Source: an uncultured Gammaproteobacteria bacterium (lineage in GTDB: Bacteria; Patescibacteriota; Microgenomatia; UBA8517). From it: a DNA stretch of 64,000 bases. Location of the stretch: contig CAZRGC010000002.1 in assembly GCA_964599625.1 (NCBI GenBank), positions 7,883-71,882 of the forward strand, written 5' to 3'. Under the pieces are notes generated by a model, which had not been told where the DNA came from, searched no databases, and was given only the letters and a program-made list of their open reading frames with translations. Positions 1 through 64,000 of the stretch are shown piece after piece (the stretch's first letter is position 1; each line of letters starts with the position of its first letter). The translations under genes and the position numbers were made by a program.

Positions 1-247
1 GCTGATCCTGCATTGGGGTCACTGTCTGGAGAAAGCGGAGACAATGATTTGTTTCTAAGGTTGTAAGAAATAGTGGCAACTGCAATTGTAATTGCCACTA
101 TTGCCAACAAAGGAACGACCGCTAAGAGTTTAAATTTGCGCATTAAATTTTTTACGTTGCCCATAAAATGTGAATTTTTTGGCATCATAGGTATATTGTT
201 TAAATTTAAATGATTGTTGTTTTGGTTGTCCATATTATTATCGATGC

Positions 248-1168
248 TTAGCGCCAGCCGAGAGTTGGGTGATGCAACTCTCCTACGACTCTAAAATTGT
301 ATGTTGATTGCGGAATGGTATAAAGGTCGCAAAAATCACTTGTTCCGGGTCTGCGCAAGGTTGTTTCTTGTCGCGTGACGCCGTTTACTTTGAATCTTGC
401 TTTGTCAAACGGAGAAGTACTGTTGGTGAAACCACCCACACAGAAGTAAACTTGTGCACCTGACCTAAGAGTTGAGAAGGTGCTGTTTGAAATCTGTGTC
501 CAGCCAGGGCTATAAATTTCAATTCTTTGACACATAGCAACCGGAGTGGGGGTAGGTGTTGCCGTTGGAGAATGGCTAGGTGTCGGAGTTGGTGTAGGCG
601 TAGGCGTGACTCTGGGTGTGGATGTTGGTGTTGGTGTCACTCTTGGTGTTGGTGCAGGGGTCCCGGAACTTGGAGGTTCAGAGCGGTTAGTTCCTGGAAC
701 ACACCCTTCACCGCTTGGATTACAAACATATCCTGCTGCGCAACAAGTCATACCTCCACCAGCTTCTGAGTTAGAACACCAGGACCTTCCTTGGCTTGTA
801 CAAACATTCTGTACCCACTCCTCATTGACACATTCAAAACCTGTACATGCTTGTCCACCTGTACAGTGACAATACTGAGCCTGACATTGCACGCCACCGC
901 AGTTTATGATGTTGCTGCCGCAATCCCTGGGACAGGAGGCTGCGTTTTCGTTACAGACCCCGTCACCGCAGTAAGCAAGTCCGCTGCCGGCCTTTTGGTC
1001 AAATAGTTGTCTTTGTGTTACAAGCAAGGCACCAGCAACAATACCCACAATGAGTAGTACAAGTCCAATTGCAGTAGTTAGTGCACGAGATTTAGAGACT
1101 TTGCCGTTTGTGGAATTTTTGAAGAATACAGGAAAATCTAATTTTGGAACAAAATCCGATTCAGACAT
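248..1168 (-). CDS. membrane-anchored extracellular Cys-rich protein with Pro-Thr linker (hypothetical)
   Basis: 306-aa ORF; N-terminal TM helix (AIGLVLLIVGIVAGALLV); Cys-rich module (CGDGVCNENAASCPRDCG...CHCTGGQAC); TPTPTP low-complexity linker encoded at 540-670; no family recognised. Confidence 0.5.
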   Translation of the reverse strand: MSESDFVPKLDFPVFFKNSTNGKVSKSRALTTAIGLVLLIVGIVAGALLVTQRQLFDQKAGSGLAYCGDGVCNENAASCPRDCGSNIINCGGVQCQAQYCHCTGGQACTGFECVNEEWVQNVCTSQGRSWCSNSEAGGGMTCCAAGYVCNPSGEGCVPGTNRSEPPSSGTPAPTPRVTPTPTSTPRVTPTPTPTPTPSHSPTATPTPTPVAMCQRIEIYSPGWTQISNSTFSTLRSGAQVYFCVGGFTNSTSPFDKARFKVNGVTRQETTLRRPGTSDFCDLYTIPQSTYNFRVVGELHHPTLGWR

Positions 1169-1214
1169 ATATTAAATATATACAACCTTAAAAAAAACTG
1201 AAAGTACCATTTTT

Positions 1215-1433
1215 TTATCTTCTTTTTCCGCCACCACCGCCACCCGAACAGACAATCTTGGTACACGCTGCTCCGTCTGCACATCTGCAAGTGGTGGAGG
1301 AGGCATTGTCTTCGAACAATTGCTTTTGGCTTATGAGTACAAGTCCGGCAGCGATACTTGCAATAAGAAATACTACTATTATTGTTTGTTTAACGATTTT
1401 TGGAGTTCCTGTTTGAGATTTCTTTCTTGCCAT
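1215..1433 (-). CDS. small membrane-anchored Cys/Gly-rich protein (hypothetical)
   Basis: 72-aa ORF; TM helix followed by LISQKQLFED, paralogous to LVTQRQLFDQ of the neighbouring 248..1168 protein; Cys and Gly6 tail. Confidence 0.35.
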   Translation of the reverse strand: MARKKSQTGTPKIVKQTIIVVFLIASIAAGLVLISQKQLFEDNASSTTCRCADGAACTKIVCSGGGGGGKRR

Positions 1434-1492
1434 ACAAACATACTATTATATTTATGGTAGTGTCACAAGTTTTTTGTGATATATTTTCGTTA

Positions 1493-2815
1493 ATGGCGCT
1501 CCATTCTAAATACACATGCCAACAGTGTGGTTACGAGTCTATGGGATGGCTTGGTAAGTGCCCCAACTGCAACTCTTGGGGAAGTTTGGTCGAAGAAGTC
1601 TTTTCGACTGGTAAATCTGAAAAATCAAAATCTGCAAATAAGTCGGGGAATTCTTCTTTGAAACCGGTAAATATTGCAGAAATAAAAAGTTCCGAAATAA
1701 AAAGAACTCTTACCAATATTTCTGAGTTAGACAGAGTATTGGGAGGGGGATTAGTTCCGGGACAAGTAATTCTTATCGCAGGGGAACCCGGTATTGGTAA
1801 ATCTACTTTGCTTTTAGAGTTGGCACAAAAACTGGGAAACATACTATATGTATGTGGTGAAGAGTCGGTTAACCAAGTTAAAGTCAGGGCGGACCGATTG
1901 GGAATTAAAAATAACAATATAGAATTACTCGAAAATACGGATGTTGATGAAATTAATGATCAAATAAATAGAACACAGCAAAACATCTCTGCGGTAATTA
2001 TTGATTCTATTCAAACAGTTACAACAGGGGACTTGAGTGGTATGGCGGGTTCTGTCGGACAAGTGCGCGAATGTGCTTTTAGACTTCTGAAAGTTGCAAA
2101 AGAAAAAAACATTCCAATGTTTATGGTTGGCCATGTTACCAAAGAGGGAACAGTTGCAGGACCTGCCGTTTTAGCCCATATTGTCGATACTGTTTTGTGG
2201 TTCGAGGGTGACAAAACACTTGCAACCAGAATTCTCCGTGCAGTAAAAAACAGGTTTGGCCCAACTGATGAGGTTGGTATATTTACAATGGAAGACAAGG
2301 GTTTGATCCCACTGGAAAACGCAGAGAAAGCATTCTTGGAGGGAGAAAACAGTGGCGTCCCTGGAAGTGTTGTAACAAGTGTTATGCAGGGCACAAGGCC
2401 GCTTTTAGTAGAAATACAGGCGTTAGTTGTTCCCACAAAATTGGCAATTCCCAGGCGTATTGCACAAGGAATTGACTCAAGAAGATTGGAACTTCTTTTG
2501 GCAGTTTTAACCCGAAGAGTGGGACTGCCTATGTATGATCACGACGTTTTTGTAAATATTGCCGGAGGCCTAAAGGTCACAGAACCCGCTACAGACCTCG
2601 CAATTTGCTTAGCGGTATCATCTGCTTATTTTGATAAACCACTAAACAAGAAGCTTTTGGCGGTTGGGGAAATTGGTCTTTTGGGAGAAATCCGCAAAGT
2701 ACCATCACAAGAAAAACGTCTCAAAGAGGCCAAAAGGATGGGATTTTCCACGTTTGTAAGCTCGGGTGAAGTTAAGTCCCTCAAGGAAGCTATCAGATTT
2801 GCTGGTTTGAAATAA
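1493..2815 (+). CDS. radA: DNA repair protein RadA/Sms
   Basis: N-terminal C4 zinc finger (CQQCGY...CPNCNSW), RecA-like Walker A (GEPGIGKST), KNRFG motif, C-terminal Lon-like domain; start set at ATG 1493 (MALHSKYTCQQCGY), downstream of the ORF-track start at 1400. Confidence 0.9.
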   Translation: MALHSKYTCQQCGYESMGWLGKCPNCNSWGSLVEEVFSTGKSEKSKSANKSGNSSLKPVNIAEIKSSEIKRTLTNISELDRVLGGGLVPGQVILIAGEPGIGKSTLLLELAQKLGNILYVCGEESVNQVKVRADRLGIKNNNIELLENTDVDEINDQINRTQQNISAVIIDSIQTVTTGDLSGMAGSVGQVRECAFRLLKVAKEKNIPMFMVGHVTKEGTVAGPAVLAHIVDTVLWFEGDKTLATRILRAVKNRFGPTDEVGIFTMEDKGLIPLENAEKAFLEGENSGVPGSVVTSVMQGTRPLLVEIQALVVPTKLAIPRRIAQGIDSRRLELLLAVLTRRVGLPMYDHDVFVNIAGGLKVTEPATDLAICLAVSSAYFDKPLNKKLLAVGEIGLLGEIRKVPSQEKRLKEAKRMGFSTFVSSGEVKSLKEAIRFAGLK

Positions 2816-3437
2816 TCTTTTGATATTCCGCAAGTGATCCTGTTTTTCTGGCCATTTTCATAGCAACTTGAGGTCGAACCAAATGTGAAGCCACTCCAAT
2901 TGCAAGAACCGCGGCGGTGTCTTTTTCTCCGGATGGAAGCCCAGACATAGATAAAACTATTCCATTTTTGAAAGCAATTGCTCCACCGGGGAGAAAAGTT
3001 TCACCAATTTTCCATCTTTTTCCGTCTTCGAGGCTAAGATTTTGTGCGGAAGCAAACAAGTTGGGGTGTCGAATAACAAAATGTGCCTTAAACATGGCGT
3101 AATCTGTGTATTTTGAAACCTTTTTTACATATTCCTGGTCGTCTGCGGATACCTCTCCATATCTGACAGCAACAGGCGGAAGATAAAAGTCGCCTCTGTG
3201 GGCTATCGCCAAAACAACTCCTGTTCTGTTTTCATTTTTTAATATATTACTTATTATCTCTCCTGCAACTTTGTCTATTATTCTTGATTCGTTGGCAAAG
3301 TGTTTGTCTTTATTTTGATATAGGGGATAGCGGGACATGTATGCACCCGAATTTATTTGATGCAACCAGGGTGCAACCTCGTTTCCAACTACTGAATGAC
3401 GCAACGCCTCTTTCATAACAGTATTATACACGCTCAT
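2793..3437 (-). CDS. hypothetical protein, C-terminus resembles GlcG/HbpS-like DUF336
   Basis: 214-aa ORF; C-terminal GGAIAFKNGIVLSMSGLPSGEKDTAAVLAIGVAS resembles the GGxPIxxDGxxIGAIGVSGGxxxxD signature of DUF336; assigned from memory only. Confidence 0.35.
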   Translation of the reverse strand: MSVYNTVMKEALRHSVVGNEVAPWLHQINSGAYMSRYPLYQNKDKHFANESRIIDKVAGEIISNILKNENRTGVVLAIAHRGDFYLPPVAVRYGEVSADDQEYVKKVSKYTDYAMFKAHFVIRHPNLFASAQNLSLEDGKRWKIGETFLPGGAIAFKNGIVLSMSGLPSGEKDTAAVLAIGVASHLVRPQVAMKMARKTGSLAEYQKIISNQQI

Positions 3438-3496
3438 TTGCGCACATCAATGCTTTATACACGAGATATCCACATTTATTTTTGAACAATTTTTTT

Positions 3497-3517
3497 GCCC
3501 GAAATTTCGGGCTTTTT
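3497..3517 (+). terminator. palindromic GC hairpin followed by T-run (intrinsic-terminator-like); no obvious upstream + strand gene
   Basis: gcccgaaatttcgggc (perfect 8-bp stem) followed by ttttt. Confidence 0.3.
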
Positions 3518-3699
3518 CGAGGCTAAAATGACTATGGGTATACTATTTTGAGAGGCAAAATCAACTTATGGGATTTGACATAACCCAAGGTGGGTGTTAC
3601 ACTTTTTTCAATTGATCGGGAAACCGTATTTATTTGGTTTATTTAAGAAGAACTTTTAAATTTTTGAGTGAAAATTTGTAAGTTTAATATTTTTTGGGA

Positions 3700-4010
3700 A
3701 GACCAAAAAAAGAGCATCGCCATCGTTGGGTTCTCCTCTAAAATTAAAGGGACTCGCCACGAATAGAGATGCTCTTTAAAACTAACCAGGCACTAAAAAT
3801 TGCCTGGACACGGGATTTGTCTTGCAGACAGGACAACTAGCTAACGACTAATTAATTCAAGACAAATCGTTATCAGACTAAATCTATGGGGATTTGTTGT
3901 CAAGGGTCTTTTCACGGATAAAAGGGATTTTGTTGGACTTAGGGACGGGTGGTTTGTTGGGCAGGCGAACTACCCGCTCCTAAGCTTAATAAGATCCCTT
4001 TTTTTGTTTC
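3700..4010 (+). ncRNA. candidate structured RNA or 5' leader (unclassified) upstream of the sortase gene
   Basis: Three or more strong stems: aaagagcatc(3709-3718)/gatgctcttt(3768-3777); ccaggca-loop-tgcctgg (3786-3807); a 15-bp imperfect stem 3938-3952/3970-3984 followed 14 nt later by a T7 run; no ORF; consensus motifs of RNase P RNA, tmRNA and SRP RNA not found. Confidence 0.2.
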
Positions 4011-4041
4011 TGGTGTAGCCAATATATAATTAAATGTCACC

Positions 4042-4767
4042 ATGGAACATCTTGTTTATCATTATTCCCACTCGCCTGAAGATGGTGTTTTTGTGGTCGG
4101 GCCTCCGCCTATATCACCGGAAAAAATAAAACCGGGCGGCGCTAAAGTTGCCAAGATACTTTTGAGGATCTCCAGACTTTTTGCCTACGTCGGTGTGGTT
4201 CTTCTGCTTATCGCATACTTGCCAAGCATCTTTTTTTGGTTGCAGGGACTTAGTTTTGGAGCAAATGACAATTTTAAGCTTACAGAGGCAGAGGTTGAAA
4301 CACTGGCCAAAGATGTAAAAATTTTGGAAAACTACTCTCCAGCCTTTGATCCAAAGCTTCCAAAAGACAACCACCTTACAATTAAGGCTATTGGTGTTAA
4401 TACCACTGTTCAAGAAGCAACGCTTGATAATTATGAGGCTGCGCTTAAAAAGGGGGTTTGGAGGGTTTCGGATTTTGGAGCTCCCGGCGAGACGGGTGTG
4501 CCTGTCATACTTGCAGCTCACAGATATGGCTATCTTGCCTGGACAAACAGTTTCCGTAGGCTGAACTCGTTTTTTAATCTCCCTAAACTTAATGTTGGCG
4601 ATCTTGTGGAAATTTCTTGGCACCAACGTAAATATACGTATGCCATTTACGGAGAAGATAAAGGTGAACACATCACTGATTATTCAGCCGATCTGATCCT
4701 ATATACATGCGAAACATTGAACGGCCCTGTCAGAATATTCAAATACGCCAAGCTTCTCAAAATTTGA
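4042..4767 (+). CDS. sortase family transpeptidase (class E-like), membrane-anchored
   Basis: N-terminal TM anchor; conserved His motif ILAAHRYG (LxxHR), Cys motif LILYTCETLNG (TLxTC-like), C-terminal Arg. Confidence 0.75.
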   Translation: MEHLVYHYSHSPEDGVFVVGPPPISPEKIKPGGAKVAKILLRISRLFAYVGVVLLLIAYLPSIFFWLQGLSFGANDNFKLTEAEVETLAKDVKILENYSPAFDPKLPKDNHLTIKAIGVNTTVQEATLDNYEAALKKGVWRVSDFGAPGETGVPVILAAHRYGYLAWTNSFRRLNSFFNLPKLNVGDLVEISWHQRKYTYAIYGEDKGEHITDYSADLILYTCETLNGPVRIFKYAKLLKI

Positions 4768-4870
4768 TTTTTAGCCTCAATTTAAAACTATCCTACACCG
4801 CAGGTGAGTGTGTCCTTCGGACACCCTATAACTACTTGACAAATCAAAAAAAATACTATATACTGCCCCC

Positions 4871-5116
4871 ATGATGAAAAAGTTTTTAGTTGGAGTTTTC
4901 GCTTTTATCGTTCTTGCCAACCCCTCAAAGGTTCTGGCAGATCATGAGCAAGTTATATGCCCTCAACCTTACGGAGGAGGAGTAGTTTGTGGAGTTAAAA
5001 CTCACAAGCCTGTTGAAGCAGGCCTTGCAGAGAATTTGGCTCTGGCTGGAGCACTCGCTATTGGAGCTTCAGGTATATTCCTTCACCTCTCCAAAAAAGC
5101 AGGTGCAATTGCCTAA
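4871..5116 (+). CDS. small secreted protein with C-terminal hydrophobic segment plus KK tail (candidate sortase substrate, non-canonical signal)
   Basis: 81 aa; signal peptide (MMKKFLVGVFAFIVLANPSKVLA); C-terminus KPVEAGLAENLALAGALAIGASGIFLHLSKKAG has the TM-plus-basic-tail architecture of sorting signals but no canonical LPxTG/LAxTG. Confidence 0.45.
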   Translation: MMKKFLVGVFAFIVLANPSKVLADHEQVICPQPYGGGVVCGVKTHKPVEAGLAENLALAGALAIGASGIFLHLSKKAGAIA

Positions 5117-5233
5117 GCCAGTTTTGTAGGTAGCTACATGTTCCGGTTTTTACTGGAACATATATTTACCTACAAAAAGGTGGGTTTGCACTTTTATACA
5201 GGTATCATTATCAAATTGTTGAGGAGATCCGAT

Positions 5234-5443
5234 ATGTCAAAAATGCCCTGGCAGGGATGGATTTTGTTCCTGTTTCTCTTTGTGTTGTGTGGAGCTTGGA
5301 CTTGGTTTACACCCACCAGCCCAGAAGAATTGGTTAGCCGGAGAATTGAACTGGTTAATATCTTTCAAGCCTACGGCACCTACATTTTGGCTGGCCTTGC
5401 GGTCGCATTTTTTATGATCGTCAAGCCATTCAAAGCGCGGTAG
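5234..5443 (+). CDS. small 2-TM membrane protein (hypothetical)
   Basis: ATG 5234 preceded by gaggag RBS at 5221-5226; two hydrophobic helices; the listed ORF 5138..5443 probably over-extends 5'. Confidence 0.4.
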   Translation: MSKMPWQGWILFLFLFVLCGAWTWFTPTSPEELVSRRIELVNIFQAYGTYILAGLAVAFFMIVKPFKAR

Positions 5444-5449
5444 CGAAAA

Positions 5450-5478
5450 GGGAGAGCGAATTTTGCTCTCCACTTTTT
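5450..5478 (+). terminator. rho-independent terminator
   Basis: gggagagc-gaatttt-gctctcc stem-loop followed by acttttt immediately after the stop at 5443. Confidence 0.55.
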
Positions 5479-5726
5479 CTAATTATTGAAATTTGAACGT
5501 GTGATACCTGGACTTATTTAGATCGCAACATTTGCGTTACGGTCTAATTGGTTAAGGTACATTAAAATCGAGGCGACAACCTCCTGTATATTTTTGGCGG
5601 AGCCATTTTGGATATGAGCTGCTTAGCTTTAGTTATTTATTAATTCAGTCAGTTATTCGTGTCCAAAACGGCTTCGGCCAAATTTGTTTCCTTTCGAAAG
5701 AATACAAATATCGGAGGTATCAAGTC

Positions 5727-6389
5727 ATGAAGACAAAAATCTTCACCGTTCTGAGCCTTGCGGTTATCGCCATGCTGGTCCTTACCGCGTGTGGCGGAGC
5801 CAACAGCTCCAACTCGAACGACGGCAACGGCGGCCCTAATGGCAACGGTGGTTCCAATACCGTGGTCGTTACCGCTACCCCCATGACCGACATCGGTTCA
5901 CTCCTCGGTGACCAGCCCATGACCCCGCAGGTCAGCGGCAACATCGAATGGGATGAACTCAAGAAGATGCCGGAATGGACTCAAAAGCCAGGTCTCACGG
6001 GCGCTGACGCTCTTTATGTGCAGTCCAGCAAACCCAGCGAAATCGACCTGCCCTTGTTGCCCAACCAGAAGACCTTCACCGTACCCGCAGGCACCACCTT
6101 GGTGTTCGGTGCGTACAGCGCTACGGTTGTTCTGGAAAACGGCAAGTCCTACAGTTTCAAGGAAGGTTTTTACGGCGCTTTCACCGAAGGCACCCAAATC
6201 AAGTCCTTGCACATTGTGGACGGCTTCGCGCTTTTGATCGGTCGCGACTCGGGTCAGTCGGAATACTGCATGCGCGTCGCGCAGGCTATCAACCAGAAAT
6301 GGGCACACAACAATCTGTACCGCCCGTCAGCCTGGACGAATCCTGTTTGCGAAGGCGTTATCGCTACCGTCATCGACCCTAACGACTAA
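5727..6389 (+). CDS. lipoprotein (hypothetical), encoded in a G+C-rich island
   Basis: Signal peptide plus lipobox LTAC; G/N/S-rich linker; codon usage visibly GC-rich (ctg, ggc, ccg) unlike its neighbours. Confidence 0.6.
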   Translation: MKTKIFTVLSLAVIAMLVLTACGGANSSNSNDGNGGPNGNGGSNTVVVTATPMTDIGSLLGDQPMTPQVSGNIEWDELKKMPEWTQKPGLTGADALYVQSSKPSEIDLPLLPNQKTFTVPAGTTLVFGAYSATVVLENGKSYSFKEGFYGAFTEGTQIKSLHIVDGFALLIGRDSGQSEYCMRVAQAINQKWAHNNLYRPSAWTNPVCEGVIATVIDPND

Positions 6390-6456
6390 CCAGTCGTCCG
6401 TTTCGCCTCGAATACGACGGCAAGCCTATTTACCTTTTTCTTTTTGGTAGATAGGC

Positions 6457-7398
6457 TTGCCCGATCTCACAAACTCTAAAAGATTTAGTGCTTCTGAGAT
6501 TATGAAAACAAAAACCCCCATGGTAAGCATTGTCATGCCGGTTTATAACCCCGGTAGTTTTTTGGTGGCAGCAATCGAATCAATACTAAGCCAGACATAT
6601 ACAGATTTTGAACTTATTGTAATAAACGATGCATCCACAGACGGAACAGGTGAGATTCTTGATAAATATGCGAAGTTAGACAAGAGAATCCGTGTTTATA
6701 CCAATACAAAAAATCTTGGTGTCACAAAAAGCGAGATGTTGGGTGTGGCAAAATCCAGGGGACAGTTTATAGGCCGCATGGATTCCGATGATATTTCTTA
6801 TCCTGAAAGAATTGGGGAGCAGGTGGCATTTTTGCAGAAAAACAAAGACGTAGTTGCTGTTGGGGCACAATGTGATCTAATTGACTCAAAAGGTAACATT
6901 ATCGGTAGCAAAAGATTTCCCACTGACGACAAGTCTATTCGCGGAATGATATTCACCAGCGTTCCTTTGCAACAGCCTGCAATGATGGTTAATACAAAAC
7001 TTCTTCCTAAAGATTTTGTTTGGTACGATGAAAATTATGCTTCCGCCGAGGAGCTTGAACTTCTTTTTAAATTTTTCCAAATTGGAAAAGTCAGAAATTT
7101 GTCTGAAACGCTTCTTAAATACAGAATTCACGGTTCAAACACTTCTTTGGTAAACCCCAAAAAGACATTCAGCTTGACTCTAAAGACAAGATTTAGAGCC
7201 ATATCCAAGTATGGTTACAAACCAACCCTGAAAGGGGTTATTGCAACTTTGGTTCAGTATGTCATTGTCTCGGTTATTCCAAGTAAGTGGATATATCCCT
7301 TGTATGTGTTGGCCAGGGGTATGGGCAAACCTAATGCTACAATTATAAATAATGAACAGGTTGTCTTTGAAGAAAGTCTTCAGTTGGTTAAAACATAA
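6457..7398 (+). CDS. family 2 glycosyltransferase
   Basis: VSIVMPVYN, INDASTD, DSDD motifs typical of GT-A/GT2; true start probably ATG near 6502 (MKTKTPMVSIVMP). Confidence 0.8.
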   Translation: MPDLTNSKRFSASEIMKTKTPMVSIVMPVYNPGSFLVAAIESILSQTYTDFELIVINDASTDGTGEILDKYAKLDKRIRVYTNTKNLGVTKSEMLGVAKSRGQFIGRMDSDDISYPERIGEQVAFLQKNKDVVAVGAQCDLIDSKGNIIGSKRFPTDDKSIRGMIFTSVPLQQPAMMVNTKLLPKDFVWYDENYASAEELELLFKFFQIGKVRNLSETLLKYRIHGSNTSLVNPKKTFSLTLKTRFRAISKYGYKPTLKGVIATLVQYVIVSVIPSKWIYPLYVLARGMGKPNATIINNEQVVFEESLQLVKT

Positions 7399-10006
7399 TC
7401 TTCTCGAGGTTTTGTTTCCAGTCGGTATTGTATTTATCGCTTCTTTTGTTTCTTACAAAAGTTTCACTTTTGACACTTGGCTTTTGGGTTGGGACGACCT
7501 TGTACCTGAACTCAACTACCAGCTGAATATTCAAAGAAGTCTGTCTGCTCCCTGGCAAGAATACCAAGGTCTTGGTTTGCTTGGGGGAATGGGGCATGCA
7601 GCGGATTTACCACGACAGTTAATATTGCTGGCGATATCGGTATTTACCAAAGTTTCTCTCGCAAGGTATATCTGGACTTTTCTGATGTTGGTTTTGGGTC
7701 CATTGGGCGTATTTTATTTCTTCAACAAAAAAGGCAAAAGTCTAAGCTTGAAACTTGCCGGAATAGCAGCCTCGGTGTTTTATATTTTCAATTACTCAAC
7801 ACTCCAAACATTCTTTACCCCATTTGAGACTTTTGTTACTTTCTATGGTTTTTTCCCCTGGCTAATTTTATTTGCACAGAAATATTTAAGAGAGGGTAGC
7901 AAATCATCGCTTGTTGCATTTGCGATCACTTCCGTTTTGGGTAGTACTTCGTTTTATGTTCAGACTTTATTTGTTGTTTATGTAATATTTTTGGCCGTTT
8001 TTTGTTTGGAGAGTTTGTTTTTGCATAAGCGGGGTTTAATTAGGTCGTTCATTCTTGGATTTGTGACTTTTGCTGTTTCTGCATATTGGTTTCTGCCCGT
8101 GGGATACTATGCACTTAAAAACTCAAATGTCCCAACCGAATCGCACATAAACTCAATCGCCACACCGGAAACTCAGCTTATGAATAAAGCTAGGGGTGAT
8201 TTTGCCAGTATAGCGACACTTAAAGGCTACTGGTTTGATTATTATGATTGGAATACGTCTGGTGAGTATACTTTGATGTATAAAGATTACATTTGGTATA
8301 CGTCGCAAAGATTGGTTGATATCTCACTTTTTGCATTGTTTATTTTGTCTTTGTTGGGAGCGGTTGCGAATTTGTTTTACAAAAATAACGATAAAGAATT
8401 CAGGTTATCAGTTCCGACACTTTTGTTTATTTGTTATTTTATGCTTGCGGGTGACAATAAACCTTTTGGATCTCTTTATTTATATTTACAAAATAGTTTT
8501 CCGGTTTTCGCAGAAATATTCAGAAATTCGTTTACAAAATGGTCCATACCTGCAAGCTTCTTGTACGCGCTTGGTATCGGGTATTTCATTTCACTTTTCT
8601 CAAGAATATTCAAAGGAAAGCTTGGGGTCTTTGTGAGTTTGGTTCTGGCATCAGTAGTAACTTTCATCTCTGTATTCACTTTGGCTCCGGCTTTGCGCGA
8701 AGGATTTGTATCAAAGACAATGAAAGTAGATCTGCCGGAAAGTTATCTGAATGTTGTTGATTATTTTAACCAAAGACCTGTAAACGGAAGGGTCGCAAGT
8801 TTTCCATTGGCAGATTTTTGGGGATGGAAATTTAACGAGTGGGGTTACCGGGGAAGCGGATATTTGTGGTATGGAATCAAACAGCCCATTTTGGATAGAG
8901 CTTTTGACGTTTGGAGCAAAAACAACGAGTTGGCCTACGAGGATTTGAAGTATGCTTTTGACTATGGCTCCGACGAAGATATCAGTAACGAACTCACAAA
9001 ATATCAAATAAAATATATCTTGTTTGATAAAAGTATTTATATCCCCGGCAATCCAAACTTTTCCAATTTTTCCCAAAAACAATATGCAAGGATTGAGTCT
9101 TTGCCGGGTGTTGTGAAGGATGCAACTTTTGGAGATTTGGTTATTTTTAAAACTGATCTTTTTAATACAAACAACTTTGTATCATCACCTTCGGTGTCAT
9201 ATTTACCAACCTGGGAATTTTCTGAAATTGGCAGACCCGAAATATCTGAGACTTTTTCCGGAAGCCAGGGATATAAAGAAGCACGAAACTGCAGTATTGA
9301 CGGAAGAGGGAGTGTTACAAAAGAAGTGAGAAGTCATGAATATGTTTATACTGCATTGGAAAGCGGTGTGTCGTGTGATTATTTTTATTATCCCGGACTT
9401 GATTACTCAAGAGCCTATGTACTAAGAATTAAAGGTAAAAATGTACAGGGAAGATCTCTTAAATTATATCTTTTTAATGTTGCCAGTGGCCGTGTGGACC
9501 TGGAGGAACTGTTGCCAACAGGGAGCTTTGACGAATATTACCGAATTTATCCAACCACCCATGAACAGTCTGGTGCGGATGGTTTTACATTGAATGTAGA
9601 AACCAGGTCTTTTGGAACTGTGTCTTCGGAAAACAGTATCGATACGATAGAGTTTTACCCGGTTAGTTATACAAAGTTTGAACCTGTTGAGTTGTCAAAT
9701 AGCTTAGAAATTAAAAATGTATCTAAATACGGAACCTGGGGATACAAAGTTCAAAAAGAGGGTTCTGGCTTAATGCAGTTGGGTCAGGGCTTTGATGAGA
9801 GCTGGTTGGCGTTTGGCATAGATCCTGATTCCTGGAAAATGCAGATTTATAAAAATCAAATTTTTAGTTCTTGGTCCAACTCTTGGGATTTGCCAAGATC
9901 ACCCGACACAGTTTATGTATTTTATTGGCCGCAACTTTTGGAGTGGGGAGGTATGATTTTGGGTGCTGTTGCTTTGGGTTGGCTACTAAAGAAGAGTAAA
10001 ACTTGA
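7352..10006 (+). CDS. large polytopic membrane protein, putative GT-C-fold or YfhO-like glycosyltransferase
   Basis: 884 aa; more than 12 predicted TM helices in the N-terminal 450 aa, large C-terminal soluble domain; overlaps the GT2 gene by 47 nt (likely operon); family assignment is inference. Confidence 0.55.
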   Translation: MNRLSLKKVFSWLKHNLLEVLFPVGIVFIASFVSYKSFTFDTWLLGWDDLVPELNYQLNIQRSLSAPWQEYQGLGLLGGMGHAADLPRQLILLAISVFTKVSLARYIWTFLMLVLGPLGVFYFFNKKGKSLSLKLAGIAASVFYIFNYSTLQTFFTPFETFVTFYGFFPWLILFAQKYLREGSKSSLVAFAITSVLGSTSFYVQTLFVVYVIFLAVFCLESLFLHKRGLIRSFILGFVTFAVSAYWFLPVGYYALKNSNVPTESHINSIATPETQLMNKARGDFASIATLKGYWFDYYDWNTSGEYTLMYKDYIWYTSQRLVDISLFALFILSLLGAVANLFYKNNDKEFRLSVPTLLFICYFMLAGDNKPFGSLYLYLQNSFPVFAEIFRNSFTKWSIPASFLYALGIGYFISLFSRIFKGKLGVFVSLVLASVVTFISVFTLAPALREGFVSKTMKVDLPESYLNVVDYFNQRPVNGRVASFPLADFWGWKFNEWGYRGSGYLWYGIKQPILDRAFDVWSKNNELAYEDLKYAFDYGSDEDISNELTKYQIKYILFDKSIYIPGNPNFSNFSQKQYARIESLPGVVKDATFGDLVIFKTDLFNTNNFVSSPSVSYLPTWEFSEIGRPEISETFSGSQGYKEARNCSIDGRGSVTKEVRSHEYVYTALESGVSCDYFYYPGLDYSRAYVLRIKGKNVQGRSLKLYLFNVASGRVDLEELLPTGSFDEYYRIYPTTHEQSGADGFTLNVETRSFGTVSSENSIDTIEFYPVSYTKFEPVELSNSLEIKNVSKYGTWGYKVQKEGSGLMQLGQGFDESWLAFGIDPDSWKMQIYKNQIFSSWSNSWDLPRSPDTVYVFYWPQLLEWGGMILGAVALGWLLKKSKT

Positions 10007-10186
10007 CACCCCATAGTTTATATGATATAATTCAAGTCTACTTCGGAGGGTTTAGACCTCCATTTTTGCGGAGCCTTTAAGCCCTCCGGAGAGAAATTTT
10101 TACTTTCGAAGTATTAAAATACGGCAGATCCGAGTATTTGTGCCTAATAGGTACGACTGCTCAGGTTTGCCGTTTTTTTTGTGGTT

Positions 10187-10558
10187 TTAACTGATTGAGA
10201 AGTGTGATTGAAGATCTAGTTTTGCTGCTATTGCTCTAAGCTCACTCCAGGCTGTTTCCTCGTCTTCGTACCTGTGGTTCCGTCTGGATTCACCAAGACG
10301 TGTCCAATTTTGGTTCCAGAGCTCCCATAATGGGTTTTTGGGGTGCATGTCAGCCATACCCTTGTGACTGGCTATTTCCACAGAAAGGTGGCTTAAACGC
10401 TCCTCCAAAAGCTCTATGTTGCTATTTACCTCCAAACTTTCAATATCTTTTTGCCTTGTTTGCCACAAAAGTCTTGTGACTGTCAGGTATTCTGTGTGGG
10501 TATTTTGGATAAACGATGAATTTACCAATCTTTCCTTTTCCATGGCTGAATTATACAC
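10187..10558 (-). CDS. hypothetical protein
   Basis: 123-aa ORF with balanced composition; no motif recognised. Confidence 0.4.
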   Translation of the reverse strand: MYNSAMEKERLVNSSFIQNTHTEYLTVTRLLWQTRQKDIESLEVNSNIELLEERLSHLSVEIASHKGMADMHPKNPLWELWNQNWTRLGESRRNHRYEDEETAWSELRAIAAKLDLQSHFSIS

Positions 10559-10586
10559 CTATGGGCTATTTTTTCCAAAAAAAACA

Positions 10587-10631
10587 GCCCCCGGGTGTAG
10601 TTCGCACGAAGCGAAAAACAACCACGGGGGC
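10587..10631 (-). terminator. GC hairpin followed by U-run on the minus strand (terminator-like, long loop)
   Basis: gcccccg/cgggggc 7-bp stem with about 31-nt loop; A8 on the plus strand (U-run on minus) immediately downstream of gene 10696..11508. Confidence 0.3.
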
Positions 10632-10695
10632 CAGTTTGTATCGGGTAGGAGCGTAAGAATCCCATTAAACTTAGGCTCACTCTGATCCAAACAAA

Positions 10696-11508
10696 CTACT
10701 TACTTTCAAGCTCGCGCTTGAGACGTTCGATCTCCTCGTAAAGCTGGGAGACAGGCACGGGCGAAACGTGACCATGATTCTGGGCAAAGTCCCAAAGGCC
10801 GGCTTTAACAAGGCTGTCTTTGGTGTCCGGAAACTGATCCAGTCTGTGTGCACCGCCGCGCATGATCGTGTCATCGTCCAACACCAAGATGGTGTTTTCT
10901 CCAGCAAAGGGAACAGACACGGTCGGGAAGGCTGTCTCCACCCATTGACGATTGGCCACTTGCCAGCCTTCGATTTGGGGGGTGACGTTTGCGGGAACCG
11001 CAAAGCCCGACTTCTTGAGAGCGCGGATTGCCGCATCAGCCATATCTTCGCCTGCGTTTGCCCATGTGCCGGGAATCGATTCTTCGATCTCTCTGCCGGC
11101 TTTCCCTGTATCGGGATTCACAATCACGGGGCGCAGTTCTTTGACCGAGCGTACATACAGTCCATCTTTGCCTTCGCCAGTCACAACGACCATGACCGAT
11201 GGAGTCGCATGACCCCAGAATTCGGGTGTGGGGCCGTCGCTGATCACAATGGCGTCAAAATTGTATTCGACAACATTGCCGTTTTCGTCAACCTTGACAT
11301 ATGCCATGTGGCGGCGGGTGCCCCAAGGGTTCCAGAAACCTGCAAAGTCGACGAGGACCGTCAACCAAAGCGGGATCTGAACCTTGATGGTCCAGCGGCG
11401 GAAAAGCGTAACGACGGCGTGCCAACCATTTTTCCCAATGGTGGCGCGATTCTTCCAGAGAAGGTTAAAGGGCACCTTGTGGAAGGGGATAACGATTTGA
11501 GTATTCAT
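10696..11508 (-). CDS. hypothetical protein (G+C-rich island), C-terminal coiled coil
   Basis: 270-aa ORF with protein-like composition ending SQLYEEIERLKRELESK; the antisense 253-aa ORF is Cys/His/Arg-rich and judged spurious. Confidence 0.5.
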   Translation of the reverse strand: MNTQIVIPFHKVPFNLLWKNRATIGKNGWHAVVTLFRRWTIKVQIPLWLTVLVDFAGFWNPWGTRRHMAYVKVDENGNVVEYNFDAIVISDGPTPEFWGHATPSVMVVVTGEGKDGLYVRSVKELRPVIVNPDTGKAGREIEESIPGTWANAGEDMADAAIRALKKSGFAVPANVTPQIEGWQVANRQWVETAFPTVSVPFAGENTILVLDDDTIMRGGAHRLDQFPDTKDSLVKAGLWDFAQNHGHVSPVPVSQLYEEIERLKRELESK

Positions 11509-11622
11509 TTTACTAGCTCCTGTTTTTGACAGCGCGTCTTCGGAATCTTCAATTCCTAAATTCGCGTAAAGCTAGAATCACCGGACTTCAACCGATGAAT
11601 GGGATTTTTTTGATGAAAGCGG

Positions 11623-12498
11623 TTAAAGCTCCGCTTCGGGTTCGGGTAAAAGATGTGGGAATTGCCGGCCCCAGAGGGAGAGGAATCTCGACCATATTGA
11701 TGTCGAATAATTTTCTCCGAAAAACGCCAGCTTTTCTTCATCATCCTTAAGGTGTGCGTTGAGGTATTTAGCAACTGTTTCGATCTCAAAAACCATCGGA
11801 CTGCTTACCAAATCATGCCCATCGAAATCCTCGGGTTTCTCTCCGGGGTATTCCTGCATAATTTTTGCGTCCGTAAGAAGTTTCTGAATATCTTCTTTTT
11901 GCATTTCCTCTTTAAGCTCTACTGTAACCAGGTGGTAGGAGATCATGTTTGCGAACTGTGCGTTGTTCTCCCATACCGGTTTGCCCATTTTGTGTTCTGT
12001 AACTTGGGTGACGTTTGAGCTTTCGGCAAGGCCCGGGTAATCGCGGTTAAAAAGTGCGAGTCCCTGGCTGACTTCCGAATCCTTGATCCAGCCTCTTGAG
12101 AATTCGATAAAAAGATCCTTGCCGGCGAACTGATACTTTCTTCTGGCCAGCGCGAACCACTTGAACGAACCTCTATAAGGCACTTTAAGCAACACCATGC
12201 AAACTGCAGTGTTGGGCCCAAAACGCACGACCTGAGTCGTGTCTTCCTTTTTTTGGGGTGACAATACTCTGAATTGTACCCATCTGAGATTAAGATCTTT
12301 GAAGCTGAACTGAGCATTTATTGGGTCCTGAAAACGGATTTGCATCTCGTTTTTTCCGGTACCAACTTTGTCTGCCCAGGCACCCCATTTTCCCAAAGAA
12401 GCACTAACTTCCTTGAGAAGATCTTCACGCCAATGAGAGTTACCCTCTGTGTGGCGTTTTTCCTCAGCCAGGTACGGCTTTGGATAATTGCTTTTCAT
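11623..12498 (-). CDS. hypothetical protein (G+C-rich island)
   Basis: 291-aa ORF; no motif recognised. Confidence 0.5.
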   Translation of the reverse strand: MKSNYPKPYLAEEKRHTEGNSHWREDLLKEVSASLGKWGAWADKVGTGKNEMQIRFQDPINAQFSFKDLNLRWVQFRVLSPQKKEDTTQVVRFGPNTAVCMVLLKVPYRGSFKWFALARRKYQFAGKDLFIEFSRGWIKDSEVSQGLALFNRDYPGLAESSNVTQVTEHKMGKPVWENNAQFANMISYHLVTVELKEEMQKEDIQKLLTDAKIMQEYPGEKPEDFDGHDLVSSPMVFEIETVAKYLNAHLKDDEEKLAFFGENYSTSIWSRFLSLWGRQFPHLLPEPEAEL

Positions 12499-12689
12499 TG
12501 TTTCCTTCCTCCGTCGTCAACGGATGGATGTAATAAATCTCTCCCAGAGGCTTCATCCTCTTGGGGGAGTTGGTGTGAACGTGCTTTTGGATTCAATATA
12601 ATCCGTACGTGCATTCTACCATCTGCGGCCTCAAAAGTCAAACATTATGGGATTTAAAACCCTGTTCTAAAATGGCCTTTTGCAAACAG

Positions 12690-12717
12690 TTGACACGCTC
12701 TCAAATTAGGCTATACT
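12690..12717 (+). promoter_or_regulatory. sigma70-like promoter upstream of rho
   Basis: TTGACA (12690-12695), 16-nt spacer, TATACT (12712-12717); about 90-nt leader to the rho ATG. Confidence 0.4.
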
Positions 12718-12811
12718 AATACTTGTACTTACAAGAAAGTATTTCTTCCGTTTTTTCCGAACAGTGCTAGAAAATATTCTTTTTTTATAAATAATTTTGA
12801 CTTAAAAGATC

Positions 12812-14122
12812 ATGGCTTTGAAAAAAACCACAACAACTGCCGATGCAAACGTACAATCGTTAGTCGGTGCACCCCAGGACGCAGGAGCATTGCCTCCCGC
12901 GCCTGTTGCAATGGTCGAGGCGACACCAAATCCTTTGGTTGTTGATGACAGAATGATCCCGGACGCAGGACTTCCTACTGATTTTGTTGAGGGAGTTTTG
13001 GACATTGCCAACGAAGGATCAGGACTTTTGAGACCTTCACATTTTGCGCCAAGCGATCACGACGTGTATATTTCTTCTTCGCAAATCAGAAGATTCAATT
13101 TGAGAGTGGGGGATGTTGTTGGCGGACAGGCAAGACGCCCCAAAGAAAACGAAAGATATTGGGGTCTTTTGAAAGTGGAAAAGGTAAACGGTGAGCCTGT
13201 TGAGAGCTTGGGCAATAGAGCCATATTCGACGACATGGTGGCTATTTATCCGGATGAACAAATCAATTTGTCGACCGACAAAGATACATTAACTACTAGA
13301 ATGATAGATTTAGTCGCTCCAATTGGATTTGGACAAAGGGCGTTGATTGTTGCTCCTCCGAAAGCAGGAAAAACATGGCTTATCAAAGATATTATTTCGG
13401 GAATCGCAAATAACTATCCCGAAGACGGCAAAGACAAGGCAAGGAAAGTTCATGTAATGGCGGTCCTTATTGGCGAACGCCCCGAAGAAGTAACTGATAT
13501 TCAAAGAAAGATGAGAGACGTTACAAACGGACACGGTGAAGTTGCAGCATCAAACTTTGACGAAGCACCACAAGACCAAACAAGAGTAGGGGAACTTGCA
13601 CTTGAGCGCGCAAAGAGGCTTGTGGAAATGGGACGCGACGTTGTTATAGTTTTGGATTCCATCACAAGAATGGCAAGAGCATACAATTTAGCTCTTCCTA
13701 CTTCAGGACGTACACTTTCGGGAGGTTTTGATCCAATGGCACTTTTCCCGGCCAAAAAATTCTTTGGTGCAGCCAGAAAAATTGAAAATGCAGGGTCATT
13801 GACCATTATCGGAACCTGTTTAATTGATACAGGATCCAGAATGGACGATCTTATTTATGAGGAGTTCAAGGGTACGGGCAATATGGAACTTCACCTTAAT
13901 AGGAAACTTGCCGAAAGAAGAATTTATCCTGCAATTGATATCGGTAAATCGGGAACAAGACAAGACGAGCTCCTTTTTGGAATGGCAAAACTTAAAAAAG
14001 TTAATACTTTAAGGCGCATGTTGGACTTAATGGGGGAGGACGAAAGAACAGAAGCCTTAACTTCCAGGCTTGATAAAACAGAAACAAACGACGAGTTTTT
14101 GGAAACCCTCAAGACTGCTTAA
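12812..14122 (+). CDS. rho: transcription termination factor Rho
   Basis: SSQIRRFNLRVGD, Walker A APPKAGKT, VLDSITRMARAYN, LIDTGSRMDDLIYEEFKGTGNMELHL; N-terminal 60 aa are low-complexity and unlike the canonical Rho N-terminal helix bundle. Confidence 0.9.
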   Translation: MALKKTTTTADANVQSLVGAPQDAGALPPAPVAMVEATPNPLVVDDRMIPDAGLPTDFVEGVLDIANEGSGLLRPSHFAPSDHDVYISSSQIRRFNLRVGDVVGGQARRPKENERYWGLLKVEKVNGEPVESLGNRAIFDDMVAIYPDEQINLSTDKDTLTTRMIDLVAPIGFGQRALIVAPPKAGKTWLIKDIISGIANNYPEDGKDKARKVHVMAVLIGERPEEVTDIQRKMRDVTNGHGEVAASNFDEAPQDQTRVGELALERAKRLVEMGRDVVIVLDSITRMARAYNLALPTSGRTLSGGFDPMALFPAKKFFGAARKIENAGSLTIIGTCLIDTGSRMDDLIYEEFKGTGNMELHLNRKLAERRIYPAIDIGKSGTRQDELLFGMAKLKKVNTLRRMLDLMGEDERTEALTSRLDKTETNDEFLETLKTA

Positions 14123-14307
14123 CTGACTAGCGTGTTTATTTTCCCCAGAGATATGTTGTCAATATGCTTCGTTTAAAAATCGAATACATTTTTTGAACTC
14201 ACTAATTATTTGATTCAGATTTGTTAATATGGTATCGTCTAAATCGATAAATTAAAGTTAAAAAGATCAAAAATAGATCTTCTTGTAGTAGGGAACAGTA
14301 ACAAACA

Positions 14308-15402
14308 ATGGACGATACATTCGAGATATTAATTGCATTGTGGGAGGATATAAAAGACTTCTCCTACGAGCTTACAAAATATATTTTTAAAAGTCTTCAT
14401 ATTAGTTTCTTACGGTTCGAAGAAAAGAAAGGTGTTTTTGTTACAGCACTTTATAGGCAACGCGGAAAACTCTCCAGACGTTTAACTCATTCAGGAATGG
14501 CAGCGATAACTGCGCTTGGTGTAGTTATGGCGCCGATGATAGCACAGGAATTTCCTGGAAGAAGTGTAAACCCCTGGGAGATTGCCTCGGCCCCTGCAGT
14601 GCTTTCCGCATCCACCGATGATCCGGGAATTGATACACAAGTATCTAGTAAAGTAAGAGATAGCATCATTGAATATAAAGTTCAAGAAGGAGATACCATA
14701 AAATCAATCGCGCAAAAATTCGACATTTCGGAAAGCTCTATAAAATGGCAGAACGGGCTTACCAACGACAAAATAAAAATAGGGCAGACGTTAAAAATTC
14801 TTCCCGTTACGGGCATTGCCCACAAAGTCCAAAAAGGCGACACGGTTTACTCTATTGCCAAAAAATACGATTCAGAGTCTCAGGCGGTTGTAGACTTTCC
14901 GTTTAACAGTTTTGCAAACGACGAGACGTTTGAGCTTGCAGTTGGACAGACAATAATTGTTCCCGATGGTGTAATGCCTGCAGCAGCAGTTGCTTCACCA
15001 AGCAGACGCCAGATTACACCCGATGCCGGAACTGTGGTTGCTTCAGGACAGTTTGTCTGGCCTACACAAGGTGTAATCAGTCAGAGATATGCATGGTACC
15101 ATCCTGGAATCGACGTTGCCAATCCTTCAATGCCTGGTGTCGTTGCGGCTGACTCAGGCAAGGTAATATACGCAGGTTGGGATGCAACAGGTTACGGAAA
15201 CATGGTACTTATAGATCACGGAAACGGTTACAGGACACGCTACGGACACTTGAGCCAGATATTTGTAATAAGTGGTCAATCGGTATCCCGTGGATCTTCG
15301 GTGGGAAGAATGGGGAGCACTGGGCGTTCTACAGGGCCACATCTACATTTTGAGATTTATCTTAACGGAACCAGGCTAAACCCGTTGAACTATTTGAGAT
15401 AA
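14308..15402 (+). CDS. LysM-domain M23 family metallopeptidase
   Basis: Two LysM repeats (YKVQEGDTIKSIAQKF; HKVQKGDTVYSIAKKY) and M23 motifs (HPGIDVA ... GSTGRSTGPHLHFE). Confidence 0.85.
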   Translation: MDDTFEILIALWEDIKDFSYELTKYIFKSLHISFLRFEEKKGVFVTALYRQRGKLSRRLTHSGMAAITALGVVMAPMIAQEFPGRSVNPWEIASAPAVLSASTDDPGIDTQVSSKVRDSIIEYKVQEGDTIKSIAQKFDISESSIKWQNGLTNDKIKIGQTLKILPVTGIAHKVQKGDTVYSIAKKYDSESQAVVDFPFNSFANDETFELAVGQTIIVPDGVMPAAAVASPSRRQITPDAGTVVASGQFVWPTQGVISQRYAWYHPGIDVANPSMPGVVAADSGKVIYAGWDATGYGNMVLIDHGNGYRTRYGHLSQIFVISGQSVSRGSSVGRMGSTGRSTGPHLHFEIYLNGTRLNPLNYLR

Positions 15403-15406
15403 CAAT

Positions 15407-16156
15407 CTAATCTTCGGGGAAGTAAGTAAAACCAAAAGCCGTTAAAAATCCGGATATTGCAAACAAAATATCACTTATATCTCCGTTCCAATACGTGCCA
15501 ATAGCAGAAGTGTAAGAGAAAATTGTATCAGCGGTTGCCAGCATAATAAACCCAAATACAAAATAAAGAATGTATGGGTGTTTGCTTATTCCTTCCTCGG
15601 TTCTCAGGACTATGAGGGCTGCAGCTGTAAGCATTGAGTCGGCCATCAGATAGACAAAATTTAACATGTTAGTGGGGTCAAAAAAACCAATTCCTGCACT
15701 ATTTTGATATATAAATTGATATAAAATACCAAAAAATATTAGAAAAACTGTAAGGCCTTCCCACAACATTCTTTTTGTCATCTTTTCACCAACCGCCTTA
15801 ATCAAAAATATTATTCCGGCAATTGTTCCGGGGTAAAAAATCAGAAATGAGGCATCTGCCCAAGACGGATAGGGCATCTCCACTTTCAAAAAAATGTTGT
15901 AGTAAGACCAAACCAATAACCCGATTCCATAAAACGAGTTTCCAATTCCAAAAAACAGCGCTGACTTTTTTAGGTTTTGATTTTCGTTTATCTTTGAATA
16001 TTTTACAAAAGCAGTGATGGCGCCAATAAAGAACAGTAGGGAGTAGATAACGTTGACGTAGTAGTTAATGTCTCCCGTTTTAGATCCAAGCGTGTATATC
16101 TGAGCTTCAACGGCAGCAACTGCCAACAATACTAAAATTAAAATCCACCTGATCAT
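15407..16156 (-). CDS. polytopic membrane protein (7-8 TM, hypothetical)
   Basis: 249 aa, highly hydrophobic; no catalytic motif. Confidence 0.5.
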   Translation of the reverse strand: MIRWILILVLLAVAAVEAQIYTLGSKTGDINYYVNVIYSLLFFIGAITAFVKYSKINENQNLKKSALFFGIGNSFYGIGLLVWSYYNIFLKVEMPYPSWADASFLIFYPGTIAGIIFLIKAVGEKMTKRMLWEGLTVFLIFFGILYQFIYQNSAGIGFFDPTNMLNFVYLMADSMLTAAALIVLRTEEGISKHPYILYFVFGFIMLATADTIFSYTSAIGTYWNGDISDILFAISGFLTAFGFTYFPED

Positions 16157-16207
16157 GTCTAAATATTTCCATACAAATCTGGGTTAGTCAATTGCGCTAT
16201 AATTTTA

Positions 16208-16756
16208 TTGATGAAAAAGCCTGCCGTGTCATTGGATATTATTGTTCTTTGTATTTCACTGTTTGTAACTTATCTTGCCTGGCGGGTTACTTATATTTTT
16301 CCCCAAGAACAGATACCACTTTATGTTTTTATAATTGGAGTTACTGCCAGTTTCTTTTTGTTCGGTATGGTTTTTTTTCTGACCCGTGCCCAGCTAAAAT
16401 CACAGGAACTGGACATAGAAAGGGCCAGACTTTTGGCTGCAATTGACATTATCCCCATAGGCATTGCAATTACGGATATAAACGGAAATATAGTTCTTTC
16501 CAATTTTGGCCTTTCGGAAGTATTGGGAGAGGTGGGGGTTACCTGGACACTTCAATCTATGAACGATAGGCTATCTGTTTCTGTTGACCTTATGGATTCC
16601 TATAAAACTGCACTGGAAGAAAGACGCACAGTAAGTTGGAAGAAAGTTAATTTTGAAGGAAGAAAGTTGGATATATACTTAAGCCCAATATATTCCTCAG
16701 AGGAGAAGGGCGTGTTTGGAGTGCTTATCTGTATAACCGACGTCACAAGAGCTTAA
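16208..16756 (+). CDS. membrane-anchored PAS-domain protein
   Basis: Two N-terminal TM helices then a PAS-like fold (IDIIPIGIAITDINGNIVLSN ... ICITDVTRA). Confidence 0.5.
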   Translation: MMKKPAVSLDIIVLCISLFVTYLAWRVTYIFPQEQIPLYVFIIGVTASFFLFGMVFFLTRAQLKSQELDIERARLLAAIDIIPIGIAITDINGNIVLSNFGLSEVLGEVGVTWTLQSMNDRLSVSVDLMDSYKTALEERRTVSWKKVNFEGRKLDIYLSPIYSSEEKGVFGVLICITDVTRA

Positions 16757-16811
16757 GTGAGGTTAAAGACTACATTTTTTAGTATAATTCAGGAAGTTTC
16801 CAGTTAAATAT

Positions 16812-16882
16812 GGGCTCGTAGTTAAATGGTATAACGTATCATTCGCATTGATATGTTGGCGGTTCGATTCCGCCCGAGTCCA
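16812..16882 (+). tRNA. tRNA-Ala (anticodon CGC), CCA not encoded
   Basis: Acceptor stem GGGCTCG/CGAGTCC with one G-U pair; anticodon stem TATCA/TGATA with loop TTCGCAT; T-arm GGCGG-TTCGATT-CCGCC. Confidence 0.7.
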
Positions 16883-16885
16883 CAA

Positions 16886-16929
16886 GTTCGATTCCCTGCC
16901 TGCCGGCAGGCAGGCGCCCGAGTCCACCA
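16886..16929 (+). repeat. direct duplicate of the tRNA-Ala T-loop/3' acceptor with an inserted 20-nt perfect palindrome, ending CCA
   Basis: gttcgattcc + cctgcctgccggcaggcagg + cgcccgagtccacca; matches tRNA positions 16862-16883. Confidence 0.6.
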
Positions 16930-16940
16930 GGGTAGGGAAA

Positions 16941-17052
16941 AGTGATTAGGGATTGGTGAATAGTTGGAAACAAAAAATATTTTTCTAGAATGATCAGTGA
17001 GCGTCGATTAGTAATCAGTAACTAATCACTATTCACTAATATCTAATCACTA
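16941..17052. repeat. inverted-repeat pair of the AGTGATTAGGG / CTAATCACT family enclosing about 55 nt (empty cassette)
   Basis: agtgattagggattggtgaatag (16941-16963) versus ctaatcactattcactaatatctaatcact (17023-17052). Confidence 0.55.
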
Positions 17053-17056
17053 TCGT

Positions 17057-18010
17057 CTACGCCTTCGTGTAAAACACGGATCTTCCGCGGCCCTGGGAGA
17101 GAAGTAGCCCCAGGTTCATAAGTTTGGAAAGGTCCCTGGAAGCTGTAATTTGCGAAACCCCAAACATTTTTTGATAATCTTTATTTGTGATTTTGGTGCC
17201 AGGTTTATCCATTTGTGCTAATAATTCCTTTTGCCTGATACTTAGCTTGACCAACGACTCACTTCGTTTATGGGGGACTGTTATTTTTTGGATAATGTCC
17301 AGAGTTTTTTCCAACGCCTGAACCATGCCGTCCGCATAATACTCTAGCCAAGTGGTTATTCCGGGATTTACAGAAAATTTACTTGTAAATGCAGTGTATT
17401 TTTCAATGTTTAACTTATGAAACATATCTACGCTGTACATTCCCCGAATGTCATAGCCATTTTTGTAAAGTGTAAGGTAAGCCAATAGCCCTGCAACCAT
17501 GTTGTTTCCATATTCCAAAAGCCTTGCGCTTACAAACTCGGAGTGCATTATGCCTGCAAGGACAATCGGATGGTCTTTACCCTGATTAAGGAAGTTGAGT
17601 GCGTTAACAACCATTTTGGTCGACATATCTGTAACACCTTTCATCTTTCCCATGTAAGGCTTGCAAGCCAATAAATATATTTTTTTAACAGTATCTGTTG
17701 TTATTGGGTTTGGGTTAACAGTCCATTCTTCGTGTATATAATCAAAAAATTTTTTTAATGCAAAGATTTTTAGTTGAATTTGAGTTGGTTTCTTGGGGAA
17801 GGGGGATTCCAATATCTTTTCTATTTCGTATGGTTCCATATCATCACCATCCAAAGAAAGAATCCATCTGATTTTGTCTATTCTAAAAAACCACAAAAGG
17901 TCTCGCTCTACTTTGGTATTAATTGGGGTCGTTAATATTTTTATTCTAAGTCTGTCGGCGTTTGCCAACGATGATTTTATCTTTTCTGTAAGAGTATATG
18001 AGGTGTTCAT
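17057..18010 (-). CDS. Fic/DOC family protein with degenerate Fic motif and C-terminal winged HTH
   Basis: 317 aa; C-terminal KDYQKMFGVSQITASRDLSKLMNLGLLLSQGRGRSVFY typical of Fic-family wHTH; the HPFx(D/E)GNGR position reads ARLLEYGNNMVAG (no His/Arg). Confidence 0.6.
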   Translation of the reverse strand: MNTSYTLTEKIKSSLANADRLRIKILTTPINTKVERDLLWFFRIDKIRWILSLDGDDMEPYEIEKILESPFPKKPTQIQLKIFALKKFFDYIHEEWTVNPNPITTDTVKKIYLLACKPYMGKMKGVTDMSTKMVVNALNFLNQGKDHPIVLAGIMHSEFVSARLLEYGNNMVAGLLAYLTLYKNGYDIRGMYSVDMFHKLNIEKYTAFTSKFSVNPGITTWLEYYADGMVQALEKTLDIIQKITVPHKRSESLVKLSIRQKELLAQMDKPGTKITNKDYQKMFGVSQITASRDLSKLMNLGLLLSQGRGRSVFYTKA

Positions 18011-18248
18011 GGTGTATTACATTTTTTGTATCATATACTTATCATTGAGTCAAATTTTTTAGATATTAAAAAATCGAGGCTATTTTATAAAAAATGATAA
18101 GATTACGATAAGATTAAATATATCATCAAATACCCATTGACAGGATTATTACTATAGTAGGATACTTAATGTAGATTATTAGCTGCCCGCTTCAATAATT
18201 TAAAAAGAATCGGACAACTCTTGATCTTTAGAATGGAGGTGATCCGAC

Positions 18249-18389
18249 TTGTTTAACAACATTGGTACGTCAGAATTAGTAGTAATCGCATTAGTATTGT
18301 TGTTGCTTTTTGGTGGCAAAAAGCTCCCGGAGTTGGCACGAGGAATTGGCGACTCTATTAGGGAATTTAAAAAGGCCGTCAAAAGCTAG
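18249..18389 (+). CDS. tatA: twin-arginine translocase subunit TatA (paralog 1), TTG start
   Basis: (M)[45 protein letters not shown]; ggaggtga RBS 9 nt upstream; below the ORF-track size cutoff. Confidence 0.7.
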   Translation: MFNNIGTSELVVIALVLLLLFGGKKLPELARGIGDSIREFKKAVKS

Positions 18390-18399
18390 TCACATAAAA

Positions 18400-20955
18400 A
18401 TGAAAAACGCCAGAACTGTCCTACGCGTTTTCTCTCTGGCATTGAGTCTCTATCTGGCTGCAGCTTATTTTTTGGAAAGTGAAGTCCAAGCCGCAGCCGG
18501 GGGGATTCAAAGTTGTACTGTTGGTTCCACCTGCAAGGTGGGCGAGTTTTTGTATGATGACACTTCCACCCCAATATCCGGTGCAAGCTGTACTATAACC
18601 TCCAAGTATCCCGATAATTCAAGTTTTCTTTCGTCTCAGGCTATGAGTGGGGGTGGGGCAGATGGCTGGTATTATCATGAATTTACAACACCGTCTACAA
18701 CTGGCGTGTATCCAACTAGTGTTTGTTGCACCACAAGCGGTGACACACTTTGTATCGACAAAGGTTTTGAGTCAAAAGCCGCAAGTGCTACCGACACAGC
18801 ATCAATTGCATCCGCCGTATGGTCATATTCATCAAGAACGGTGTCTTCGTTTGGAACGCTGATTTCGGATATTTGGAATAACGCAACAAGAACAATTACG
18901 GGTGCAGGTCTATCAAGCGGACAACTTGCAACTCAAGATGATGTTGTTTCGGTCAGAAATAATGTAAATACCCTGCAAGATACTGTTGACAATCTTTCGG
19001 AGACAAACGGAGATCTAACTTCCATTGAGAAAAAAGTTGATGAGAACCGAATACTCCTGGAAAAGATAGTAAACAAACCGATTATCGAAAACGTATTGGA
19101 GGACACAACACCGGATCTAACTCAAAAAATAAAAGACTCCAGGGCGGTTGCTAATCAGTTGTTTGTGAATAATCAATTCCTTACTGCACAGAGCGCGCTT
19201 TTGAGTTCAAAGTTGTCGGGTCTTTCCGGGCGGGACACATTGAATTTTGTGATTTCATTATCCGGAATAGTGGGTGAACCTTCCGATACATCAAGCGCCA
19301 ATACAATGTTTGGCCAGGTGAACTTTCTCAGAGATTCGTGGAATTGGGAGGAGGCGGATCTTTTGCAGACAAAGCTTACTTCTGTCCAAAAGAGCCTTTC
19401 GGATTTGCAATCGGGCCTTGTAGATTACGAAAAAACTCCGCAAATGGCCTTTACGGTTAAACAAGTTGTCAAAGATTCACTGGCATTCGAAAAAGTTGTG
19501 GGAACAACGGTAGACAAAGAAGGTAAAAAGACTGTTTTCTCCAGGCTTTTATACACAGAAGGACTTGTTGCCAAACTTGATGAACGTGGCAAACAAGCGC
19601 AGTTGGTGTTGGGTGAGTATACAAAAACAAAAGATGACGCGACTGCCATCTCCAAAATATCCGACCTTAAGGCTCAGGTGATTGCCATAAACAAGGTTCC
19701 ATCTGTGGCATCAAGCCTTGTTGCAGTAAAACTTGACGGAGAAAAATCGATTAAAAACTCTCTCTTGGGTTTAATTGGTGTTGTCAATTCCAACAAAAAA
19801 CTTTTGGCCCTTGGGTCCGGGGAGACATTGGTTAATACCTGGTTGGAGTTGGGCAGTATCGTATTCAAAACAATTGCCACAAATCCGTCGACATTGATTT
19901 CGCAGGATGTGGAAATTAAGTACTATCTGCCCAAAGAGATAAGGCAGGAAGACGTTATCAAGACAGATGCCGGTCTTGAAGCAAAGTACGATGCGGAAAA
20001 AGATCAGATGTTTGTCCAGGGAAAGTTTAACCTTAAACCGGGTCAAACAAGAACATTCGAGATCGAAACCAAAGACATATGGGAAGTTACGCCCCAAGAA
20101 ATCGCAAGTTTCCGCTCGGAGATCAACGACCTTTTTAAGCCGTTGGAGAAAACAGCCTTCTTTGCTCAAGGTATAAGCCTGAAAAGCGACGCGCTTGCCT
20201 CACTTGACCAGATTGAGGCATTGCAGGCAAATGCAATAACACCTGAGGACAAAATTAGGTCTTATAGAGAGGCTGATATTCTTAAAAATTCAGTAGAAAC
20301 AAAAGTTGCCGGATTAAGGGACTTGGTTGCTCAGGCGAGCTCCGCCGGGAGCATGCTTGGGTTCGTTGGTGGCTCACAAACAATCGCCGTTTGGGGGATG
20401 ATAATAATGGTGGTTGCGGGATTTGTTGTTCTTTTGACCTACATGAAGTCTTTGATGTCGCCCAAAAAAGTCCAAAAGGTTAAAGAAGAAAAATCGGATG
20501 TTGTTAAGGCGGAGAAGCCTGTGTCTGCCAATCATGGCAAAAAAGGGTTGCACCCATTTGGTTTTGCTGCAATTGTGATTGCCACAAGTGCGGTAACCGC
20601 AGGTGCAACAACATATCTTGTCACAAAATCCGTATCCCAAACTTACGAAGCAAAACTCAAAGTTTTGGGTGAACAAACAGAGAAAAAAGAGTCCGAAGAA
20701 AAAATAAATTACGCGACTCCGGATGCTTCGCCTGCACCTGAAAGTTTTGGAGTAGGTGGGCAATACACAGTTGTCGTAAACGATACACCAACCGGATATC
20801 TCAAGGTAAGATCTTCCCCGGGCGGTGTCGAAATAGGGCATGTTATTCCTGGCGACAAACTAATGTATATAAGCGAGAATACGGATTGGTATCAAGTTGA
20901 GCTTAAGTCGGGGGACACCGGATGGATCTCCAAAAAATATTCAGTGATGGAGTGA
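18400..20955 (+). CDS. large surface protein: signal peptide, Cys-containing N-domain, long helical region, TM segment, C-terminal SH3b domain
   Basis: Likely start MKNARTVLRVFSLALSLYLAAAYF at 18400, 10 nt after the tatA stop; C-terminal GYLKVRSSPGGVEIGHVIPGDKLMYISENTDWYQVELKSGDTGWISKKY is SH3_3-like. Confidence 0.6.
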   Translation: MKNARTVLRVFSLALSLYLAAAYFLESEVQAAAGGIQSCTVGSTCKVGEFLYDDTSTPISGASCTITSKYPDNSSFLSSQAMSGGGADGWYYHEFTTPSTTGVYPTSVCCTTSGDTLCIDKGFESKAASATDTASIASAVWSYSSRTVSSFGTLISDIWNNATRTITGAGLSSGQLATQDDVVSVRNNVNTLQDTVDNLSETNGDLTSIEKKVDENRILLEKIVNKPIIENVLEDTTPDLTQKIKDSRAVANQLFVNNQFLTAQSALLSSKLSGLSGRDTLNFVISLSGIVGEPSDTSSANTMFGQVNFLRDSWNWEEADLLQTKLTSVQKSLSDLQSGLVDYEKTPQMAFTVKQVVKDSLAFEKVVGTTVDKEGKKTVFSRLLYTEGLVAKLDERGKQAQLVLGEYTKTKDDATAISKISDLKAQVIAINKVPSVASSLVAVKLDGEKSIKNSLLGLIGVVNSNKKLLALGSGETLVNTWLELGSIVFKTIATNPSTLISQDVEIKYYLPKEIRQEDVIKTDAGLEAKYDAEKDQMFVQGKFNLKPGQTRTFEIETKDIWEVTPQEIASFRSEINDLFKPLEKTAFFAQGISLKSDALASLDQIEALQANAITPEDKIRSYREADILKNSVETKVAGLRDLVAQASSAGSMLGFVGGSQTIAVWGMIIMVVAGFVVLLTYMKSLMSPKKVQKVKEEKSDVVKAEKPVSANHGKKGLHPFGFAAIVIATSAVTAGATTYLVTKSVSQTYEAKLKVLGEQTEKKESEEKINYATPDASPAPESFGVGGQYTVVVNDTPTGYLKVRSSPGGVEIGHVIPGDKLMYISENTDWYQVELKSGDTGWISKKYSVME

Positions 20956-20958
20956 TCT

Positions 20959-21348
20959 TCAGATATAGGAGTTATACAACCAGTGAACAAAGATTGCTAC
21001 AATGGTTGCTATCAAAGACGTAAGGTAACCCCTCCTGGTACCCAAATAAATGATTAAAAACGTAAATGAATGGAGAACCGATGTAAGCAAGAAACGGACC
21101 CCCAAAAGCCTCACATCGCCGTACAGGTTAATTTTAAAGATATATAACACCGTCTCTGACATTGCAAAAAAAACACCTGCAAGTAGTGCGGATTTTATTC
21201 CATTTTTTTGTGATGGTCCGCGGTTAATAATAAATAAAACTACTGCAAGTTTAAAAAGCTCTTCAACAAAATGGGGGTAGGGAAGGAGAAGCTCAATAGG
21301 CCACACCAAAAAAGGTCCAAAAAGGGAGAACAATAGAGAATAGTGCAT
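20959..21348 (-). CDS. small polytopic membrane protein (hypothetical)
   Basis: 129 aa, 4 TM helices. Confidence 0.45.
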   Translation of the reverse strand: MHYSLLFSLFGPFLVWPIELLLPYPHFVEELFKLAVVLFIINRGPSQKNGIKSALLAGVFFAMSETVLYIFKINLYGDVRLLGVRFLLTSVLHSFTFLIIYLGTRRGYLTSLIATIVAIFVHWLYNSYI

Positions 21349-21423
21349 AGCGTTTAGCGTATAGTTCTAATCTTGGTTCCTAACTAACTATACCCTATAC
21401 GCTGTAATCTATGCCCATGTTTT

Positions 21424-21562
21424 ATTTTTTGGTCGATTTCTTGAATTCGCGGATAGCGTCTCCTATTCCTTTTCCAAGTTCGGGAAGTTTTTTGCCTCCG
21501 AAAAGGACCAAAAGAATTACAAAAATAACTACCAATTCTGTCATGCCGATATTTTTAAACAT
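21424..21562 (-). CDS. tatA: TatA (paralog 2)
   Basis: [46 protein letters not shown]; immediately downstream of tatC; not in the ORF track (under 60 aa). Confidence 0.7.
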
Positions 21563-21590
21563 TTTTTTGCACCCCCTTTCAATAAACCAA

Positions 21591-22331
21591 TTACTCTTTA
21601 ATCAAAATCCTGCTCAATATTAATGTAACCTCGAATAAAATTACAAGAGGCATCGCCAGAAGAATATCTGCAAGAATTGAATCGATTGGCAAAAGTACAG
21701 CAAATACCAGTGCGCCAAAGTATACCCATTTGCGCTGTTTTTCTATTTGTGGGCGTTTGAGAGCTTTGAATTTCATCAAAAGGAGAAGAACTATCGGGAA
21801 CTGGAAACCAACACCAAGTATGGCCGATGACATAAGAACAACAGATAAAAGTCTGCTTATATCCAATATGTTTCCGATACCCAAAGATGTGGATTGAGAC
21901 AGAAATATCTCGATTTGCCATTTCATTATGAACGCACCGAAACTAAAACCAACCAGGAAAAGTACTATTGAGAACGGTAGAAAATAAAGAAGGGCTTTGT
22001 ACTCTGAACTTTTGAGCGCGGGTTTAAGAAAAGACAATATTTGAGAAATTATCAGCGGAAAAGCAAGGACTATGCCGGTTATAAATCCGCAGGAGAATGC
22101 CAAATTAATAAATTGGAATGGGGATGTAAAAACTATGTTGATACCTTTAAGGCTAAATATATCTACAACAAAACCAATTATTTTTTCGTAAAAAACAAAA
22201 CCTGCTAATGCACCTATCAAAAAAACTGAAGCTGCAAAAAAAACTCTTTTTCTGGCCTCCAATAGCAGGGGATAATACTTGTTTATAGTCTCTTGCATAG
22301 TAGCACCTCCAAGCAATCCTTTTTCATCCAT
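21591..22331 (-). CDS. tatC: twin-arginine translocase subunit TatC
   Basis: 246 aa, 6 TM helices, typical TatC layout. Confidence 0.8.
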
Positions 22332-22388
22332 AGTATGAGTTTAAGAAAGAAGCGAGGTTAGTGCAAGTAAATCAAAGAAAAAGTAGAG

Positions 22389-22547
22389 TTATTCTTCTTT
22401 TTCGTCACCGTCGTCTTTAGAAGCTTTTTTATATTCTTGAATTGACTGACCCAAACCTTTGAAGAACTCGGGAATTTTTCTCCCTCCAAAAAGGAAGATA
22501 AGTATTAAAGCTATTACAATAATTTCACCAAGTCCAATTCCTGTCAT
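22389..22547 (-). CDS. tatA: TatA (paralog 3)
   Basis: MTGIGLGEIIVIALILIFLFGGRKIPEFFKGLGQSIQEYKKASKDDGDEKEE; 2 nt downstream of paralog 4. Confidence 0.7.
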   Translation of the reverse strand: MTGIGLGEIIVIALILIFLFGGRKIPEFFKGLGQSIQEYKKASKDDGDEKEE

Positions 22548-22549
22548 TT

Positions 22550-22750
22550 TTATTCTTCTTTTTCTTCCTCGTCTTTTTCTACACTATCTTTGGCGTCCTT
22601 GAAGTCGTCTTTTATTTTTTTGAACTCTTTTGTGGTTTCACCGGCTGCTTTGCCAAGCTCAACAATTTTTTTGCTTCCGAAGAAAACGATAATGATAACC
22701 CCAATTACTATTAGTTCGCCGAGTCCGATATTTTTAATGAAATTGAACAT
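22550..22750 (-). CDS. tatA: TatA (paralog 4)
   Basis: MFNFIKNIGLGELIVIGVIIIVFFGSKKIVELGKAAGETTKEFKKIKDD... acidic tail. Confidence 0.7.
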   Translation of the reverse strand: MFNFIKNIGLGELIVIGVIIIVFFGSKKIVELGKAAGETTKEFKKIKDDFKDAKDSVEKDEEEKEE

Positions 22751-22761
22751 GCTACAAGTGC

Positions 22762-22790
22762 ATACTATGACTAACTAAATCAAAATGCAA
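22762..22790 (-). promoter_or_regulatory. candidate promoter of the tatA-tatA-tatC-tatA operon (near-leaderless)
   Basis: Minus strand TTGCAT, 17 nt, TAGTAT, about 12 nt to the ATG. Confidence 0.25.
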
Positions 22791-22802
22791 GTAGTAAAAA
22801 TA

Positions 22803-22836
22803 GGGGTTAGGGATTAGTGATTAGGGTATAGTTGGG
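22803..22836. repeat. left inverted repeat of the AGTGATTAGGG family
   Basis: ggggttagggattagtgattagggtatagttgggg. Confidence 0.55.
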
Positions 22837-22848
22837 GACAGGGAGTTG

Positions 22849-23241
22849 TTACCGCTTGTAGGCCATTACATATAACATCTTGATGATTTCAGTTAATAGA
22901 ATAATGACATTGTCGAATTCTTCATTGGAGACAAAATCGAGCTCTTTGGCGATAATTAGTTGTGTTTCAACTTCAAGAGATGAGCCATAAGCAATCGAGT
23001 AAAACTGAATATATTCTTTATGAGATCTGCGGCCATATCCTTCTGCAATGTTGGATGCTATTGAGATAGAAGCACGCCTAATTTGGTCTGTTAATGAGTA
23101 AATCTCTGTTTTTGGAAACTTTTTTGTTAGTTTGTAAACAGTTTTTGTGAGGACTATCGACTTTTGCCATACAACCAAGTCTTTGTACGTCAGTATTTTG
23201 TGTCCTTGTGCCATAACTATTCTCAAATCTCTAATCACCAT
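22849..23241 (-). CDS. four-helix-bundle protein of the 23S rRNA intervening-sequence / Avd-like family
   Basis: 130 aa; DLVVWQKS ... FPKTEIYSLTDQIRRASISIASNIAEGYGRRSHKEYIQFYSIAYGSSLEVETQL matches the PF05635-type signature (recalled). Confidence 0.75.
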   Translation of the reverse strand: MVIRDLRIVMAQGHKILTYKDLVVWQKSIVLTKTVYKLTKKFPKTEIYSLTDQIRRASISIASNIAEGYGRRSHKEYIQFYSIAYGSSLEVETQLIIAKELDFVSNEEFDNVIILLTEIIKMLYVMAYKR

Positions 23242-23303
23242 TTCCTAATCACTTTGTTCCTGTTCTATTAACTATTCCCTAGTCCCTAATCTCTAATCAC
23301 TAC
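23229..23303. repeat. right inverted repeats of the same family (several CTAATCAC(T/C) / CCCTAATC copies)
   Basis: ctaatcacc (23231-23239), cctaatcact (23244-23253), ccctagtccctaatctctaatcactac (23277-23303). Confidence 0.55.
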
Positions 23304-24598
23304 TTAAGAGAGGCAATTGTCGCTTTTACTTTTGCATCCTTTAGGTTGCGCCCTGCAGTGCCTGGAGTTACATGGCCGGAGATAACCTCGTCCCAGACGG
23401 CATCGGCAATTGCGCTAGCCGACTCTCCGCCTGCTTGAGTTTCTATAAATGTTCCTGTTCCGTTGTCGCGGGTTGCCGCAACAGAGTTGCCAGAGAAGGT
23501 GTGATTGAGTCTGACTCCCGTTCTTGTTACGCCGGTTCCCACATCAATCCCATAACCGGTGTTGTTGAATATAAGATTTGTTTCAAAAATATTGTCGGTG
23601 ACACCTGACCCGGAAAGGTCGATTCCGTCTGCGCCGTTGCCTGAAAGAATACTTTGTCTCACATTTAGTTTTGTTGTGGTTGCACCAATTTTTATTCCTG
23701 TTCCGGTAGAATCTTCAATTGCGCAGGTGTCAATTTGAGTCCTTGAGGAGCTACTGATATCTATTCCGTTTCCTGTGACTGATTTGATCCAACAGTTTTT
23801 GACGAGGCAATTATCGCCGGTAATTGTTATCCCGTTATCTGTTCCACCGGCTGCAGTTTGTACATAAAACCCTTCAAACTCCACCGTGTCACCGCTGATG
23901 TTGACGGTTGGGGACCCATTTGTTGTTGGAACGAGTTGGAACTGATATCCTGCACCCCGGACTTTGAGTCCTGCTTTGGTAATTGTCAGTTTTTCTGTTG
24001 TGGTTGTGACACCACCACTTGCCGTGGCGAGTGCAAAAATAATATCTCCCGCACCGGCTGTGGCCAGAGTTTGAGCTTGGGCAAATGTTGCAACTGCCTT
24101 TGCGGGGGTAAGTCCGTCATTGGCATCACTGCCGCTTGTTGGATTCCAGTAATAAATTGTTCCGACACTTCTGCTTCTACCCCTCAGACTTTCCAACATG
24201 TAAAGTGTTGCATAATCTGCATCTGCTTGAATAATAGATGGGGAAGTGGATTGGGCAATGTTTACCTGAGTAAACGCGGTTGGTTTTATCGGGTTATTTG
24301 AATATTGATTAACAGCAACCAGGTTGCCTCCTGAAACCGTACAAAGAATTGTGTCAGGGCCGGATCTTGCCTCGAACGCAATGCGCCAGTCGTTAATAAG
24401 CTCCAAAGTGATACCGATGTAAGCGCCGCCACCTAGGGACTGTTTGCCATATGCGTTTGCAATATGGCCGTAATCAAGATTTTCCAGCCTTTCTTCGTAC
24501 ACCCGTATTTGGTTTACCAAATCCTGAATAGTTACGGATGTTTGGGGTGCATCTACTTGTATAACTTTTTCGTATTTGAAAAATGTAAGATTTGCCAT
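23300..24598 (-). CDS. right-handed beta-helix protein, phage tail-fibre/tailspike-like
   Basis: 432 aa; repeated NGITITGDNCLVKNCWIKSVTGNGIDISSSS / TGTGIKIG / GNGADGIDLSG / NNTGYGIDVG parallel beta-helix repeats. Confidence 0.65.
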   Translation of the reverse strand: MANLTFFKYEKVIQVDAPQTSVTIQDLVNQIRVYEERLENLDYGHIANAYGKQSLGGGAYIGITLELINDWRIAFEARSGPDTILCTVSGGNLVAVNQYSNNPIKPTAFTQVNIAQSTSPSIIQADADYATLYMLESLRGRSRSVGTIYYWNPTSGSDANDGLTPAKAVATFAQAQTLATAGAGDIIFALATASGGVTTTTEKLTITKAGLKVRGAGYQFQLVPTTNGSPTVNISGDTVEFEGFYVQTAAGGTDNGITITGDNCLVKNCWIKSVTGNGIDISSSSRTQIDTCAIEDSTGTGIKIGATTTKLNVRQSILSGNGADGIDLSGSGVTDNIFETNLIFNNTGYGIDVGTGVTRTGVRLNHTFSGNSVAATRDNGTGTFIETQAGGESASAIADAVWDEVISGHVTPGTAGRNLKDAKVKATIASLK

Positions 24599-24618
24599 AT
24601 TTTGTTAGCGATTTGAGA

Positions 24619-24637
24619 ATAGGGTATAGGGTGTAGT
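24619..24637. repeat. partial repeat-family copy (aatagggtatagggtgtag)
   Basis: Shares the agggtatag core with 22824-22834 and, as reverse complement, 21386-21402. Confidence 0.4.
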
Positions 24638-24670
24638 TTGGCTGTAAAACCGTACGCCAGACACCGTCTG

Positions 24671-25594
24671 CTATCTCGTAAATACTGAGACTTTTATTTT
24701 GGGAATCAAACTTCCGTTTTCTGTTTTGTAGGTAATATCAGGGTGGGCTTTTATCCCCAGGAAATTTTCAACGCCGATGTTTTTCAAAAGCGATGATCCT
24801 TTGTCTAGGCTAATCTCGGTAGAGCTTTCCTGAGAAAATGCCTGTTTGCCTGGATCGTAAATAAAATCTATTCTTTCTGCACTTATGTTTTGCCTAAGTT
24901 TATTAAGGTTCATCCCAGTTGAATTCAGAAGATTCCAGTCTTTGCTTTGTGCGTCATAAAATGACAGGGGAATAAGTCCTTTGTCAAAAAGAGCGACAAA
25001 GTGGCCAATGTGTTCCGCAATTTTAACTGCAAACTCGCCGATGCCAATACTTACTTGCGGGTTGTCCTTAAGATATTCCAATAGGTGCCTGTTTACCAGA
25101 AATATATTCCCTTTTTCATTTTGGGCAAAATATACATAGCTGTTGTTTAGCTGAAAAAGAGGGTTGAGTTTGTATTTGGCAAATATTCTTTTGGTGGCGG
25201 AATCTATGCCGTTTGGATTAAGTGTCAAAAGGTTTGCGTCGTTCACCAAGTAGGCTTGGGTTTGCGGATCAAATATCCTGAGTCCTATGTTTTTTGTAAC
25301 ATTTTTAAGAAGGTTTAACGAAACTCCGTCGTTCCAATCACACGTCAAGGTGATGTGATTTGATATTCTAGTATCAGTTAAATCATGTTTTATATTAGTA
25401 CTTAAAGAAGCGGTGAGGGGTGTTCCCACATAAAAAATAGTCGCAAAGTCGTCGCCTGTTTTTTTGACCTCTATTTCGCCAGTAAAAGTAATCAGGTAAT
25501 CTATTATTTTTTGAAGATTTTCCTTGGGGCTTGCTTCCATCCGTTCAACTGTAAGATGATATTGGACTTGTTTATCGAAATCTTTGTATATCAT
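24671..25594 (-). CDS. hypothetical protein
   Basis: 307-aa ORF; no motif recognised. Confidence 0.5.
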   Translation of the reverse strand: MIYKDFDKQVQYHLTVERMEASPKENLQKIIDYLITFTGEIEVKKTGDDFATIFYVGTPLTASLSTNIKHDLTDTRISNHITLTCDWNDGVSLNLLKNVTKNIGLRIFDPQTQAYLVNDANLLTLNPNGIDSATKRIFAKYKLNPLFQLNNSYVYFAQNEKGNIFLVNRHLLEYLKDNPQVSIGIGEFAVKIAEHIGHFVALFDKGLIPLSFYDAQSKDWNLLNSTGMNLNKLRQNISAERIDFIYDPGKQAFSQESSTEISLDKGSSLLKNIGVENFLGIKAHPDITYKTENGSLIPKIKVSVFTR

Positions 25595-25860
25595 TTGGCA
25601 GACCTCTTTAGCTTTTTAAAATATCGGGCCTCTTTTATATCTGCTTTAAGAGAGTTGACCATTTCTTGAATACGCTTTTTTTCTGTCATTTCTTTTTTGA
25701 TTGCATCTTTAAAAATTTGAATATTGGCATTTATCTTTTTCTTGTAACTCAGTAGATCTTTTACACCAAAGCTCCTGTCGATAATAACCTTGTTGGGGTC
25801 GTAGTTGGGGTTGGGGATAGTCCTGACTTTTAGAGCCGGTCTTTTTTTACTTGTTAGCAT
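25591..25860 (-). CDS. hypothetical basic protein
   Basis: 89 aa; overlaps its upstream neighbour by 4 nt. Confidence 0.4.
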   Translation of the reverse strand: MLTSKKRPALKVRTIPNPNYDPNKVIIDRSFGVKDLLSYKKKINANIQIFKDAIKKEMTEKKRIQEMVNSLKADIKEARYFKKLKRSAK

Positions 25861-26032
25861 CTATGATTGCAATTATTTGATAGAGTCTTTGAATCTCACG
25901 TTCTTCTTGTTTGTGTTGGCTTTCATCTTGAAACAAGCTAAGGTTTCTTTCCCTTTTTTCTATTTCTGCGGCTACAGAATCACGGTCGTACTGCATGGCT
26001 TCCTCTTTGGTTATGGGTTTGTAATCGTTCAC
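25847..26032 (-). CDS. hypothetical small charged protein
   Basis: 61 aa. Confidence 0.25.
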   Translation of the reverse strand: MNDYKPITKEEAMQYDRDSVAAEIEKRERNLSLFQDESQHKQEEREIQRLYQIIAIIDANK

Positions 26033-26078
26033 AGCACAAACATGTTAGCACACAGGTAAATTATTCAAAAGAAGGTGG

Positions 26079-26507
26079 TTAATTAAATCTGTCCCAAAAC
26101 CCTTTTTTCTTGTTTTCGCTTGTTTCCTCTTGAGTTTTTTTGCTAACGAACCTTCCTCCGGGACCTCTAACAACTCTCGTTTGGGGGGTGTTGGGATCTT
26201 CTAGCTCTTCCTGTTCTTTACTTAGCTCTTCTACAACTTCTTCTGCTTCTTCAACCTCTTTTTTATATTCCTCTTTGTCCTGGAACAGATCCCTCTCTTT
26301 CGCCTTTTCGACTTTTTCCAGTTTGGCTTTCTTGGCTTGTGCCGCAGACTTTTCGAGATTTTCAAAATGTTTGTCGATTGCAGACCTTAGTTTGTTCTCT
26401 GAAGACTCACGAAATATCACCATCTCTGCTCTGTTTCTGGCAATGAAAACTATATCATCACCATTTAGTGATTGCGAAATACTGTAACCTTTGTATGAAT
26501 TAGCCAT
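26079..26507 (-). CDS. hypothetical protein with acidic coiled-coil region
   Basis: 142 aa; KEEYKKEVEEAEEVVEELSKEQEELED. Confidence 0.45.
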   Translation of the reverse strand: MANSYKGYSISQSLNGDDIVFIARNRAEMVIFRESSENKLRSAIDKHFENLEKSAAQAKKAKLEKVEKAKERDLFQDKEEYKKEVEEAEEVVEELSKEQEELEDPNTPQTRVVRGPGGRFVSKKTQEETSENKKKGFWDRFN

Positions 26508-26516
26508 AATTAACTA

Positions 26517-29462
26517 TTAAGTGATAATTGTGTCAGATGTTCTAACGATAGAAACAGTCATACCGGTTGATGTCACAGTCGAGTCGGATTCGTAAGGCAA
26601 AATAGGGGAGCTGCCCGCGGTTGACCTTCTGGCACGGACCCTTACAGGAATATCTGCGCTATAAGTAATTGTTGCAGCCTCTGTTCCGGGTGTTCCATCG
26701 GATCCTGTTATCTCGTATGAATCAAGCATTGGAACATACCATGTATCTTGGGGAGATGTTGTTGTTGCAACAGGTAGGACGTTTAGTTTGATATTGTCAC
26801 CAGTTGTTTGTGATGCAATGGCGGGGGAGATGGTGACCGTATTGTTGTCTGTAATAACCGTAATATAGGAAACTGCGTTTCCGCGGGTAACGTTTACTAC
26901 GATATCTCCTACCTTGGAGCTTGCGAAAGCACCGGTTTCCACGATGGTTGTTGTGTTTGTGCCTGAATCAGCTGCGGCAATGTCGCTACTGGCCAAGGTA
27001 AATGTTGTACCGGTCCAACTTGAAAAACGAATACGATATTCTGCATTTGCGGATGTGTCAACAAGCCTTATAACACCACCTGCACTTCTACCTGGTTCAT
27101 CAACCGTAATTGAGGAGCCCATTACCGCGGTTGTTGCCAAAGCAGATTGAACTGTGGCGTTGTACCTGTTTTTGATAATGTTTCCACCTGAGCCGTCGAG
27201 CCTAAAGACTGCAATCTTATCTCCAGACCTAGTGTTACTTACAGTAAGTGTGACTTTGGTTGGGGCAACCACCACGTTGTTGTTGTCGTCTGTGAGCTGG
27301 AAGTTGTTGAGGTCGGAGTTAAGATAATCTGTAAGAACAAGTCCGGGTGCACAGAAAAACTTTCCTCCTGCGAAAGTGCCCATGGGGGCAGCTGCAACTG
27401 GGGTGATAGATGCAACCGGGGTGGCGCCGGTGATTGTAACGTAATTTGATCCGTCGACTTGTATGTTATTTGTTTGATTAAATGTTCCTCTGGCATTTCT
27501 AAGAATAAGTATTTTGTCTGTTGTATTGTGATTGACAACAGTTCCTGTGTATCCTGTAGAAACTTGAGTAACTGTTGCACCATCTGCAATTGACCCTGTA
27601 ATGGTGTCATAAATAATACGAGTGTCGCTTCCCAAATAAAATTGGCCTTCTATGGTTTGTGATCCGGAATCAATATCTGCGCTTGATCCGCGTCTGGTGA
27701 TGTATTTTGTCCATTGATAAACCTTACCCAACGAATTTTGATTGCAGTCAAGTGTTATGGAATAATTTTCTGGGGTTCCGTTTTCGTCAATGTCGTTTGA
27801 ACCACCTGTCGAAAGACCTCCAAAAGTAAGAGTGGGAGGTGTGCCACTTTCAAAGAATGTGGTGCCCGATGTTGTTGCTGGTCCTGCGTCTGCTGGCGTG
27901 CCAGCCGTACAGGTTCCGTCACCATCTGCTGTACCTGTGTATTCCACTACAGAATCGGAGTTTGCAAAGTCTGTGATTGGATCACCAAGGAGATAGTACG
28001 TAAGAACTGGCGATGCACCGGTTCCACCAACTGCTGTAAGTTTGCCGCGCTTTGTGGCAGCTGCCCAGCTTGCGCCTACATATATGTAATTACCAGAGTT
28101 GAATGTTCCGGATCCGGATGAGCCGGTGAATGACCTGTAACCCGTTTGATTATCCAAGTCGTTACCCGTCTGCAGAGGGATAGGGTTACGTCCTCCGGAA
28201 GTAAGATCCACTGAATAGTAGGAATAAGTCTTACTATATTGACGCGCATAAACGTAAATATAACCTTCGTCTGTTTCGGTTCCAAGTTCTTTTACGTTTA
28301 CCAAAATATCGATGTGGTCTGTTGTAAGTCCTGTTGTTTGGTCGCTCCACCAATCGGTTGTGCCTTTGTAGGCCAAAAGGTTGCTTCCGTTTTGTCTGAT
28401 GTAAATATGTGAATAGGTTTCAATTGTACCGATGGAGTAAATGTTTGCCCAAAGTGATTCTCCACCGGAAACTGCAGCTGTCGCTTGTGTTACAGAACCA
28501 GTGCCTCCAATGAAACCTTGATCAAGTACTGGGTTTGTAGAATATGCACCCGCCACAAGTGCCCTAATGTAAAAAAGACTTTGTGACCCGTTAAGGGATG
28601 TTGCGGCCCAATCGGTTGGTACTGTAAATGTTAATACTTTTCCGTCTCCAACTGATGCTGTAAAACCTGTTGTACCGTCTGATACTCCGGACAAAGCAGC
28701 CCAAGTTGAGCCATTCCAATATTGCCAGGTAACGCTTCCTCCAACTCCCGCTGTTCCGTTGGCATAGTCAAAAATAACTTTTTTAAACTTTTGTGAATAT
28801 CCAATGGCACAATAGTCAGACGTATCCTCTGAAGCGGGGAACACCTGCCAGTCACCGTTGCCTGCCGAGTTAGCATCTGTTGATTCATCTACAAATGTTG
28901 TGTTATCCACCTGCCAAACTTGGCTTATCGCAGCGTTTGACACGGCAACAGTACCGGAAGTCGAATCCCAATCATTGGCGGATGCATTGCTGTCTGGCCT
29001 TATCCACATAACTTTGGGGGAAAGTACTGTATTGAAGTCCAAAAGTGTTCCCGAATCGCCACCTGTTGCGTTTGTAATTGTTCTGCCTATATCGGTCGTA
29101 TCAAAATCTGTACCTGTAGTGTAAGTTGCACGGACAATGCCTGTGTTGGTTCCAGTAACTCTGTCCCACGAAGCGGTCTTGAGAGCGCCGCCTGTAAGGT
29201 GTTCTACGGTGGTCCTATCAATAAACCATGGATCTTTGTCTCCTGCATCGATAATGCCGATTGTGTACTCTGTTGGTGTCTGTGCACTCATGGGAACACC
29301 GTCGTCCATTTGGCCCAAATCATCAAACAAATCCTGGAGAGCAGAGTAGAGTTGGTTCACGGTTCTAGTGCCGGTGGAAGAACCTGTCCATTCTATCCTC
29401 TTTTGTCGATTTTCCGCACTGTAATAGACTGTGAAGTCACCTGAGAGTATTGTGTCGGCCAT
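26517..29462 (-). CDS. giant Ser/Thr/Gly-rich surface or tail-fibre-like protein (G0)
   Basis: 981 aa; shares the WQYWNGSTWAALSGVSDGTTGF module with G3 (38541..42017). Confidence 0.65.
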   Translation of the reverse strand: MADTILSGDFTVYYSAENRQKRIEWTGSSTGTRTVNQLYSALQDLFDDLGQMDDGVPMSAQTPTEYTIGIIDAGDKDPWFIDRTTVEHLTGGALKTASWDRVTGTNTGIVRATYTTGTDFDTTDIGRTITNATGGDSGTLLDFNTVLSPKVMWIRPDSNASANDWDSTSGTVAVSNAAISQVWQVDNTTFVDESTDANSAGNGDWQVFPASEDTSDYCAIGYSQKFKKVIFDYANGTAGVGGSVTWQYWNGSTWAALSGVSDGTTGFTASVGDGKVLTFTVPTDWAATSLNGSQSLFYIRALVAGAYSTNPVLDQGFIGGTGSVTQATAAVSGGESLWANIYSIGTIETYSHIYIRQNGSNLLAYKGTTDWWSDQTTGLTTDHIDILVNVKELGTETDEGYIYVYARQYSKTYSYYSVDLTSGGRNPIPLQTGNDLDNQTGYRSFTGSSGSGTFNSGNYIYVGASWAAATKRGKLTAVGGTGASPVLTYYLLGDPITDFANSDSVVEYTGTADGDGTCTAGTPADAGPATTSGTTFFESGTPPTLTFGGLSTGGSNDIDENGTPENYSITLDCNQNSLGKVYQWTKYITRRGSSADIDSGSQTIEGQFYLGSDTRIIYDTITGSIADGATVTQVSTGYTGTVVNHNTTDKILILRNARGTFNQTNNIQVDGSNYVTITGATPVASITPVAAAPMGTFAGGKFFCAPGLVLTDYLNSDLNNFQLTDDNNNVVVAPTKVTLTVSNTRSGDKIAVFRLDGSGGNIIKNRYNATVQSALATTAVMGSSITVDEPGRSAGGVIRLVDTSANAEYRIRFSSWTGTTFTLASSDIAAADSGTNTTTIVETGAFASSKVGDIVVNVTRGNAVSYITVITDNNTVTISPAIASQTTGDNIKLNVLPVATTTSPQDTWYVPMLDSYEITGSDGTPGTEAATITYSADIPVRVRARRSTAGSSPILPYESDSTVTSTGMTVSIVRTSDTIIT

Positions 29463-29721
29463 AATTCTTGATAGAACCGCACTCCCGTTACATGGCAGTG
29501 AAGTCTAAAAAGAGTATATGTAAGCGGCAGAAAGGGTGTCAATAGGGTTTAACTATTAGCACCGAAATTGACATATTAGAGTAGGAATTGATATAGATTT
29601 TCTTTAACTTTTTGCGGTAATTTTTTCACCAAAAAGCTATTTATTTTTCAAAAAAATTTTTTTTGGACTTTGAGTTGTTGCAAAACCTGATACATTTGTG
29701 CCGAGAAAGATGCAGATATAG

Positions 29722-32025
29722 TTATGCCGTAGTATCTTCTATTAAAGTTATTGTGGTTGTGAATCCGGAAGATGTAATTGTTCCGGTTGTTGACGCGGGG
29801 TAATACTTTGTGTCCCCGGTTGAGGATTTTCTTACTCTGATATAAATATCTGTGTCCGATGTGTAATTAAATGTTTCTGTGGCAATCCCCGAGGCGTTTG
29901 TGTCTTCGTTCATGAGTTGCAAAGCATCGCTGGATTGATAGATGGCTGTTTGTGCGTTTTCAACGGGAGAGTTGTTTGCATCTACTACGGTTACCTTCAA
30001 AGTAACGGCATTATTTTTAACAATTGTCGCACCAGCCGTCCTAACACTTGGAGTACTTCCGCCGCCTGTTACATTAATTGTTACAGTACCGCTTGCTATG
30101 TTTACATAAATTGCTTCATTTCCGGTTGACCCGTCGGTTCCTGCGTATCCACTGAAAGTGTTTCCATCAAAGTCGAAAGCACCTGCTGTCCCAGACACCT
30201 CAATGGCGTGTCCTGTGCCACTGCTTACGAAGGAACAATTTGTTATATTTTCAAGGTCTGAAACTGTGGCTGAGGTGACTTTTGTGTTTGTAAACGTACA
30301 ATTATTTAAGACTGCTGAATTCTGAGTAAATGTAGTGCAGTTAATAAACGACACGGTGTCTAGTGTAACTGTTGATCTAAGTGTGACTGTGGCGTTGACG
30401 ACAGAAGTGCCAAGAAAATTTACATCCGCACTCGCCGAATGTGAGGAGTTGAAGCGCCAGTAGTAAGACGAGTCCGACACAAACAAACAGTTGGTGAAAT
30501 GTAGTAGGTCGTTTGAATCTACCCCATAGAATTCCACTCCAAGGGAGTTGTTGTTGACATGGAAGTCGACATAATCTGTTTCATCAGCCTGTGTAGGCCA
30601 CTGGAATGTTTTCAAGTTGCAAGAAATGCCAATGCTCGCGACCCCGCCAAACTGGAGTGGAATCCAGATTTGTCCCAAAGCACCGGTTTGTTGGATCACG
30701 GGAATGTTTCCGCAACCAGAGTTAACCATTGTTACTAAATCATTAAAATTGAACGGATTGGTGGTTGTTCCTCCTGCGATTACAGCTGTTCTGAGTTCCC
30801 AAAGTTCGTTCCAAAGAACAGAAGGTGCTCCGTAATATCCTGATGAGCCGAAAGCAAGGTAATCCAACGACGCAAAATCCGCGGTTCCTGCAGAGTCGTA
30901 TTGTGTGCTGGTGTAGCTTGGCTCAATCAAAAAGTTGTTGCGGGCACCAGGGTTGTCTGTCTTACTAAACTGCCCACCCACAACCCAGGCTCGCCAATTA
31001 CCTGAAGTTGAACCTAAAATAATATATTTTCCACCCTGAACAGCCTTCCCTGTGTCTACATAGTCTCGTGGAGCCAGATGCAGGTATGTTCCAAATATTA
31101 AGTCCCCAGTTGTTACATCGATAGGCGAAGCACGGTTCAGTTCTACATGGTTGAGGTTCGTTGTAGATGAAGCCCCTGCATTCCTCATTGATCCTCGAAA
31201 CGGATTGTAACCAGAATCGGCGGTTGTGGCGACGGCCACACCTGTGACAGTCTTGCCTGCAACAGATGTTATGGCAATGCTGACTGCAGCTATATAAGTA
31301 CCAATATCGGGACCGGTGTCACCCGTAGTTCCCGTTAATGATGATATAAGCACAGATGGGGTGACTGAGAGCGGGATATAGGGTGGCTTGATTGTTCCGC
31401 TTGATCCATCGCGGATTTCTATAATCTGACCTCTTCCGTCATCAGCAGTTGCTCCCCACAGAGAAGGAGCAGAAACTACTGTTGAGGCAGATGGAACAAA
31501 AGAGTAAGCAGCAGCAAGCCCACCAGCTGCTACGTCGATTGCGGCAAGATTCACCCAAGGCGGCAAGTGTGATGTACCAGCTGTTGTATCCTGATTCCTT
31601 GAATGAATAACTATGGAATTATCATAAGCGGTTGTAAGTCCAACCCCTGTAAATGGTAGAGTGGAGCTATCTGAACTTTGCCGGGCAGAGGTTGGGATGG
31701 CATCAGCAACGGTTGAGCCGTAAACATCTTTAACAGCGATAATGATTCCGGCACAAGTTTCGCTTGTGAGAGTAAAGGTAACTGTCTCTGAAGAAGATGT
31801 TGCGCGTTTTGCCCATATTCCACCAGCCGAACCCGCAGTTGTCCCGCTTTGTATATTAGTCCATCCACCGGGGGTGGAGAAGTTTGCTGCCGTGTCTTTG
31901 CCAAGACATGCAACCAAAAGATCGCCAGTCTGGTGCTCCGGCATCTCCATTACCATGTTTGCAGTAGCGGTAGAGTAGAGCGTAAAAGCTGTGTCGCGTA
32001 TCTCAGCCATATTTAAAAAAATCAT
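29722..32025 (-). CDS. giant beta-helix surface protein paralog G1
   Basis: 767 aa; N-domain (GDLLVACLGKD ... GGIWAKRATSSSET); NC-containing beta-helix repeats (FTNCLFVSDSSYYWRF); conserved C-terminal module ending YIRVRKSSTGDTKYYP ... TITLIEDTTA. Confidence 0.7.
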   Translation of the reverse strand: MIFLNMAEIRDTAFTLYSTATANMVMEMPEHQTGDLLVACLGKDTAANFSTPGGWTNIQSGTTAGSAGGIWAKRATSSSETVTFTLTSETCAGIIIAVKDVYGSTVADAIPTSARQSSDSSTLPFTGVGLTTAYDNSIVIHSRNQDTTAGTSHLPPWVNLAAIDVAAGGLAAAYSFVPSASTVVSAPSLWGATADDGRGQIIEIRDGSSGTIKPPYIPLSVTPSVLISSLTGTTGDTGPDIGTYIAAVSIAITSVAGKTVTGVAVATTADSGYNPFRGSMRNAGASSTTNLNHVELNRASPIDVTTGDLIFGTYLHLAPRDYVDTGKAVQGGKYIILGSTSGNWRAWVVGGQFSKTDNPGARNNFLIEPSYTSTQYDSAGTADFASLDYLAFGSSGYYGAPSVLWNELWELRTAVIAGGTTTNPFNFNDLVTMVNSGCGNIPVIQQTGALGQIWIPLQFGGVASIGISCNLKTFQWPTQADETDYVDFHVNNNSLGVEFYGVDSNDLLHFTNCLFVSDSSYYWRFNSSHSASADVNFLGTSVVNATVTLRSTVTLDTVSFINCTTFTQNSAVLNNCTFTNTKVTSATVSDLENITNCSFVSSGTGHAIEVSGTAGAFDFDGNTFSGYAGTDGSTGNEAIYVNIASGTVTINVTGGGSTPSVRTAGATIVKNNAVTLKVTVVDANNSPVENAQTAIYQSSDALQLMNEDTNASGIATETFNYTSDTDIYIRVRKSSTGDTKYYPASTTGTITSSGFTTTITLIEDTTA

Positions 32026-32068
32026 AGCACAAATTGTTGGCTCGATATGCTAAGTTATTGTTGCAAAA

Positions 32069-33697
32069 ATGATGGACAATTTTTCAGTCAGACTTAGAGT
32101 TGCCCTGCTCCTGGCTTCTGCACTAATTCCTGCACTAATATTCATTGGAGGAGGTGTTTACTATCGTTATTCTGATGCTTCTGGTAATGCAATAAAGGAA
32201 CTATCCAACTCTTCAAGAAATTTCTCAAAAGAACAAGCGCAAAATATCGAAGGTGCAAGACAACTTCTTGTTGCTGTTTCGCAAACACCGCAAATAACAA
32301 TGTTTGATAAGAGAATGTGTGGGAACTATCTCGCGACTTTGTTAAATAATTTTTCCAGATATGCGAATTTTGGTGTTGCGGCAACAAATGGAGATGTAAT
32401 ATGCTCCGCAGTTCCTATTGATTTGCCTGTCAATGTAAAAGACAAGTTGTATTTCAAAAAAGTTTTAAACTCCAAAACTTTTAGCGTTGGAGAGTATAGC
32501 ATTGGAAACATTACAGGCAAGCCTGTCTTAAATTTTGGTTACCCAATACTAAACTCTAATGGTGCTTTGATTGGGGTGGTTTTTTCTTCACTCGACCTCG
32601 GTTGGATGAATGATTTCTTGTCTGCGAGTTTGGAAGGTGAAGATACTGTGCTTATGGTTCTTGATCATGAAGGCACTATAATGGCGAGAAATATAGATCC
32701 GGGTTTGTGGATAGGTAAATCGTTTGCAAAAGATCCACTTTTTCAAAAAATATTACAAAAAGGCGGGGGAGCCACCGATCTTGTGGGAATTGACGGAATA
32801 AAACGGCTTTACGCTTTTCAGAAGCTTGGAGAATCTGATTCGGCATATGTTGTTGTTGGTAAAACTCAAAACGAGGTATTTAAGGGGGCAATATCCAGCC
32901 TAAAGACAAGTTTGTTGGTGGTTCTGTTAATGGGAATTATGATTGCAGTTGTTTCGTACAGGATTGGAAACATTTTTATAATAAAAAAGATTGAAGATTT
33001 ACAGGAGATAGACAGGTTAAAAAGTGAGTTCGTCTCAATCGCATCTCACCAGTTAAGGACGCCCCTTTCTGCCATAAACTGGTTTTTGGAACTATTGGAT
33101 GATGAAAAAAATAAACTGACAACCTATCAAAAGAAAATTGTTAGGAATATTAAGGAGTCAAACGGAAGGATGATTGATCTCGTGGAATCGCTTTTGAATG
33201 TGTCCAGAATTGAGTCAAAAAAGTTAAAAGTTGAGCGTGCCGAGGTTGAAGTAAACAAAGAAGTTAAAAAAGTTGTGGATGCAGTTTCCCCAAAGACGAT
33301 AATGAAAAAACAACGGTTCGTGTTCAAACCCAATTCAGCCCGGCTGCTTATTGATGTAGACCCAAAACTTTTCTTTCAGATTGTGAACAACATAGTCACA
33401 AACGCTATCAAATACACACCGCCAAAAGGAAAAATAATTGTTAACGTTTCCTCCAAAAATTCCCGTGCGGTTGTCAAAGTTGCAGATAGTGGTTATGGTA
33501 TTTCAAAACAAGATAAAGGTAAAATTTTTCAGAAATTTTTCAGAGGAGCAAATATTTCCGGTCGCGATATCGAAGGGACAGGTCTTGGGCTTTTTATAGC
33601 AAAGTCAATCGCCGAAGAAATGGGTGGAAAAGTTACTTTTACAAGTACAGAAGGAAAAGGGTCGACATTTTACATTTCATTCCCAGTGCAATCTTAA
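32069..33697 (+). CDS. sensor histidine kinase with periplasmic double-Cache-like domain (HK1)
   Basis: TM, Cache-like sensor, TM, HisKA (IASHQLRTPLSAINWF), HATPase (ADSGYGIS ... GTGLGLFIAKSI). Confidence 0.85.
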   Translation: MMDNFSVRLRVALLLASALIPALIFIGGGVYYRYSDASGNAIKELSNSSRNFSKEQAQNIEGARQLLVAVSQTPQITMFDKRMCGNYLATLLNNFSRYANFGVAATNGDVICSAVPIDLPVNVKDKLYFKKVLNSKTFSVGEYSIGNITGKPVLNFGYPILNSNGALIGVVFSSLDLGWMNDFLSASLEGEDTVLMVLDHEGTIMARNIDPGLWIGKSFAKDPLFQKILQKGGGATDLVGIDGIKRLYAFQKLGESDSAYVVVGKTQNEVFKGAISSLKTSLLVVLLMGIMIAVVSYRIGNIFIIKKIEDLQEIDRLKSEFVSIASHQLRTPLSAINWFLELLDDEKNKLTTYQKKIVRNIKESNGRMIDLVESLLNVSRIESKKLKVERAEVEVNKEVKKVVDAVSPKTIMKKQRFVFKPNSARLLIDVDPKLFFQIVNNIVTNAIKYTPPKGKIIVNVSSKNSRAVVKVADSGYGISKQDKGKIFQKFFRGANISGRDIEGTGLGLFIAKSIAEEMGGKVTFTSTEGKGSTFYISFPVQS

Positions 33698-33741
33698 TTG
33701 TTTTGAAACAAACGTTGTGGTAATTTTAGACAAGGGCAAAA

Positions 33742-34176
33742 ATGGCAGTCAAAAAACACAAAAAAATATCAGTACTCGTTGTAGAGGATGATAAAAATAT
33801 TGCAATTGCATATGAAATGAAATTTGCCAGAGTGGGTTTTAATGCGAAAATTGCAAATAGCGGGAGAGCAGCTTTTGAAGCATTAAAGAGTTTTAGTCCC
33901 GATGTGATAGTTTTAGATCTTATTATGCCGGTTATTGATGGATTCGAGGTTTTGAGGCAACTTAAAAATCATCCCCATCACAAAAAAATTCCAGTAATTG
34001 TTGCTTCAAATCTGGGCGGAGAAACAGATATAAATGAAGCTTATGAATTGGGGGCTGCAGAGTATATTGTCAAAACAAAATCAACGCTTGAAGATTTAGT
34101 ATCCAAAGTGAATCAGCTTGCAGAACAATATCAGGAAACAACAGTGTCTTCAATCAAAGTGACAGTTGCTGAATAG
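33742..34176 (+). CDS. single-domain response regulator (REC only, RR1)
   Basis: VLVVEDDKN ... DVIVLDLIMPVIDG ... receiver fold, no output domain; 3' end overlaps G2 convergently by 46 nt. Confidence 0.8.
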   Translation: MAVKKHKKISVLVVEDDKNIAIAYEMKFARVGFNAKIANSGRAAFEALKSFSPDVIVLDLIMPVIDGFEVLRQLKNHPHHKKIPVIVASNLGGETDINEAYELGAAEYIVKTKSTLEDLVSKVNQLAEQYQETTVSSIKVTVAE

Positions 34177-36479
34177 CCTGAGGATGTGACCGTACCCGAA
34201 GAACTGTTCACGAAATATTTTGTATCCCCAGTAGAAGATTTTCTAACTCTTATGTAAACATCGGTGTCTGACGTATAGTTGAATGACGCCTCGGCCACAC
34301 CACTCGCATTTGTCAGCTCATTCATAAGCTCTGCATCGTCACTATTTCTGTAAATTGCTGTTCTGGCATTTTGAATAATAAACCCAGCCTCGTCTTTGAC
34401 GGTTATCTTTAGTGTAACTGCATTGTTGATGATGGTTGAAGCACTCGCTCCATTTCTGTATGTGGGAGTATTGCCCCCACCTGTAATGTTAACAGTAACC
34501 GCTCCGCCGGAATCGTTGTAGATTGCAGCAGAAGTGGTTCCATCTGCTCCAAATCCGGTAAACGTATTTCCGGAGAACGAATAAGTTCCCGGGCTTGTGA
34601 TCCTGAATGCATGACCAGCAGAACTGGTTCCCTGAAAATTGCAATCAGAAAAGATGGAGGGGTCGGTAACCGAAGTCAAGTAATTTCCGGCGGACGTCGT
34701 GTCAACTCCAAATGTGCAACCATCGTATGTAGTTGAAGCATTTGATGTAAGACTGTTATTTACATTTGGGGGATCGGTTATCGTGGAATTGGTTAAGTCG
34801 CAGTTTGACGCATCAACGGTGGAGTTGATGAAAGACATAGAACTGAAAGTTGTCACATCTCTCAGGGTAACAAGTGCTCCGGCAACTGAAGTTCCGGAAA
34901 AATCCCATGCGGCACTGTTACTGGCGCTTGCGGCTATTCTCCAGTAGTATCTTGAGTCGGAAGTAAACACGCAGTTGGTGAAACTGCAGGTGTCGCCACT
35001 TCTAGCATCAAATTCCACCCCAACCTGATCTGTGTCAACATGCCAGTTACAAACCCGAGTTGTTGCGTTGTATGCAACCGGGAATTGGAACGTGCGTAGG
35101 TTTACATTTACATGAATTGGATCAACTCCGCCAAATTTAATAGGGTTCCAAATTGTTGCAGCAGATCCCTCTCTTTGTAAAATTGGATAAAGTGAAGATC
35201 CGTTTACAAATCCATCTACTACGCCTGTAAAATCCAAAGGAGTAGCAGAAGTCCCACCAGCGAGAGTTGCAACTCCGGAAACCATAAGGTATGACAAGTA
35301 TATTGACGTAGCCCCAAATGGGGAGGAGTGTGCTGCCATCAAAGTGTCGATTGCGTCGGCATTGAAGGTTCCACTTGAAGCCCATGATGTATCTGTAGAT
35401 TGTCCCGGCTGAATTGCAAAGAGATTTCTTCCGTCAGGTTTCGTTGTGGGAGAATCTTTTGCTCCAACTATCCAACTTTTGTAATCGTTCCCTGCATCAA
35501 GAAGGGTAAATGTTGTGCCTTTGTGGGCATCAAAAAAACCAAAGTCTACCCAGTCTCTGGGGGTGGTAAAAGCGAATGACGATAATAAATAATTACCCGA
35601 CCAATCTTGCGAGGAGAACCCGGCCTCTGCCCCGTATAAAGTATCTCCCGCGGGGTTTGCTACAGGAGAATTAAGGAAAGTACTCATATATGGGTTTATT
35701 CCACGATCTGTTGCATTTCCCAATGCGTCATAGGTTACAGTTTTACCCCCCATTGAGCTAATGGTTACCGATGCGGGTAGGGAAGTAAAAAACTCACCGG
35801 CGGTTGCGTTTGTAAACTGTGTTAAAAACTGCATCTGTGAATCTGCAACGTACCCGTGCACAATTGAGTTACTGCCGTCATCTCTAATTTCGATGGTGTG
35901 TATGAGGGCTGAATCGTTGATACGTCCATCGAAGTTAACATTAACACTACTTCCTGACGTGGGGTAGAATTTCCAAGCAATTCCGCATGAATTTGCACCA
36001 GCGTCACCATAGTAAAGCGCTTGGGATTCACCAGGCAGTGGCGTTGGCGATACGCCGCCATCAGAAGTAAATCCGTGAATAATTAAAGAGTTGTTCCATG
36101 TGGTTGTAATTGTTTGATTCTGTGTCCAAGGCCTGGTTGAGTCGATAGACGAAAGTGTTGCTGCGGGGTCCTGAGAGGTGTGTGCACCACGAATTACAAT
36201 TGTCACAATGTGGTATGTATCGAGTGCAAAAGTAAATGAAGCGGCTGTTTCGGAGGATCCTGTTGCACGTTTCCACCAGACCCCGCCCCATCCGCCACCA
36301 TCACTCGAACCCGTCAAATTGTTGTAACCTGAAGATGATGTCTCAGACATACTCCCAGTACCGTCTTTATTGGCAATTACCAATATGATGTCGTTGTTTG
36401 TGTGTGTTGGAATTGGAGCTGTGGCGGAGGTGGCAGTGGTTGTACCTTGAACTTCGTCTGATGAAAATATATAAGCCAT
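34131..36479 (-). CDS. giant beta-helix surface protein paralog G2
   Basis: 782 aa; same N-domain and C-terminal module as G1 (YIRVRKSSTGDTKYF ... TVTLIEDTVVS). Confidence 0.7.
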   Translation of the reverse strand: MAYIFSSDEVQGTTTATSATAPIPTHTNNDIILVIANKDGTGSMSETSSSGYNNLTGSSDGGGWGGVWWKRATGSSETAASFTFALDTYHIVTIVIRGAHTSQDPAATLSSIDSTRPWTQNQTITTTWNNSLIIHGFTSDGGVSPTPLPGESQALYYGDAGANSCGIAWKFYPTSGSSVNVNFDGRINDSALIHTIEIRDDGSNSIVHGYVADSQMQFLTQFTNATAGEFFTSLPASVTISSMGGKTVTYDALGNATDRGINPYMSTFLNSPVANPAGDTLYGAEAGFSSQDWSGNYLLSSFAFTTPRDWVDFGFFDAHKGTTFTLLDAGNDYKSWIVGAKDSPTTKPDGRNLFAIQPGQSTDTSWASSGTFNADAIDTLMAAHSSPFGATSIYLSYLMVSGVATLAGGTSATPLDFTGVVDGFVNGSSLYPILQREGSAATIWNPIKFGGVDPIHVNVNLRTFQFPVAYNATTRVCNWHVDTDQVGVEFDARSGDTCSFTNCVFTSDSRYYWRIAASASNSAAWDFSGTSVAGALVTLRDVTTFSSMSFINSTVDASNCDLTNSTITDPPNVNNSLTSNASTTYDGCTFGVDTTSAGNYLTSVTDPSIFSDCNFQGTSSAGHAFRITSPGTYSFSGNTFTGFGADGTTSAAIYNDSGGAVTVNITGGGNTPTYRNGASASTIINNAVTLKITVKDEAGFIIQNARTAIYRNSDDAELMNELTNASGVAEASFNYTSDTDVYIRVRKSSTGDTKYFVNSSSGTVTSSGYSATVTLIEDTVVS

Positions 36480-36517
36480 CTTTCAAAAAAAATAATAACA
36501 CGGGGAGTATACAAAGT

Positions 36518-36889
36518 TTAACCCTTAACGTTTCTTAGTGTTTTGGCCACGAGTTCGTCCAAATCCAAATCGCTTTTGACTATATAGTCTGTTGTCCCTG
36601 CGGTACCTTGTTCATCCTCTGGTAAATTACTTGCTACAATTACTGGTATTTTTCCCAATCTTTCGTCACTTTTTACACGTCTTAAAAATTCATACCCATC
36701 AATACCAGGAAGCAGTATATCAAGAACTATAACATCAGGAAGTTTTTTTTCAGTCTTCAAAAGCTCCAAACCTTCCTCGGCGGTTCTCACTGCATCAACT
36801 TTAAATTTCTTCTCTTCAAACTTATACTTCATGGCCTTGCCTATAAACTTATCGTCCTCGATTATTAAAACTTTTGGTGTTTTTTTCAT
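36518..36889 (-). CDS. single-domain response regulator (RR2)
   Basis: VLIIEDDKFIG ... DVIVLDILLPGIDG ... IPVIVASNL. Confidence 0.8.
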   Translation of the reverse strand: MKKTPKVLIIEDDKFIGKAMKYKFEEKKFKVDAVRTAEEGLELLKTEKKLPDVIVLDILLPGIDGYEFLRRVKSDERLGKIPVIVASNLPEDEQGTAGTTDYIVKSDLDLDELVAKTLRNVKG

Positions 36890-36931
36890 ATCAATGTATA
36901 TCTATTGTGTAGCAAATTTTAAACAAAATAC

Positions 36932-38590
36932 CTATATAGGAATAGTAACATAAAAAGTAGTTTTTCCTTTGGTGCTCTCAAAATAAATTTTCCCAATGTG
37001 TGCCTCAACTATTAGTTTGGATAGATAAAGACCTAGCCCTGCACCTTCGCCATCTACAATCTTTGCGTTAGAAGCTCTGGAAAACTTTTGAAACAAAATG
37101 TTTTTTTCGCTTTCAGGAATCCCGATTCCAAAATCGGTCACTGAAATTTGCAGGTTATTTCTCAATTTCGTAGTCGTCACGTAAACACTGCCTTTTTCGT
37201 TAGAATATTTAAATGCGTTGTTTATCAGATTTACAAGGAGTTGTCTAAACAATTTTTCATCAACAAATATTTTTTTCGGTGTTGCCTTGGCTATGTTTAA
37301 TTTAATGGTTAACTTTTTTGCTCTAAAACCTGTTTTAACTTCGTCAACAACACTATTAATTAGCGTTGTTGTTGTGACGCTGGTTTTGTCGGGTTTGATT
37401 TTTCCTGATTCCAATTTTGCTATTTGAAGCAGGATTGAAACCAGACCTGTCATTCTCTGGGTTGAGGCAAGTGTGTCCATAAGCAAGTCTCTCTGTTTCC
37501 GGTTTAGTTTTCCGGAAGAACCGGAAAGTAGAATTTGCGTAAACCATTTAATTGAGGTTATTGGAGTCCTTAATTGGTGGCTCACCAAGGAAACGAAATC
37601 GTGTCTTAGTTTTTCGATCGATTCAAGTTCCTCAATTGACCTGGATATTAACCATCTGCCCACATAAAAACCCACTCCGATAGACGCAAGAACGATCAAA
37701 ACTGAAAAGGCAATCACCTTATTAAAATATTGCTGGGAGCTTTTGTATATATCGTTTTTGGATTTTCCAACAGCCAAGTAAATACCCGGATTGTTGGCGC
37801 CAATTTTTTTGTATGAGTATATTCTTTCAACACCGTCTATTCCCGAGGACTGAACTGTTCCAAAGTCTTTTGTTAAACTCTTTACAAGAGGGTCTCCAGA
37901 GAATTCTTTTCCGATACAGTCGCAATTTAGGTCTGGATTTCTGGCCAGGATCACACCTTTTCCATCCAGAACCAAGACAACTATATTTTCATCTATCTCA
38001 ATAGATGCGAGAAAATCGGACAACCATTCGAGGCTGAGGGTTGCATAAACAACACCATGGCTGTTCTCCATGGGGTAGCCGAAGTTTATACTGGATTCAT
38101 TTGTAGTCCTGCTAACAACGTATTCTCCAACTGAAAAGTTATTTGTTTTTAATGTCTCTTGAAAAAACAGTCTGTCTGATAAGTTTATATTTGTAATAGG
38201 TGTGACTGCAGAACAAATAACGTCACCCTTCAAATTTGAAACACCAAAATTACCATATCTTTGGTATTTTGTTAATAAGTTGGACAAATAATTGTTACAT
38301 ATACTCTTACCAGATTTAACTTCTGGAGTTGCAGAAAGAGTTACGAGTAATTGTCTTGCACCTTCAATTATTTGTGTATTCTCAGATGCTATGGACTTGG
38401 CGATGTTGTCTAGTTTTTCAATCTCCAAGTCTTTTGAAATTTTAAGTTGATTTAAATTTATTCCTGCGATAAGGATAAAAACTGGAGTAAGAGTTGCAAT
38501 AGTCAAAAAAAGCACCCTTGCTCTAACTCGGTTGTACGACTTATGCATTTGTATCTTCGTCAAGTGAAATCGTAACTGAGAATCCTGCAT
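36932..38590 (-). CDS. sensor histidine kinase with Cache-like sensor (HK2)
   Basis: VSLVSHQLRTPITSIKWF HisKA; HATPase (TDFGIGIP ... GAGLGLYLSKLI); overlaps the G3 3' end by 50 nt. Confidence 0.85.
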   Translation of the reverse strand: MQDSQLRFHLTKIQMHKSYNRVRARVLFLTIATLTPVFILIAGINLNQLKISKDLEIEKLDNIAKSIASENTQIIEGARQLLVTLSATPEVKSGKSICNNYLSNLLTKYQRYGNFGVSNLKGDVICSAVTPITNINLSDRLFFQETLKTNNFSVGEYVVSRTTNESSINFGYPMENSHGVVYATLSLEWLSDFLASIEIDENIVVLVLDGKGVILARNPDLNCDCIGKEFSGDPLVKSLTKDFGTVQSSGIDGVERIYSYKKIGANNPGIYLAVGKSKNDIYKSSQQYFNKVIAFSVLIVLASIGVGFYVGRWLISRSIEELESIEKLRHDFVSLVSHQLRTPITSIKWFTQILLSGSSGKLNRKQRDLLMDTLASTQRMTGLVSILLQIAKLESGKIKPDKTSVTTTTLINSVVDEVKTGFRAKKLTIKLNIAKATPKKIFVDEKLFRQLLVNLINNAFKYSNEKGSVYVTTTKLRNNLQISVTDFGIGIPESEKNILFQKFSRASNAKIVDGEGAGLGLYLSKLIVEAHIGKIYFESTKGKTTFYVTIPI

Positions 38591-41500
38591 TTGTGATTGT
38601 TCCAGTAGTGGACGTAGGAACGTACTTTGTCTCGCCTGGCGAGGATTTTCTGACCCTTATATATATAGGTGTATCAGTTATGTAGTTAAAACTCTCGACA
38701 GCAACACCGTTTGTTGCAGTGCCGGTTCCGGACCCTGCGCCTGTTGCTGTAAAAATCACTCCTATGGTGTTACTGGCAGCTCCTATTGCAGTAAAGTCTG
38801 TAGATCCGACAGACACAATTCTATATTTTACACTTGTTACAAAGGAGCCTGCAGTCACAGTTTCTGTATCTTCGTTCATAATTTGTGAATCATCGCTTGT
38901 TTTGTAAACTGCAACTTGTGCAAGATTGATTGGCCCGTTGTCGGCTTTATCCAAAACTGTGATTGTGAGGTTGACGGCGTTATTGACGGTTGTTGATGAT
39001 CCGTCGGAATTTCGGATGGATGGGGTGCTTCCACCGTTTGTTACATTAATTGTTACAGCTCCGCCTGAGTTGTTGTAAATTGCCGCAGCGGCGGAATATA
39101 TGTATTGGGTTCCTGAACCTGTAGCTGTTATGTCAGCCCTTCCGGTTGCCCCTCCCGCAATTGCGTGGTCAGAGGTGTCGTAAAGTGTAATAGTGGTGGA
39201 TGACTCGCTTCTTACATAATACAAGTTGCCATCTGTAAGGCCTGTTGGAGCCGTGCCGCCTTGGTCTTGGAAATAGGCAGGTTCACCATTATTGTATCCA
39301 TGAGCGGCGTCCAGTGTAATTACATCTGTTCCTGTGTTAACTCCTGTTGAGGCGTTGAAACTTCTTGCAGCCGGGCCATATCCTGTAAAAGAATTGCCGG
39401 AAAAACTGACTGTTCCGGTTGAGGTAAGCCTGACGGCATGACCCGAGGTGGTTGACCCTATAAAATTACAACCGGAAAACATATCCAGATCAGCTGTTGC
39501 AACAGACGCCCAGCGGTTACCTGCTGTAACTGTTGTTGTGGTTATGTCTGTGTTTGAAATCACAGTTGTACTTGAGGTTGTAACGGAATCATTGGTTGAT
39601 GGCATGTTAAGGATGTATCCATAGTCATAAGTCAGCCCGCTGACATCAAGGGTAGAATAGTCGTTGACTGTTAGTCCGGTAACTGTAATCGCTTTATTTA
39701 AAGTTACTGTTCCGGCTCCAATAACGGACAAACCTGAAAAGTCATACGTCGCAGAAGTTGAGGCCGATGCGTGCAGACCCCATTTGTATCGGGAGGGTGA
39801 AGAAACGACGCTATTGGTATGCGATATAACATCGCTTGCCCCCGGATAGTACGTAATCCCTGCAAAGTTATCAATACTGTTGTAATAAACTTCCTTTTGT
39901 GCCTTGTTGTATTTTCTGGGGAACTCAATGGCTGTTGCATCAAGACCTAAATAAATTGGACTGGTTCCACCGTCCCCGAACTGAATCGGACCAAGGACAA
40001 GCATTTGACTGGTTCCCTGGCTGATTGCGCTTCTCCTTTCGTGTCCTGTTGCATACGCTCCAACTGTGCCAATGATATTTAGAGGTTCGGCGCTACTTCC
40101 ACCAGAAATTACACAAGTATCCATTGCCCAAACCGACCCGCCGTTCCAGTCCGGGGAAACATTTTTGCCGGAAATCATAAACCCGATTTCTGTAATGCTT
40201 CCAGTATTTAAAGATCCTGTGGTTTGAATAACGCCGTCTGTAGCATCTGTGTTTATAACAACGGGCTGATGAAACTGTGTACCCCAAGATGTTCCGGCTC
40301 CTGCCACATGCCAAACTTTGAAGTTGCTGGTGGTCGAAGCAAGCCCAATTGCAACTCCAATTGTTCCGGTCAAAGCAACAGAATCGGTGGTCTGAATTTC
40401 CACGGGAACTAACGGGTTTACATGGAAAAGAATGTTTTTACTTGCAAGTGTGGTTCTTGCGACAATTGTAGTTCTTGTTCCGGCCCAGCTACCTGCTGTT
40501 GCAATTCCGGAACAGCGGCTCATAGCGTGATAAGAGTTGAGACCGTAGTCTGCAGTTGTCACTGTTGTTCCGCCTGTTGCCAAAGTTTTGCCATTTATGG
40601 TTCCTGTAAATGGCGTAGTGATTGTATTAGTGGTTGCAGAGTCACCGTTATACGCAGCTCCTGTATAGGGGGTAACATAAACAGAGGAATCGGAAGCTGT
40701 ATATCCTGGAATAACTGGTGTGCCGACTCCTTTTGATCTTATGGCCCAAACAGCCAGACGGGTTGCCGCGGCAGAAATGGTTGAATATCCAACTGTGGCG
40801 GTGGTTCCTGCTGTTGCCTGCCAGCCCCACGAACAAGCATCAGAATGTGCCGAACCGTCTTTTCCAAATATCAGTTGGCATGCCCCCTCAATAATACTGG
40901 GTACCCCGGCGGTTGAATTTGCTGCACCCCACATAACTAGACAGTTATTAACATCGGTGGACATTGTTGGAAGGTTTGCCTTAGCAGATGAAGTTGTTGA
41001 CACTGCAAAACCAGTGGTGTTTCCAAAGAGCCAATTTGTAACACGTTCATTTCCGTTGCCAGTTTCGTTTACAAGCCCTGATGTGTCTGTAACTGTAATA
41101 ACAGTTGAGGTAACACTTTGAATTATTTTATATGTGTTATTTCCGCCGTTTGTAAAACCAGTAGTTTTAATAGCCATTCCTGCAGTAAATCCGTCAGTTA
41201 GAAAGTCACCCGTTGTTCGTGTAAATGTTCCACTTGAAGCTACGACATCTATTTGGACTGCGTTATATGTTTTTGTATCACACCATGGATCCACATCTCT
41301 AACCGATATGATTGACCCATTTGCTGTTTCAGCGATGGAATATGTAAAGGTGGTGTCTACTTCACTTGCTGTAGCGGTTTTATATAAAACTGCCAAATTA
41401 GAAGTATTTGATGATGAAAATAGCTGCTGCCAGCCTGATTGCAGAAATACCTGAGTACCAACAGGGCGGGTGGTTATAGACGTAAACGCGCTAACACGCC

Positions 41501-42017
41501 CTCTGATATAGTAGGCAGAAACGGAGTTGACAGTGGTTGAAGCCCAATTTGTTGGCATTGTATATGTCACTGCAACCGGAATAGTAACTGCCGCCTTGAA
41601 ACCTGTAGTTCCATCGGAAACCCCGGATAGGGCAGTCCAGCTTCCTCCGTTCCAATATTCCCAGGTTATTGTCCACGTACCTGCTCCTTGTGTACTAAAT
41701 TGAAACCATGCAGCAGTAAATGGAGTAGAACCACCTACATAAAAAGCATCATTAACTGCCGGAGCTACTGGGATAAAAAAGGTGTCTGCTGTTGTAGTGT
41801 TATTTGATTCTGTGGTGTAGTTCGTAAAAGCACCACCGTCGTCGTATTGGGCTGATGTATTTGGGTCAAGTCCAGTCCAAGCCTGAGTAGTTCCCGTGTC
41901 TGCAGACATTACAGCAATCAAAAGATCTCCCTGTTCGTAAGCTGGAATCGGAACCTCCAGATGTCGTAGTGATGTTGTTGTGTTGTAAGCTTGGGAAAAG
42001 TCTCGAATTGCGGGCAT
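38541..42017 (-). CDS. giant beta-helix surface protein paralog G3
   Basis: 1158 aa; N-domain (GDLLIAVMSAD); WEYWNGGSWTALSGVSDGTTGF module shared with G0; C-terminal module with an extra ~50-aa insertion (TVTAGSFVTSVKYRIVSVGSTDF ...) before YIRVRKSSPGETKYVP. Confidence 0.7.
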   Translation of the reverse strand: MPAIRDFSQAYNTTTSLRHLEVPIPAYEQGDLLIAVMSADTGTTQAWTGLDPNTSAQYDDGGAFTNYTTESNNTTTADTFFIPVAPAVNDAFYVGGSTPFTAAWFQFSTQGAGTWTITWEYWNGGSWTALSGVSDGTTGFKAAVTIPVAVTYTMPTNWASTTVNSVSAYYIRGRVSAFTSITTRPVGTQVFLQSGWQQLFSSSNTSNLAVLYKTATASEVDTTFTYSIAETANGSIISVRDVDPWCDTKTYNAVQIDVVASSGTFTRTTGDFLTDGFTAGMAIKTTGFTNGGNNTYKIIQSVTSTVITVTDTSGLVNETGNGNERVTNWLFGNTTGFAVSTTSSAKANLPTMSTDVNNCLVMWGAANSTAGVPSIIEGACQLIFGKDGSAHSDACSWGWQATAGTTATVGYSTISAAATRLAVWAIRSKGVGTPVIPGYTASDSSVYVTPYTGAAYNGDSATTNTITTPFTGTINGKTLATGGTTVTTADYGLNSYHAMSRCSGIATAGSWAGTRTTIVARTTLASKNILFHVNPLVPVEIQTTDSVALTGTIGVAIGLASTTSNFKVWHVAGAGTSWGTQFHQPVVINTDATDGVIQTTGSLNTGSITEIGFMISGKNVSPDWNGGSVWAMDTCVISGGSSAEPLNIIGTVGAYATGHERRSAISQGTSQMLVLGPIQFGDGGTSPIYLGLDATAIEFPRKYNKAQKEVYYNSIDNFAGITYYPGASDVISHTNSVVSSPSRYKWGLHASASTSATYDFSGLSVIGAGTVTLNKAITVTGLTVNDYSTLDVSGLTYDYGYILNMPSTNDSVTTSSTTVISNTDITTTTVTAGNRWASVATADLDMFSGCNFIGSTTSGHAVRLTSTGTVSFSGNSFTGYGPAARSFNASTGVNTGTDVITLDAAHGYNNGEPAYFQDQGGTAPTGLTDGNLYYVRSESSTTITLYDTSDHAIAGGATGRADITATGSGTQYIYSAAAAIYNNSGGAVTINVTNGGSTPSIRNSDGSSTTVNNAVNLTITVLDKADNGPINLAQVAVYKTSDDSQIMNEDTETVTAGSFVTSVKYRIVSVGSTDFTAIGAASNTIGVIFTATGAGSGTGTATNGVAVESFNYITDTPIYIRVRKSSPGETKYVPTSTTGTITNAGFSVTISLDEDTNA

Positions 42018-42145
42018 ATTTATTTATTAAACGTCCAGATATGTTCTGTTTCTACTTTGTAGTCCAATTTTAGTTTTCTCAATGCTGAAACAACCTCGTC
42101 TAGATTCGAATCATGTCCACAAATTAGTTTTTTACACTTTGGCAT

Positions 42146-42535
42146 CTAACTTTTTATGTCATTAAAAACACCTTCAAAAGTATGATCCCCATCGATAAAC
42201 ACCATATCAATAGATTTAGCTTTAAAAAAACTGCTTGCCTTTTTGCTGTCGGTTCGCATGGTTACCAAATTTTTAAAGTGACCAACATTTTTATAAAAGT
42301 TTTTATATATGTCATGGTTTTTAGCTTCTTTATGTGTAGTATCCCTCTCATCAACACTTCCCTGAAAATGATCAATTGCAAATACAACACCTCTGCAACC
42401 AGTCAAGAGTGCATGCGTACTTTTACCTTTCCATGAACCTATTTCAACAATTGAGTCCATTTGCCTTGCTTTTTCGTACAACCAATCAAGTTCGTTGTCA
42501 TTCATCCATCCGTCAATATTGTTGCCCTTATACAT
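42146..42535 (-). CDS. class I SAM-dependent methyltransferase (TylF/Methyltransf_24-like)
   Basis: Motif I IVEIGSWKGKST, MVFIDGDH. Confidence 0.6.
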   Translation of the reverse strand: MYKGNNIDGWMNDNELDWLYEKARQMDSIVEIGSWKGKSTHALLTGCRGVVFAIDHFQGSVDERDTTHKEAKNHDIYKNFYKNVGHFKNLVTMRTDSKKASSFFKAKSIDMVFIDGDHTFEGVFNDIKS

Positions 42536-42536
42536 A

Positions 42537-43178
42537 TTAATAGAATGCTACTCCAATATGTTTCACTTGGATTGTGGGATCACACCAGACAGAAATACCG
42601 TGTTTTCTTGCAAGTTCACAAAACCAAACATCTTCACCAGTCATTCCTTCCGGGTCGCTACTTGGCCTAAAGAAAAACCAAGGTCTGGGTAGTTTTTCAA
42701 AAACTTCCATTTTAACTAACATGAATCCTGTTCCAACGGCCCTGCATTCAAATGGTTTTTGAGGATTGTCTATTGTGGCCAGGCGTTTATTTTTGTCATT
42801 TGGATCAACTGTGAAGGTTATGTCGTCAGTCTTTAATTTTTTTGGGTCAAGAAGAGTGACAGACTTTGGGGGATTTTCGCGGTAGTGATAGTCTGCCCCC
42901 ACTATTGGTTTGTCATCTTCCAACAGCTTTTCAATTCCGTTAGCAGGGAAGGCCATGTCGCTGTCTATAAACATCACATAGTCAGATTTCTCTTTTTGCG
43001 CATCAAGCACAATTTGCTCGCGATTTTCGTGAATATAGCAGCTTGTTGGGTGAGACAAGTGAAACATCACCCCTCGTGTGCTTGCAACTGCCACTGTGAT
43101 AGATAAGGACGTGTCGATTTTGATTGTTCCGTTTGAAGGAATGCCCACGGTAACTTTTTTAATAAGAGCATTGTTCAT
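42537..43178 (-). CDS. glycosyltransferase (GT-A fold, DxD)
   Basis: YVMFIDSDMAFP DxD motif; 1-nt spacing to the downstream methyltransferase gene. Confidence 0.55.
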   Translation of the reverse strand: MNNALIKKVTVGIPSNGTIKIDTSLSITVAVASTRGVMFHLSHPTSCYIHENREQIVLDAQKEKSDYVMFIDSDMAFPANGIEKLLEDDKPIVGADYHYRENPPKSVTLLDPKKLKTDDITFTVDPNDKNKRLATIDNPQKPFECRAVGTGFMLVKMEVFEKLPRPWFFFRPSSDPEGMTGEDVWFCELARKHGISVWCDPTIQVKHIGVAFY

Positions 43179-43371
43179 ACTTATGATGATATCAAATATA
43201 TTTTATTTGGGAACACAAAAAGCACTGATTTGGGAATTTTTATAAGCAAATTTATCATGGATGGAATAAGTGGCAAAATTTGGCTGGAAAAGTCGACGTT
43301 GGGTTAAGGTTCTTTTTTGCATTTAGCCTGCCACTTGCAAAAAGATAGGTCTCTCATGATAATGTACACAA

Positions 43372-43764
43372 ATGGCTAAAATTCTAATCGTCGAAGACGA
43401 CCCCCTCATGAGCCGTATGTATCAGAAAATTTTTAAATTCGAGGGTTATGATGTGGCAATGGCCGGGGACGGTGAGCAGGGACTAGAAGCCGCCAAAAAA
43501 GAAAAACCAACATTGATTCTTTTGGACGTTATGATGCCTAAAATGAATGGACTTCAGCTTTTGGAAAAACTTAAGTTGGATCCCGACACAAAGTCGATAC
43601 CTGTGGTGATGCTTACCAATCTCGCCGGAGAAAAGGATGCGGAGGTGGCACTCACAAAAGGGGCAGTTAAATATATTGTTAAGTCGGAATATGAGCCAAA
43701 GCAGATAACAGATATGGTAAAAAGCATTTTGGCAGGTTACACTCGGGACGAGCTTCCCAAATAG
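43372..43764 (+). CDS. single-domain response regulator (RR3)
   Basis: ILIVEDDPLM ... TLILLDVMMPKMNG ... IPVVMLTNL. Confidence 0.8.
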   Translation: MAKILIVEDDPLMSRMYQKIFKFEGYDVAMAGDGEQGLEAAKKEKPTLILLDVMMPKMNGLQLLEKLKLDPDTKSIPVVMLTNLAGEKDAEVALTKGAVKYIVKSEYEPKQITDMVKSILAGYTRDELPK

Positions 43765-43778
43765 TGTAGAATAGCGTT

Positions 43779-44168
43779 ATGTATAATCACGTACTTTATT
43801 TTGGATACTGGTTGGCAACATCAGTATCACTTTATGTTTTTTATTCAATCTTTCCTGATAGTGTGGTACTTGGAAACTGGAGATTTGGAATGGTTGAATC
43901 GGCTTTTTATGCCGGTTTTTGGGTCACGTTTTTTATATGGTGTTTTTGGGACTTTGCTATTGCAAAAGGACTGCAATTTGAAACACCATTGGTTTCTTTG
44001 GGCTACTTTTGGTCTGTGAATTTGTTCTCTGTTTGGCTTGTTGCCAGATTTTCTCAATATTCTGGATTGGGAATATCAGACCACATTTGGGCGGTAGTTG
44101 TTGGTTTGGGTGCCCATTCACTCCAAAGGTTGGTAAGAAAAATTGTAGTTTCCCGTTCAAAAGATTAA
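43779..44168 (+). CDS. small membrane protein (hypothetical)
   Basis: 129 aa, 4 TM. Confidence 0.4.
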   Translation: MYNHVLYFGYWLATSVSLYVFYSIFPDSVVLGNWRFGMVESAFYAGFWVTFFIWCFWDFAIAKGLQFETPLVSLGYFWSVNLFSVWLVARFSQYSGLGISDHIWAVVVGLGAHSLQRLVRKIVVSRSKD

Positions 44169-44668
44169 TCGGGATCAAGAACTGATCTGTCTTCGCCGCT
44201 TTCGCTATCTGAACCACTTGAATCATCTATTGTTTCTTTCTGCCCGCCTCCGTTAAAAAGTGACCAAATTCCTTTAAGAGCAAAACCAATAACTCCCAGA
44301 ATCAAAAGAACGCTTCCGTAAGCAATTGAAAGTGTCCACTGGATCGTTGTCATCTTGAATCCATTTGCAAGTTGTTGAATAGAATAGAACTCGGCCAAAA
44401 GACCGATAAAAACTATTATTGCAATTTTTGCAAAGTATTTTCCTTCAATTAAACCAACAATTATCATTACGGATATAAATAATGCAACACTTCGTATTAC
44501 AATAGCCGCGGCAGTGAATGGATATAAATTTAAAAGCACTGGAGACGTTAGAAAGGCCACAGGATTGCCAACTGTTATTGAAACGGGTCCAGCAAGCTTA
44601 TCAATGAGATATGCCAGTAAAAAGGCTACTACAGCGACTCCAAGCCACACCTCTTTAGAAATTTTCAT
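44165..44668 (-). CDS. membrane protein (hypothetical)
   Basis: 167 aa, 4-5 TM, acidic C-terminal tail. Confidence 0.45.
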   Translation of the reverse strand: MKISKEVWLGVAVVAFLLAYLIDKLAGPVSITVGNPVAFLTSPVLLNLYPFTAAAIVIRSVALFISVMIIVGLIEGKYFAKIAIIVFIGLLAEFYSIQQLANGFKMTTIQWTLSIAYGSVLLILGVIGFALKGIWSLFNGGGQKETIDDSSGSDSESGEDRSVLDPD

Positions 44669-44679
44669 GCAAATAGTTT

Positions 44680-45669
44680 TTACACGCTTGGGTGGTTTTG
44701 GTCAAGTGGGAACGGATCATCTTTTACAAACTTTATCCAGTCATAATATGTAATCACAAGTGTTATAAAAAGCGTAAGTGATATAAATACAACGTTTACT
44801 AACATCATTTCATACAAATCTTTAAAAAGCTTGTTTTGGGGAATTCCAATTATTGCATAAAAGTCGCCATCTCCAGATGACTCCTGGATTTTTGAATAGA
44901 AAAATCGACGTTCTTTACCATCAAAACCTTTCTCCACAAAATTGCCAGCATAACCGCCGGAAAGTACCCTTTTGACAAGTTCTGTTTGGCTTTGGTCAGT
45001 TCCAAAGTAAGCTTCTGTTTCTGGATATCTCGACAAAACTGTTCCATGCCTGTCAATTACATCAATAACCGAACCTTTAGGGAAGTCGTATGGTGTTGTT
45101 ACCTCTTGCAACCATTCTAAATTGAGACTGGTAATAATGACTGCACTTGTGGTTGAATCACTAACAATTGGATAAACAAACGGAACAATTGGACGTTGGG
45201 TTACCCTTCCTACCCGGAATTCACCGACAGTAAACTCCATTTTTCTTACTGCCTTTTTGTAGTAGTCTAAATCTGAAACATTTACCGAAACACCTTCCGG
45301 ACTAGAACTACAAAAAACATCACCGTTTTTATCCACTATGTTAAAACTTGTGTATTGGTTTCCGAATTCTGCGTGTATTTCTGCCATTTCTTTATTGCAA
45401 AGATCAACTTCGGATGGGTTTATGTGATCTAGAGAAGATATAGTTTTAAGAATTGCCTTGGTGGTTCTAATCTTTTCTCTATATGTTTGCGAAACTGTTT
45501 CTAATATAAAATTAACGTCATTTTGCGTTTCTACAAAACCAATGTGGTTAAGTCTTATATATGAGTAAGTTGTCAGCAAAAACATAGGAATCAATGAGTG
45601 CACGACTATAAAAAAAATCTTGAACTTAAGACTCCTGTGATTGTGTTTGGGTTTTGGAATATTTTTCAT
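44680..45669 (-). CDS. Cache-like sensor membrane protein lacking kinase domains (orphan or truncated HK sensor)
   Basis: TM-Cache-TM layout homologous to the HK1/HK2 sensors (NIVDKNGDVFCSSSP ... DLDYYKK versus ATNGDVICSAVP ... KDKLYFKK); ends after TM2 without HisKA/HATPase. Confidence 0.6.
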   Translation of the reverse strand: MKNIPKPKHNHRSLKFKIFFIVVHSLIPMFLLTTYSYIRLNHIGFVETQNDVNFILETVSQTYREKIRTTKAILKTISSLDHINPSEVDLCNKEMAEIHAEFGNQYTSFNIVDKNGDVFCSSSPEGVSVNVSDLDYYKKAVRKMEFTVGEFRVGRVTQRPIVPFVYPIVSDSTTSAVIITSLNLEWLQEVTTPYDFPKGSVIDVIDRHGTVLSRYPETEAYFGTDQSQTELVKRVLSGGYAGNFVEKGFDGKERRFFYSKIQESSGDGDFYAIIGIPQNKLFKDLYEMMLVNVVFISLTLFITLVITYYDWIKFVKDDPFPLDQNHPSV

Positions 45670-45672
45670 AAC

Positions 45673-46293
45673 TTAAAAAACGTTATCATAATAATCATAT
45701 GTCAGACTCGCTCTGTTGGTCCAGTTTGTGGTAAATGACGAAGTTCCTTTTACGTACCGATAACTTGAGCCGTCGTCTCTCAGGATAAACCAGTTTCCTG
45801 ATTTATTGATATAACCTGCGTATGTATATGTCAGGCCATCATCAAGTTCCGCTATTTTGTATCCATCAGTGGGGTGCTTTTCTGCTGGGTCTATTTTGTT
45901 GCCAGATGAGTCTTTCAAAGAAACAGTTCCTGGTCCTGGTACACTTCCAAAGAACGCAGCCTCAGCTCTTTTAGTGAACAGAGAGAATATAAAAAGCGAT
46001 AAACCTGCTGTCCCAATGAGTTTCAGAAATGCGCGTCTGTCTACGTCTACTCCTGCTTTTTTCAGTTTTTCATTTTCCGGGGACAAATCTTTTTCAAGGA
46101 TGACTACCTTGCTTTCTTCTAGAGGGCGTATTGCCCTGTTTCTTCGTGGATAAATTTTGGCCATAAAATACGCCATTAATGGGAAAAAGGCGATAGCCAC
46201 CAATAGCTGCGTGTAGTTGGTTGCTGTTAAAAACCCTGCAACAACTATAAATGCAACAACAATAAAGTTGTAATACAACAAAAACTTATTCAT
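45673..46293 (-). CDS. hypothetical protein with an internal twin-arginine (Tat) signal
   Basis: DVDRRAFLKLIGTAGLSLFIFSLFTKRAEAA (RRxFLK plus h-region plus AxA) after two N-terminal hydrophobic segments; an alternative start at MAYFMAK or MAKIYP is possible. Confidence 0.45.
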   Translation of the reverse strand: MNKFLLYYNFIVVAFIVVAGFLTATNYTQLLVAIAFFPLMAYFMAKIYPRRNRAIRPLEESKVVILEKDLSPENEKLKKAGVDVDRRAFLKLIGTAGLSLFIFSLFTKRAEAAFFGSVPGPGTVSLKDSSGNKIDPAEKHPTDGYKIAELDDGLTYTYAGYINKSGNWFILRDDGSSYRYVKGTSSFTTNWTNRASLTYDYYDNVF

Positions 46294-46876
46294 TTTGTGT
46301 TTCCTCTACATATTTAAATGATATATATCCAACCTTTCCTTCCTCCAAAATTATTTCATACCATTCTCCTTTTTTCTCGGTGTATTCGTAGGCCTTGCCA
46401 TTGTCTGCCGTACCTACTTTGTCCGAATAAAGACTGGGGCTACTTCTTATATTCACAGACTCCGACCCGTCTGTGATTTTTATGGTTAACATATGTCTTG
46501 TTTTGGGCTCTGGTGTAGATTTTTTAGGTATGACAAGTTGTGGTTGGTTTGAAATGCTAAACGATTTCTCAGTTTCTGGTTTTTGGGTTAGGATATTTTT
46601 TACCGAGACCCCTGCCAAAATTACAAAAATAATTGTCAAAAAAATTGTTTCGGGGGTGCCAATTTTTACATACAAATCCGATTCTTGGCCACTACCTTTG
46701 GCCCTTGTTCGGAGGTGTTTAAAGAATTCAACAATAAAGTATCCTACTACAGGAAGAAAAAGTGTCACAAATACAACAGGTGCTCCGGTTTGCGAGGTTA
46801 AAACAGTGCTTATAGCTATAAATAATGAAACTGCCGCAGAATAGTAAAAGAGTATTTTTGGTAAGGCAGTTTTCAT
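46286..46876 (-). CDS. membrane protein with C-terminal SH3b domain
   Basis: N-terminal 3 TM; C-terminal VNIRSSPSLYSDKVGTADNGKAYEYTEKKGEWYEIILEEGKVGYISFKYV. Confidence 0.5.
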   Translation of the reverse strand: MKTALPKILFYYSAAVSLFIAISTVLTSQTGAPVVFVTLFLPVVGYFIVEFFKHLRTRAKGSGQESDLYVKIGTPETIFLTIIFVILAGVSVKNILTQKPETEKSFSISNQPQLVIPKKSTPEPKTRHMLTIKITDGSESVNIRSSPSLYSDKVGTADNGKAYEYTEKKGEWYEIILEEGKVGYISFKYVEETQNE

Positions 46877-46879
46877 ACT

Positions 46880-47521
46880 TTATTTTAACTCATCAACATC
46901 TGATTTTCTGACCCAACCGGTTGCTTCGGAAGTTGCAACAACCTTGTACCACAGACTATCTTTTTCCAAAAAAGGATAGGTTACATCGGGTATTAGTGTG
47001 CCAAGTTTTTTCGATTCAGTACTTTTTTCCGAGTAGATAAATGCAGAGCTAATCTCCGTTTTTAAAGCAACTCTTGTTCCGCCTGTTTCTACAATTTGTT
47101 GATCCAAAAGTATGTCGGCAACTGTTTCTTTAGGGTTTTCAGACAAACTGGGGGTTGGAGATACCAATGGTGTTTTTGTTAGTTTTAATAATTCTTCATT
47201 TTTCTTGAGGGCCTCCGCAAGTTGCGACTTCAAAATTGTTTCATTAGCGGTGGGTTCGTACCTATTAATAAGCTGGTGAGCATAAATACCCAAAACACTA
47301 AGTATGACTATGACAGTAACAAATCTGACAGACCACTTTTCGGAGCTTGTTCCTTCCGGATTTGTAAGCCTTAACCAAAAATACAGTGTGAGTGGCAGAA
47401 AAAGTATTCCTGAAACAATATTAAGCGGTTTGGGCGAGGAGATTCCGTAAGTAATCAAAAAAATGGTCGTTGCTACTATCGAATAGCCAAAAAGAAACCT
47501 TTCAAGTTTACGCATATCCAA
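46880..47521 (-). CDS. membrane protein with C-terminal SH3b domain (paralog of 46286..46876)
   Basis: Same architecture as its neighbour; C-terminal SLWYKVVATSEATGWVRKSDV. Confidence 0.5.
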   Translation of the reverse strand: MDMRKLERFLFGYSIVATTIFLITYGISSPKPLNIVSGILFLPLTLYFWLRLTNPEGTSSEKWSVRFVTVIVILSVLGIYAHQLINRYEPTANETILKSQLAEALKKNEELLKLTKTPLVSPTPSLSENPKETVADILLDQQIVETGGTRVALKTEISSAFIYSEKSTESKKLGTLIPDVTYPFLEKDSLWYKVVATSEATGWVRKSDVDELK

Positions 47522-47546
47522 ATTCTACCATAGCTTTACTGTGACC

Positions 47547-49535
47547 TTACGGAGTTGCGGGAGGATTGGAATCTTCCGGTAATACGATCGGAGGCTTTAC
47601 AGCTGAAGGCGCAACTGTGGGAGGAGGAGTCAGGTTGTCAGATCCTTCTGCGGTTTTTGCTGCTGGTTTGTTCTTTTGAATTTGTTCAACTGCGGCTTTG
47701 GCAATTTTTTCGTCTTCTGAACCTGGTTGAACAAGACTTAGTACTTTATTCATTTCTGTCAGGGCCTTGTCAAAGTCTTTCTTTTGGTTGTAAGCAAGGG
47801 CCAAGTTGTAATGAGCGTTGGCAAGATCGGGTTTTGCTGTTACTGCAAGTCCAAAAGCGTTTATGGCGTCGTCATACTTGCCAAGGGCGTAATAGACTCC
47901 GCCAAGGGCAATACGAAGGTTGGGTGAGATTGGGTCCAATGCAATAGCTTGATTAAAACTTACAATTGTAAAGTTGTCTGCACCTTGGGCGAATGGAATG
48001 ATGGATTGATAAGTTCTGGCTAAAAGTTCCCAATTTGCAGACCGTTGGGGATTAAGCGCTACTGTTGCCTTGGCTTCGGCAATGGCTTGTTGAACAAGCT
48101 GCGCAATGGTGCTTTTGTCTTGATCTGTTATGTCTTTCTTGCTTGCAAGACCCCTTGCCAAGGCAAGATCTAATTGATCAAAAGTTGCATGATATCGATC
48201 AACTTTATCATTTGAAGCAATTGCCGCTCTAAGCTCATCGTATGCAGTTTTGGCGTTGTTGGCCAATATGGCATCAATTGCTTTTTTGTAATGTAGCTCG
48301 CCCTTTATAACTTTGACTCCGACAACCATGGGGTAGACAGAAAATCCGAGAATTACAACAGATACCACAATAGCAGGTAGTTTGGAAGCAAATTCACCGC
48401 CGTCTTTTACAGATGTTGCTGAAAGATTCATAGTCAGCTCATTGTCTTTTGTGTTAAGGGCTGCAATCAGGAAGAAAGCCACAATAACAACAATGTTTGC
48501 AGGCAGTGTAAGAAGCCCGACCACCATAAGCACCAGAGAAAGCGAATATCCAGCCTCAAGTTTCAAATTGCCACTCGTAAGGTTTCTTAGATTTTTGACG
48601 ACTCCTTTTATCATTGTAAAAATTGCCAATACAAAAGCTGCTAACCCTAAAAATCCAACCTCTGTTACCAAGGTAAGTACGAAACTACTGGCAGAAAAGA
48701 ATCTATTTGCCCAAAGATCTGTAGAGTTGTAGGACAAAGGAAGATATTTAGTGAAGGCACTAAGATAGTTTGCAGGACCAGCTCCCAAAAGCGGACTGGC
48801 CTTAAGAGTGTCAATCGCTACAGACCAGCTAGTTTGTGTATCAACAACAACCGGAGTGCCGGGTTTACCTGGAAGCATCTGGTAAACCGAAAGCAGCGAG
48901 GACAATAAAACAACACCCGATGCAAGGAAAAAGAATATTTTTCTGAACTTATCTTTTTCTGAAAATGCAGCAGAGATTCCAAGTGGCAAAACAGAAAAAA
49001 GAAACATAACTTCAGGAAGTTTGCCGCCAACTGCAGAGAAATTGGCATCTCTTATTACAGCCGGAAGTTGGGGAATGCTGGCCAAAAGTCCTGTGAATGC
49101 GAATATTGATATCAATGCCACCAAAAGTGACGAAAGAAACAAACCTAACGCAAAATTTTCTCTATCACCTTTAAAAGCGATTTTTGCAAAAAAGTAAGCC
49201 AGAAAACCGCCCGCTATTATTGTTGCCGTGCCGGGAATTGCAAAAGCTTCCATCTTGTTGGGTGTTTTTGTGATAGCAGAAGCAATGTATGCAACAACCA
49301 ACAAAAGAAGTGGCATGTCAGACGAAGAAACATTAAGAGTTATTTTGCCCTCGGTGATAATTTTGACTGACCAGACCGCAAGAATGAGAAACAGAACAAA
49401 AACCAAAAGAAGCACTTTTGGCAAATCAAAATAGCTTGCAAAGTTTGTCAGAAGGAAAGAAGGAAAAAGAACGACAAACGTGAGTATGGAAGTTTTTAAC
49501 ACCTGATTTAGAAGCCTGCTCATATCGGAATACAT
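47547..49535 (-). CDS. polytopic membrane protein, O-antigen ligase/polymerase-like, with C-terminal TPR repeats
   Basis: About 12 TM helices; TPR repeats (ALGGVYYALGKYDDAINAFGLAVTAKPDLANAHYNLALAYNQKKDFDKA); the Wzy_C assignment is inference. Confidence 0.5.
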   Translation of the reverse strand: MYSDMSRLLNQVLKTSILTFVVLFPSFLLTNFASYFDLPKVLLLVFVLFLILAVWSVKIITEGKITLNVSSSDMPLLLLVVAYIASAITKTPNKMEAFAIPGTATIIAGGFLAYFFAKIAFKGDRENFALGLFLSSLLVALISIFAFTGLLASIPQLPAVIRDANFSAVGGKLPEVMFLFSVLPLGISAAFSEKDKFRKIFFFLASGVVLLSSLLSVYQMLPGKPGTPVVVDTQTSWSVAIDTLKASPLLGAGPANYLSAFTKYLPLSYNSTDLWANRFFSASSFVLTLVTEVGFLGLAAFVLAIFTMIKGVVKNLRNLTSGNLKLEAGYSLSLVLMVVGLLTLPANIVVIVAFFLIAALNTKDNELTMNLSATSVKDGGEFASKLPAIVVSVVILGFSVYPMVVGVKVIKGELHYKKAIDAILANNAKTAYDELRAAIASNDKVDRYHATFDQLDLALARGLASKKDITDQDKSTIAQLVQQAIAEAKATVALNPQRSANWELLARTYQSIIPFAQGADNFTIVSFNQAIALDPISPNLRIALGGVYYALGKYDDAINAFGLAVTAKPDLANAHYNLALAYNQKKDFDKALTEMNKVLSLVQPGSEDEKIAKAAVEQIQKNKPAAKTAEGSDNLTPPPTVAPSAVKPPIVLPEDSNPPATP

Positions 49536-49574
49536 TGTAGTTTTTAAAATCTATGCGTGTCAATCACTAAATTA

Positions 49575-50003
49575 TTACTTAAACAAACCTGAAAACAATA
49601 CCATATTTACGAAGATAAGAATATTGATCGTTATGGCTATAAGGCACCAAGAACAATAAGTTTTAATCACTTTTGCTTGAAGGTAAAAAAGATATCCGCT
49701 AAACAAAGTTGCAAAAAGACCTGCAATCATCGGAAAGTAAAGAATATAGTCCGGGAGTTTGTAAATATATTCTGCAATAGAATACAAAGCAATTCCCAAA
49801 TAATATGCCAAACCGTAAAGCTCATTTTTTATTCCAAAGTGACTACCATAATCCGATCCAACAACCTTTGTGCAGTCTTCTCCAAGAATGCAAAACATTT
49901 TTTGACCCGTGGCGGCATATCTTTTGTATTGCCAGTGAAGAAAGTAGGCATTCACAAAACCCAATATTGACAGTATCAAAAGTGTGAACATGTTCTTCAA
50001 CAT
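49575..50003 (-). CDS. VKOR family thiol-disulfide oxidoreductase
   Basis: Loop Cys pair FCILGEDCTKVVGSDYGSHFGIKNELYGLAYY and TM CxxC TYCSWCL. Confidence 0.65.
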   Translation of the reverse strand: MLKNMFTLLILSILGFVNAYFLHWQYKRYAATGQKMFCILGEDCTKVVGSDYGSHFGIKNELYGLAYYLGIALYSIAEYIYKLPDYILYFPMIAGLFATLFSGYLFYLQAKVIKTYCSWCLIAITINILIFVNMVLFSGLFK

Positions 50004-50024
50004 TATATAATCAAGTGTTTTGAC

Positions 50025-50453
50025 ATGACATACGTAAAGTTAAAATTGTTGGTAGTTTTTTTTGTTTTGTCTGTTCTTCTGGGAGGTCTTTGGGCTGACC
50101 ACTATCCACACCATGATTTTTATCCCTTTTTTTCCTGGAGTTTGTTTTCCAATAGTTCCAACAGTGACACCTCATATTTTATTAAACTAAAGACTTATGG
50201 CGGAGTGGCGGATAACACAGTATTGTATGCTGATAATGTTTCAAAATATGTGGAGGGTTATTTTTTGCCAGACTTTTATTGGGACGTTCAGGAGTTTGCG
50301 GTGAATCCACAGATTCAGAAAAAGATTGAAAGTTCGTTTGCCAAAAAGCCGGTGGATTACTATCTGATAAAAGCGGATTATGACGCGGTTGTTTTAAGGA
50401 CAACCGGTAATTTAATAGATACTCAAGTAGTTTCGGAACACACAGTAAAATGA
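50025..50453 (+). CDS. secreted or membrane-anchored hypothetical protein
   Basis: 142 aa, N-terminal hydrophobic segment. Confidence 0.4.
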   Translation: MTYVKLKLLVVFFVLSVLLGGLWADHYPHHDFYPFFSWSLFSNSSNSDTSYFIKLKTYGGVADNTVLYADNVSKYVEGYFLPDFYWDVQEFAVNPQIQKKIESSFAKKPVDYYLIKADYDAVVLRTTGNLIDTQVVSEHTVK

Positions 50454-51400
50454 AAAAAATATTTAGTTTGGATTTTATAGAAACAACGGCGAGGCAAAAA
50501 TCTTCTGTTATGAAGGCAGTCAACGCTGTTGCAACTTTCTACTTTTTTCAGATTGCTTTGGCGTTTATCAACTTGATGAAAATTGGTGCGGTGGACCCTG
50601 AGCGAAGCGGATTTTTGCCGATTTGGCCCATGAGCTGGGCGGGAAGTCTATCTTACTCATTCACTGCACAGATATTGGCTGTTTTGTATGCAGCTTCCGC
50701 ATTTGCGGCTGTGTTTTTTTGGCGAAAATGGTTTGTCAGACTTCTAGTTTTTTTGGCTTTCTGGCAAGTGCATGCACTGGACAGTTCTTTTGGCTATATT
50801 AACCATTTTTATTATTTGATTTTTTATGCATTGTTCATTTTTATTTTTCTTCCCGACACAAAAGAAGACACCGACCTGGATCATGATCAAGCCAAAAAAT
50901 TTTTGTTAGTATTTTGGGGGGTGATCGCAGCCGTGTTTGTGACATACACACTTTCTGGTTTTTGGAAAATATATTGGGGAATATTGGCCCAACTTGACGG
51001 GCGGCTGAGTTCTTTTTCTATGATGGCCTTTCCAGAGCACGTTGCCCGTAAAACAATTTTTGAGAGCAGGGAATATTTTTACAGCAATTTGGTAATTTCA
51101 AATCCCATTCTGGCATGGATTTCTTATCTGGGAACTATATATGTGGAATTTGCGGCTTTGTGGGTAGCGTTTAAACCTAATCTGCATAAGGTGTGGGCAT
51201 TTGTGTTCCTTTTTATGCATGTAGGAATTCTTTTGGTGATAGGAATACCGTTTTTTGAGTCAATTGCCGTTTTGTGTTTAATAGTTCTAAATTCGCCCTT
51301 TTCCGGAAAGGTAAATTTGGTGGAAATATTTTCGGATCTGCCGTTTTTTGGATTTGTATTCAAGAAGATATTTAAAATTGTCTTTCGCCACACTTTTTAA
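50450..51400 (+). CDS. polytopic membrane protein (possible HTTM-like; unverified)
   Basis: 316 aa, 8 or more TM; ATGA overlap with the upstream gene; adjacent to VKOR. Confidence 0.5.
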   Translation: MKKIFSLDFIETTARQKSSVMKAVNAVATFYFFQIALAFINLMKIGAVDPERSGFLPIWPMSWAGSLSYSFTAQILAVLYAASAFAAVFFWRKWFVRLLVFLAFWQVHALDSSFGYINHFYYLIFYALFIFIFLPDTKEDTDLDHDQAKKFLLVFWGVIAAVFVTYTLSGFWKIYWGILAQLDGRLSSFSMMAFPEHVARKTIFESREYFYSNLVISNPILAWISYLGTIYVEFAALWVAFKPNLHKVWAFVFLFMHVGILLVIGIPFFESIAVLCLIVLNSPFSGKVNLVEIFSDLPFFGFVFKKIFKIVFRHTF

Positions 51401-52155
51401 AAGAAAACTGACGTGTTGGGAAGCATTCCTCTGATTTTGCTTTTTTCTTGTTCGGGGAAGTTGTTTCCACCCAAAAATAAATATTGCAGATTCTGCAGAT
51501 TGCTTATGTTTGGTGGCAATGACTTTAGTTTGTTTCCGTGCAAATCCAATATGGAGAGATTTGTTAGTGAACCAAAGCTTTCTGGCAAAGATTTTATATT
51601 GTTGTTATACAGTAGAAGTGTTTTTAGATTTGCAAGGTTTCCAAGTGATTCGGGTAACGATGCTATTTTGTTTCCCCCAAGATCGAGAGTTTCCAGTGTT
51701 GTTATGTTTGATATCTCTTTTGGTAAAATTTTTACACCGCTATTTTTCAACCTTAGCGTTTTGAGTGAGGAAAGTTTGGATATTTCTTTTGGCGGGCTGC
51801 CAATGTGACTGTAATCAATGGACAAGACCTTTATCTGGTCACCAAGAACAAAAACTTGACTGGGAATTTTGTAGATATTGCTTACATAATCAAAGCCTAC
51901 ACCTGGTGCTGACACATTGTCGGTTGACTTAGTCATCAAGCTTAAGGGTAGGTCGGGGATTAAATATTTCCCGCTATACATTATTCCTGTTAGTGCAAAA
52001 ATAATTCCTGCAAAAATAGAAATGTAATCAAGATATTTGGGGTACAAACTTATATTTTTTATTGGAACTTCGGTATCTGTATCCGCTCTTTGCGGTTCTT
52101 TGGCAACTGGTCCTTGGGGTATTTCTGGTGATGGCTGTTGCGAAACTGGTTCCAC
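51397..52155 (-). CDS. membrane-anchored leucine-rich-repeat protein
   Basis: Tandem LRRs (LKTLRLKNSGVKILPKEISNITTLETLDLGGNKIASLPESLGNLANLKTLLLYNNNIKSLPESFGSLTNLSILDLHGNKLKSLP). Confidence 0.7.
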   Translation of the reverse strand: MEPVSQQPSPEIPQGPVAKEPQRADTDTEVPIKNISLYPKYLDYISIFAGIIFALTGIMYSGKYLIPDLPLSLMTKSTDNVSAPGVGFDYVSNIYKIPSQVFVLGDQIKVLSIDYSHIGSPPKEISKLSSLKTLRLKNSGVKILPKEISNITTLETLDLGGNKIASLPESLGNLANLKTLLLYNNNIKSLPESFGSLTNLSILDLHGNKLKSLPPNISNLQNLQYLFLGGNNFPEQEKSKIRGMLPNTSVFF

Positions 52156-52228
52156 AATTTATGATATACGATTTACATTAACAACAACAGATTGGTTGTT
52201 TGAGTAGGTGCTAGTATAATAGTTTGAG

Positions 52229-52687
52229 ATGCAACTTACTCTTTTTGTAAGACCGGTATTGATGTTTGCTGTCACTTTTTTGATTTTTTTTGCACTGTTA
52301 ACTTCTATACCGTTCAACTATCTTGGTGTTTCCGACCAACCAAAAGGAACTGCAATAAGACTCAACTATCTGCGATTGTCTAAAAATGCCTTTGTTGTTG
52401 TGCAAACACTTGATCCAAGGACAAACCTTCCAGATAAGGGGGGTTACTTGAACAATCCTTCGCTTATGCCTAGAGGAATTTACAAGAATATTGACTTATT
52501 TCTTGCAAACTCAATGGAAAATGTTCCTGATAAAGTTGCGGTTACAATCTACGAGGACACAAACTCAAATGATGAATTCGATCAATATTACGACTCGGGC
52601 GATGATTCAATCGTGGTTGTTTCCGATAGTCCGCTTTTCTCCAAGATCAACGGTAAAATATTTAGAAAGATAATAACTTTAAAATGA
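52229..52687 (+). CDS. membrane-anchored hypothetical protein
   Basis: 152 aa; ATGA overlap with A-1. Confidence 0.4.
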   Translation: MQLTLFVRPVLMFAVTFLIFFALLTSIPFNYLGVSDQPKGTAIRLNYLRLSKNAFVVVQTLDPRTNLPDKGGYLNNPSLMPRGIYKNIDLFLANSMENVPDKVAVTIYEDTNSNDEFDQYYDSGDDSIVVVSDSPLFSKINGKIFRKIITLK

Positions 52688-53910
52688 AGTTTGTTAAAAA
52701 GATAAACCGAAAAATACTCATCTTGTCTTTTTTGATTGCATTGCCTGTTGTCTATTATTTTTTGTGGGCCCCTTATCGTGGCCAGGAATCAACCAGTCCG
52801 CTCAGAAACAAAGTCTTATCTGTTATCAAAAATTGCAAGAAAGAAGGAAACACGCTTAATTCAATGGACCAAAAATGCGTGTACAAAGCTTTCCACAATT
52901 TTGTTAACAGAGACAATGTGTCTCAGGTTGTTGCTGTGCTTATGGATATTTTTTCTAAGGCAGACAACTCCAGAGACCTGGGTACAAACAATTGTCACAT
53001 CCCCGCACACATCGCAGGCGAGATTGCATATCAGGACGGAGCTGACCTCAACGAGTTGTGGGATAAGTGTTCCAATAATTGCACTTTTGGCTGCTTGCAT
53101 GGAGGTTTTCAGGGACTTTTCAAAGAACAGGGATCTGCACTTTTGGACAACCTTGAGACAGCGTGCCATGTCTTGGAAGATCCAAATGATGCAGACCTTA
53201 GATCGTGTTGGCATATTGTGGGTCATGGATTAGCGGAATATTACGGAGCAGATATGAACTCCGCTATCAATAAATGCATGGGCTTACCCAACGAAAAGCA
53301 GCAAAGACATTGCATTATGGGTGTAAGAATGGAGTTTATTGTTGCCTCGGTTGACAACACAAGCCCAATGAAGCCTTTGAAGGATTATGAATACCTGGAC
53401 TTTTGTAAAAAATTTCCCTCAAAGTTTATAGAGGATTGTTATGCAGAAGCCGCCTATTATCAGATCAGAATAACTGATGATGTGAACCAAATGGTTGACA
53501 TATGCAAACTTGCTCCCAATATAGGGGATTCCAAAATAAGATGCGTTACAGGGTCCGGTTCTGTGTTTTTCTTTACCAATAAAGCCAACGCAGATGTTAT
53601 ACATAACTTTTGTGCAAGATACGGCGACAAGCATTATTCGAATGAATGTGCAATTGGGTCAGTTGACCTTGCTTCATCTGAGTGGGACCACTTGGAGACA
53701 GGGACCCAAGTATGCCTTCTTGCAAGCAAGGATTTTGTTGGGGAGTGCCTTGCGTTTTATGGAGGTAGGGTTCAGTTTTATAATGGGATGGCCAAGAGAA
53801 AAGAAATTTGCGGTATGCTTTCGCCGCAAGACAACAAAAGGTGTATGGGCAAACCCACAATGAAAAGAGACTATCTTATCCCTGTGACATTCGAAACTTG
53901 GGAAAGATAA
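52684..53910 (+). CDS. secreted Cys/His-rich repeat protein, family A paralog 1
   Basis: N-terminal TM anchor; motifs NCHIPAHIAGEIAY, CSNNCTFGCLHGGFQG, CWHIVGHGLAEYYG; more than 25 Cys. Confidence 0.65.
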   Translation: MKFVKKINRKILILSFLIALPVVYYFLWAPYRGQESTSPLRNKVLSVIKNCKKEGNTLNSMDQKCVYKAFHNFVNRDNVSQVVAVLMDIFSKADNSRDLGTNNCHIPAHIAGEIAYQDGADLNELWDKCSNNCTFGCLHGGFQGLFKEQGSALLDNLETACHVLEDPNDADLRSCWHIVGHGLAEYYGADMNSAINKCMGLPNEKQQRHCIMGVRMEFIVASVDNTSPMKPLKDYEYLDFCKKFPSKFIEDCYAEAAYYQIRITDDVNQMVDICKLAPNIGDSKIRCVTGSGSVFFFTNKANADVIHNFCARYGDKHYSNECAIGSVDLASSEWDHLETGTQVCLLASKDFVGECLAFYGGRVQFYNGMAKRKEICGMLSPQDNKRCMGKPTMKRDYLIPVTFETWER

Positions 53911-54067
53911 CCCCCGGTAGTTTACTCAGATGGTTTTTTTTTGACACCCAGACCTCTCGGTTTGACTTGTTCTAATCGGACAACTTAATCTACAAAAAGA
54001 GGCAATTTATGACTGAGGCAAAATTATGAAATTGAGGCGGTATAATGGATTGCTTTTAAATCAGAAG

Positions 54068-55174
54068 TTAAATCTTTTCGTTGTGTACCAAAACACCGTC
54101 GGCAAAATATGCGTGATATGGACCAGGAAGGGAAATGTTGTACACGGTATTGGTGCCGTCAACATGTTCTATCGAGCTTACGGTATATGCGTTTCCGTCT
54201 GAATTCAAAAGTGTATCACCAATACTTAAAGACTCAGCAGTTATCCAGGCATTTCTGCTCGGGGACCACATAAGATGGTTACCTGTAACTTTAATTGTAC
54301 CGTTTATATTAAGGTAGCCGCCCTGGACGTCTTTGTGCACCAGAAGCTTGCTTACAACTTGAGGAAATGTTCTTCTGTTGGCCAAATCGTAAGAGAGAAT
54401 TATGTCCCCAGTTTTAATGTCTTCAATTGACTTTGTGGAACCATCAGCAAGTGCTACTTGTGTACCGGGGAGGAAACAGCTTGAGTAGTACAGTTGAGAA
54501 TAGGAATATGCCGCATATGATGATTGACCATAACCATAATATGTGCCTTGACTGTAGCTATAGTAAATTCCTTGGCCATAGCCATAGTATGATGATTGAG
54601 AATAGCCATAGTAGGCACTTTGAGCATAAGCGTAATAAGTAGATTGTGAATATGAATAGCAAGTATTTGTAAGTGAGAACGACGACGGTCCGCAATCAAC
54701 TGTTGAATATGAGTCAAAAAGACCAAGTCTTCTGTAGCCCGAGGCTGTGGCCGTTCTAAAATTAGTCAATGTAAAATTATCAGCCCAACCGTCGGCGTCT
54801 GTATCCTGAAGATAAATGGGTGTTCCAGATTTAATTGCTCCTCCGGCTTGCACGGCAATGCTCCCGGCTCCCACAGTGAGAGAGCCCACTGCCAGTGTGC
54901 CTGTGTTATTGATTGTTATATTGCCACCAGTGGTAAGACTTAGTTGAGCAGTGTTTGTTGTAGATGCATCGGTAGCACCATTATCCACACCTTCAACAGT
55001 ACTTGCTGAAATAGAACAGGCGGTGGCCCAATTCAGAACATTTTTTGTTGAGGCGGTCATAGAAGAGTAGAAATTGCATGCGGCGCTAGCAGATTTTGCG
55101 GAAGCCAAAAGGAGTATTCCGGAGATCGCAAAACTTATAACTATTTTGAGCGTGTTATTTTGTGTCTTTTGCAT
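54068..55174 (-). CDS. secreted protein with Tyr-rich octapeptide repeats and C-terminal Hint (bacterial intein-like) domain
   Basis: Signal peptide; (S/G)xYY(G/A)Y(S/G)Q x6; Hint domain begins SCFLPGTQVALADG and ends GVLVHN (Cys1 ... His-Asn). Confidence 0.65.
   Translation of the reverse strand: MQKTQNNTLKIVISFAISGILLLASAKSASAACNFYSSMTASTKNVLNWATACSISASTVEGVDNGATDASTTNTAQLSLTTGGNITINNTGTLAVGSLTVGAGSIAVQAGGAIKSGTPIYLQDTDADGWADNFTLTNFRTATASGYRRLGLFDSYSTVDCGPSSFSLTNTCYSYSQSTYYAYAQSAYYGYSQSSYYGYGQGIYYSYSQGTYYGYGQSSYAAYSYSQLYYSSCFLPGTQVALADGSTKSIEDIKTGDIILSYDLANRRTFPQVVSKLLVHKDVQGGYLNINGTIKVTGNHLMWSPSRNAWITAESLSIGDTLLNSDGNAYTVSSIEHVDGTNTVYNISLPGPYHAYFADGVLVHNEKI
54482..54658. repeat. 24-bp tandem coding repeat (x6-7) encoding Tyr-rich octapeptides
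   Basis: Repeated ccatagtatgatgattgagaatag-like units within 54068..55174. Confidence 0.6.
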
Positions 55175-55185
55175 CTATTTTGTTT

Positions 55186-55761
55186 TTAAGATCTTGGCGC
55201 AACAGTCACACTAGAAGATTTTCCATTAGAAGCTTTAGCTGTAAGTGTAAGAATATATTTGTAATCGACAGTGTCTTGCAAAGTTACAGAACCGGACCAC
55301 ATACCATCTGTGGCACTGCCCGAACTTTGGGTAAAGCTCACATCAACATTTCCGTGATCTGTGGTTAAGGTTCCCGTAAGAGTTGAAATTGCGGATGTAA
55401 AAGAAGCTTTGACTGTAAGGTTGAGTGTCTGTCCTTTCTTGGCATCAAGTGGGTCGAAAATTACCTGGGTAATTGTTGGGCCGTCGTGTGCACCCATACC
55501 AACTTGGTAAGTTCCTTTGGCACCATTATCAGGTATAAGAGGAATGGGTGTCGGAGTGGGTGTTGCCTTTGGTTTTGGTGTAGGAGATTTGGCTATCTCA
55601 ATTTTCCCAATTTCCTTGGGAATGTCTGTATTGACGACAGGTTCTTGAATTGATGGGGTAATGCTTTTCCAAACAAAATAAAAAGCAACGGCAAGAACTA
55701 CAGCAACAAACAAAAGTATAACTACCACCGACATTCCTTTATTGTTTGTTATCTTTTTCAC
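55186..55761 (-). CDS. TM-anchored protein with Pro/Thr/Lys linker and beta-rich domain (hypothetical)
   Basis: 191 aa; TPKPKATPTPTPIP linker. Confidence 0.5.
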   Translation of the reverse strand: MKKITNNKGMSVVVILLFVAVVLAVAFYFVWKSITPSIQEPVVNTDIPKEIGKIEIAKSPTPKPKATPTPTPIPLIPDNGAKGTYQVGMGAHDGPTITQVIFDPLDAKKGQTLNLTVKASFTSAISTLTGTLTTDHGNVDVSFTQSSGSATDGMWSGSVTLQDTVDYKYILTLTAKASNGKSSSVTVAPRS

Positions 55762-55888
55762 TTTGTTACAGGCAAAATGTTAATAATAATAATGAATTCT
55801 GGCTGAAAATTTGTCAAGTGGCATGGTGTTGATTGATAAAAACACAGCAATTTAAATATGTTATATTCAAAATTACGAATGTATAAAG

Positions 55889-57103
55889 TTGACGATGTAT
55901 AAAAAATTGTTTGTAAACATCTTGTTTGTGTTGGCTTCCGCACTGTTAATTTTTGGTGGAATAGTCGGGACCTCGGGCAGAATATTTTATCCAGAGCTTA
56001 ACTATTTTAAAAATAAAAACCTTGATTTTTCTGAGCTGCAAAAATATTTCAAAGAAGTTGCCAACAAAAAGGGAGCACTTTATGCGTTCAGCCTTCTTAA
56101 AATTGCAGATTTACCGTCAAATACCGATATACATTTGCTCGGGCACACCGTTGGTGACATTCTTTATAAACAAATGGGTGTGGATGGTATTCACTTTTGT
56201 AGTCAGGATTTTAGAAATTCATGTTCGCATTCCATTGTAATAGGCCTTTTTGTCGAAAAAGGGTTGGGAGCGCTTTCCGAAATTGCAGATGTCTGTAGGA
56301 GTGCACCCGGCGGATCAGGGGCATATGGAATGTGTTTTCATGGCCTCGGTCATGGAATATTGGCATATACGGGTTATGATATGGAAAAAGCTACAGAGCT
56401 TTGCGAAAAGACAGGAACTAAAGAAATGGGTTTTGTCGAAACCGCAGAGTGTGTTGGCGGTGTTGTGATGGAGATGACCGCCGGAGTCCACGATAAAGAT
56501 GCATGGATAAGGCAGAAAGACAAGTACCTCAAAATGGACAGCCCGCTTATGCCTTGCACAGAGAGTTTTATACCTGAAGTATCCAGGCCAAACTGTTTTC
56601 TTTATATAACCCCACACCTATGGGAAGTAGCTGGTGGCGATTTAGGTAATCCAACCGAAGATGTCTTTTCCCGGTCTTTTGCATATTGTGACAAGATGCC
56701 GGCGGGAATGAGTGTTTACAAAGCACTTTGCTATGGCGGTTTCGGAAAAGAGTTTGTGGGGCTTGCGCAGTCTAGAGACATTAGGGATATAGGTTCTATG
56801 AGCGACGCTGGACTGCAAAAAGTGTACAGGTGGTGCAAACTTGCACCAAATAAAAATGCAGTAAAATCCTGCCTGGATCAGGCAATAAATTCGTTGTACT
56901 GGGGTGGTGAAAACAAAACAGACGCTGTAATTAAGTTCTGTAGCTTTACAGACTCCAACGATAAGGAATCATGCTACAAACATGTAATCGGATCTTTCAG
57001 GTTTTATCAGAAAAATAATCTGCAAAACCTGAATGACAGTTGTGCCAAGTTGCCGGAACCATATTCATTTAAATGTTTGGACCCTGAGTTTGTCGAAGAT
57101 TGA
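55889..57103 (+). CDS. Cys/His-rich repeat protein, family A paralog 2
   Basis: LLGHTVGDILY, CSHSIVIGLF, CFHGLGHGILAY. Confidence 0.65.
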   Translation: MTMYKKLFVNILFVLASALLIFGGIVGTSGRIFYPELNYFKNKNLDFSELQKYFKEVANKKGALYAFSLLKIADLPSNTDIHLLGHTVGDILYKQMGVDGIHFCSQDFRNSCSHSIVIGLFVEKGLGALSEIADVCRSAPGGSGAYGMCFHGLGHGILAYTGYDMEKATELCEKTGTKEMGFVETAECVGGVVMEMTAGVHDKDAWIRQKDKYLKMDSPLMPCTESFIPEVSRPNCFLYITPHLWEVAGGDLGNPTEDVFSRSFAYCDKMPAGMSVYKALCYGGFGKEFVGLAQSRDIRDIGSMSDAGLQKVYRWCKLAPNKNAVKSCLDQAINSLYWGGENKTDAVIKFCSFTDSNDKESCYKHVIGSFRFYQKNNLQNLNDSCAKLPEPYSFKCLDPEFVED

Positions 57104-57105
57104 TA

Positions 57106-58278
57106 ATGAAAGTTAAAGTTTTATCCTTATTGATTGCAACGATTTTGGTTTGGTTTTTTTGGAATAATGACAGATTGCACCCAAACCTTAATTTAGGTAT
57201 ACAAAAATGCAAATCCGAAAAAAACCAAATTTGTTACAAGGATCTGATAATAAAGGTTTTTAATAAAACCGGGTTGGATGCGTCTTTGGACCTTGTAGAA
57301 AAAATCTATTCCATCGATTCTTCGTTTTCTTCTGTTTGTCACGATGTGGGTCATGTACTGGGGGCAGAAACTTATAAATTGTTTAAGTCGGGTAAAAATT
57401 TCAAAGTTACACCCAAAGTGGCATTTTGTTCATATGGGTTTTATCACGGATTTATGGAATATCTTGCGGCAGAAGGTGATGTTGAAAAAGCCAGAGATTT
57501 TTGCAGATACGTTGACGCTCAGGTGGCCAAAGTAACCCCTGATGCATCGCTTCAATGCTATCACGGTATTGGCCACGGATGGGTGAATATTCATGGAGAC
57601 AAAACACTTTTGGGTGACGATGTGGGAATAGTAAAAAAAGGTCTTTCACTTTGTGAAAAGGTTGCATCAAATGAGTCTGAATTAAGCAGATGTGCAACTG
57701 GGGTTTTTAATGGTATCGCTATTTTCTACGAGTCGGGTGAATATGACCTCCAAATCAAAAAAGACGATCCTATGTGGATTTGCAAAAGGGTTGATAAAAA
57801 ATTCGAAGATGCGTGTTATGTAAGTATGAATACAGTTTTGTTTGCAGTTACTGGGCAGGACTTTGCAAAATCAGCAAAGTACATTGAAGGAATAAAGGAC
57901 GATATGGTTGCATCCCATGCCATGATAAATTTGTCACTTCCTTTTAGTTTGGCGGAAATGGACAAGGTTGATCATTCTCGAAGCATTGCTGTATGCAGAG
58001 GTTTACAACCCAGGTTGACGGTCCCATGTTTGCAGGGTTTTGCCTTTGCGTACATGGAGCATGGTGAACCAGGGAAAGAATATCTTAAGGCAACCGGTTT
58101 TTGCAAAGATAATGGTTTGACTCCGGCAGAAGAAAAGGGTTGTTTGGGATACATTTATGGTTACATGGCACAGTGGTATCCTGCCGACAAGGCGTATGCA
58201 ATTTGCAAGGACGAAGGTGACTACTCCACATATTGTTCACAAAAGGTAGAAGAGGGTTTGGAAGGACTAGGAAAATGA
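57106..58278 (+). CDS. Cys/His-rich repeat protein, family A paralog 3
   Basis: ATG 3 nt after the A-2 stop (the ORF track starts at TTG 57100); CHDVGHVLG, CSYGFYHGFM, CYHGIGHGWVN. Confidence 0.65.
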   Translation: MKVKVLSLLIATILVWFFWNNDRLHPNLNLGIQKCKSEKNQICYKDLIIKVFNKTGLDASLDLVEKIYSIDSSFSSVCHDVGHVLGAETYKLFKSGKNFKVTPKVAFCSYGFYHGFMEYLAAEGDVEKARDFCRYVDAQVAKVTPDASLQCYHGIGHGWVNIHGDKTLLGDDVGIVKKGLSLCEKVASNESELSRCATGVFNGIAIFYESGEYDLQIKKDDPMWICKRVDKKFEDACYVSMNTVLFAVTGQDFAKSAKYIEGIKDDMVASHAMINLSLPFSLAEMDKVDHSRSIAVCRGLQPRLTVPCLQGFAFAYMEHGEPGKEYLKATGFCKDNGLTPAEEKGCLGYIYGYMAQWYPADKAYAICKDEGDYSTYCSQKVEEGLEGLGK

Positions 58279-59435
58279 AAAAGCTATATATTGCCGTCGG
58301 TTTAATTGTGTTCTCCTTTGTAATGTTTGTTGGCGATTTTCCGGTTCCAAAACCTTCTTTGGATAAGGTGGCTTTCTCAGTTATAACACTTTGTTCAGGC
58401 TCAAGCTTCAAACCAACTTGTTACGAAGAAGAAATACCAAAACTTATGGACCACCTTTCTATGGAGGATACGTTCGCCGTTACAGAATTAATACAAAGCC
58501 AGGTTACCGACTTTCCATATTGTCATGTTTTGGGGCATAAAGTCGCAAGTCTTGAGACAAAAAAAGATCCATCAAAATGGAAGAGTGTTATGGCAAGATG
58601 CCCCAGGGGAACTTGCTCCAATGGTTGTGTGCACGGAGCGTTCCAGGAAAGATATAAGTACGAAAACCTAAGTGCTCAGGACCTGTTGGCCGCCAAAAAA
58701 GACTTTGAGACTGTTTGCGAAAAAAGTGACTCTTTCGACCCTACAGGACTTGAGCAAGGAAGCTGTTACCATGCACTGGGCCATTTGATGATGTATTTAA
58801 CAAATGCTGACATAGAAGCTTCAGTTGATGCTTGCGACGAGGTTGCCAAAAAATCCGACGGGCGGGACTTTACAAATGTCTGTTATGCAGGCGCCTTTAT
58901 GCAGATTTTTCAGCCTTTGGATACTGACGATTTGGCGCTAGTCAAAAAGTTTGTGATAAGTCAGGATAATGCCTGGGGTTTTTGTTCAGGTTTTCCCGAT
59001 AAAAAAAGAAACTCTTGCTGGGAAGAATCTTGGCCACTCTTTCTTGAAAAAATTAGCATAGGGCGCGGGTTAATTGATTTTTGTTCGAAGTTGGGTAGTG
59101 GGGCGCAAAAGTGTACTAGAGACCTTTTATACATTATGCCAATTCAGTTCAGATTCAACCTTAATGCCATATCTAACTACTGTGCTAACTTACCAGGGGA
59201 TTACAGAGGAATGTGTTTTGCCATGACCGCCTCCAGAATTTTGGAGATTGACAGGAGAAACGGCGAGAAAGCTGTAAGTTTTTGTGTATCACTGGAGTCC
59301 AAAGATAAAGATGTCTGTTTGAATCAGGTTATAAAAGATGCGGAATTTGATTTCAACAAAAGTTCCCCGGAATATATCGGAATTTGTACAATTATGCCCG
59401 AACCCTGGAAAGGAAAATGTTTAAGATATGAATAA
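58275..59435 (+). CDS. Cys/His-rich repeat protein, family A paralog 4
   Basis: ATGA overlap with A-3; start MKKLYIAVGLIVF; CHVLGHKVAS, CSNGCVHGAFQ, CYHALGHLMMY. Confidence 0.65.
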   Translation: MKKLYIAVGLIVFSFVMFVGDFPVPKPSLDKVAFSVITLCSGSSFKPTCYEEEIPKLMDHLSMEDTFAVTELIQSQVTDFPYCHVLGHKVASLETKKDPSKWKSVMARCPRGTCSNGCVHGAFQERYKYENLSAQDLLAAKKDFETVCEKSDSFDPTGLEQGSCYHALGHLMMYLTNADIEASVDACDEVAKKSDGRDFTNVCYAGAFMQIFQPLDTDDLALVKKFVISQDNAWGFCSGFPDKKRNSCWEESWPLFLEKISIGRGLIDFCSKLGSGAQKCTRDLLYIMPIQFRFNLNAISNYCANLPGDYRGMCFAMTASRILEIDRRNGEKAVSFCVSLESKDKDVCLNQVIKDAEFDFNKSSPEYIGICTIMPEPWKGKCLRYE

Positions 59436-60921
59436 ATTAAACATTTTTTTGATTGTTTTGTTGGCCTTACTAATATTTACAGTCCCAAAACATATCCCCA
59501 AAAACCATACTATTGTTTATGACGATAAGGGATACTCTCCGTCAGAGATTACTATAAATAAGAACGATAAGGTAACATTTGCTGGCAAAAGCCAGCATGT
59601 TTTTTGGCCCGCCTCAAATCCGCACCCAAACCACACTAACTTTCCTGATTTTGATTCCAAAAAAGGGATAAAACCTCCTGAGACGTGGAGTTTTACATTC
59701 AGAAAAGCAGGTGTGGTTACTTATCATGATCATCTAGACCCTGCATACAGGGGGAAAATAAGCGTTAAGGAGACAAATGTATTTTTTTGGTTGTATGCAA
59801 AGACTGCCGATTTTTTAAGACTTAATTTTTCGAAGCACAATGATAAATATTTAGAAAATGTTGCAAAGCTTTGTACAGGAAACGAATGGGAAGATAGAAA
59901 AAATCTTATAGATTGCTGGAGTAAATACTTCTCCGGTTTGGAAAAAGACTTCGGTCCAAAAGAGGCATTGTCAGTTCTAAATACTCTTACCGGAAAAGGG
60001 AAAATTTCGTTATCTGATTGCCATAACTATGCGGACCAAATTGGATCAGATGCTTACTGGAGTGAGGTTTCTGGTAGAAAATTCAAAATAGATAAAAGTT
60101 TTGGAATTTGCAGCCATGGCTTCTTTCATGGCTATATGTTGGAGCATGTGAGTCATGGTCAGGATTTTGAAGCGTCTTTCAAACTATGCGACGAGACCTC
60201 CGGGTTAAGCGAATCAATGGCAAGGGAGTGCTATGTTGGTGCGGGTAATGGTCTTATGTATTACTACTGGAGTAACTTGGGGAATGATTTGCTTAAAATA
60301 GTTCAAAACTCAAAACTTATTTGCGCCAAGACTGGCGACAACAAAGACAACTGTATTTACGGGATTTATGGAGGAATGGAGCATCTATATCTCAAAATCC
60401 ATGGCTCAGATTTCTCAGTGAACCAAACCGACCCTTTTTTTGTTTGTATACGGGAAAGTGAAAATAAATATAAACCCTATTGTTACGAAAAGACTGTCAG
60501 ACCTCTCTTTTCTGATTTGGGATTCGATGTTGTAAAGATTGCATCTTGGATTTCAAAAATTGGAGATTTTGAAATAATGAAGGCCGAAGCAAAAAATATT
60601 GGCAACTTTGTGAGTCAGTTTTGGATCTATAAGTCGCAAGAGGACCTTTTAATGTCTATTGGGAAGTGCAAGGTTTTTACCGGGATCTTGTACAACTCTT
60701 GCGTTGAAGGTGTTTTTGAGGGTATTTTTTCAAATCTTCTTGCCTCCCAAAAAATAAGTGATTTTGATTGTGAGATGGATAGACTGACTGCAGTTGACAA
60801 ACAAATTTGCAAATCAAAGAAAATTGAATCTGAAAATTCAGTAAAAACTGATCTATTGCAAACCCAAAAACACCATTTTGTTTTGAGTTGGGTATACAAA
60901 AATATTATGACTTTTGTGTGA
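59428..60921 (+). CDS. TM-anchored cupredoxin-like domain plus Cys/His-rich repeat protein, family B paralog 1
   Basis: 8-nt overlap with A-4 (tATGAATAAAt); FWPASNPHPNHTNF ... YHDHLDPAYRGKISV; then DCHNYADQIG, ICSHGFFHGY, ECYVGAGNGLMYYYW. Confidence 0.7.
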   Translation: MNKLNIFLIVLLALLIFTVPKHIPKNHTIVYDDKGYSPSEITINKNDKVTFAGKSQHVFWPASNPHPNHTNFPDFDSKKGIKPPETWSFTFRKAGVVTYHDHLDPAYRGKISVKETNVFFWLYAKTADFLRLNFSKHNDKYLENVAKLCTGNEWEDRKNLIDCWSKYFSGLEKDFGPKEALSVLNTLTGKGKISLSDCHNYADQIGSDAYWSEVSGRKFKIDKSFGICSHGFFHGYMLEHVSHGQDFEASFKLCDETSGLSESMARECYVGAGNGLMYYYWSNLGNDLLKIVQNSKLICAKTGDNKDNCIYGIYGGMEHLYLKIHGSDFSVNQTDPFFVCIRESENKYKPYCYEKTVRPLFSDLGFDVVKIASWISKIGDFEIMKAEAKNIGNFVSQFWIYKSQEDLLMSIGKCKVFTGILYNSCVEGVFEGIFSNLLASQKISDFDCEMDRLTAVDKQICKSKKIESENSVKTDLLQTQKHHFVLSWVYKNIMTFV

Positions 60922-62362
60922 CGATGACCATATGAAGCGATTAATAAATAAAGTTATTTTAATAGTTGTTTTGCTTTTGGGTTTTGGGTTTTTATATCTA
61001 AACTTCATGACTGTAAGTGTAAAACTTACCAGCTCGGGGTTTGTGCCAATCTATACAACAATCCTCAGAGGACAGAGTGTTACTTTTTCTTCAGACATCA
61101 ATAAAACTTTTTGGCCGGCGAGCGACCCTCACCCTAACCATACAAATTTTTCTGCCTTTGACCCAAAAAAGGGAATAACACCCGGAGAAAGTTGGAAATT
61201 TAAGTTCGATAACTCCGGCACTTTTCAATACCATGATCATTTGGACCCGAGGTTTAGGGGGGTAATTACGGTTCTGGAAACCAACCCGCTCAGTTATTTT
61301 GCTAATACCTTAGCAAAAATTTATAAATCAAAATTTATCAAACTGGATGAAAATTACGCTAAAGATAAAATTAATTTGTGTAGCAAAAAACCAGGACGTG
61401 TTTACTACATGGAGTGTTGGTCTAATGTTTTTTCCGAACTAGTGAGGGACTGGGGTGCCGGCGATGCAATGAGGGTTTTGTCTGTGGTTAACAAAAACGC
61501 AAAAATGACGGTTGGCGACTGCCATCTGATTGCTGACCAAATCGGTACGGACGCATACTGGCAGTATATTTCAGGGAAGAAGTTTGATGAAGAGGTTGAC
61601 TTCTCACTTTGCGATTATGGCTTCTTTCATCATTTTATGTCTGAACATGTGAGTCATGGACAGAACTTCAAAGGGTCGGAGGAGTTTTGTAAATCATTAA
61701 AGGAAGGCCTTGTAGCCCAATGTTATCTCGGGATGGGTAATGGACTCTCATATTATTTTTGGAACTTGTTTCCAACAGACGCGGACAAGATAGTTAAAAA
61801 TTCACTGGAGGTGTGCGAAAAACTTTCGCAAAATAAAGATGAGTGTGTCTTTGGAGTTTATAGCGGTATTGACCATATTTATGAAGGTCAACACGGGTCG
61901 GAGTTGACAATTAACCTTTCTGATCCATTCTCGTTTTGCAGAAAACAAAAAAACGTTATTTATCAAAAATCTTGCTATGAAAGAATGGTTCCTTCTATGG
62001 CATATGCATTAAACAACGACGTAAGCGAGAGTGCGGGATATTTGGTTGGGAAAATATCAAAAATGCCACTATACGCACAGAAAGAGGCTTTGAGGCGTTT
62101 GGGAATTATGTTGTCGGAAGAAGAAGCTGTTAAGGAAAATTCAGACATTGTAAAGCCAATAGCTATTTGCAGGCGATTTTTTAACAAAATAAGGAATGAA
62201 TGCGAATGGGGTGTATTTTATAATATATTTGAAAACTCAAAACTGCCGTCAGATAAGTTTTACAGTGTTGATTGCGAGACTTTTGACCTGTCAAATAAGA
62301 TTGAATTAGAAAATTGCACTAATGCAGGAATTTCGGCATTTGGTAAACCTATAAATGAATAA
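60914..62362 (+). CDS. family B paralog 2
   Basis: FWPASDPHPNHTNF ... YHDHLDPRFRGVITV; DCHLIADQIG, CDYGFFHHFM, CYLGMGNGLSYYFW; true start may be ATG 60932. Confidence 0.7.
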   Translation: MCDDDHMKRLINKVILIVVLLLGFGFLYLNFMTVSVKLTSSGFVPIYTTILRGQSVTFSSDINKTFWPASDPHPNHTNFSAFDPKKGITPGESWKFKFDNSGTFQYHDHLDPRFRGVITVLETNPLSYFANTLAKIYKSKFIKLDENYAKDKINLCSKKPGRVYYMECWSNVFSELVRDWGAGDAMRVLSVVNKNAKMTVGDCHLIADQIGTDAYWQYISGKKFDEEVDFSLCDYGFFHHFMSEHVSHGQNFKGSEEFCKSLKEGLVAQCYLGMGNGLSYYFWNLFPTDADKIVKNSLEVCEKLSQNKDECVFGVYSGIDHIYEGQHGSELTINLSDPFSFCRKQKNVIYQKSCYERMVPSMAYALNNDVSESAGYLVGKISKMPLYAQKEALRRLGIMLSEEEAVKENSDIVKPIAICRRFFNKIRNECEWGVFYNIFENSKLPSDKFYSVDCETFDLSNKIELENCTNAGISAFGKPINE

Positions 62363-63632
62363 ATACAAAAAAATAGTGTTTGTTTTAGTTTTTTTTGCAT
62401 TATCTTTGGGCACTATAGTTGTATACCAGCATCTAAATAAAAGCAGAACCGCAAAAGATTTTGAAATTGTTTACACAAGTGATGGTTTTGTCCCACAAGA
62501 CATAGTGATAACAAAAGGAGACCGAGTAATATTTAAAAATAACTCCGACCGTCCCTTTTGGCCAGCAAGTGATCCTCATCCGCTGCATTCAATTTACCCA
62601 CAGTTTGATCCCAAGCGCCCAATAGAATCGGGTGAAAGTTGGGCTTTCATTTTTCCCAAAACTGGTGAATGGAAATTTCATGACCATTTGTTTCCTGTGA
62701 ACAGAGGCCTTGTAAATGTTTTAGACCCTAAAGATGTCAAAGATCCTGCAACGGCCCTTAAAAGAGATGAAGTGGAAAAACTTATCGAAAAAAAAGGAGT
62801 GGAAAATGCGTATAAGCATCTAAAAACTATTTATGATCCTGCAACCGCCGCCGCGCATTCCACTTTTCATTTGTTTGGTGAGGTCTTATATCAAAAATTT
62901 TCAGTAAATGGTATTGAATATTGTGACGGCTTTGCAGGTTTTGGGTGTTATCACGGACATTTTATAAAGGCGGTAGCTGAAAAGGGTGTGGAGATTGCAA
63001 TTGAGCTGGATAAGGTTTGTTTGGCCAAGTTTGGTGAAAAAGGTTTGGGTTGTCCACATGGGATAGGCCATGGTCTTTTGGAATATTTTGGGCACGGAAA
63101 AATAACTGAAGCACTTGAGATATGCAAAAAGCTTACTTGGAAAGGGCCCTTGTTTGGTTGTTCCGGCGGTGTGTTTATGGAAAACAACTTTCCCACAGTT
63201 TTTGAAAAAGATGGAGCAAGAAGAGTATCAACCAGAGAAGCTCACGGAAATCTGTTTCAACCTTGCATAGATGCGCCAGTTGGCTATAAACAAGCATGTT
63301 ATTTTGAACAAGCTTCTTGGTGGAACGATGTTTTGAAACGTGATTCCCAAAAAATCGGAAACTTTTGCAACTCGCTTAAAGACCAGAGTGAGAACGAGAG
63401 TTGTTTATTGGGCGCAGGAAATTCAATTGCAGAGATTTCAGAATATAATGCCAACGAAGTTGCTCAGTATTGCAAGTCTGTCCCGGGTAACAAATCGATA
63501 GCGCTGTGTAGAGCCGGTGCTGCTTGGGCTTTTTTTGCTAATCCTGCAAAGAGAGAAATCTCAAAAACATTGTGCCAGGGTTTGGGTAATTTCGAGGATT
63601 TGTGTTTGTCTAAGATGATGATTGTAAAATAG
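62355..63632 (+). CDS. family B paralog 3
   Basis: Same junction tATGAATAAAt; FWPASDPHPLHSIY ... FHDHLFPVNRGLVNV; CYHGHF, CPHGIGHGLLEY. Confidence 0.7.
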   Translation: MNKYKKIVFVLVFFALSLGTIVVYQHLNKSRTAKDFEIVYTSDGFVPQDIVITKGDRVIFKNNSDRPFWPASDPHPLHSIYPQFDPKRPIESGESWAFIFPKTGEWKFHDHLFPVNRGLVNVLDPKDVKDPATALKRDEVEKLIEKKGVENAYKHLKTIYDPATAAAHSTFHLFGEVLYQKFSVNGIEYCDGFAGFGCYHGHFIKAVAEKGVEIAIELDKVCLAKFGEKGLGCPHGIGHGLLEYFGHGKITEALEICKKLTWKGPLFGCSGGVFMENNFPTVFEKDGARRVSTREAHGNLFQPCIDAPVGYKQACYFEQASWWNDVLKRDSQKIGNFCNSLKDQSENESCLLGAGNSIAEISEYNANEVAQYCKSVPGNKSIALCRAGAAWAFFANPAKREISKTLCQGLGNFEDLCLSKMMIVK

Positions 63633-63633
63633 A

Positions 63634-64000
63634 ATGGCGATATCCTCCAAATATTCTTTTAAGTTGATTGCTGCTGTTTTGGTTATCTCGGCAGTCTTTG
63701 TTTTGTATAGAAAAGCTCCTGAAAACACAAGTGTTCAATATAATAAGGAAGGGTTTAGCCCCAAAATAGTTACGATAAACAAAGGAGATGTGGTTACATT
63801 TATAAATAGTTCCGGACTTTCGTTTTGGCCCGCAAGCGATCTTCATCCGTCACATCTTGTTTACCCCGAATTTGATAGCAAAAGCGCACTGCCTTCAGGA
63901 CAAAGTTGGTCATTTGAGTTTAACAAAATTGGAAAATGGGCGTTTCATGATCATCTGGATCCAACAAAAATTGGAACAGTTGTTGTTAAAGGGTTTCCGG
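63634..64000 (+). CDS. family B paralog 4 (5' part; runs off the window end)
   Basis: MAISSKYSFKLIAAVLVISAVFVLY TM; FWPASDLHPSHLVY ... FHDHLDPTKIGTVVVKG. Confidence 0.65.
   Translation, partial: MAISSKYSFKLIAAVLVISAVFVLYRKAPENTSVQYNKEGFSPKIVTINKGDVVTFINSSGLSFWPASDLHPSHLVYPEFDSKSALPSGQSWSFEFNKIGKWAFHDHLDPTKIGTVVVKGFP

Follow-up and report, generated by a model that had tools for sequence, protein, structure and literature searches.

The Hcp proteins of Helicobacter (HcpA/B/C, Sel1-like) are secreted and built of α/α-hairpin repeats, each helix being tied to the following one by a disulfide. Copper-dependent uptake of ferrous iron by FtrABCD/P19-Ftr1 and EfeUOB involves a periplasmic β-sandwich protein binding copper and iron (P19/FtrA) and a cupredoxin devoid of cysteine (FtrB, or the Cup domain of EfeO, which is covered by PF13473). 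FtrB is the partner of P19 in iron uptake (PMC11966278), while EfeO has its cupredoxin joined to an all-helical metal-binding domain. An N-terminal histidine brace is found in CrdA, CopC, and YcnI; YcnI works with its N-terminal His together with an anchor at the C terminus (PMC12154828).

The window analyzed here, i.e., the whole stretch of 64,000 nucleotides, contains an array of paralogous genes (A1 to A4 and B1 to B4) encoding anchored proteins with a helical domain rich in Cys and His, some of them with an additional cupredoxin module. The Cys-less cupredoxin, and the β-sandwich protein encoded next to related arrays, are reminiscent of the Ftr and Efe systems, but the latter have single components where the arrays have five paralog classes, and neither an Ftr1/EfeU permease, nor a CopD-type permease, nor a copper ATPase was found among the ORFs of the window or in the neighbor gene clusters scanned. 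The joining of a cupredoxin to an all-helical domain recalls EfeO, but EfeO ends in a Peptidase_M75 domain with HxxE, and the helical domain of the array has no M75/imelysin similarity in sequence or fold. The array cupredoxin is no nearer to FtrB than to amicyanin. We presume that the array solenoid resembles Hcp, both being secreted α/α repeats with a disulfide between consecutive helices. However, Hcp has no equivalent of the histidine ladder described below, the repeats of the array vary from 32 to 44 aa, and the Sel1 repeat (PF08238) matched none of the paralogs at E ≤ 1.

Organization of the array

The window covers a section of a long operon-like array (Table 1). The sequence-only reading had counted nine genes; they are genuine and do belong to one family and to the plus strand, but eight lie in the window, and the ninth member starts beyond it, 17 nt upstream of the B4 stop, as revealed by an identical 12.5-kb contig. 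At full length B4 has 485 aa including the helical domain (locus L001, identical to the window where they overlap). Nor is the tandem array unbroken, since two minus-strand genes (54068-55761) split A1 from A2. The proposed overlaps between abutting genes were found at four junctions, as ATGA at 52684, where the stop of the DUF7282-like gene overlaps the start of A1, and at 58275, and as 8-nt overlaps at 59428 and 62355; the other junctions are gaps of 1 to 10 nt or depend on the start codon chosen. A scan for promoters and terminators was uninformative, with counts at or below the shuffled expectation. All eight members carry a single hydrophobic anchor at the N terminus, preceded in most of them by K/R residues, and the Cys/His proteins are predicted to be extracytoplasmic.

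Table 1. Coordinates of the array genes and of neighboring features in the window
Feature	Position	Strand	Description
VKOR	49575..50003	-	Pfam PF07884, 81 bits; 2.7 kb upstream of the array
Gene pair, possible accessory components	50025..51400	+	142-aa anchored protein and 316-aa multi-pass membrane protein
Small secreted DUF7282-like protein, possible accessory gene	52229..52687	+	Pfam DUF7282, 29.4 bits (cutoff 27)
A1	52684..53910	+	Membrane anchor and helical His-ladder domain; 20 Cys
A2, class d	55889..57103	+	One copy per locus, as a rule the first gene of the array
A3, class a (commonest)	57106..58278	+	Alternative start TTG 57100
A3 His-ladder segment	57337..57711	+	Four successive repeat helices: C80-H81...H85, C110...H116...E120, C153...H155...H159, C198...N204
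A4, class b	58275..59435	+	Alternative start 58233; ~20 Cys; cupredoxin fusion never seen
B1	59428..60921	+	Anchor, Cys-less cupredoxin (~59506-59775), derived helical domain
B2	60932..62362	+	Alternative start TTG 60914; architecture as B1
B3	62355..63632	+	Cupredoxin (~62460-62729) and helical domain of class c (five His)
B4	63634..64000	+	Cut by the window end; anchor and cupredoxin inside the window

Patescibacteria represent a large share of bacterial diversity, with genomes of about 1 Mb, and the function of most of their lineage-specific surface proteins is unknown. The Cys/His domain had no sequence match in Pfam, NCBIfam, or PDB, structure comparison retrieved no similar solved fold for it, and literature searches for the family in Patescibacteria returned no description. 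The helical Cys/His domain is an undescribed family, as had been suspected, and the system is new. The family comprises thousands of clusters (6,656 at 50% identity, E ≤ 1e−3) with no Pfam or NCBIfam entry and a fold unseen among solved structures, and a single chain can hold up to 8 copies of the domain. We collected 72 related loci, whose record titles are nearly all from Patescibacteria lineages. They contain from 1 to 13 copies each (in loci of 21 kb or less), and arrays of 2 to 13 or more genes on the same strand occur across Patescibacteria. In the closest relative, the contig syntenic with the window has 18 family genes in an array of ~24 kb, from which we estimate, relative to ~1 Mb, that the conserved array may occupy 1 to 3% of the genome.

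Average linkage on the domain alignment gave five orthologous classes, with the recurring gene order d-c-e-a-b; single-linkage clustering had chained all the sequences into one. Orthologs are 40 to 57% identical across distant lineages versus about 22% between paralogs, and on these identities the paralog classes are older than the divergence of the lineages sampled. The orthologs of A2 are found at 44 loci (40 to 57% identity); the class of A1 is restricted to the lineage of the window. A recent segmental duplication had been deduced from a junction shared by two genes. The window paralogs are only 20 to 43% identical to each other, their DNA shares no better repeat than one of 70 nt at 76%, and 4 of 100 shuffles contained the common 10-mer ATGAATAAAT two or more times; because of these identities, the lack of a strong DNA repeat, and the chance rate of the 10-mer, we regard them as ancient paralogs and not as recent duplicates. 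The split into subfamilies A and B also fails as a phylogeny: the C-domain of B3 clusters with a short class without cupredoxin (class c, usually short and without cupredoxin in other genomes), and A3 is nearest to B4, B2, and B1. In a Rosetta-stone test, the domains of giant multi-copy proteins were assigned to the operon classes at identities of just 21 to 35%, so that class labels on these domains mean little, and only three clear two-class fusions were found (P0127, P0128, and P0132).

Helical domain and cupredoxin module

The AlphaFold model of A3 (pLDDT 93.4, pTM 0.88) has 22 helices, and comparing profiles of the repeats with one another supports an internal repetition (R2 versus R7, 96% probability, E = 6e−9). 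Classes a to e conserve five histidines at 95 to 100%, namely H81, H85, H116 (replaced by H112 in class d), H155, and H159, and position 204 is a Met in 79 to 100% of the sequences of classes b, c, and d. Other near-invariant residues are E120, N204, R197, D148, D223, and several Tyr. The full ladder set is present in A3 (H81, H85, H116, E120, H155, H159, and N204, counted from the TTG at 57100). The classes vary at the ladder positions. In A2, the repeat-2 His is shifted by four residues toward the N terminus (alignment column 112 and not 116), and in class b the five His and the Met at position 204 are each 100% conserved among 83 orthologs from 60 loci. The histidines look functional by their conservation, and the ladder residues would lie near one another in space. 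Three of the five His are missing from B1, B2, and B4, so that not all copies can share one site; in B1, H85 is changed to D and H155/H159 are lost, and B2 (40% identical to B1) has the same derived set.

The Cys content of the window members ranges from 2.8 to 5.2%, compared with 1.4% in the other long ORFs of the window. Of 369 members, 367 have an even number of Cys (P = 1e−106). Conservation is 91% or higher in every one of 16 Cys columns, which are lost in pairs, and CxxC is absent from all the window paralogs. Because of these even counts, the paired losses, and the absence of CxxC in the window paralogs, the cysteines look structural, as disulfide pairs. With extracytoplasmic, paired cysteines and predicted bonds, the proteins would fall in the general class of disulfide-bonded secreted proteins. 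The Cys, His, and Gly motifs described earlier are true alignment columns conserved across hundreds of orthologs, but as literal strings they match only some of the paralogs. Their joint interpretation as a metal-dependent Cys/His motif has to be divided, since the Cys behave as disulfides and the His alone look like a functional site. A function dependent on disulfides and possibly on metal is still the best reading.

The cupredoxin-like module announced for the N-terminal part of B1 to B4 was recovered by PF13473 (Cupredoxin_1) with 18.7 to 26.2 bits, just below the cutoff of 27, while the modules of relatives reach E = 1e−18 with the same model. A profile of 26 modules matched amicyanin (E = 9e−7) and a NirK domain (E = 1.4e−7). 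Judging from these matches, the module belongs to the cupredoxin superfamily and is truly homologous to amicyanin and to the NirK cupredoxin domains. We identified 154 modules, fused or in separate genes, at 66 of the 72 loci, and when 41 long family proteins were scanned, cupredoxin was the sole extra Pfam domain (10 of 41). Type 1 blue copper proteins use a His-Cys-His-Met ligand set, of which the module keeps the first His only: Cys92 of amicyanin aligns with an Asp, and neither His95 nor Met98 is conserved. The 154 modules have no conserved Cys, and among 158 aligned module sequences, no column had more than 3% Cys. Instead, the module has four invariant His in HPxH and H(D/N)H motifs, which resemble the HxH of multicopper oxidases, and a stretch G-x-W-x-Y-H-x-H resembling the laccase L2 motif. 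Nevertheless, a multicopper oxidase has two or more cupredoxin domains and, besides a type 1 Cys, four HxH-type motifs, whereas the module is one domain with two His motifs and no Cys.

A third partner, a small anchored β-sandwich protein with a predicted CrdA/P19-like fold, is encoded at 23 of the 72 loci, immediately 3' of the last family gene. It has an invariant His directly past the signal peptide, at the predicted mature N terminus. This protein is absent from the window and lies 2.4 kb beyond the array in the closest relative. It differs from CrdA, CopC, and YcnI in having no Pfam match above noise to DUF1775, CopC, or YtkA, and no CopD partner was found; copper binding by this protein from outside the window is putative.

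Candidate functions

Our preferred reading, which we hold tentatively and with less than even confidence, is that the array handles a metal, probably copper or iron, outside the cytoplasm. The anatomy, the conservation, the even Cys counts, the gene order, and the partner genes are observed, whereas we infer metal binding, the identity of the metal, and the direction of transfer. A single N-terminal helix anchors each protein in the membrane, with its body predicted to face outward and with the Cys-less cupredoxin as an optional part. The solenoid, of ~330 aa, consists of α-hairpin repeats in which 7 to 10 predicted disulfides staple helix B to the next helix A. The five near-invariant His occupy equal helical positions on successive repeat helices, beside GxxxG-type glycines, followed by Met/Asn and Glu/Gln. 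This ladder may bind one or two transition-metal ions, copper most likely, and the paralog classes may cooperate with the four-His cupredoxin and the N-terminal-His β-sandwich protein in the uptake, oxidation, or sequestration of copper and/or iron at the cell surface. If the ladder binds copper or iron, it would reveal how reduced, host-dependent cells obtain or use metals and would be a new metal-binding architecture. Against this reading stand the lack of Ftr1/EfeU, CopD-type permease, and copper ATPase among the ORFs and neighbor clusters scanned, the position of the third partner outside the window, and the His losses of B1, B2, and B4. In addition, the known enzymes that would need copper or iron are few in many Patescibacteria.

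A surface coat with a structural or adhesive role is rather doubtful but comes next. The stapled solenoids would then be scaffolds or binding modules for the host or the envelope, and the His would stabilize the fold or bind a nonmetal ligand. Helical repeats are typical of binding proteins, the Hcp proteins are likewise disulfide-stapled α/α repeats, the copy number is up to 18 in the lineage of the window, and the other neighbors are surface or envelope genes (LRR, SH3, PT-HINT, an O-antigen-ligase-like protein with TPR, and a PMT_2 glycosyltransferase). Five invariant polar residues despite ~22% identity between classes would be unusual in a pure scaffold, however, orthologs with 40 to 57% identity in a fixed order do not look fast-evolving, and the near-universal tie to a four-His cupredoxin would be left unexplained. 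Even as structural proteins, the family would offer a clean target, with a soluble ectodomain, clear mutable residues, and defined partner genes. Fusions to GH3, FG-GAP, and esterase (α/β hydrolase) domains fit the surface coat in the case of FG-GAP and GH3, and point to general surface roles, which speaks against metal handling.

The GH3 and α/β hydrolase fusions would equally suit a family of extracytoplasmic enzymes active on glycans or peptidoglycan, or oxidizing host surface molecules, with catalytic His, Glu, Asn, and Tyr and a substrate for each class. The near-invariant residues beyond the His and the differences between classes at the ladder positions are in line with this, which we nonetheless find improbable: no structural similarity with a known α-helical hydrolase or lyase was found, the enzyme fusions are rare, whereas a scan of 41 other long proteins gave 10 with cupredoxin and no further domain, and five glycine-flanked His are what one would sooner expect where a metal or cofactor is bound.

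A more elaborate version of the metal-handling reading has the five classes, the cupredoxin, and the β-sandwich protein forming a new kind of multisubunit copper machine at the cell surface, with mono- or multinuclear centers built at domain interfaces from the His ladder and the HxH motifs. We consider it distinctly improbable. If true, it would be an extracellular oxidase or a copper/iron acquisition device in organisms without a respiratory chain, with a previously unseen fold.

It is very improbable that the family is an electron conduit, in which His pairs of adjacent helices would ligate heme or another redox cofactor with the cupredoxin as electron partner. To our knowledge, most Patescibacteria have neither heme synthesis nor respiratory chains, the cupredoxin is without the type 1 Cys on which rapid electron transfer depends, CxxCH motifs are absent, and the number of invariant His is odd. 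This leaves in its favor the HxxxH pairs on neighboring helices amid small residues, the attached cupredoxin, and the earlier proposal that CPR cupredoxins are electron carriers (PMC5581439).

Neighboring genes

That the Cys-rich proteins are redox partners or dedicated substrates in a VKOR-linked thiol/quinone redox system is barely credible, although a genuine VKOR lies upstream and the proteins need many disulfides, since only 2 of the 72 loci, those of the two closest relatives, have a VKOR gene less than 10 kb away from the array, there is no CxxC, the even Cys counts point to structural pairs, and VKOR has a general housekeeping role alongside an MdbA-like oxidoreductase, with which it forms a disulfide system enriched in Patescibacteria (PMC6744442, whose supplement has no cupredoxin entry). 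The VKOR is real but without specific linkage to the array, and its clustering, taken earlier as a functional clue, was rejected because the linkage is not conserved. A DsbA-like gene was found at 6 of the 72 loci, and DUF7282-like homologs lie close to arrays at 5 to 8 of them.

The 142-aa and 316-aa proteins encoded upstream of the array had no match in Pfam, PDB, or NCBIfam. The 316-aa protein (50450-51400) was considered as HTTM/γ-carboxylase-like, but a profile of 13 homologs retrieved nothing in PDB or Pfam. The two genes recur beside or within the arrays of distant lineages, at 10 and 12 of the 72 loci, respectively.

Array genes and their duplication

From 52684 to the window end, eight plus-strand ORFs belong to one family. 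A 12.5-kb public contig, identical to the window across their overlap, revealed that B4 has a full length of 485 aa and that a ninth gene starts before its stop; by synteny with the closest relative, this gene is a further cupredoxin-fused member. The sequence-only reading, which counted at least nine genes, was right that the array holds one family, but eight genes lie in the window and the ninth begins beyond it. It also described the genes as abutting, which holds for most junctions (stop/start overlaps or gaps of 1 to 10 nt), but not for A1 and A2, split by two minus-strand genes, one for a PT-HINT protein and the other for an Ig-like protein. Each paralog carries a single N-terminal hydrophobic segment, preceded in most by K/R residues, so the bulk of each protein should be outside the membrane.

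The duplications are old, and not recent and segmental as first proposed. The pairwise identity of A1 to A4 is 21 to 28%, B1 shares 40% with B2 and 30% with B4, and B3 has only the cupredoxin in common with the other B proteins. The longest DNA repeat linking array genes, and the only one found, is a 70-nt stretch at 76%. Of 100 shuffles, 4 contained two or more copies of the junction 10-mer common to two genes.

Features in the window (class counts refer to 72 related loci)
Feature	Position	Strand	Remarks
A1	52684-53910	+	family ORF
A2	55889-57103	+	class d: 44 ORFs, 44 loci; single copy, mostly first in order
A3	57100/57106-58278	+	class a: 102 ORFs, 71 loci; commonest; two possible starts
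A4	58233/58275-59435	+	class b: 83 ORFs, 60 loci; never cupredoxin-fused; two possible starts
B1	59428-60921	+	family ORF
B2	60914/60932-62362	+	family ORF; two possible starts
B3	62355-63632	+	class c: 49 ORFs, 37 loci; usually ~349 aa
B4	63634 to window end	+	family ORF, incomplete in window
VKOR	49575-50003		clear VKOR
142-aa anchored protein	50025-50453	+	coupled to next
316-aa multi-pass membrane protein	50450-51400	+	coupled to previous
662-aa protein	47547-49535	-	Wzy_C-like, C-terminal TPR
PT-HINT protein	54068-55174	-	24-nt tandem repeats at 54516-54647
Ig-like protein	55186-55761	-	191 aa
Large ORFs (five)	7352-10006; 26517-29462; 29722-32025; 34131-36479; 38541-42017		767-1,158 aa
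Sensor histidine kinase	32069-33697	+	dCache-HisKA-HATPase
Sensor histidine kinase	36932-38590	-	dCache-HisKA-HATPase

The helical domain and its distribution

The helical domain shared by all members had no match in Pfam or NCBIfam, and a seven-paralog profile matched nothing among PDB sequences. As judged by these searches the family is new, as had been suspected, and the initial observation was largely right. Profile comparison matched repeat unit R2 to R7 (96% probability, E 6e-9) and to R3 (80%), confirming that the domain is built of internal repeats. A word-indexed search found 331 relatives of A3, almost devoid of Pfam domains; the few with a named source are Patescibacteria (Gottesmanbacteria, Kaiserbacteria, Colwellbacteria, and Portnoybacteria). 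A profile searched exhaustively against 1.84 billion representatives matched 6,656 clusters at E<=1e-3 (1,337 at E<=1e-30), and some of the chains contain the domain as many as eight times. One of these giants measures 3,580 aa, has a C-terminal GH3 domain, and is encoded on an 831-kb contig, a usual size for these organisms; in 41 other long members scanned, cupredoxins were the only additional Pfam domains.

Scanning one genome per species yielded 72 loci with 1 to 13 family genes each within at most 21 kb, abutting and on the same strand in nearly all of them; arrays are therefore the norm. The closest relative's contig, combining two loci, has 18 family genes across ~24 kb. Clustering of the helical-domain alignment defined five widespread classes, a to e; class e (35 ORFs in 33 loci, 97% with a cupredoxin fusion) has no window member, and the classes of A1, B1/B2, and B4 were seen only in the window's lineage. 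Orthologs from distant lineages are 40 to 57% identical, paralogs ~22%. The recurring gene order is d-c-(c)-e-a-b; that of the window is.dabffc. The record titles of many array contigs (L003, L006-L011, L024, L036, L038, and others) name "uncultured Gammaproteobacteria," "Candidatus Saccharibacteria," or "Verrucomicrobiia"; these names are doubtful because the gene content matches Patescibacteria arrays.

Conserved cysteines and histidines

Conservation of the Cys/His columns, on which the original proposal depended, proved high. Conservation is 91% or higher in each of 16 Cys columns, and the rare losses are paired (C37/C45, C80/C110, C335/C348, and C369/C379). With the anchor excluded, the number of Cys is even in all but two of 369 family ORFs (367; p 1e-106), and CxxC motifs are absent from the window paralogs. 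Together with secondary structure, the even count and paired losses fit structural cysteines, with predicted disulfides joining every helix B to the helix A that follows it. Histidines H81, H85, H116, H155, and H159 (A3 numbering from TTG 57100) are each present in 124 to 127 of 128 aligned proteins, with 95 to 100% conservation within each major class, and E120 in 115; in class d, the repeat-2 His is displaced four residues, to column 112. At the matching site in the next repeat, position 204, classes b, c, and d carry Met, and the other two, a and e, carry Asn. These residues lie at +2, +6, and +10 from the repeat's Cys on successive helices, with adjoining glycines at +3 and +7. In solenoids, equivalent positions of neighboring repeats adjoin, from which we infer a histidine ladder that could hold one or two metal ions. 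The histidines are the putative functional signature of the family. B1, B2, and B4 look like derived copies: H85 is replaced by Asp or Glu, H155 and H159 are lost, and a His is gained at alignment position 208, which suggests a remodeled site or a changed ligand preference.

The best-supported mechanism, still a tentative one, is an extracytoplasmic system in which disulfide-stapled solenoids with a His ladder would handle metal, probably copper or iron. A purely structural or adhesive role is less probable, and an enzymatic one less probable still.

The cupredoxin module, a homolog of amicyanin and of one NirK cupredoxin domain, is present in 66 of the 72 loci in 154 copies (123 fused to family genes, 31 as separate genes). 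Asp occupies its type-1 Cys position, and it has neither the second His nor the Met; its invariant residues comprise W-P-A-S, H-P-x-H, an Asp, and a pair of His bracketing the Asp/Asn in the Cys place. Together with a second partner encoded outside the window, a small anchored protein with a predicted N-terminal His and a predicted beta-sandwich fold, it recalls the pairing of FtrA-P19 and FtrB, a Cys-less cupredoxin (PMC11966278); YcnI (PMC12154828) is a further parallel. No permease matching either comparison was found in the window ORFs or the neighbor gene clusters scanned.

Neighboring genes

The link first drawn between VKOR and the array does not hold: of the 72 loci, only those of the two closest relatives have a VKOR nearby. 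Patescibacteria are enriched in MdbA-like oxidoreductases and VKOR (PMC6744442). A better candidate for an accessory is the translationally coupled 142-aa/316-aa pair, found beside or inside arrays in 10 and 12 distant loci. Residues K, H, H, and W are invariant in the larger protein. Searches of Pfam, NCBIfam, and PDB, including the use of a profile built from 13 sequences, gave no match for the pair.

In the closest relative (L036, 19140-20726), a PMT_2 (GT-C) glycosyltransferase-like membrane protein directly follows the small N-terminal-His protein at the array end, an arrangement seen in 9 loci in all; this hints that the surface proteins of the array may be glycosylated. The 662-aa protein combines clear TPR repeats with a membrane domain that weakly resembles O-antigen ligase (Wzy_C, E 0.002, under the Pfam cutoff); at 13 of the 72 loci, a homolog lies close to the array. 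The five tandem repeats of the PT-HINT gene, which adjoins the Ig-like gene, encode Tyr/Ser/Gln-rich octapeptides; kin of these two proteins occur near arrays in 17 to 18 of 72 loci by BLAST clustering, and searching directly with the two window proteins gave 8 and 10 loci. Large unknown proteins are typical of Patescibacteria, and the five large window ORFs had no Pfam match at E<=1e-5. The two sensor histidine kinases are paralogs, encoded on opposite strands with 3 kb between them.

Follow-up and report, generated by a model that had tools for sequence, protein, structure and literature searches.

Cupredoxins are the textbook example of copper sites tuned by the surrounding protein scaffold. 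In the engineered azurin variant C112D ("type 2" or "type zero"), the substitution of Asp for the Cys thiolate gives a non-blue Cu(II) site. In domain 1 of the multicopper oxidases and in the type-2 site of nitrite reductase, there is no type-1 site and two His pairs are present, with an H-x-H motif bracketing the type-1 Cys position; those flanking His bind copper outside the old type-1 pocket. A natural Cys-less extracytoplasmic cupredoxin with a non-blue Cu(II) site is FtrB ("Cup-II", PDB 8VUK) of the FtrABCD Fe2+ transporter, in which Cu(II) is bound through Asp and His and the Asp is required (PMC11966278).

In the window analyzed here (the whole stretch of DNA, 64 kb in length), genes 1–4 each encode a cupredoxin-like module of ~90 amino acids (Table 1), and an N-terminal hydrophobic anchor was found on all four proteins; lipoprotein boxes occur on some relatives. 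The preliminary description of this DNA had reported that the module is fused to a Cys/His repeat domain. This fusion was seen in genes 1–3, and gene 4, which runs past the end of the window, is a fusion too, because on a contig of 99% identity recovered from a different sample (L081) it continues over at least 191 amino acids into the Cys/His domain. For gene 2, the ATG at 60932 is a likelier start than the TTG at 60914. The array order is collinear and combines the module genes with disulfide-type, Cys-rich alpha-repeat paralogues. Gene 1 and its positional orthologue in the L003 array are 61% identical, and the orthologues of gene 3 are 38–57% identical over their full length. The C-terminal domain of gene 3 retains the CPHGIGHG His cluster. 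An Rfam scan of the whole window detected one tRNA and nothing else.

Table 1. Coordinates of the array genes and of the domains and codons discussed in the text, numbered from the first nucleotide of the window
Feature	Coordinates	Strand	Description	Basis
First array member, alpha-repeat domain only	52684–53910	+	Shares 76% identity with the gene that opens the L003 array	
Three upstream paralogues, alpha-repeat domain only	55889–57103, 57100–58278, 58233–59435	+	Same collinear array as genes 1–4	
Gene 1	59428–60921	+	497 aa; membrane anchor, cupredoxin-like module, Cys-rich alpha-repeat domain	ORF list, profile matches to both domains
Gene 1 module	59506–59778	+	Residues 27–117	AlphaFold, Foldseek, alignments
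Gene 1 His66/His69 codons	59623–59634	+		
Gene 1 His100-Asp101-His102 codons	59725–59733	+		
Gene 1 Cys-rich alpha-helical repeat domain	59788–60918	+		Alignments of the alpha-repeat domain
Gene 2	60914–62362	+	482 aa counted from TTG; architecture as gene 1	ORF list, domain profiles
Gene 2 module	61013–61285	+	FWPASDPHPNH ... YHDHLDP	
Gene 2 alpha-repeat stretch	61289–62359	+		
Gene 3	62355–63632	+	425 aa; architecture as gene 1	
Gene 3 module	62469–62741	+	FWPASDPHPLH ... FHDHLFP	
Gene 3 alpha-repeat stretch	62715–63629	+		
Gene 4	63634 to 64000 and beyond	+	Runs past the window end; 122 aa visible; anchor and module (module 63724–63996)	

Fold of the module and loss of the type-1 copper site

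The modules of genes 1–4 have pairwise identities of 41–51% and share the motif FWPAS-x-x-HP-x-H ... FD ... H-D-H-L-x-P ... G. In the numbering of gene 1 (ORF1), the residues invariant in the four modules are F59, W60, P61, A62, S63, H66, P67, H69, F75, D76, W87, F89, F91, G95, H100, D101, H102, L103, P105, G109, and V113; Cys is absent from all four. In the module numbering used below, H40, H43, H74, D75, and H76 correspond to H66, H69, H100, D101, and H102 of gene 1. The ligand-loop stretch of ORF1 reads YHDHLDPAYRGKISV, letter for letter as originally quoted, and those of the other three modules read YHDHLDPRFRGVITV, FHDHLFPVNRGLVNV, and FHDHLDPTKIGTVVV.

The AlphaFold model of the gene 1 module (pLDDT 94) is an eight-strand beta sandwich, with strands at module residues 2–6, 9–11, 14–18, 22–27, 35–37, 60–64, 69–75, and 78–88. 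A Foldseek search of the PDB returned 360 matches at E ≤ 0.001, of which amicyanin and plastocyanin were the best (TM 0.82, rmsd ~2 Å), with E = 1.5e-7 for amicyanin; the family profile matched amicyanin over its full length with E = 1.3e-7. The cupredoxin Greek-key fold, which had been proposed from the sequence, was thus recovered in the structure prediction as a beta sandwich superposing on both proteins, and on the basis of this model, the module is a true cupredoxin-fold domain. Given the two E-values and the presence of the motif in ~100% of 418 relatives, the relationship is not attributable to chance. In Pfam, PF13473 scored 18.7–26.2 bits on the window copies (26.2 for gene 1), below the cut-off of 27, and the same family is already recorded for most relatives in precomputed annotation; the match of Cu-oxidase_3 to the module had E = 0.068.

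Among proteins of solved structure, the single-domain type-1 cupredoxins amicyanin and plastocyanin ("Cup-III") are the nearest to the module in sequence (E = 1e-7), and the module shares with them the eight-strand Greek-key sandwich and, with amicyanin, a strand 7–8 loop of equal length. However, seven extra residues around strand 4 of the module bear the WPAS and HPxH motifs, and unlike these proteins, the module is membrane-anchored and often fused to an alpha-repeat domain of 300 amino acids. The copper ligands also differ. HMMER sets YHCTPHPFMRGKVVV of amicyanin against the module loop with Asp opposite Cys92, as in the alignment proposed in the preliminary description. The change from Cys to Asp reported there is real but incomplete, insofar as all four type-1 ligands are replaced, Cys being one among them. 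Among the 418 distinct relatives (~45% identity) in which conservation was assessed, the equivalent of His53 (position 33) is F (63%), H, or R, that of His95 is variable, and that of Met98 is Phe, Tyr, or variable. Position 75, equivalent to Cys92, is Asp in 95% and Asn in 5%, with Gly once and Cys in none; the members with Asn75 are spread over scattered lineages. The conserved His sit off the canonical ligand positions, with H-x-H bracketing the Cys position and HPxH in a family-specific stretch past strand 4. The NCBIfam plastocyanin and amicyanin models scored 15–18 bits on the module against cut-offs of 88–110, which, together with the lack of Cys in the 418 members, rules out plastocyanin or amicyanin identity. 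Judged from its sequence, the module cannot perform plastocyanin-type electron transfer.

The non-classical cupredoxins offer only partial parallels. Asp lies at or near the Cys position in both FtrB and the module, but FtrB combines D-x-x-H ligands with an iron site, E-x-E/E, and shares its operon with a permease of the Ftr1 type. In the module, the +3 residue (position 78) varies among A, F, R, N, and others, with no conserved His, and there is no conserved Glu column; D50 and D75 (Asp in 95%) are the sole invariant acidic residues. No Ftr1-type permease (FtrC), FtrA, or FtrD was found in the 25 most recurrent neighbor families at 78 loci, and membership of the Cup-II group was ruled out by the missing D-x-x-H, Glu triad, and Ftr permease. 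The N-terminal Cup-I domain of EfeO belongs to PF13473, the best and near-threshold Pfam family of the module, and in EfeO, too, a non-classical cupredoxin is joined to another domain. However, EfeO retains Cys103 where the module has Asp, lacks the PHPxH stretch, and has an M75-like partner domain, whereas the partner of the module is the alpha-repeat domain; membership was ruled out by an hhalign probability of 9% and by the retained Cys. Azurin C112D also differs, in that both canonical His are kept there and lost in the module, in which, moreover, the Asp can be Asn.

Conservation and co-variation of the four histidines

That the upstream HPxH pair and the four His are kept in every copy was confirmed for all four modules of the window and extends to ~100% of the 418 relatives. 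H40, H43, H74, and H76 were each conserved at 100% to two decimals, H74 without exception and the other three with one or two exceptions each; W34, P35, A36, and S37 were conserved at 98–100% and D50 at 100%. Because the His stay fixed while 5% of the relatives carry Asn in place of Asp75, the Asp is unlikely to be the key ligand.

A mean-field co-variation analysis of the 418 sequences, in which the invariant His columns give no signal of their own, recovered the known strand 7–8 hairpin. Between the HPxH loop (38–48) and the HDH turn (72–83), there were 6 of the 45 top couplings versus 1.5 expected (p = 0.003), a modest signal, and the coupling register sets H43 opposite H76. Both of these residues are absent from a degenerate module (P0245). 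These patterns suggest packing of the HPxH loop onto the HDH turn and lend indirect support to a spatial clustering of the His. Neither outcome that would have overturned the preliminary reading, a fold other than a Greek-key sandwich or scattered His, was observed. Positions 33 and 81 also co-vary strongly and are mostly aromatic.

When the family was aligned with CueO using hhalign, H-D-H fell over H-P-H of domain 1 and LHPxH over LHPFH of domain 3, but these matches are not significant (E = 0.2–0.3). The resemblance of HPxH and HDH to the multicopper oxidase motifs is therefore treated as an analogy and not as established homology. The domain 3 motif alignment would make H40 the canonical N-terminal His, moved by an insertion; the HMMER alignment and DSSP disagree with this and place H40 within an insertion, beyond the canonical His. 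In contrast to multicopper oxidase domain 1 and nitrite reductase, the first His pair of the module is placed differently and the module is a single domain, and a partner domain giving the other four His, as in the multicopper oxidases, is not known for it.

Partner proteins and family distribution

Across 78 loci, each from a different genome, genes for the C-terminal alpha-repeat domain lay within 10 kb of the module at 61, in a collinear array with it, and fusions of the two were present at 45. At 35 of the 78, there was a gene for an Ig-like protein with a conserved His as its mature N-terminus, usually 0–9 nt downstream of a standalone module, and the Ig-like domain is fused to the module in seven proteins. 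As the module is fused or adjacent to both partners, the three are likely to form a joint system, and we suggest that the module acts with the alpha-repeat proteins and the Ig-like protein in an extracytoplasmic metal-handling or metal-dependent surface system. The Cys of the alpha-repeat domain are arranged in C-x10-12-C pairs. The alpha-repeat domain of gene 3 is predicted by AlphaFold to be all alpha (pLDDT 94.4); it matched only generic HEAT/TPR/PPR-like solenoids in a Foldseek search of the PDB (best E = 0.13, TM 0.33), and the domain has no Pfam match. For the Ig-like protein, the searches gave a weak PKD match in Pfam, one far-sub-cutoff match in NCBIfam (a flagellar rod-modification model), filamin-like Ig repeats in the PDB, and only hypothetical proteins in a large protein search. 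The conserved neighbors included neither a copper transporter or chaperone nor a known cuproenzyme, and the recurrent multi-TM neighbor had no Pfam match.

The module family comprised 871 clusters at E ≤ 1e-30, almost exclusively from Patescibacteria, and most members are standalone proteins of ~130 amino acids with one module per chain. The module is thus not peculiar to the alpha-repeat fusions but is mainly standalone and very common in Patescibacteria. Automatic annotation labels the members "cupredoxin domain" or "plastocyanin". Full-text literature searches found no description of the module family or of the array, and as far as these searches showed, no four-His cupredoxin site has been described before.

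Interpretation of the histidine site

We consider it probable that the module is an anchored extracytoplasmic cupredoxin that has lost its type-1 site, carries a His-rich, type-2-like Cu or Zn site, and works with the two partners. The large, Patescibacteria-specific subfamily to which the module belongs has lost the blue copper site and strictly conserves another set of residues, H-P-x-H directly past strand 4 and H-(D/N)-H where strand 7 ends. According to this scenario, the two His segments would meet at the "northern" end of the beta sandwich in a His3–4 (+Asp) site for one metal ion, for which type-2-like Cu(II) is the first candidate and Zn(II) the second, although this identity is a guess. 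The module would be displayed outside the cell on its membrane anchor, acting with the alpha-repeat and N-terminal-His Ig-like proteins. It counts against the copper reading that many Patescibacteria live by anaerobic fermentation, for which they have little known use of copper.

It is possible, but rather unlikely, that the site is instead derived from the type-1 site, with Asp in place of Cys and the metal held in the old blue-copper pocket by a shifted H40, Asp75, and one or two neighboring His, a picture in line with the preliminary description and with FtrB and azurin C112D. The Asp aligns with Cys92 of amicyanin and Cys103 of EfeO, LHPxH falls over the LHPFH of CueO domain 3, whose first His is the type-1 ligand, and on direct reading of the sequences, P-H-x-x-H of the module fits P-H53-N-V-H56 of amicyanin with the gap moved; in addition, Cu(II) binding by FtrB needs its Asp (PMC11966278). 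However, the CueO domain 3 alignment is not significant (E = 0.21), and according to HMMER and DSSP, the canonical His position is occupied by F33/W34 rather than by H40. The co-variation of the mostly aromatic positions 33 and 81 is as expected if the old pocket has been filled, the equivalents of His95 and Met98 are unconserved, and the replacement of Asp75 by Asn in scattered lineages also argues against this derivation. Furthermore, H74 and H76 flank residue 75 on the strand, so they cannot both face the same pocket as residue 75.

It seems doubtful that the module is a metal-free, redox-inactive binding or scaffold domain, similar to the early-nodulin-like cupredoxins of plants, whose conserved His and Asp residues would serve as a hydrogen-bonded or pH-sensing surface for docking the alpha-repeat or Ig-like protein. 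Such a role would be consistent with the loss of every canonical ligand, the tight fusion and adjacency link to two partner protein types, and the absence of metal-trafficking genes nearby. However, four invariant His (H-x-H and H-x-x-H) together with Asp50 in 418 sequences typify a metal site rather than a docking surface, and interface residues normally co-evolve and vary.

A more elaborate proposal, which we regard as speculative and improbable, is that the four-His cupredoxin, the N-terminal-His Ig-like protein (histidine-brace-like), and the 8–11 collinear, individually conserved alpha-repeat paralogues constitute a Patescibacteria-specific, copper-dependent surface machine, such as an oxidase or a relay for electrons or metal at the host interface, whose cupredoxin would carry only an "interface-type" (type-2/type-3-like) copper center and no type-1 site. 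If so, the module would be a single-domain natural counterpart of the presumed ancestral building block of the multicopper oxidases.

Very unlikely is a site in which the His tetrad supplies one half of a copper center at an interface, in the style of the nitrite reductase type-2 or multicopper oxidase trinuclear centers, with the other half coming from a second copy, the alpha-repeat domain, or the N-terminal-His protein; the result would be an oxidase or reductase that lacks a type-1 site. H-D-H is positioned like H-C-H in multicopper oxidase domain 3, H-S/P-H in domain 1, and H-C in nitrite reductase, where the flanking His bind interface coppers, and the local alignments single out the same motifs. 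Tandem module–module proteins and fusions exist, and some alpha-repeat paralogues have a conserved His cluster of their own. However, the CueO alignments are not significant, HPxH lies elsewhere with respect to strand 4 than in the multicopper oxidases, single-domain proteins predominate, and nothing points to more than one metal. Finally, an ordinary blue-copper carrier of the plastocyanin/amicyanin type, as implied by the JGI name "plastocyanin" on several members and by some metabolic reconstructions (in one paper, a single-cupredoxin "pcy" of Patescibacteriota, possibly of a different family, is taken as the electron donor to NirK; PMC12931201), has practically no chance of being correct with Cys at the ligand position in 0 of 418, three more ligands missing, and NCBIfam scores far below their cut-offs.

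These modules would make up a natural family of very wide distribution, with hundreds to thousands of sequence clusters spread over most of the Patescibacteria lineages sampled, in which the thiolate site has been dropped and a four-His set has been fixed. Under the label "plastocyanin", reconstructions of ultra-small bacteria may miscount the modules as electron carriers, against the sequence. The module is one of three uncharacterized components tied together by fusion and strict gene order, in one of the best-conserved multi-gene arrays that these organisms carry, and as a soluble domain of 90 amino acids, it offers an expressible way into the cell-surface biology of the Candidate Phyla Radiation.

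Fold and copper-ligand positions of the N-terminal module

The four genes at the 3' end of the window (genes 1–4) all open with a hydrophobic anchor flanked by Lys or Arg residues, followed by a module of approximately 90 amino acids. The pairwise identity among the four modules was 41–51%, and the elements FWPAS, HP-x-H, FD, W-x-F-x-F, G, H-D-H-L-x-P, G, and V were invariant; the modules contained no Cys residues. The loop quoted in the preliminary description, YHDHLDPAYRGKISV, is exact for gene 1, and the module alignment showed the upstream HPxH and four His residues in all four copies, as had been reported. The fusion of the module to a Cys/His domain is also true of gene 4, which continues into this domain on a contig of 99% identity that came from a different sample. 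These observations were borne out, and the interpretation placed on them, a cupredoxin scaffold with a non-blue His site or an inactive binding module, was partly supported. The listed start of gene 2 is a TTG codon (60914) that gives an odd N-terminus (MCDDDH), and an ATG six codons downstream (60932; MKRLINK...) is a better match to the other copies.

The Pfam family Cupredoxin_1 (PF13473) matched all four copies with scores of 18.7–26.2 bits, just under the cut-off of 27. A single module matched amicyanin weakly (E = 0.18), and a profile of 124 relatives matched it over its full length (E = 1.3e-7). The structure predicted with AlphaFold2, with the alignment of the 124 relatives as input, was all-β with eight strands (pLDDT 94, pTM 0.84). 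Foldseek searches with this model yielded 360 PDB matches at E ≤ 0.001, and it superposed on amicyanins and plastocyanins (TM 0.82, rmsd about 2 Å, E about 1e-7), indicating that the model has the Greek-key fold that had been proposed. The module belongs to the cupredoxin superfamily and works like its members.

The type-1 ligands of amicyanin, which we take to be His53, Cys92, His95, and Met98, were located in the module from the profile–amicyanin alignment, and residue frequencies were calculated over 418 distinct modules. His53 corresponds to F33 (F 63%, H 15%, R 7%) and Cys92 to D75 (D101 in the numbering of gene 1, ORF1; D 95%, N 5%, Gly once); His95 and Met98 fall on the variable positions 78 (A/F/R/N...) and 81 (F/Y/L/K...). 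The proposed replacement of Cys by Asp therefore holds insofar as Asp lies opposite Cys92, but the loss is not limited to the Cys. The module was rejected as a type-1 copper protein because the whole blue ligand set is absent. Two of the four His residues, H74 and H76 (ORF1 H100 and H102), lie on either side of the former Cys position, and H40 and H43 (ORF1 H66 and H69) lie within W-P-A-S-x-x-H-P-x-H, a stretch that adds approximately 7 residues, relative to canonical cupredoxins, to the interval from strand 3 to the FD motif. DSSP assigned a short strand to P35–S37 of the model, followed by a long loop containing HPxH; unlike this placement, a non-significant motif alignment with domain 3 of CueO, a multicopper oxidase, would equate H40 with the type-1 His.

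Conservation and probable clustering of the four His residues

Among the 418 non-identical modules, which share about 45% identity, H40, P41, H43, H74, H76, A36, S37, D50, and G69 were each conserved at 100% to two decimals (no exceptions for A36, D50, and H74, and one or two each for H40, P41, H43, H76, S37, and G69), and W34, P35, and F49 at 98–99%. The modules with Asn at position 75 were scattered among standalone and fused proteins of unrelated lineages, and all of them kept the four His residues, which argues that the His tetrad would be the essential feature, with Asp/Asn supporting it. When 1.84 billion cluster representatives were searched exhaustively with an HMM, 871 clusters were identified at E ≤ 1e-30 and 5,322 at E ≤ 1e-10, and the weaker matches included canonical Cys-containing multidomain cupredoxins. 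A scan covering a single genome for each species yielded 223 encoded relatives, almost all in Patescibacteria lineages (Parcubacteria/Paceibacterota, Microgenomates, Doudna-, Andersen-, Kaiser-, Yanofsky-, and Nomurabacteria, and others). Relatives were, for the most part, standalone proteins of 110–160 amino acids, and no curated NCBIfam model covering them was found. The title "uncultured Gammaproteobacteria bacterium" is carried by several contigs with a typical Patescibacteria array (L003, L011, L015, L031, L063, L064, L077, and L078), and many further array contigs are titled "Candidatus Saccharibacteria"; the taxonomic names in such MAG titles look unreliable.

A mean-field direct-coupling analysis of the 418 modules recovered the hairpin of strands 7 and 8 (pairs 70–86 and 72–84), and therefore detects real contacts. 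The top pairs, 5–33 and 33–81, put the canonical His and Met positions in contact and are mostly aromatic, suggesting that a small hydrophobic cluster fills the old copper pocket. Between the HPxH loop (38–48) and the HDH turn (72–83), 6 of the 45 strongest pairs were found, against 1.5 expected (hypergeometric p = 0.003): D/N38–R/T82, 42–77, 42–78 (Leu with Phe in gene 3, for instance), 45–72, 46–79, and 45–79. The implied antiparallel register (i + j about 119) places H43 opposite H76. In a 275-amino-acid protein with tandem modules (P0245), the degenerate first module, which also carries an inserted extra Cys pair, has Asn for H43 and Glu for H76 and retains H40 and H74; it is the sole module that has lost H43 along with another His, an anecdotal hint of paired action by H43 and H76. 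In plastocyanin, Tyr83, the residue before the Cys, lies against the segment 5–8 residues past the N-terminal His ligand, and by analogy H74 would stand in the same relationship to H40. The co-variation, the register, P0245, and the plastocyanin geometry together make it likely that the four His residues are spatially clustered.

The gene array and the probable partners of the module

Features of the array and its surroundings in the window
Feature	Position	Remarks
Single-TM protein, ~140 aa	50025–50450	Without Pfam match; beside arrays in 11 other loci
Multi-TM protein, 316 aa	50450–51400	Without Pfam match; beside arrays in 11 other loci
α-Repeat domain	52684–53910; 55889–59435	Also in genes 1–3 (59428–63632), where it forms the C-terminal two thirds
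Surface protein with pretoxin-HINT domain	54068–55174	− strand; interrupts array
Second surface protein	55186–55761	− strand; interrupts array
Gene 1	59428–60921	Same strand as genes 2–4
Gene 2	60914–62362	Slight overlap with neighbours; co-directional
Gene 3	62355–63632	Co-directional with genes 1, 2, and 4
Gene 4	63634–window end	Truncated by window end

In a survey of 78 loci from different species, genes for the Cys-rich C-terminal domain (C domain) occurred within 10 kb of the module in 61 loci (median 5, up to 11), and fusions of the two in 45. The usual order was several C-only genes, then fusions, and often a standalone module. The eight paralogous genes of the window (52684–64000) were collinear, one to one, with those of the closest relative (contig L003, 3159–19716), with diagonal identities of 76, 68, 65, 66, 61, 51, 60, and 50% against off-diagonal identities of 21–44%. 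The paralogues are therefore ancient, each conserved in its own right, fixed in order, and subunit-like rather than recent copies, and the comparison with L003 suggests that the array runs on past position 64000 with three more genes. For the surface proteins that interrupt the array, relatives combining PG-binding, Ig-like, and HINT domains recurred in 20 of the related loci.

The C domain, which is very common in Patescibacteria, is approximately 300 amino acids long and comprises helical hairpins, about eight in number, with a Cys pair in each (C-x10-12-C; one C-x7-C); nine Cys residues were invariant across the six complete paralogues in the window. For residues 121–425 of gene 3, AlphaFold confidently predicted an all-α structure with approximately 17 helices (pLDDT 94.4). 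This model had no significant fold match in the PDB (generic solenoids; best E = 0.13), and neither Pfam nor NCBIfam gave a family for the domain. Since it sits in an extracytoplasmic protein, the Cys pairs would most simply be disulfide staples, which would make it resemble the Sel1-like Cys-rich proteins of Helicobacter. A DsbA-like thioredoxin gene directly adjoined the array in five loci (L001, 10632–11342, − strand; L062, 13420–14145; and three more), which fits such disulfides. A His cluster (H-x3-H, C-x-H-G, and C-P-H-G-I-G-H-G) was kept in the gene 3 orthologue group but not in genes 1 and 2.

A third component, an Ig-like protein of approximately 170 amino acids with a C-terminal anchor, was found in 35 of the 78 loci (e.g., L028, 10249–10731; L001, 9718–10203) and was not seen in the window. 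In more than 20 loci, its gene begins 0–9 nt past that of a standalone module, and it is fused to the module in seven proteins (e.g., P0277 and P0304). Its signal peptide ends ...(A/G/T)\H-G-x-G-x-S-x-E (backslash, cleavage point), usually A-x-A\H, which leaves a conserved His as the first residue of the mature protein. Histidine-brace copper proteins are characterized by an N-terminal His, and the partner may be histidine-brace-like; this is a lead only, because no homology to any histidine-brace family, or to a known family, was found.

In L001 (1398–1934), L066 (4473–4922), and 15 other loci, often where the array starts, we observed a small protein that has an anchor and a conserved C ... 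H ... G-x-YGYGCD motif and may be a further β-sandwich domain; none was seen in the window. The remaining window resembles a typical CPR genome (12812–14122, 16812–16883, 32069–33697, 36932–38590, and 51397–52155), with Rho, tRNA-Ala(CGC), two Cache-domain histidine kinases, an LRR protein, and SH3-domain proteins, and has many large ORFs (550–1160 amino acids) without any Pfam match.

A putative His-rich metal site and its alternatives

We consider it reasonably probable that the module is an extracytoplasmic cupredoxin scaffold in which the blue site would be replaced, at the same end of the sandwich, by a His3–4 (+Asp/Asn) site. We infer that this site would bind a single metal ion, with type-2-like Cu(II) as the most likely candidate and Zn(II) as the next, and that the module would function together with the α-repeat and N-terminal-His partners. 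Cys-less cupredoxins are known among the plant early-nodulin-like proteins. FtrB (Cup-II) is also a precedent (PMC11966278), and a type-1-derived Asp site of its kind, with the Asp opposite Cys92, is an unlikely alternative that still deserves some weight. FtrB itself was rejected as an identity for the module (PMC11966278), as was the Cup-I domain of EfeO; the defining residues and operon partners of both were checked and were absent. A metal-free docking module is somewhat less probable again. That the module supplies one half of an interface multi-copper centre, like those of multicopper oxidases or nitrite reductase, is quite improbable. H-D-H and HPxH resemble the motifs of multicopper oxidases at the motif level only. 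Relatives are labelled "cupredoxin domain-containing protein" (NCBI) or "plastocyanin" (JGI), but a true plastocyanin is refuted by the sequence and has a negligible chance, and the latter label is wrong for the four-His family.

In literature searches we found no description of the invariant four-His set, the WPAS insertion, or the three-component array, which, as far as those searches go, are undescribed. A single-cupredoxin "pcy" of Patescibacteriota, which may or may not belong to the four-His family, has been proposed as an electron carrier in one published reconstruction (PMC12931201). For the module, a role in taking up or buffering metal, as a redox enzyme at the surface, or in the oxidative folding of the Cys-rich partners is conceivable. 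With its small, expressible domain, the family offers a way into a surface gene array of the Candidate Phyla Radiation that is highly conserved and otherwise opaque.
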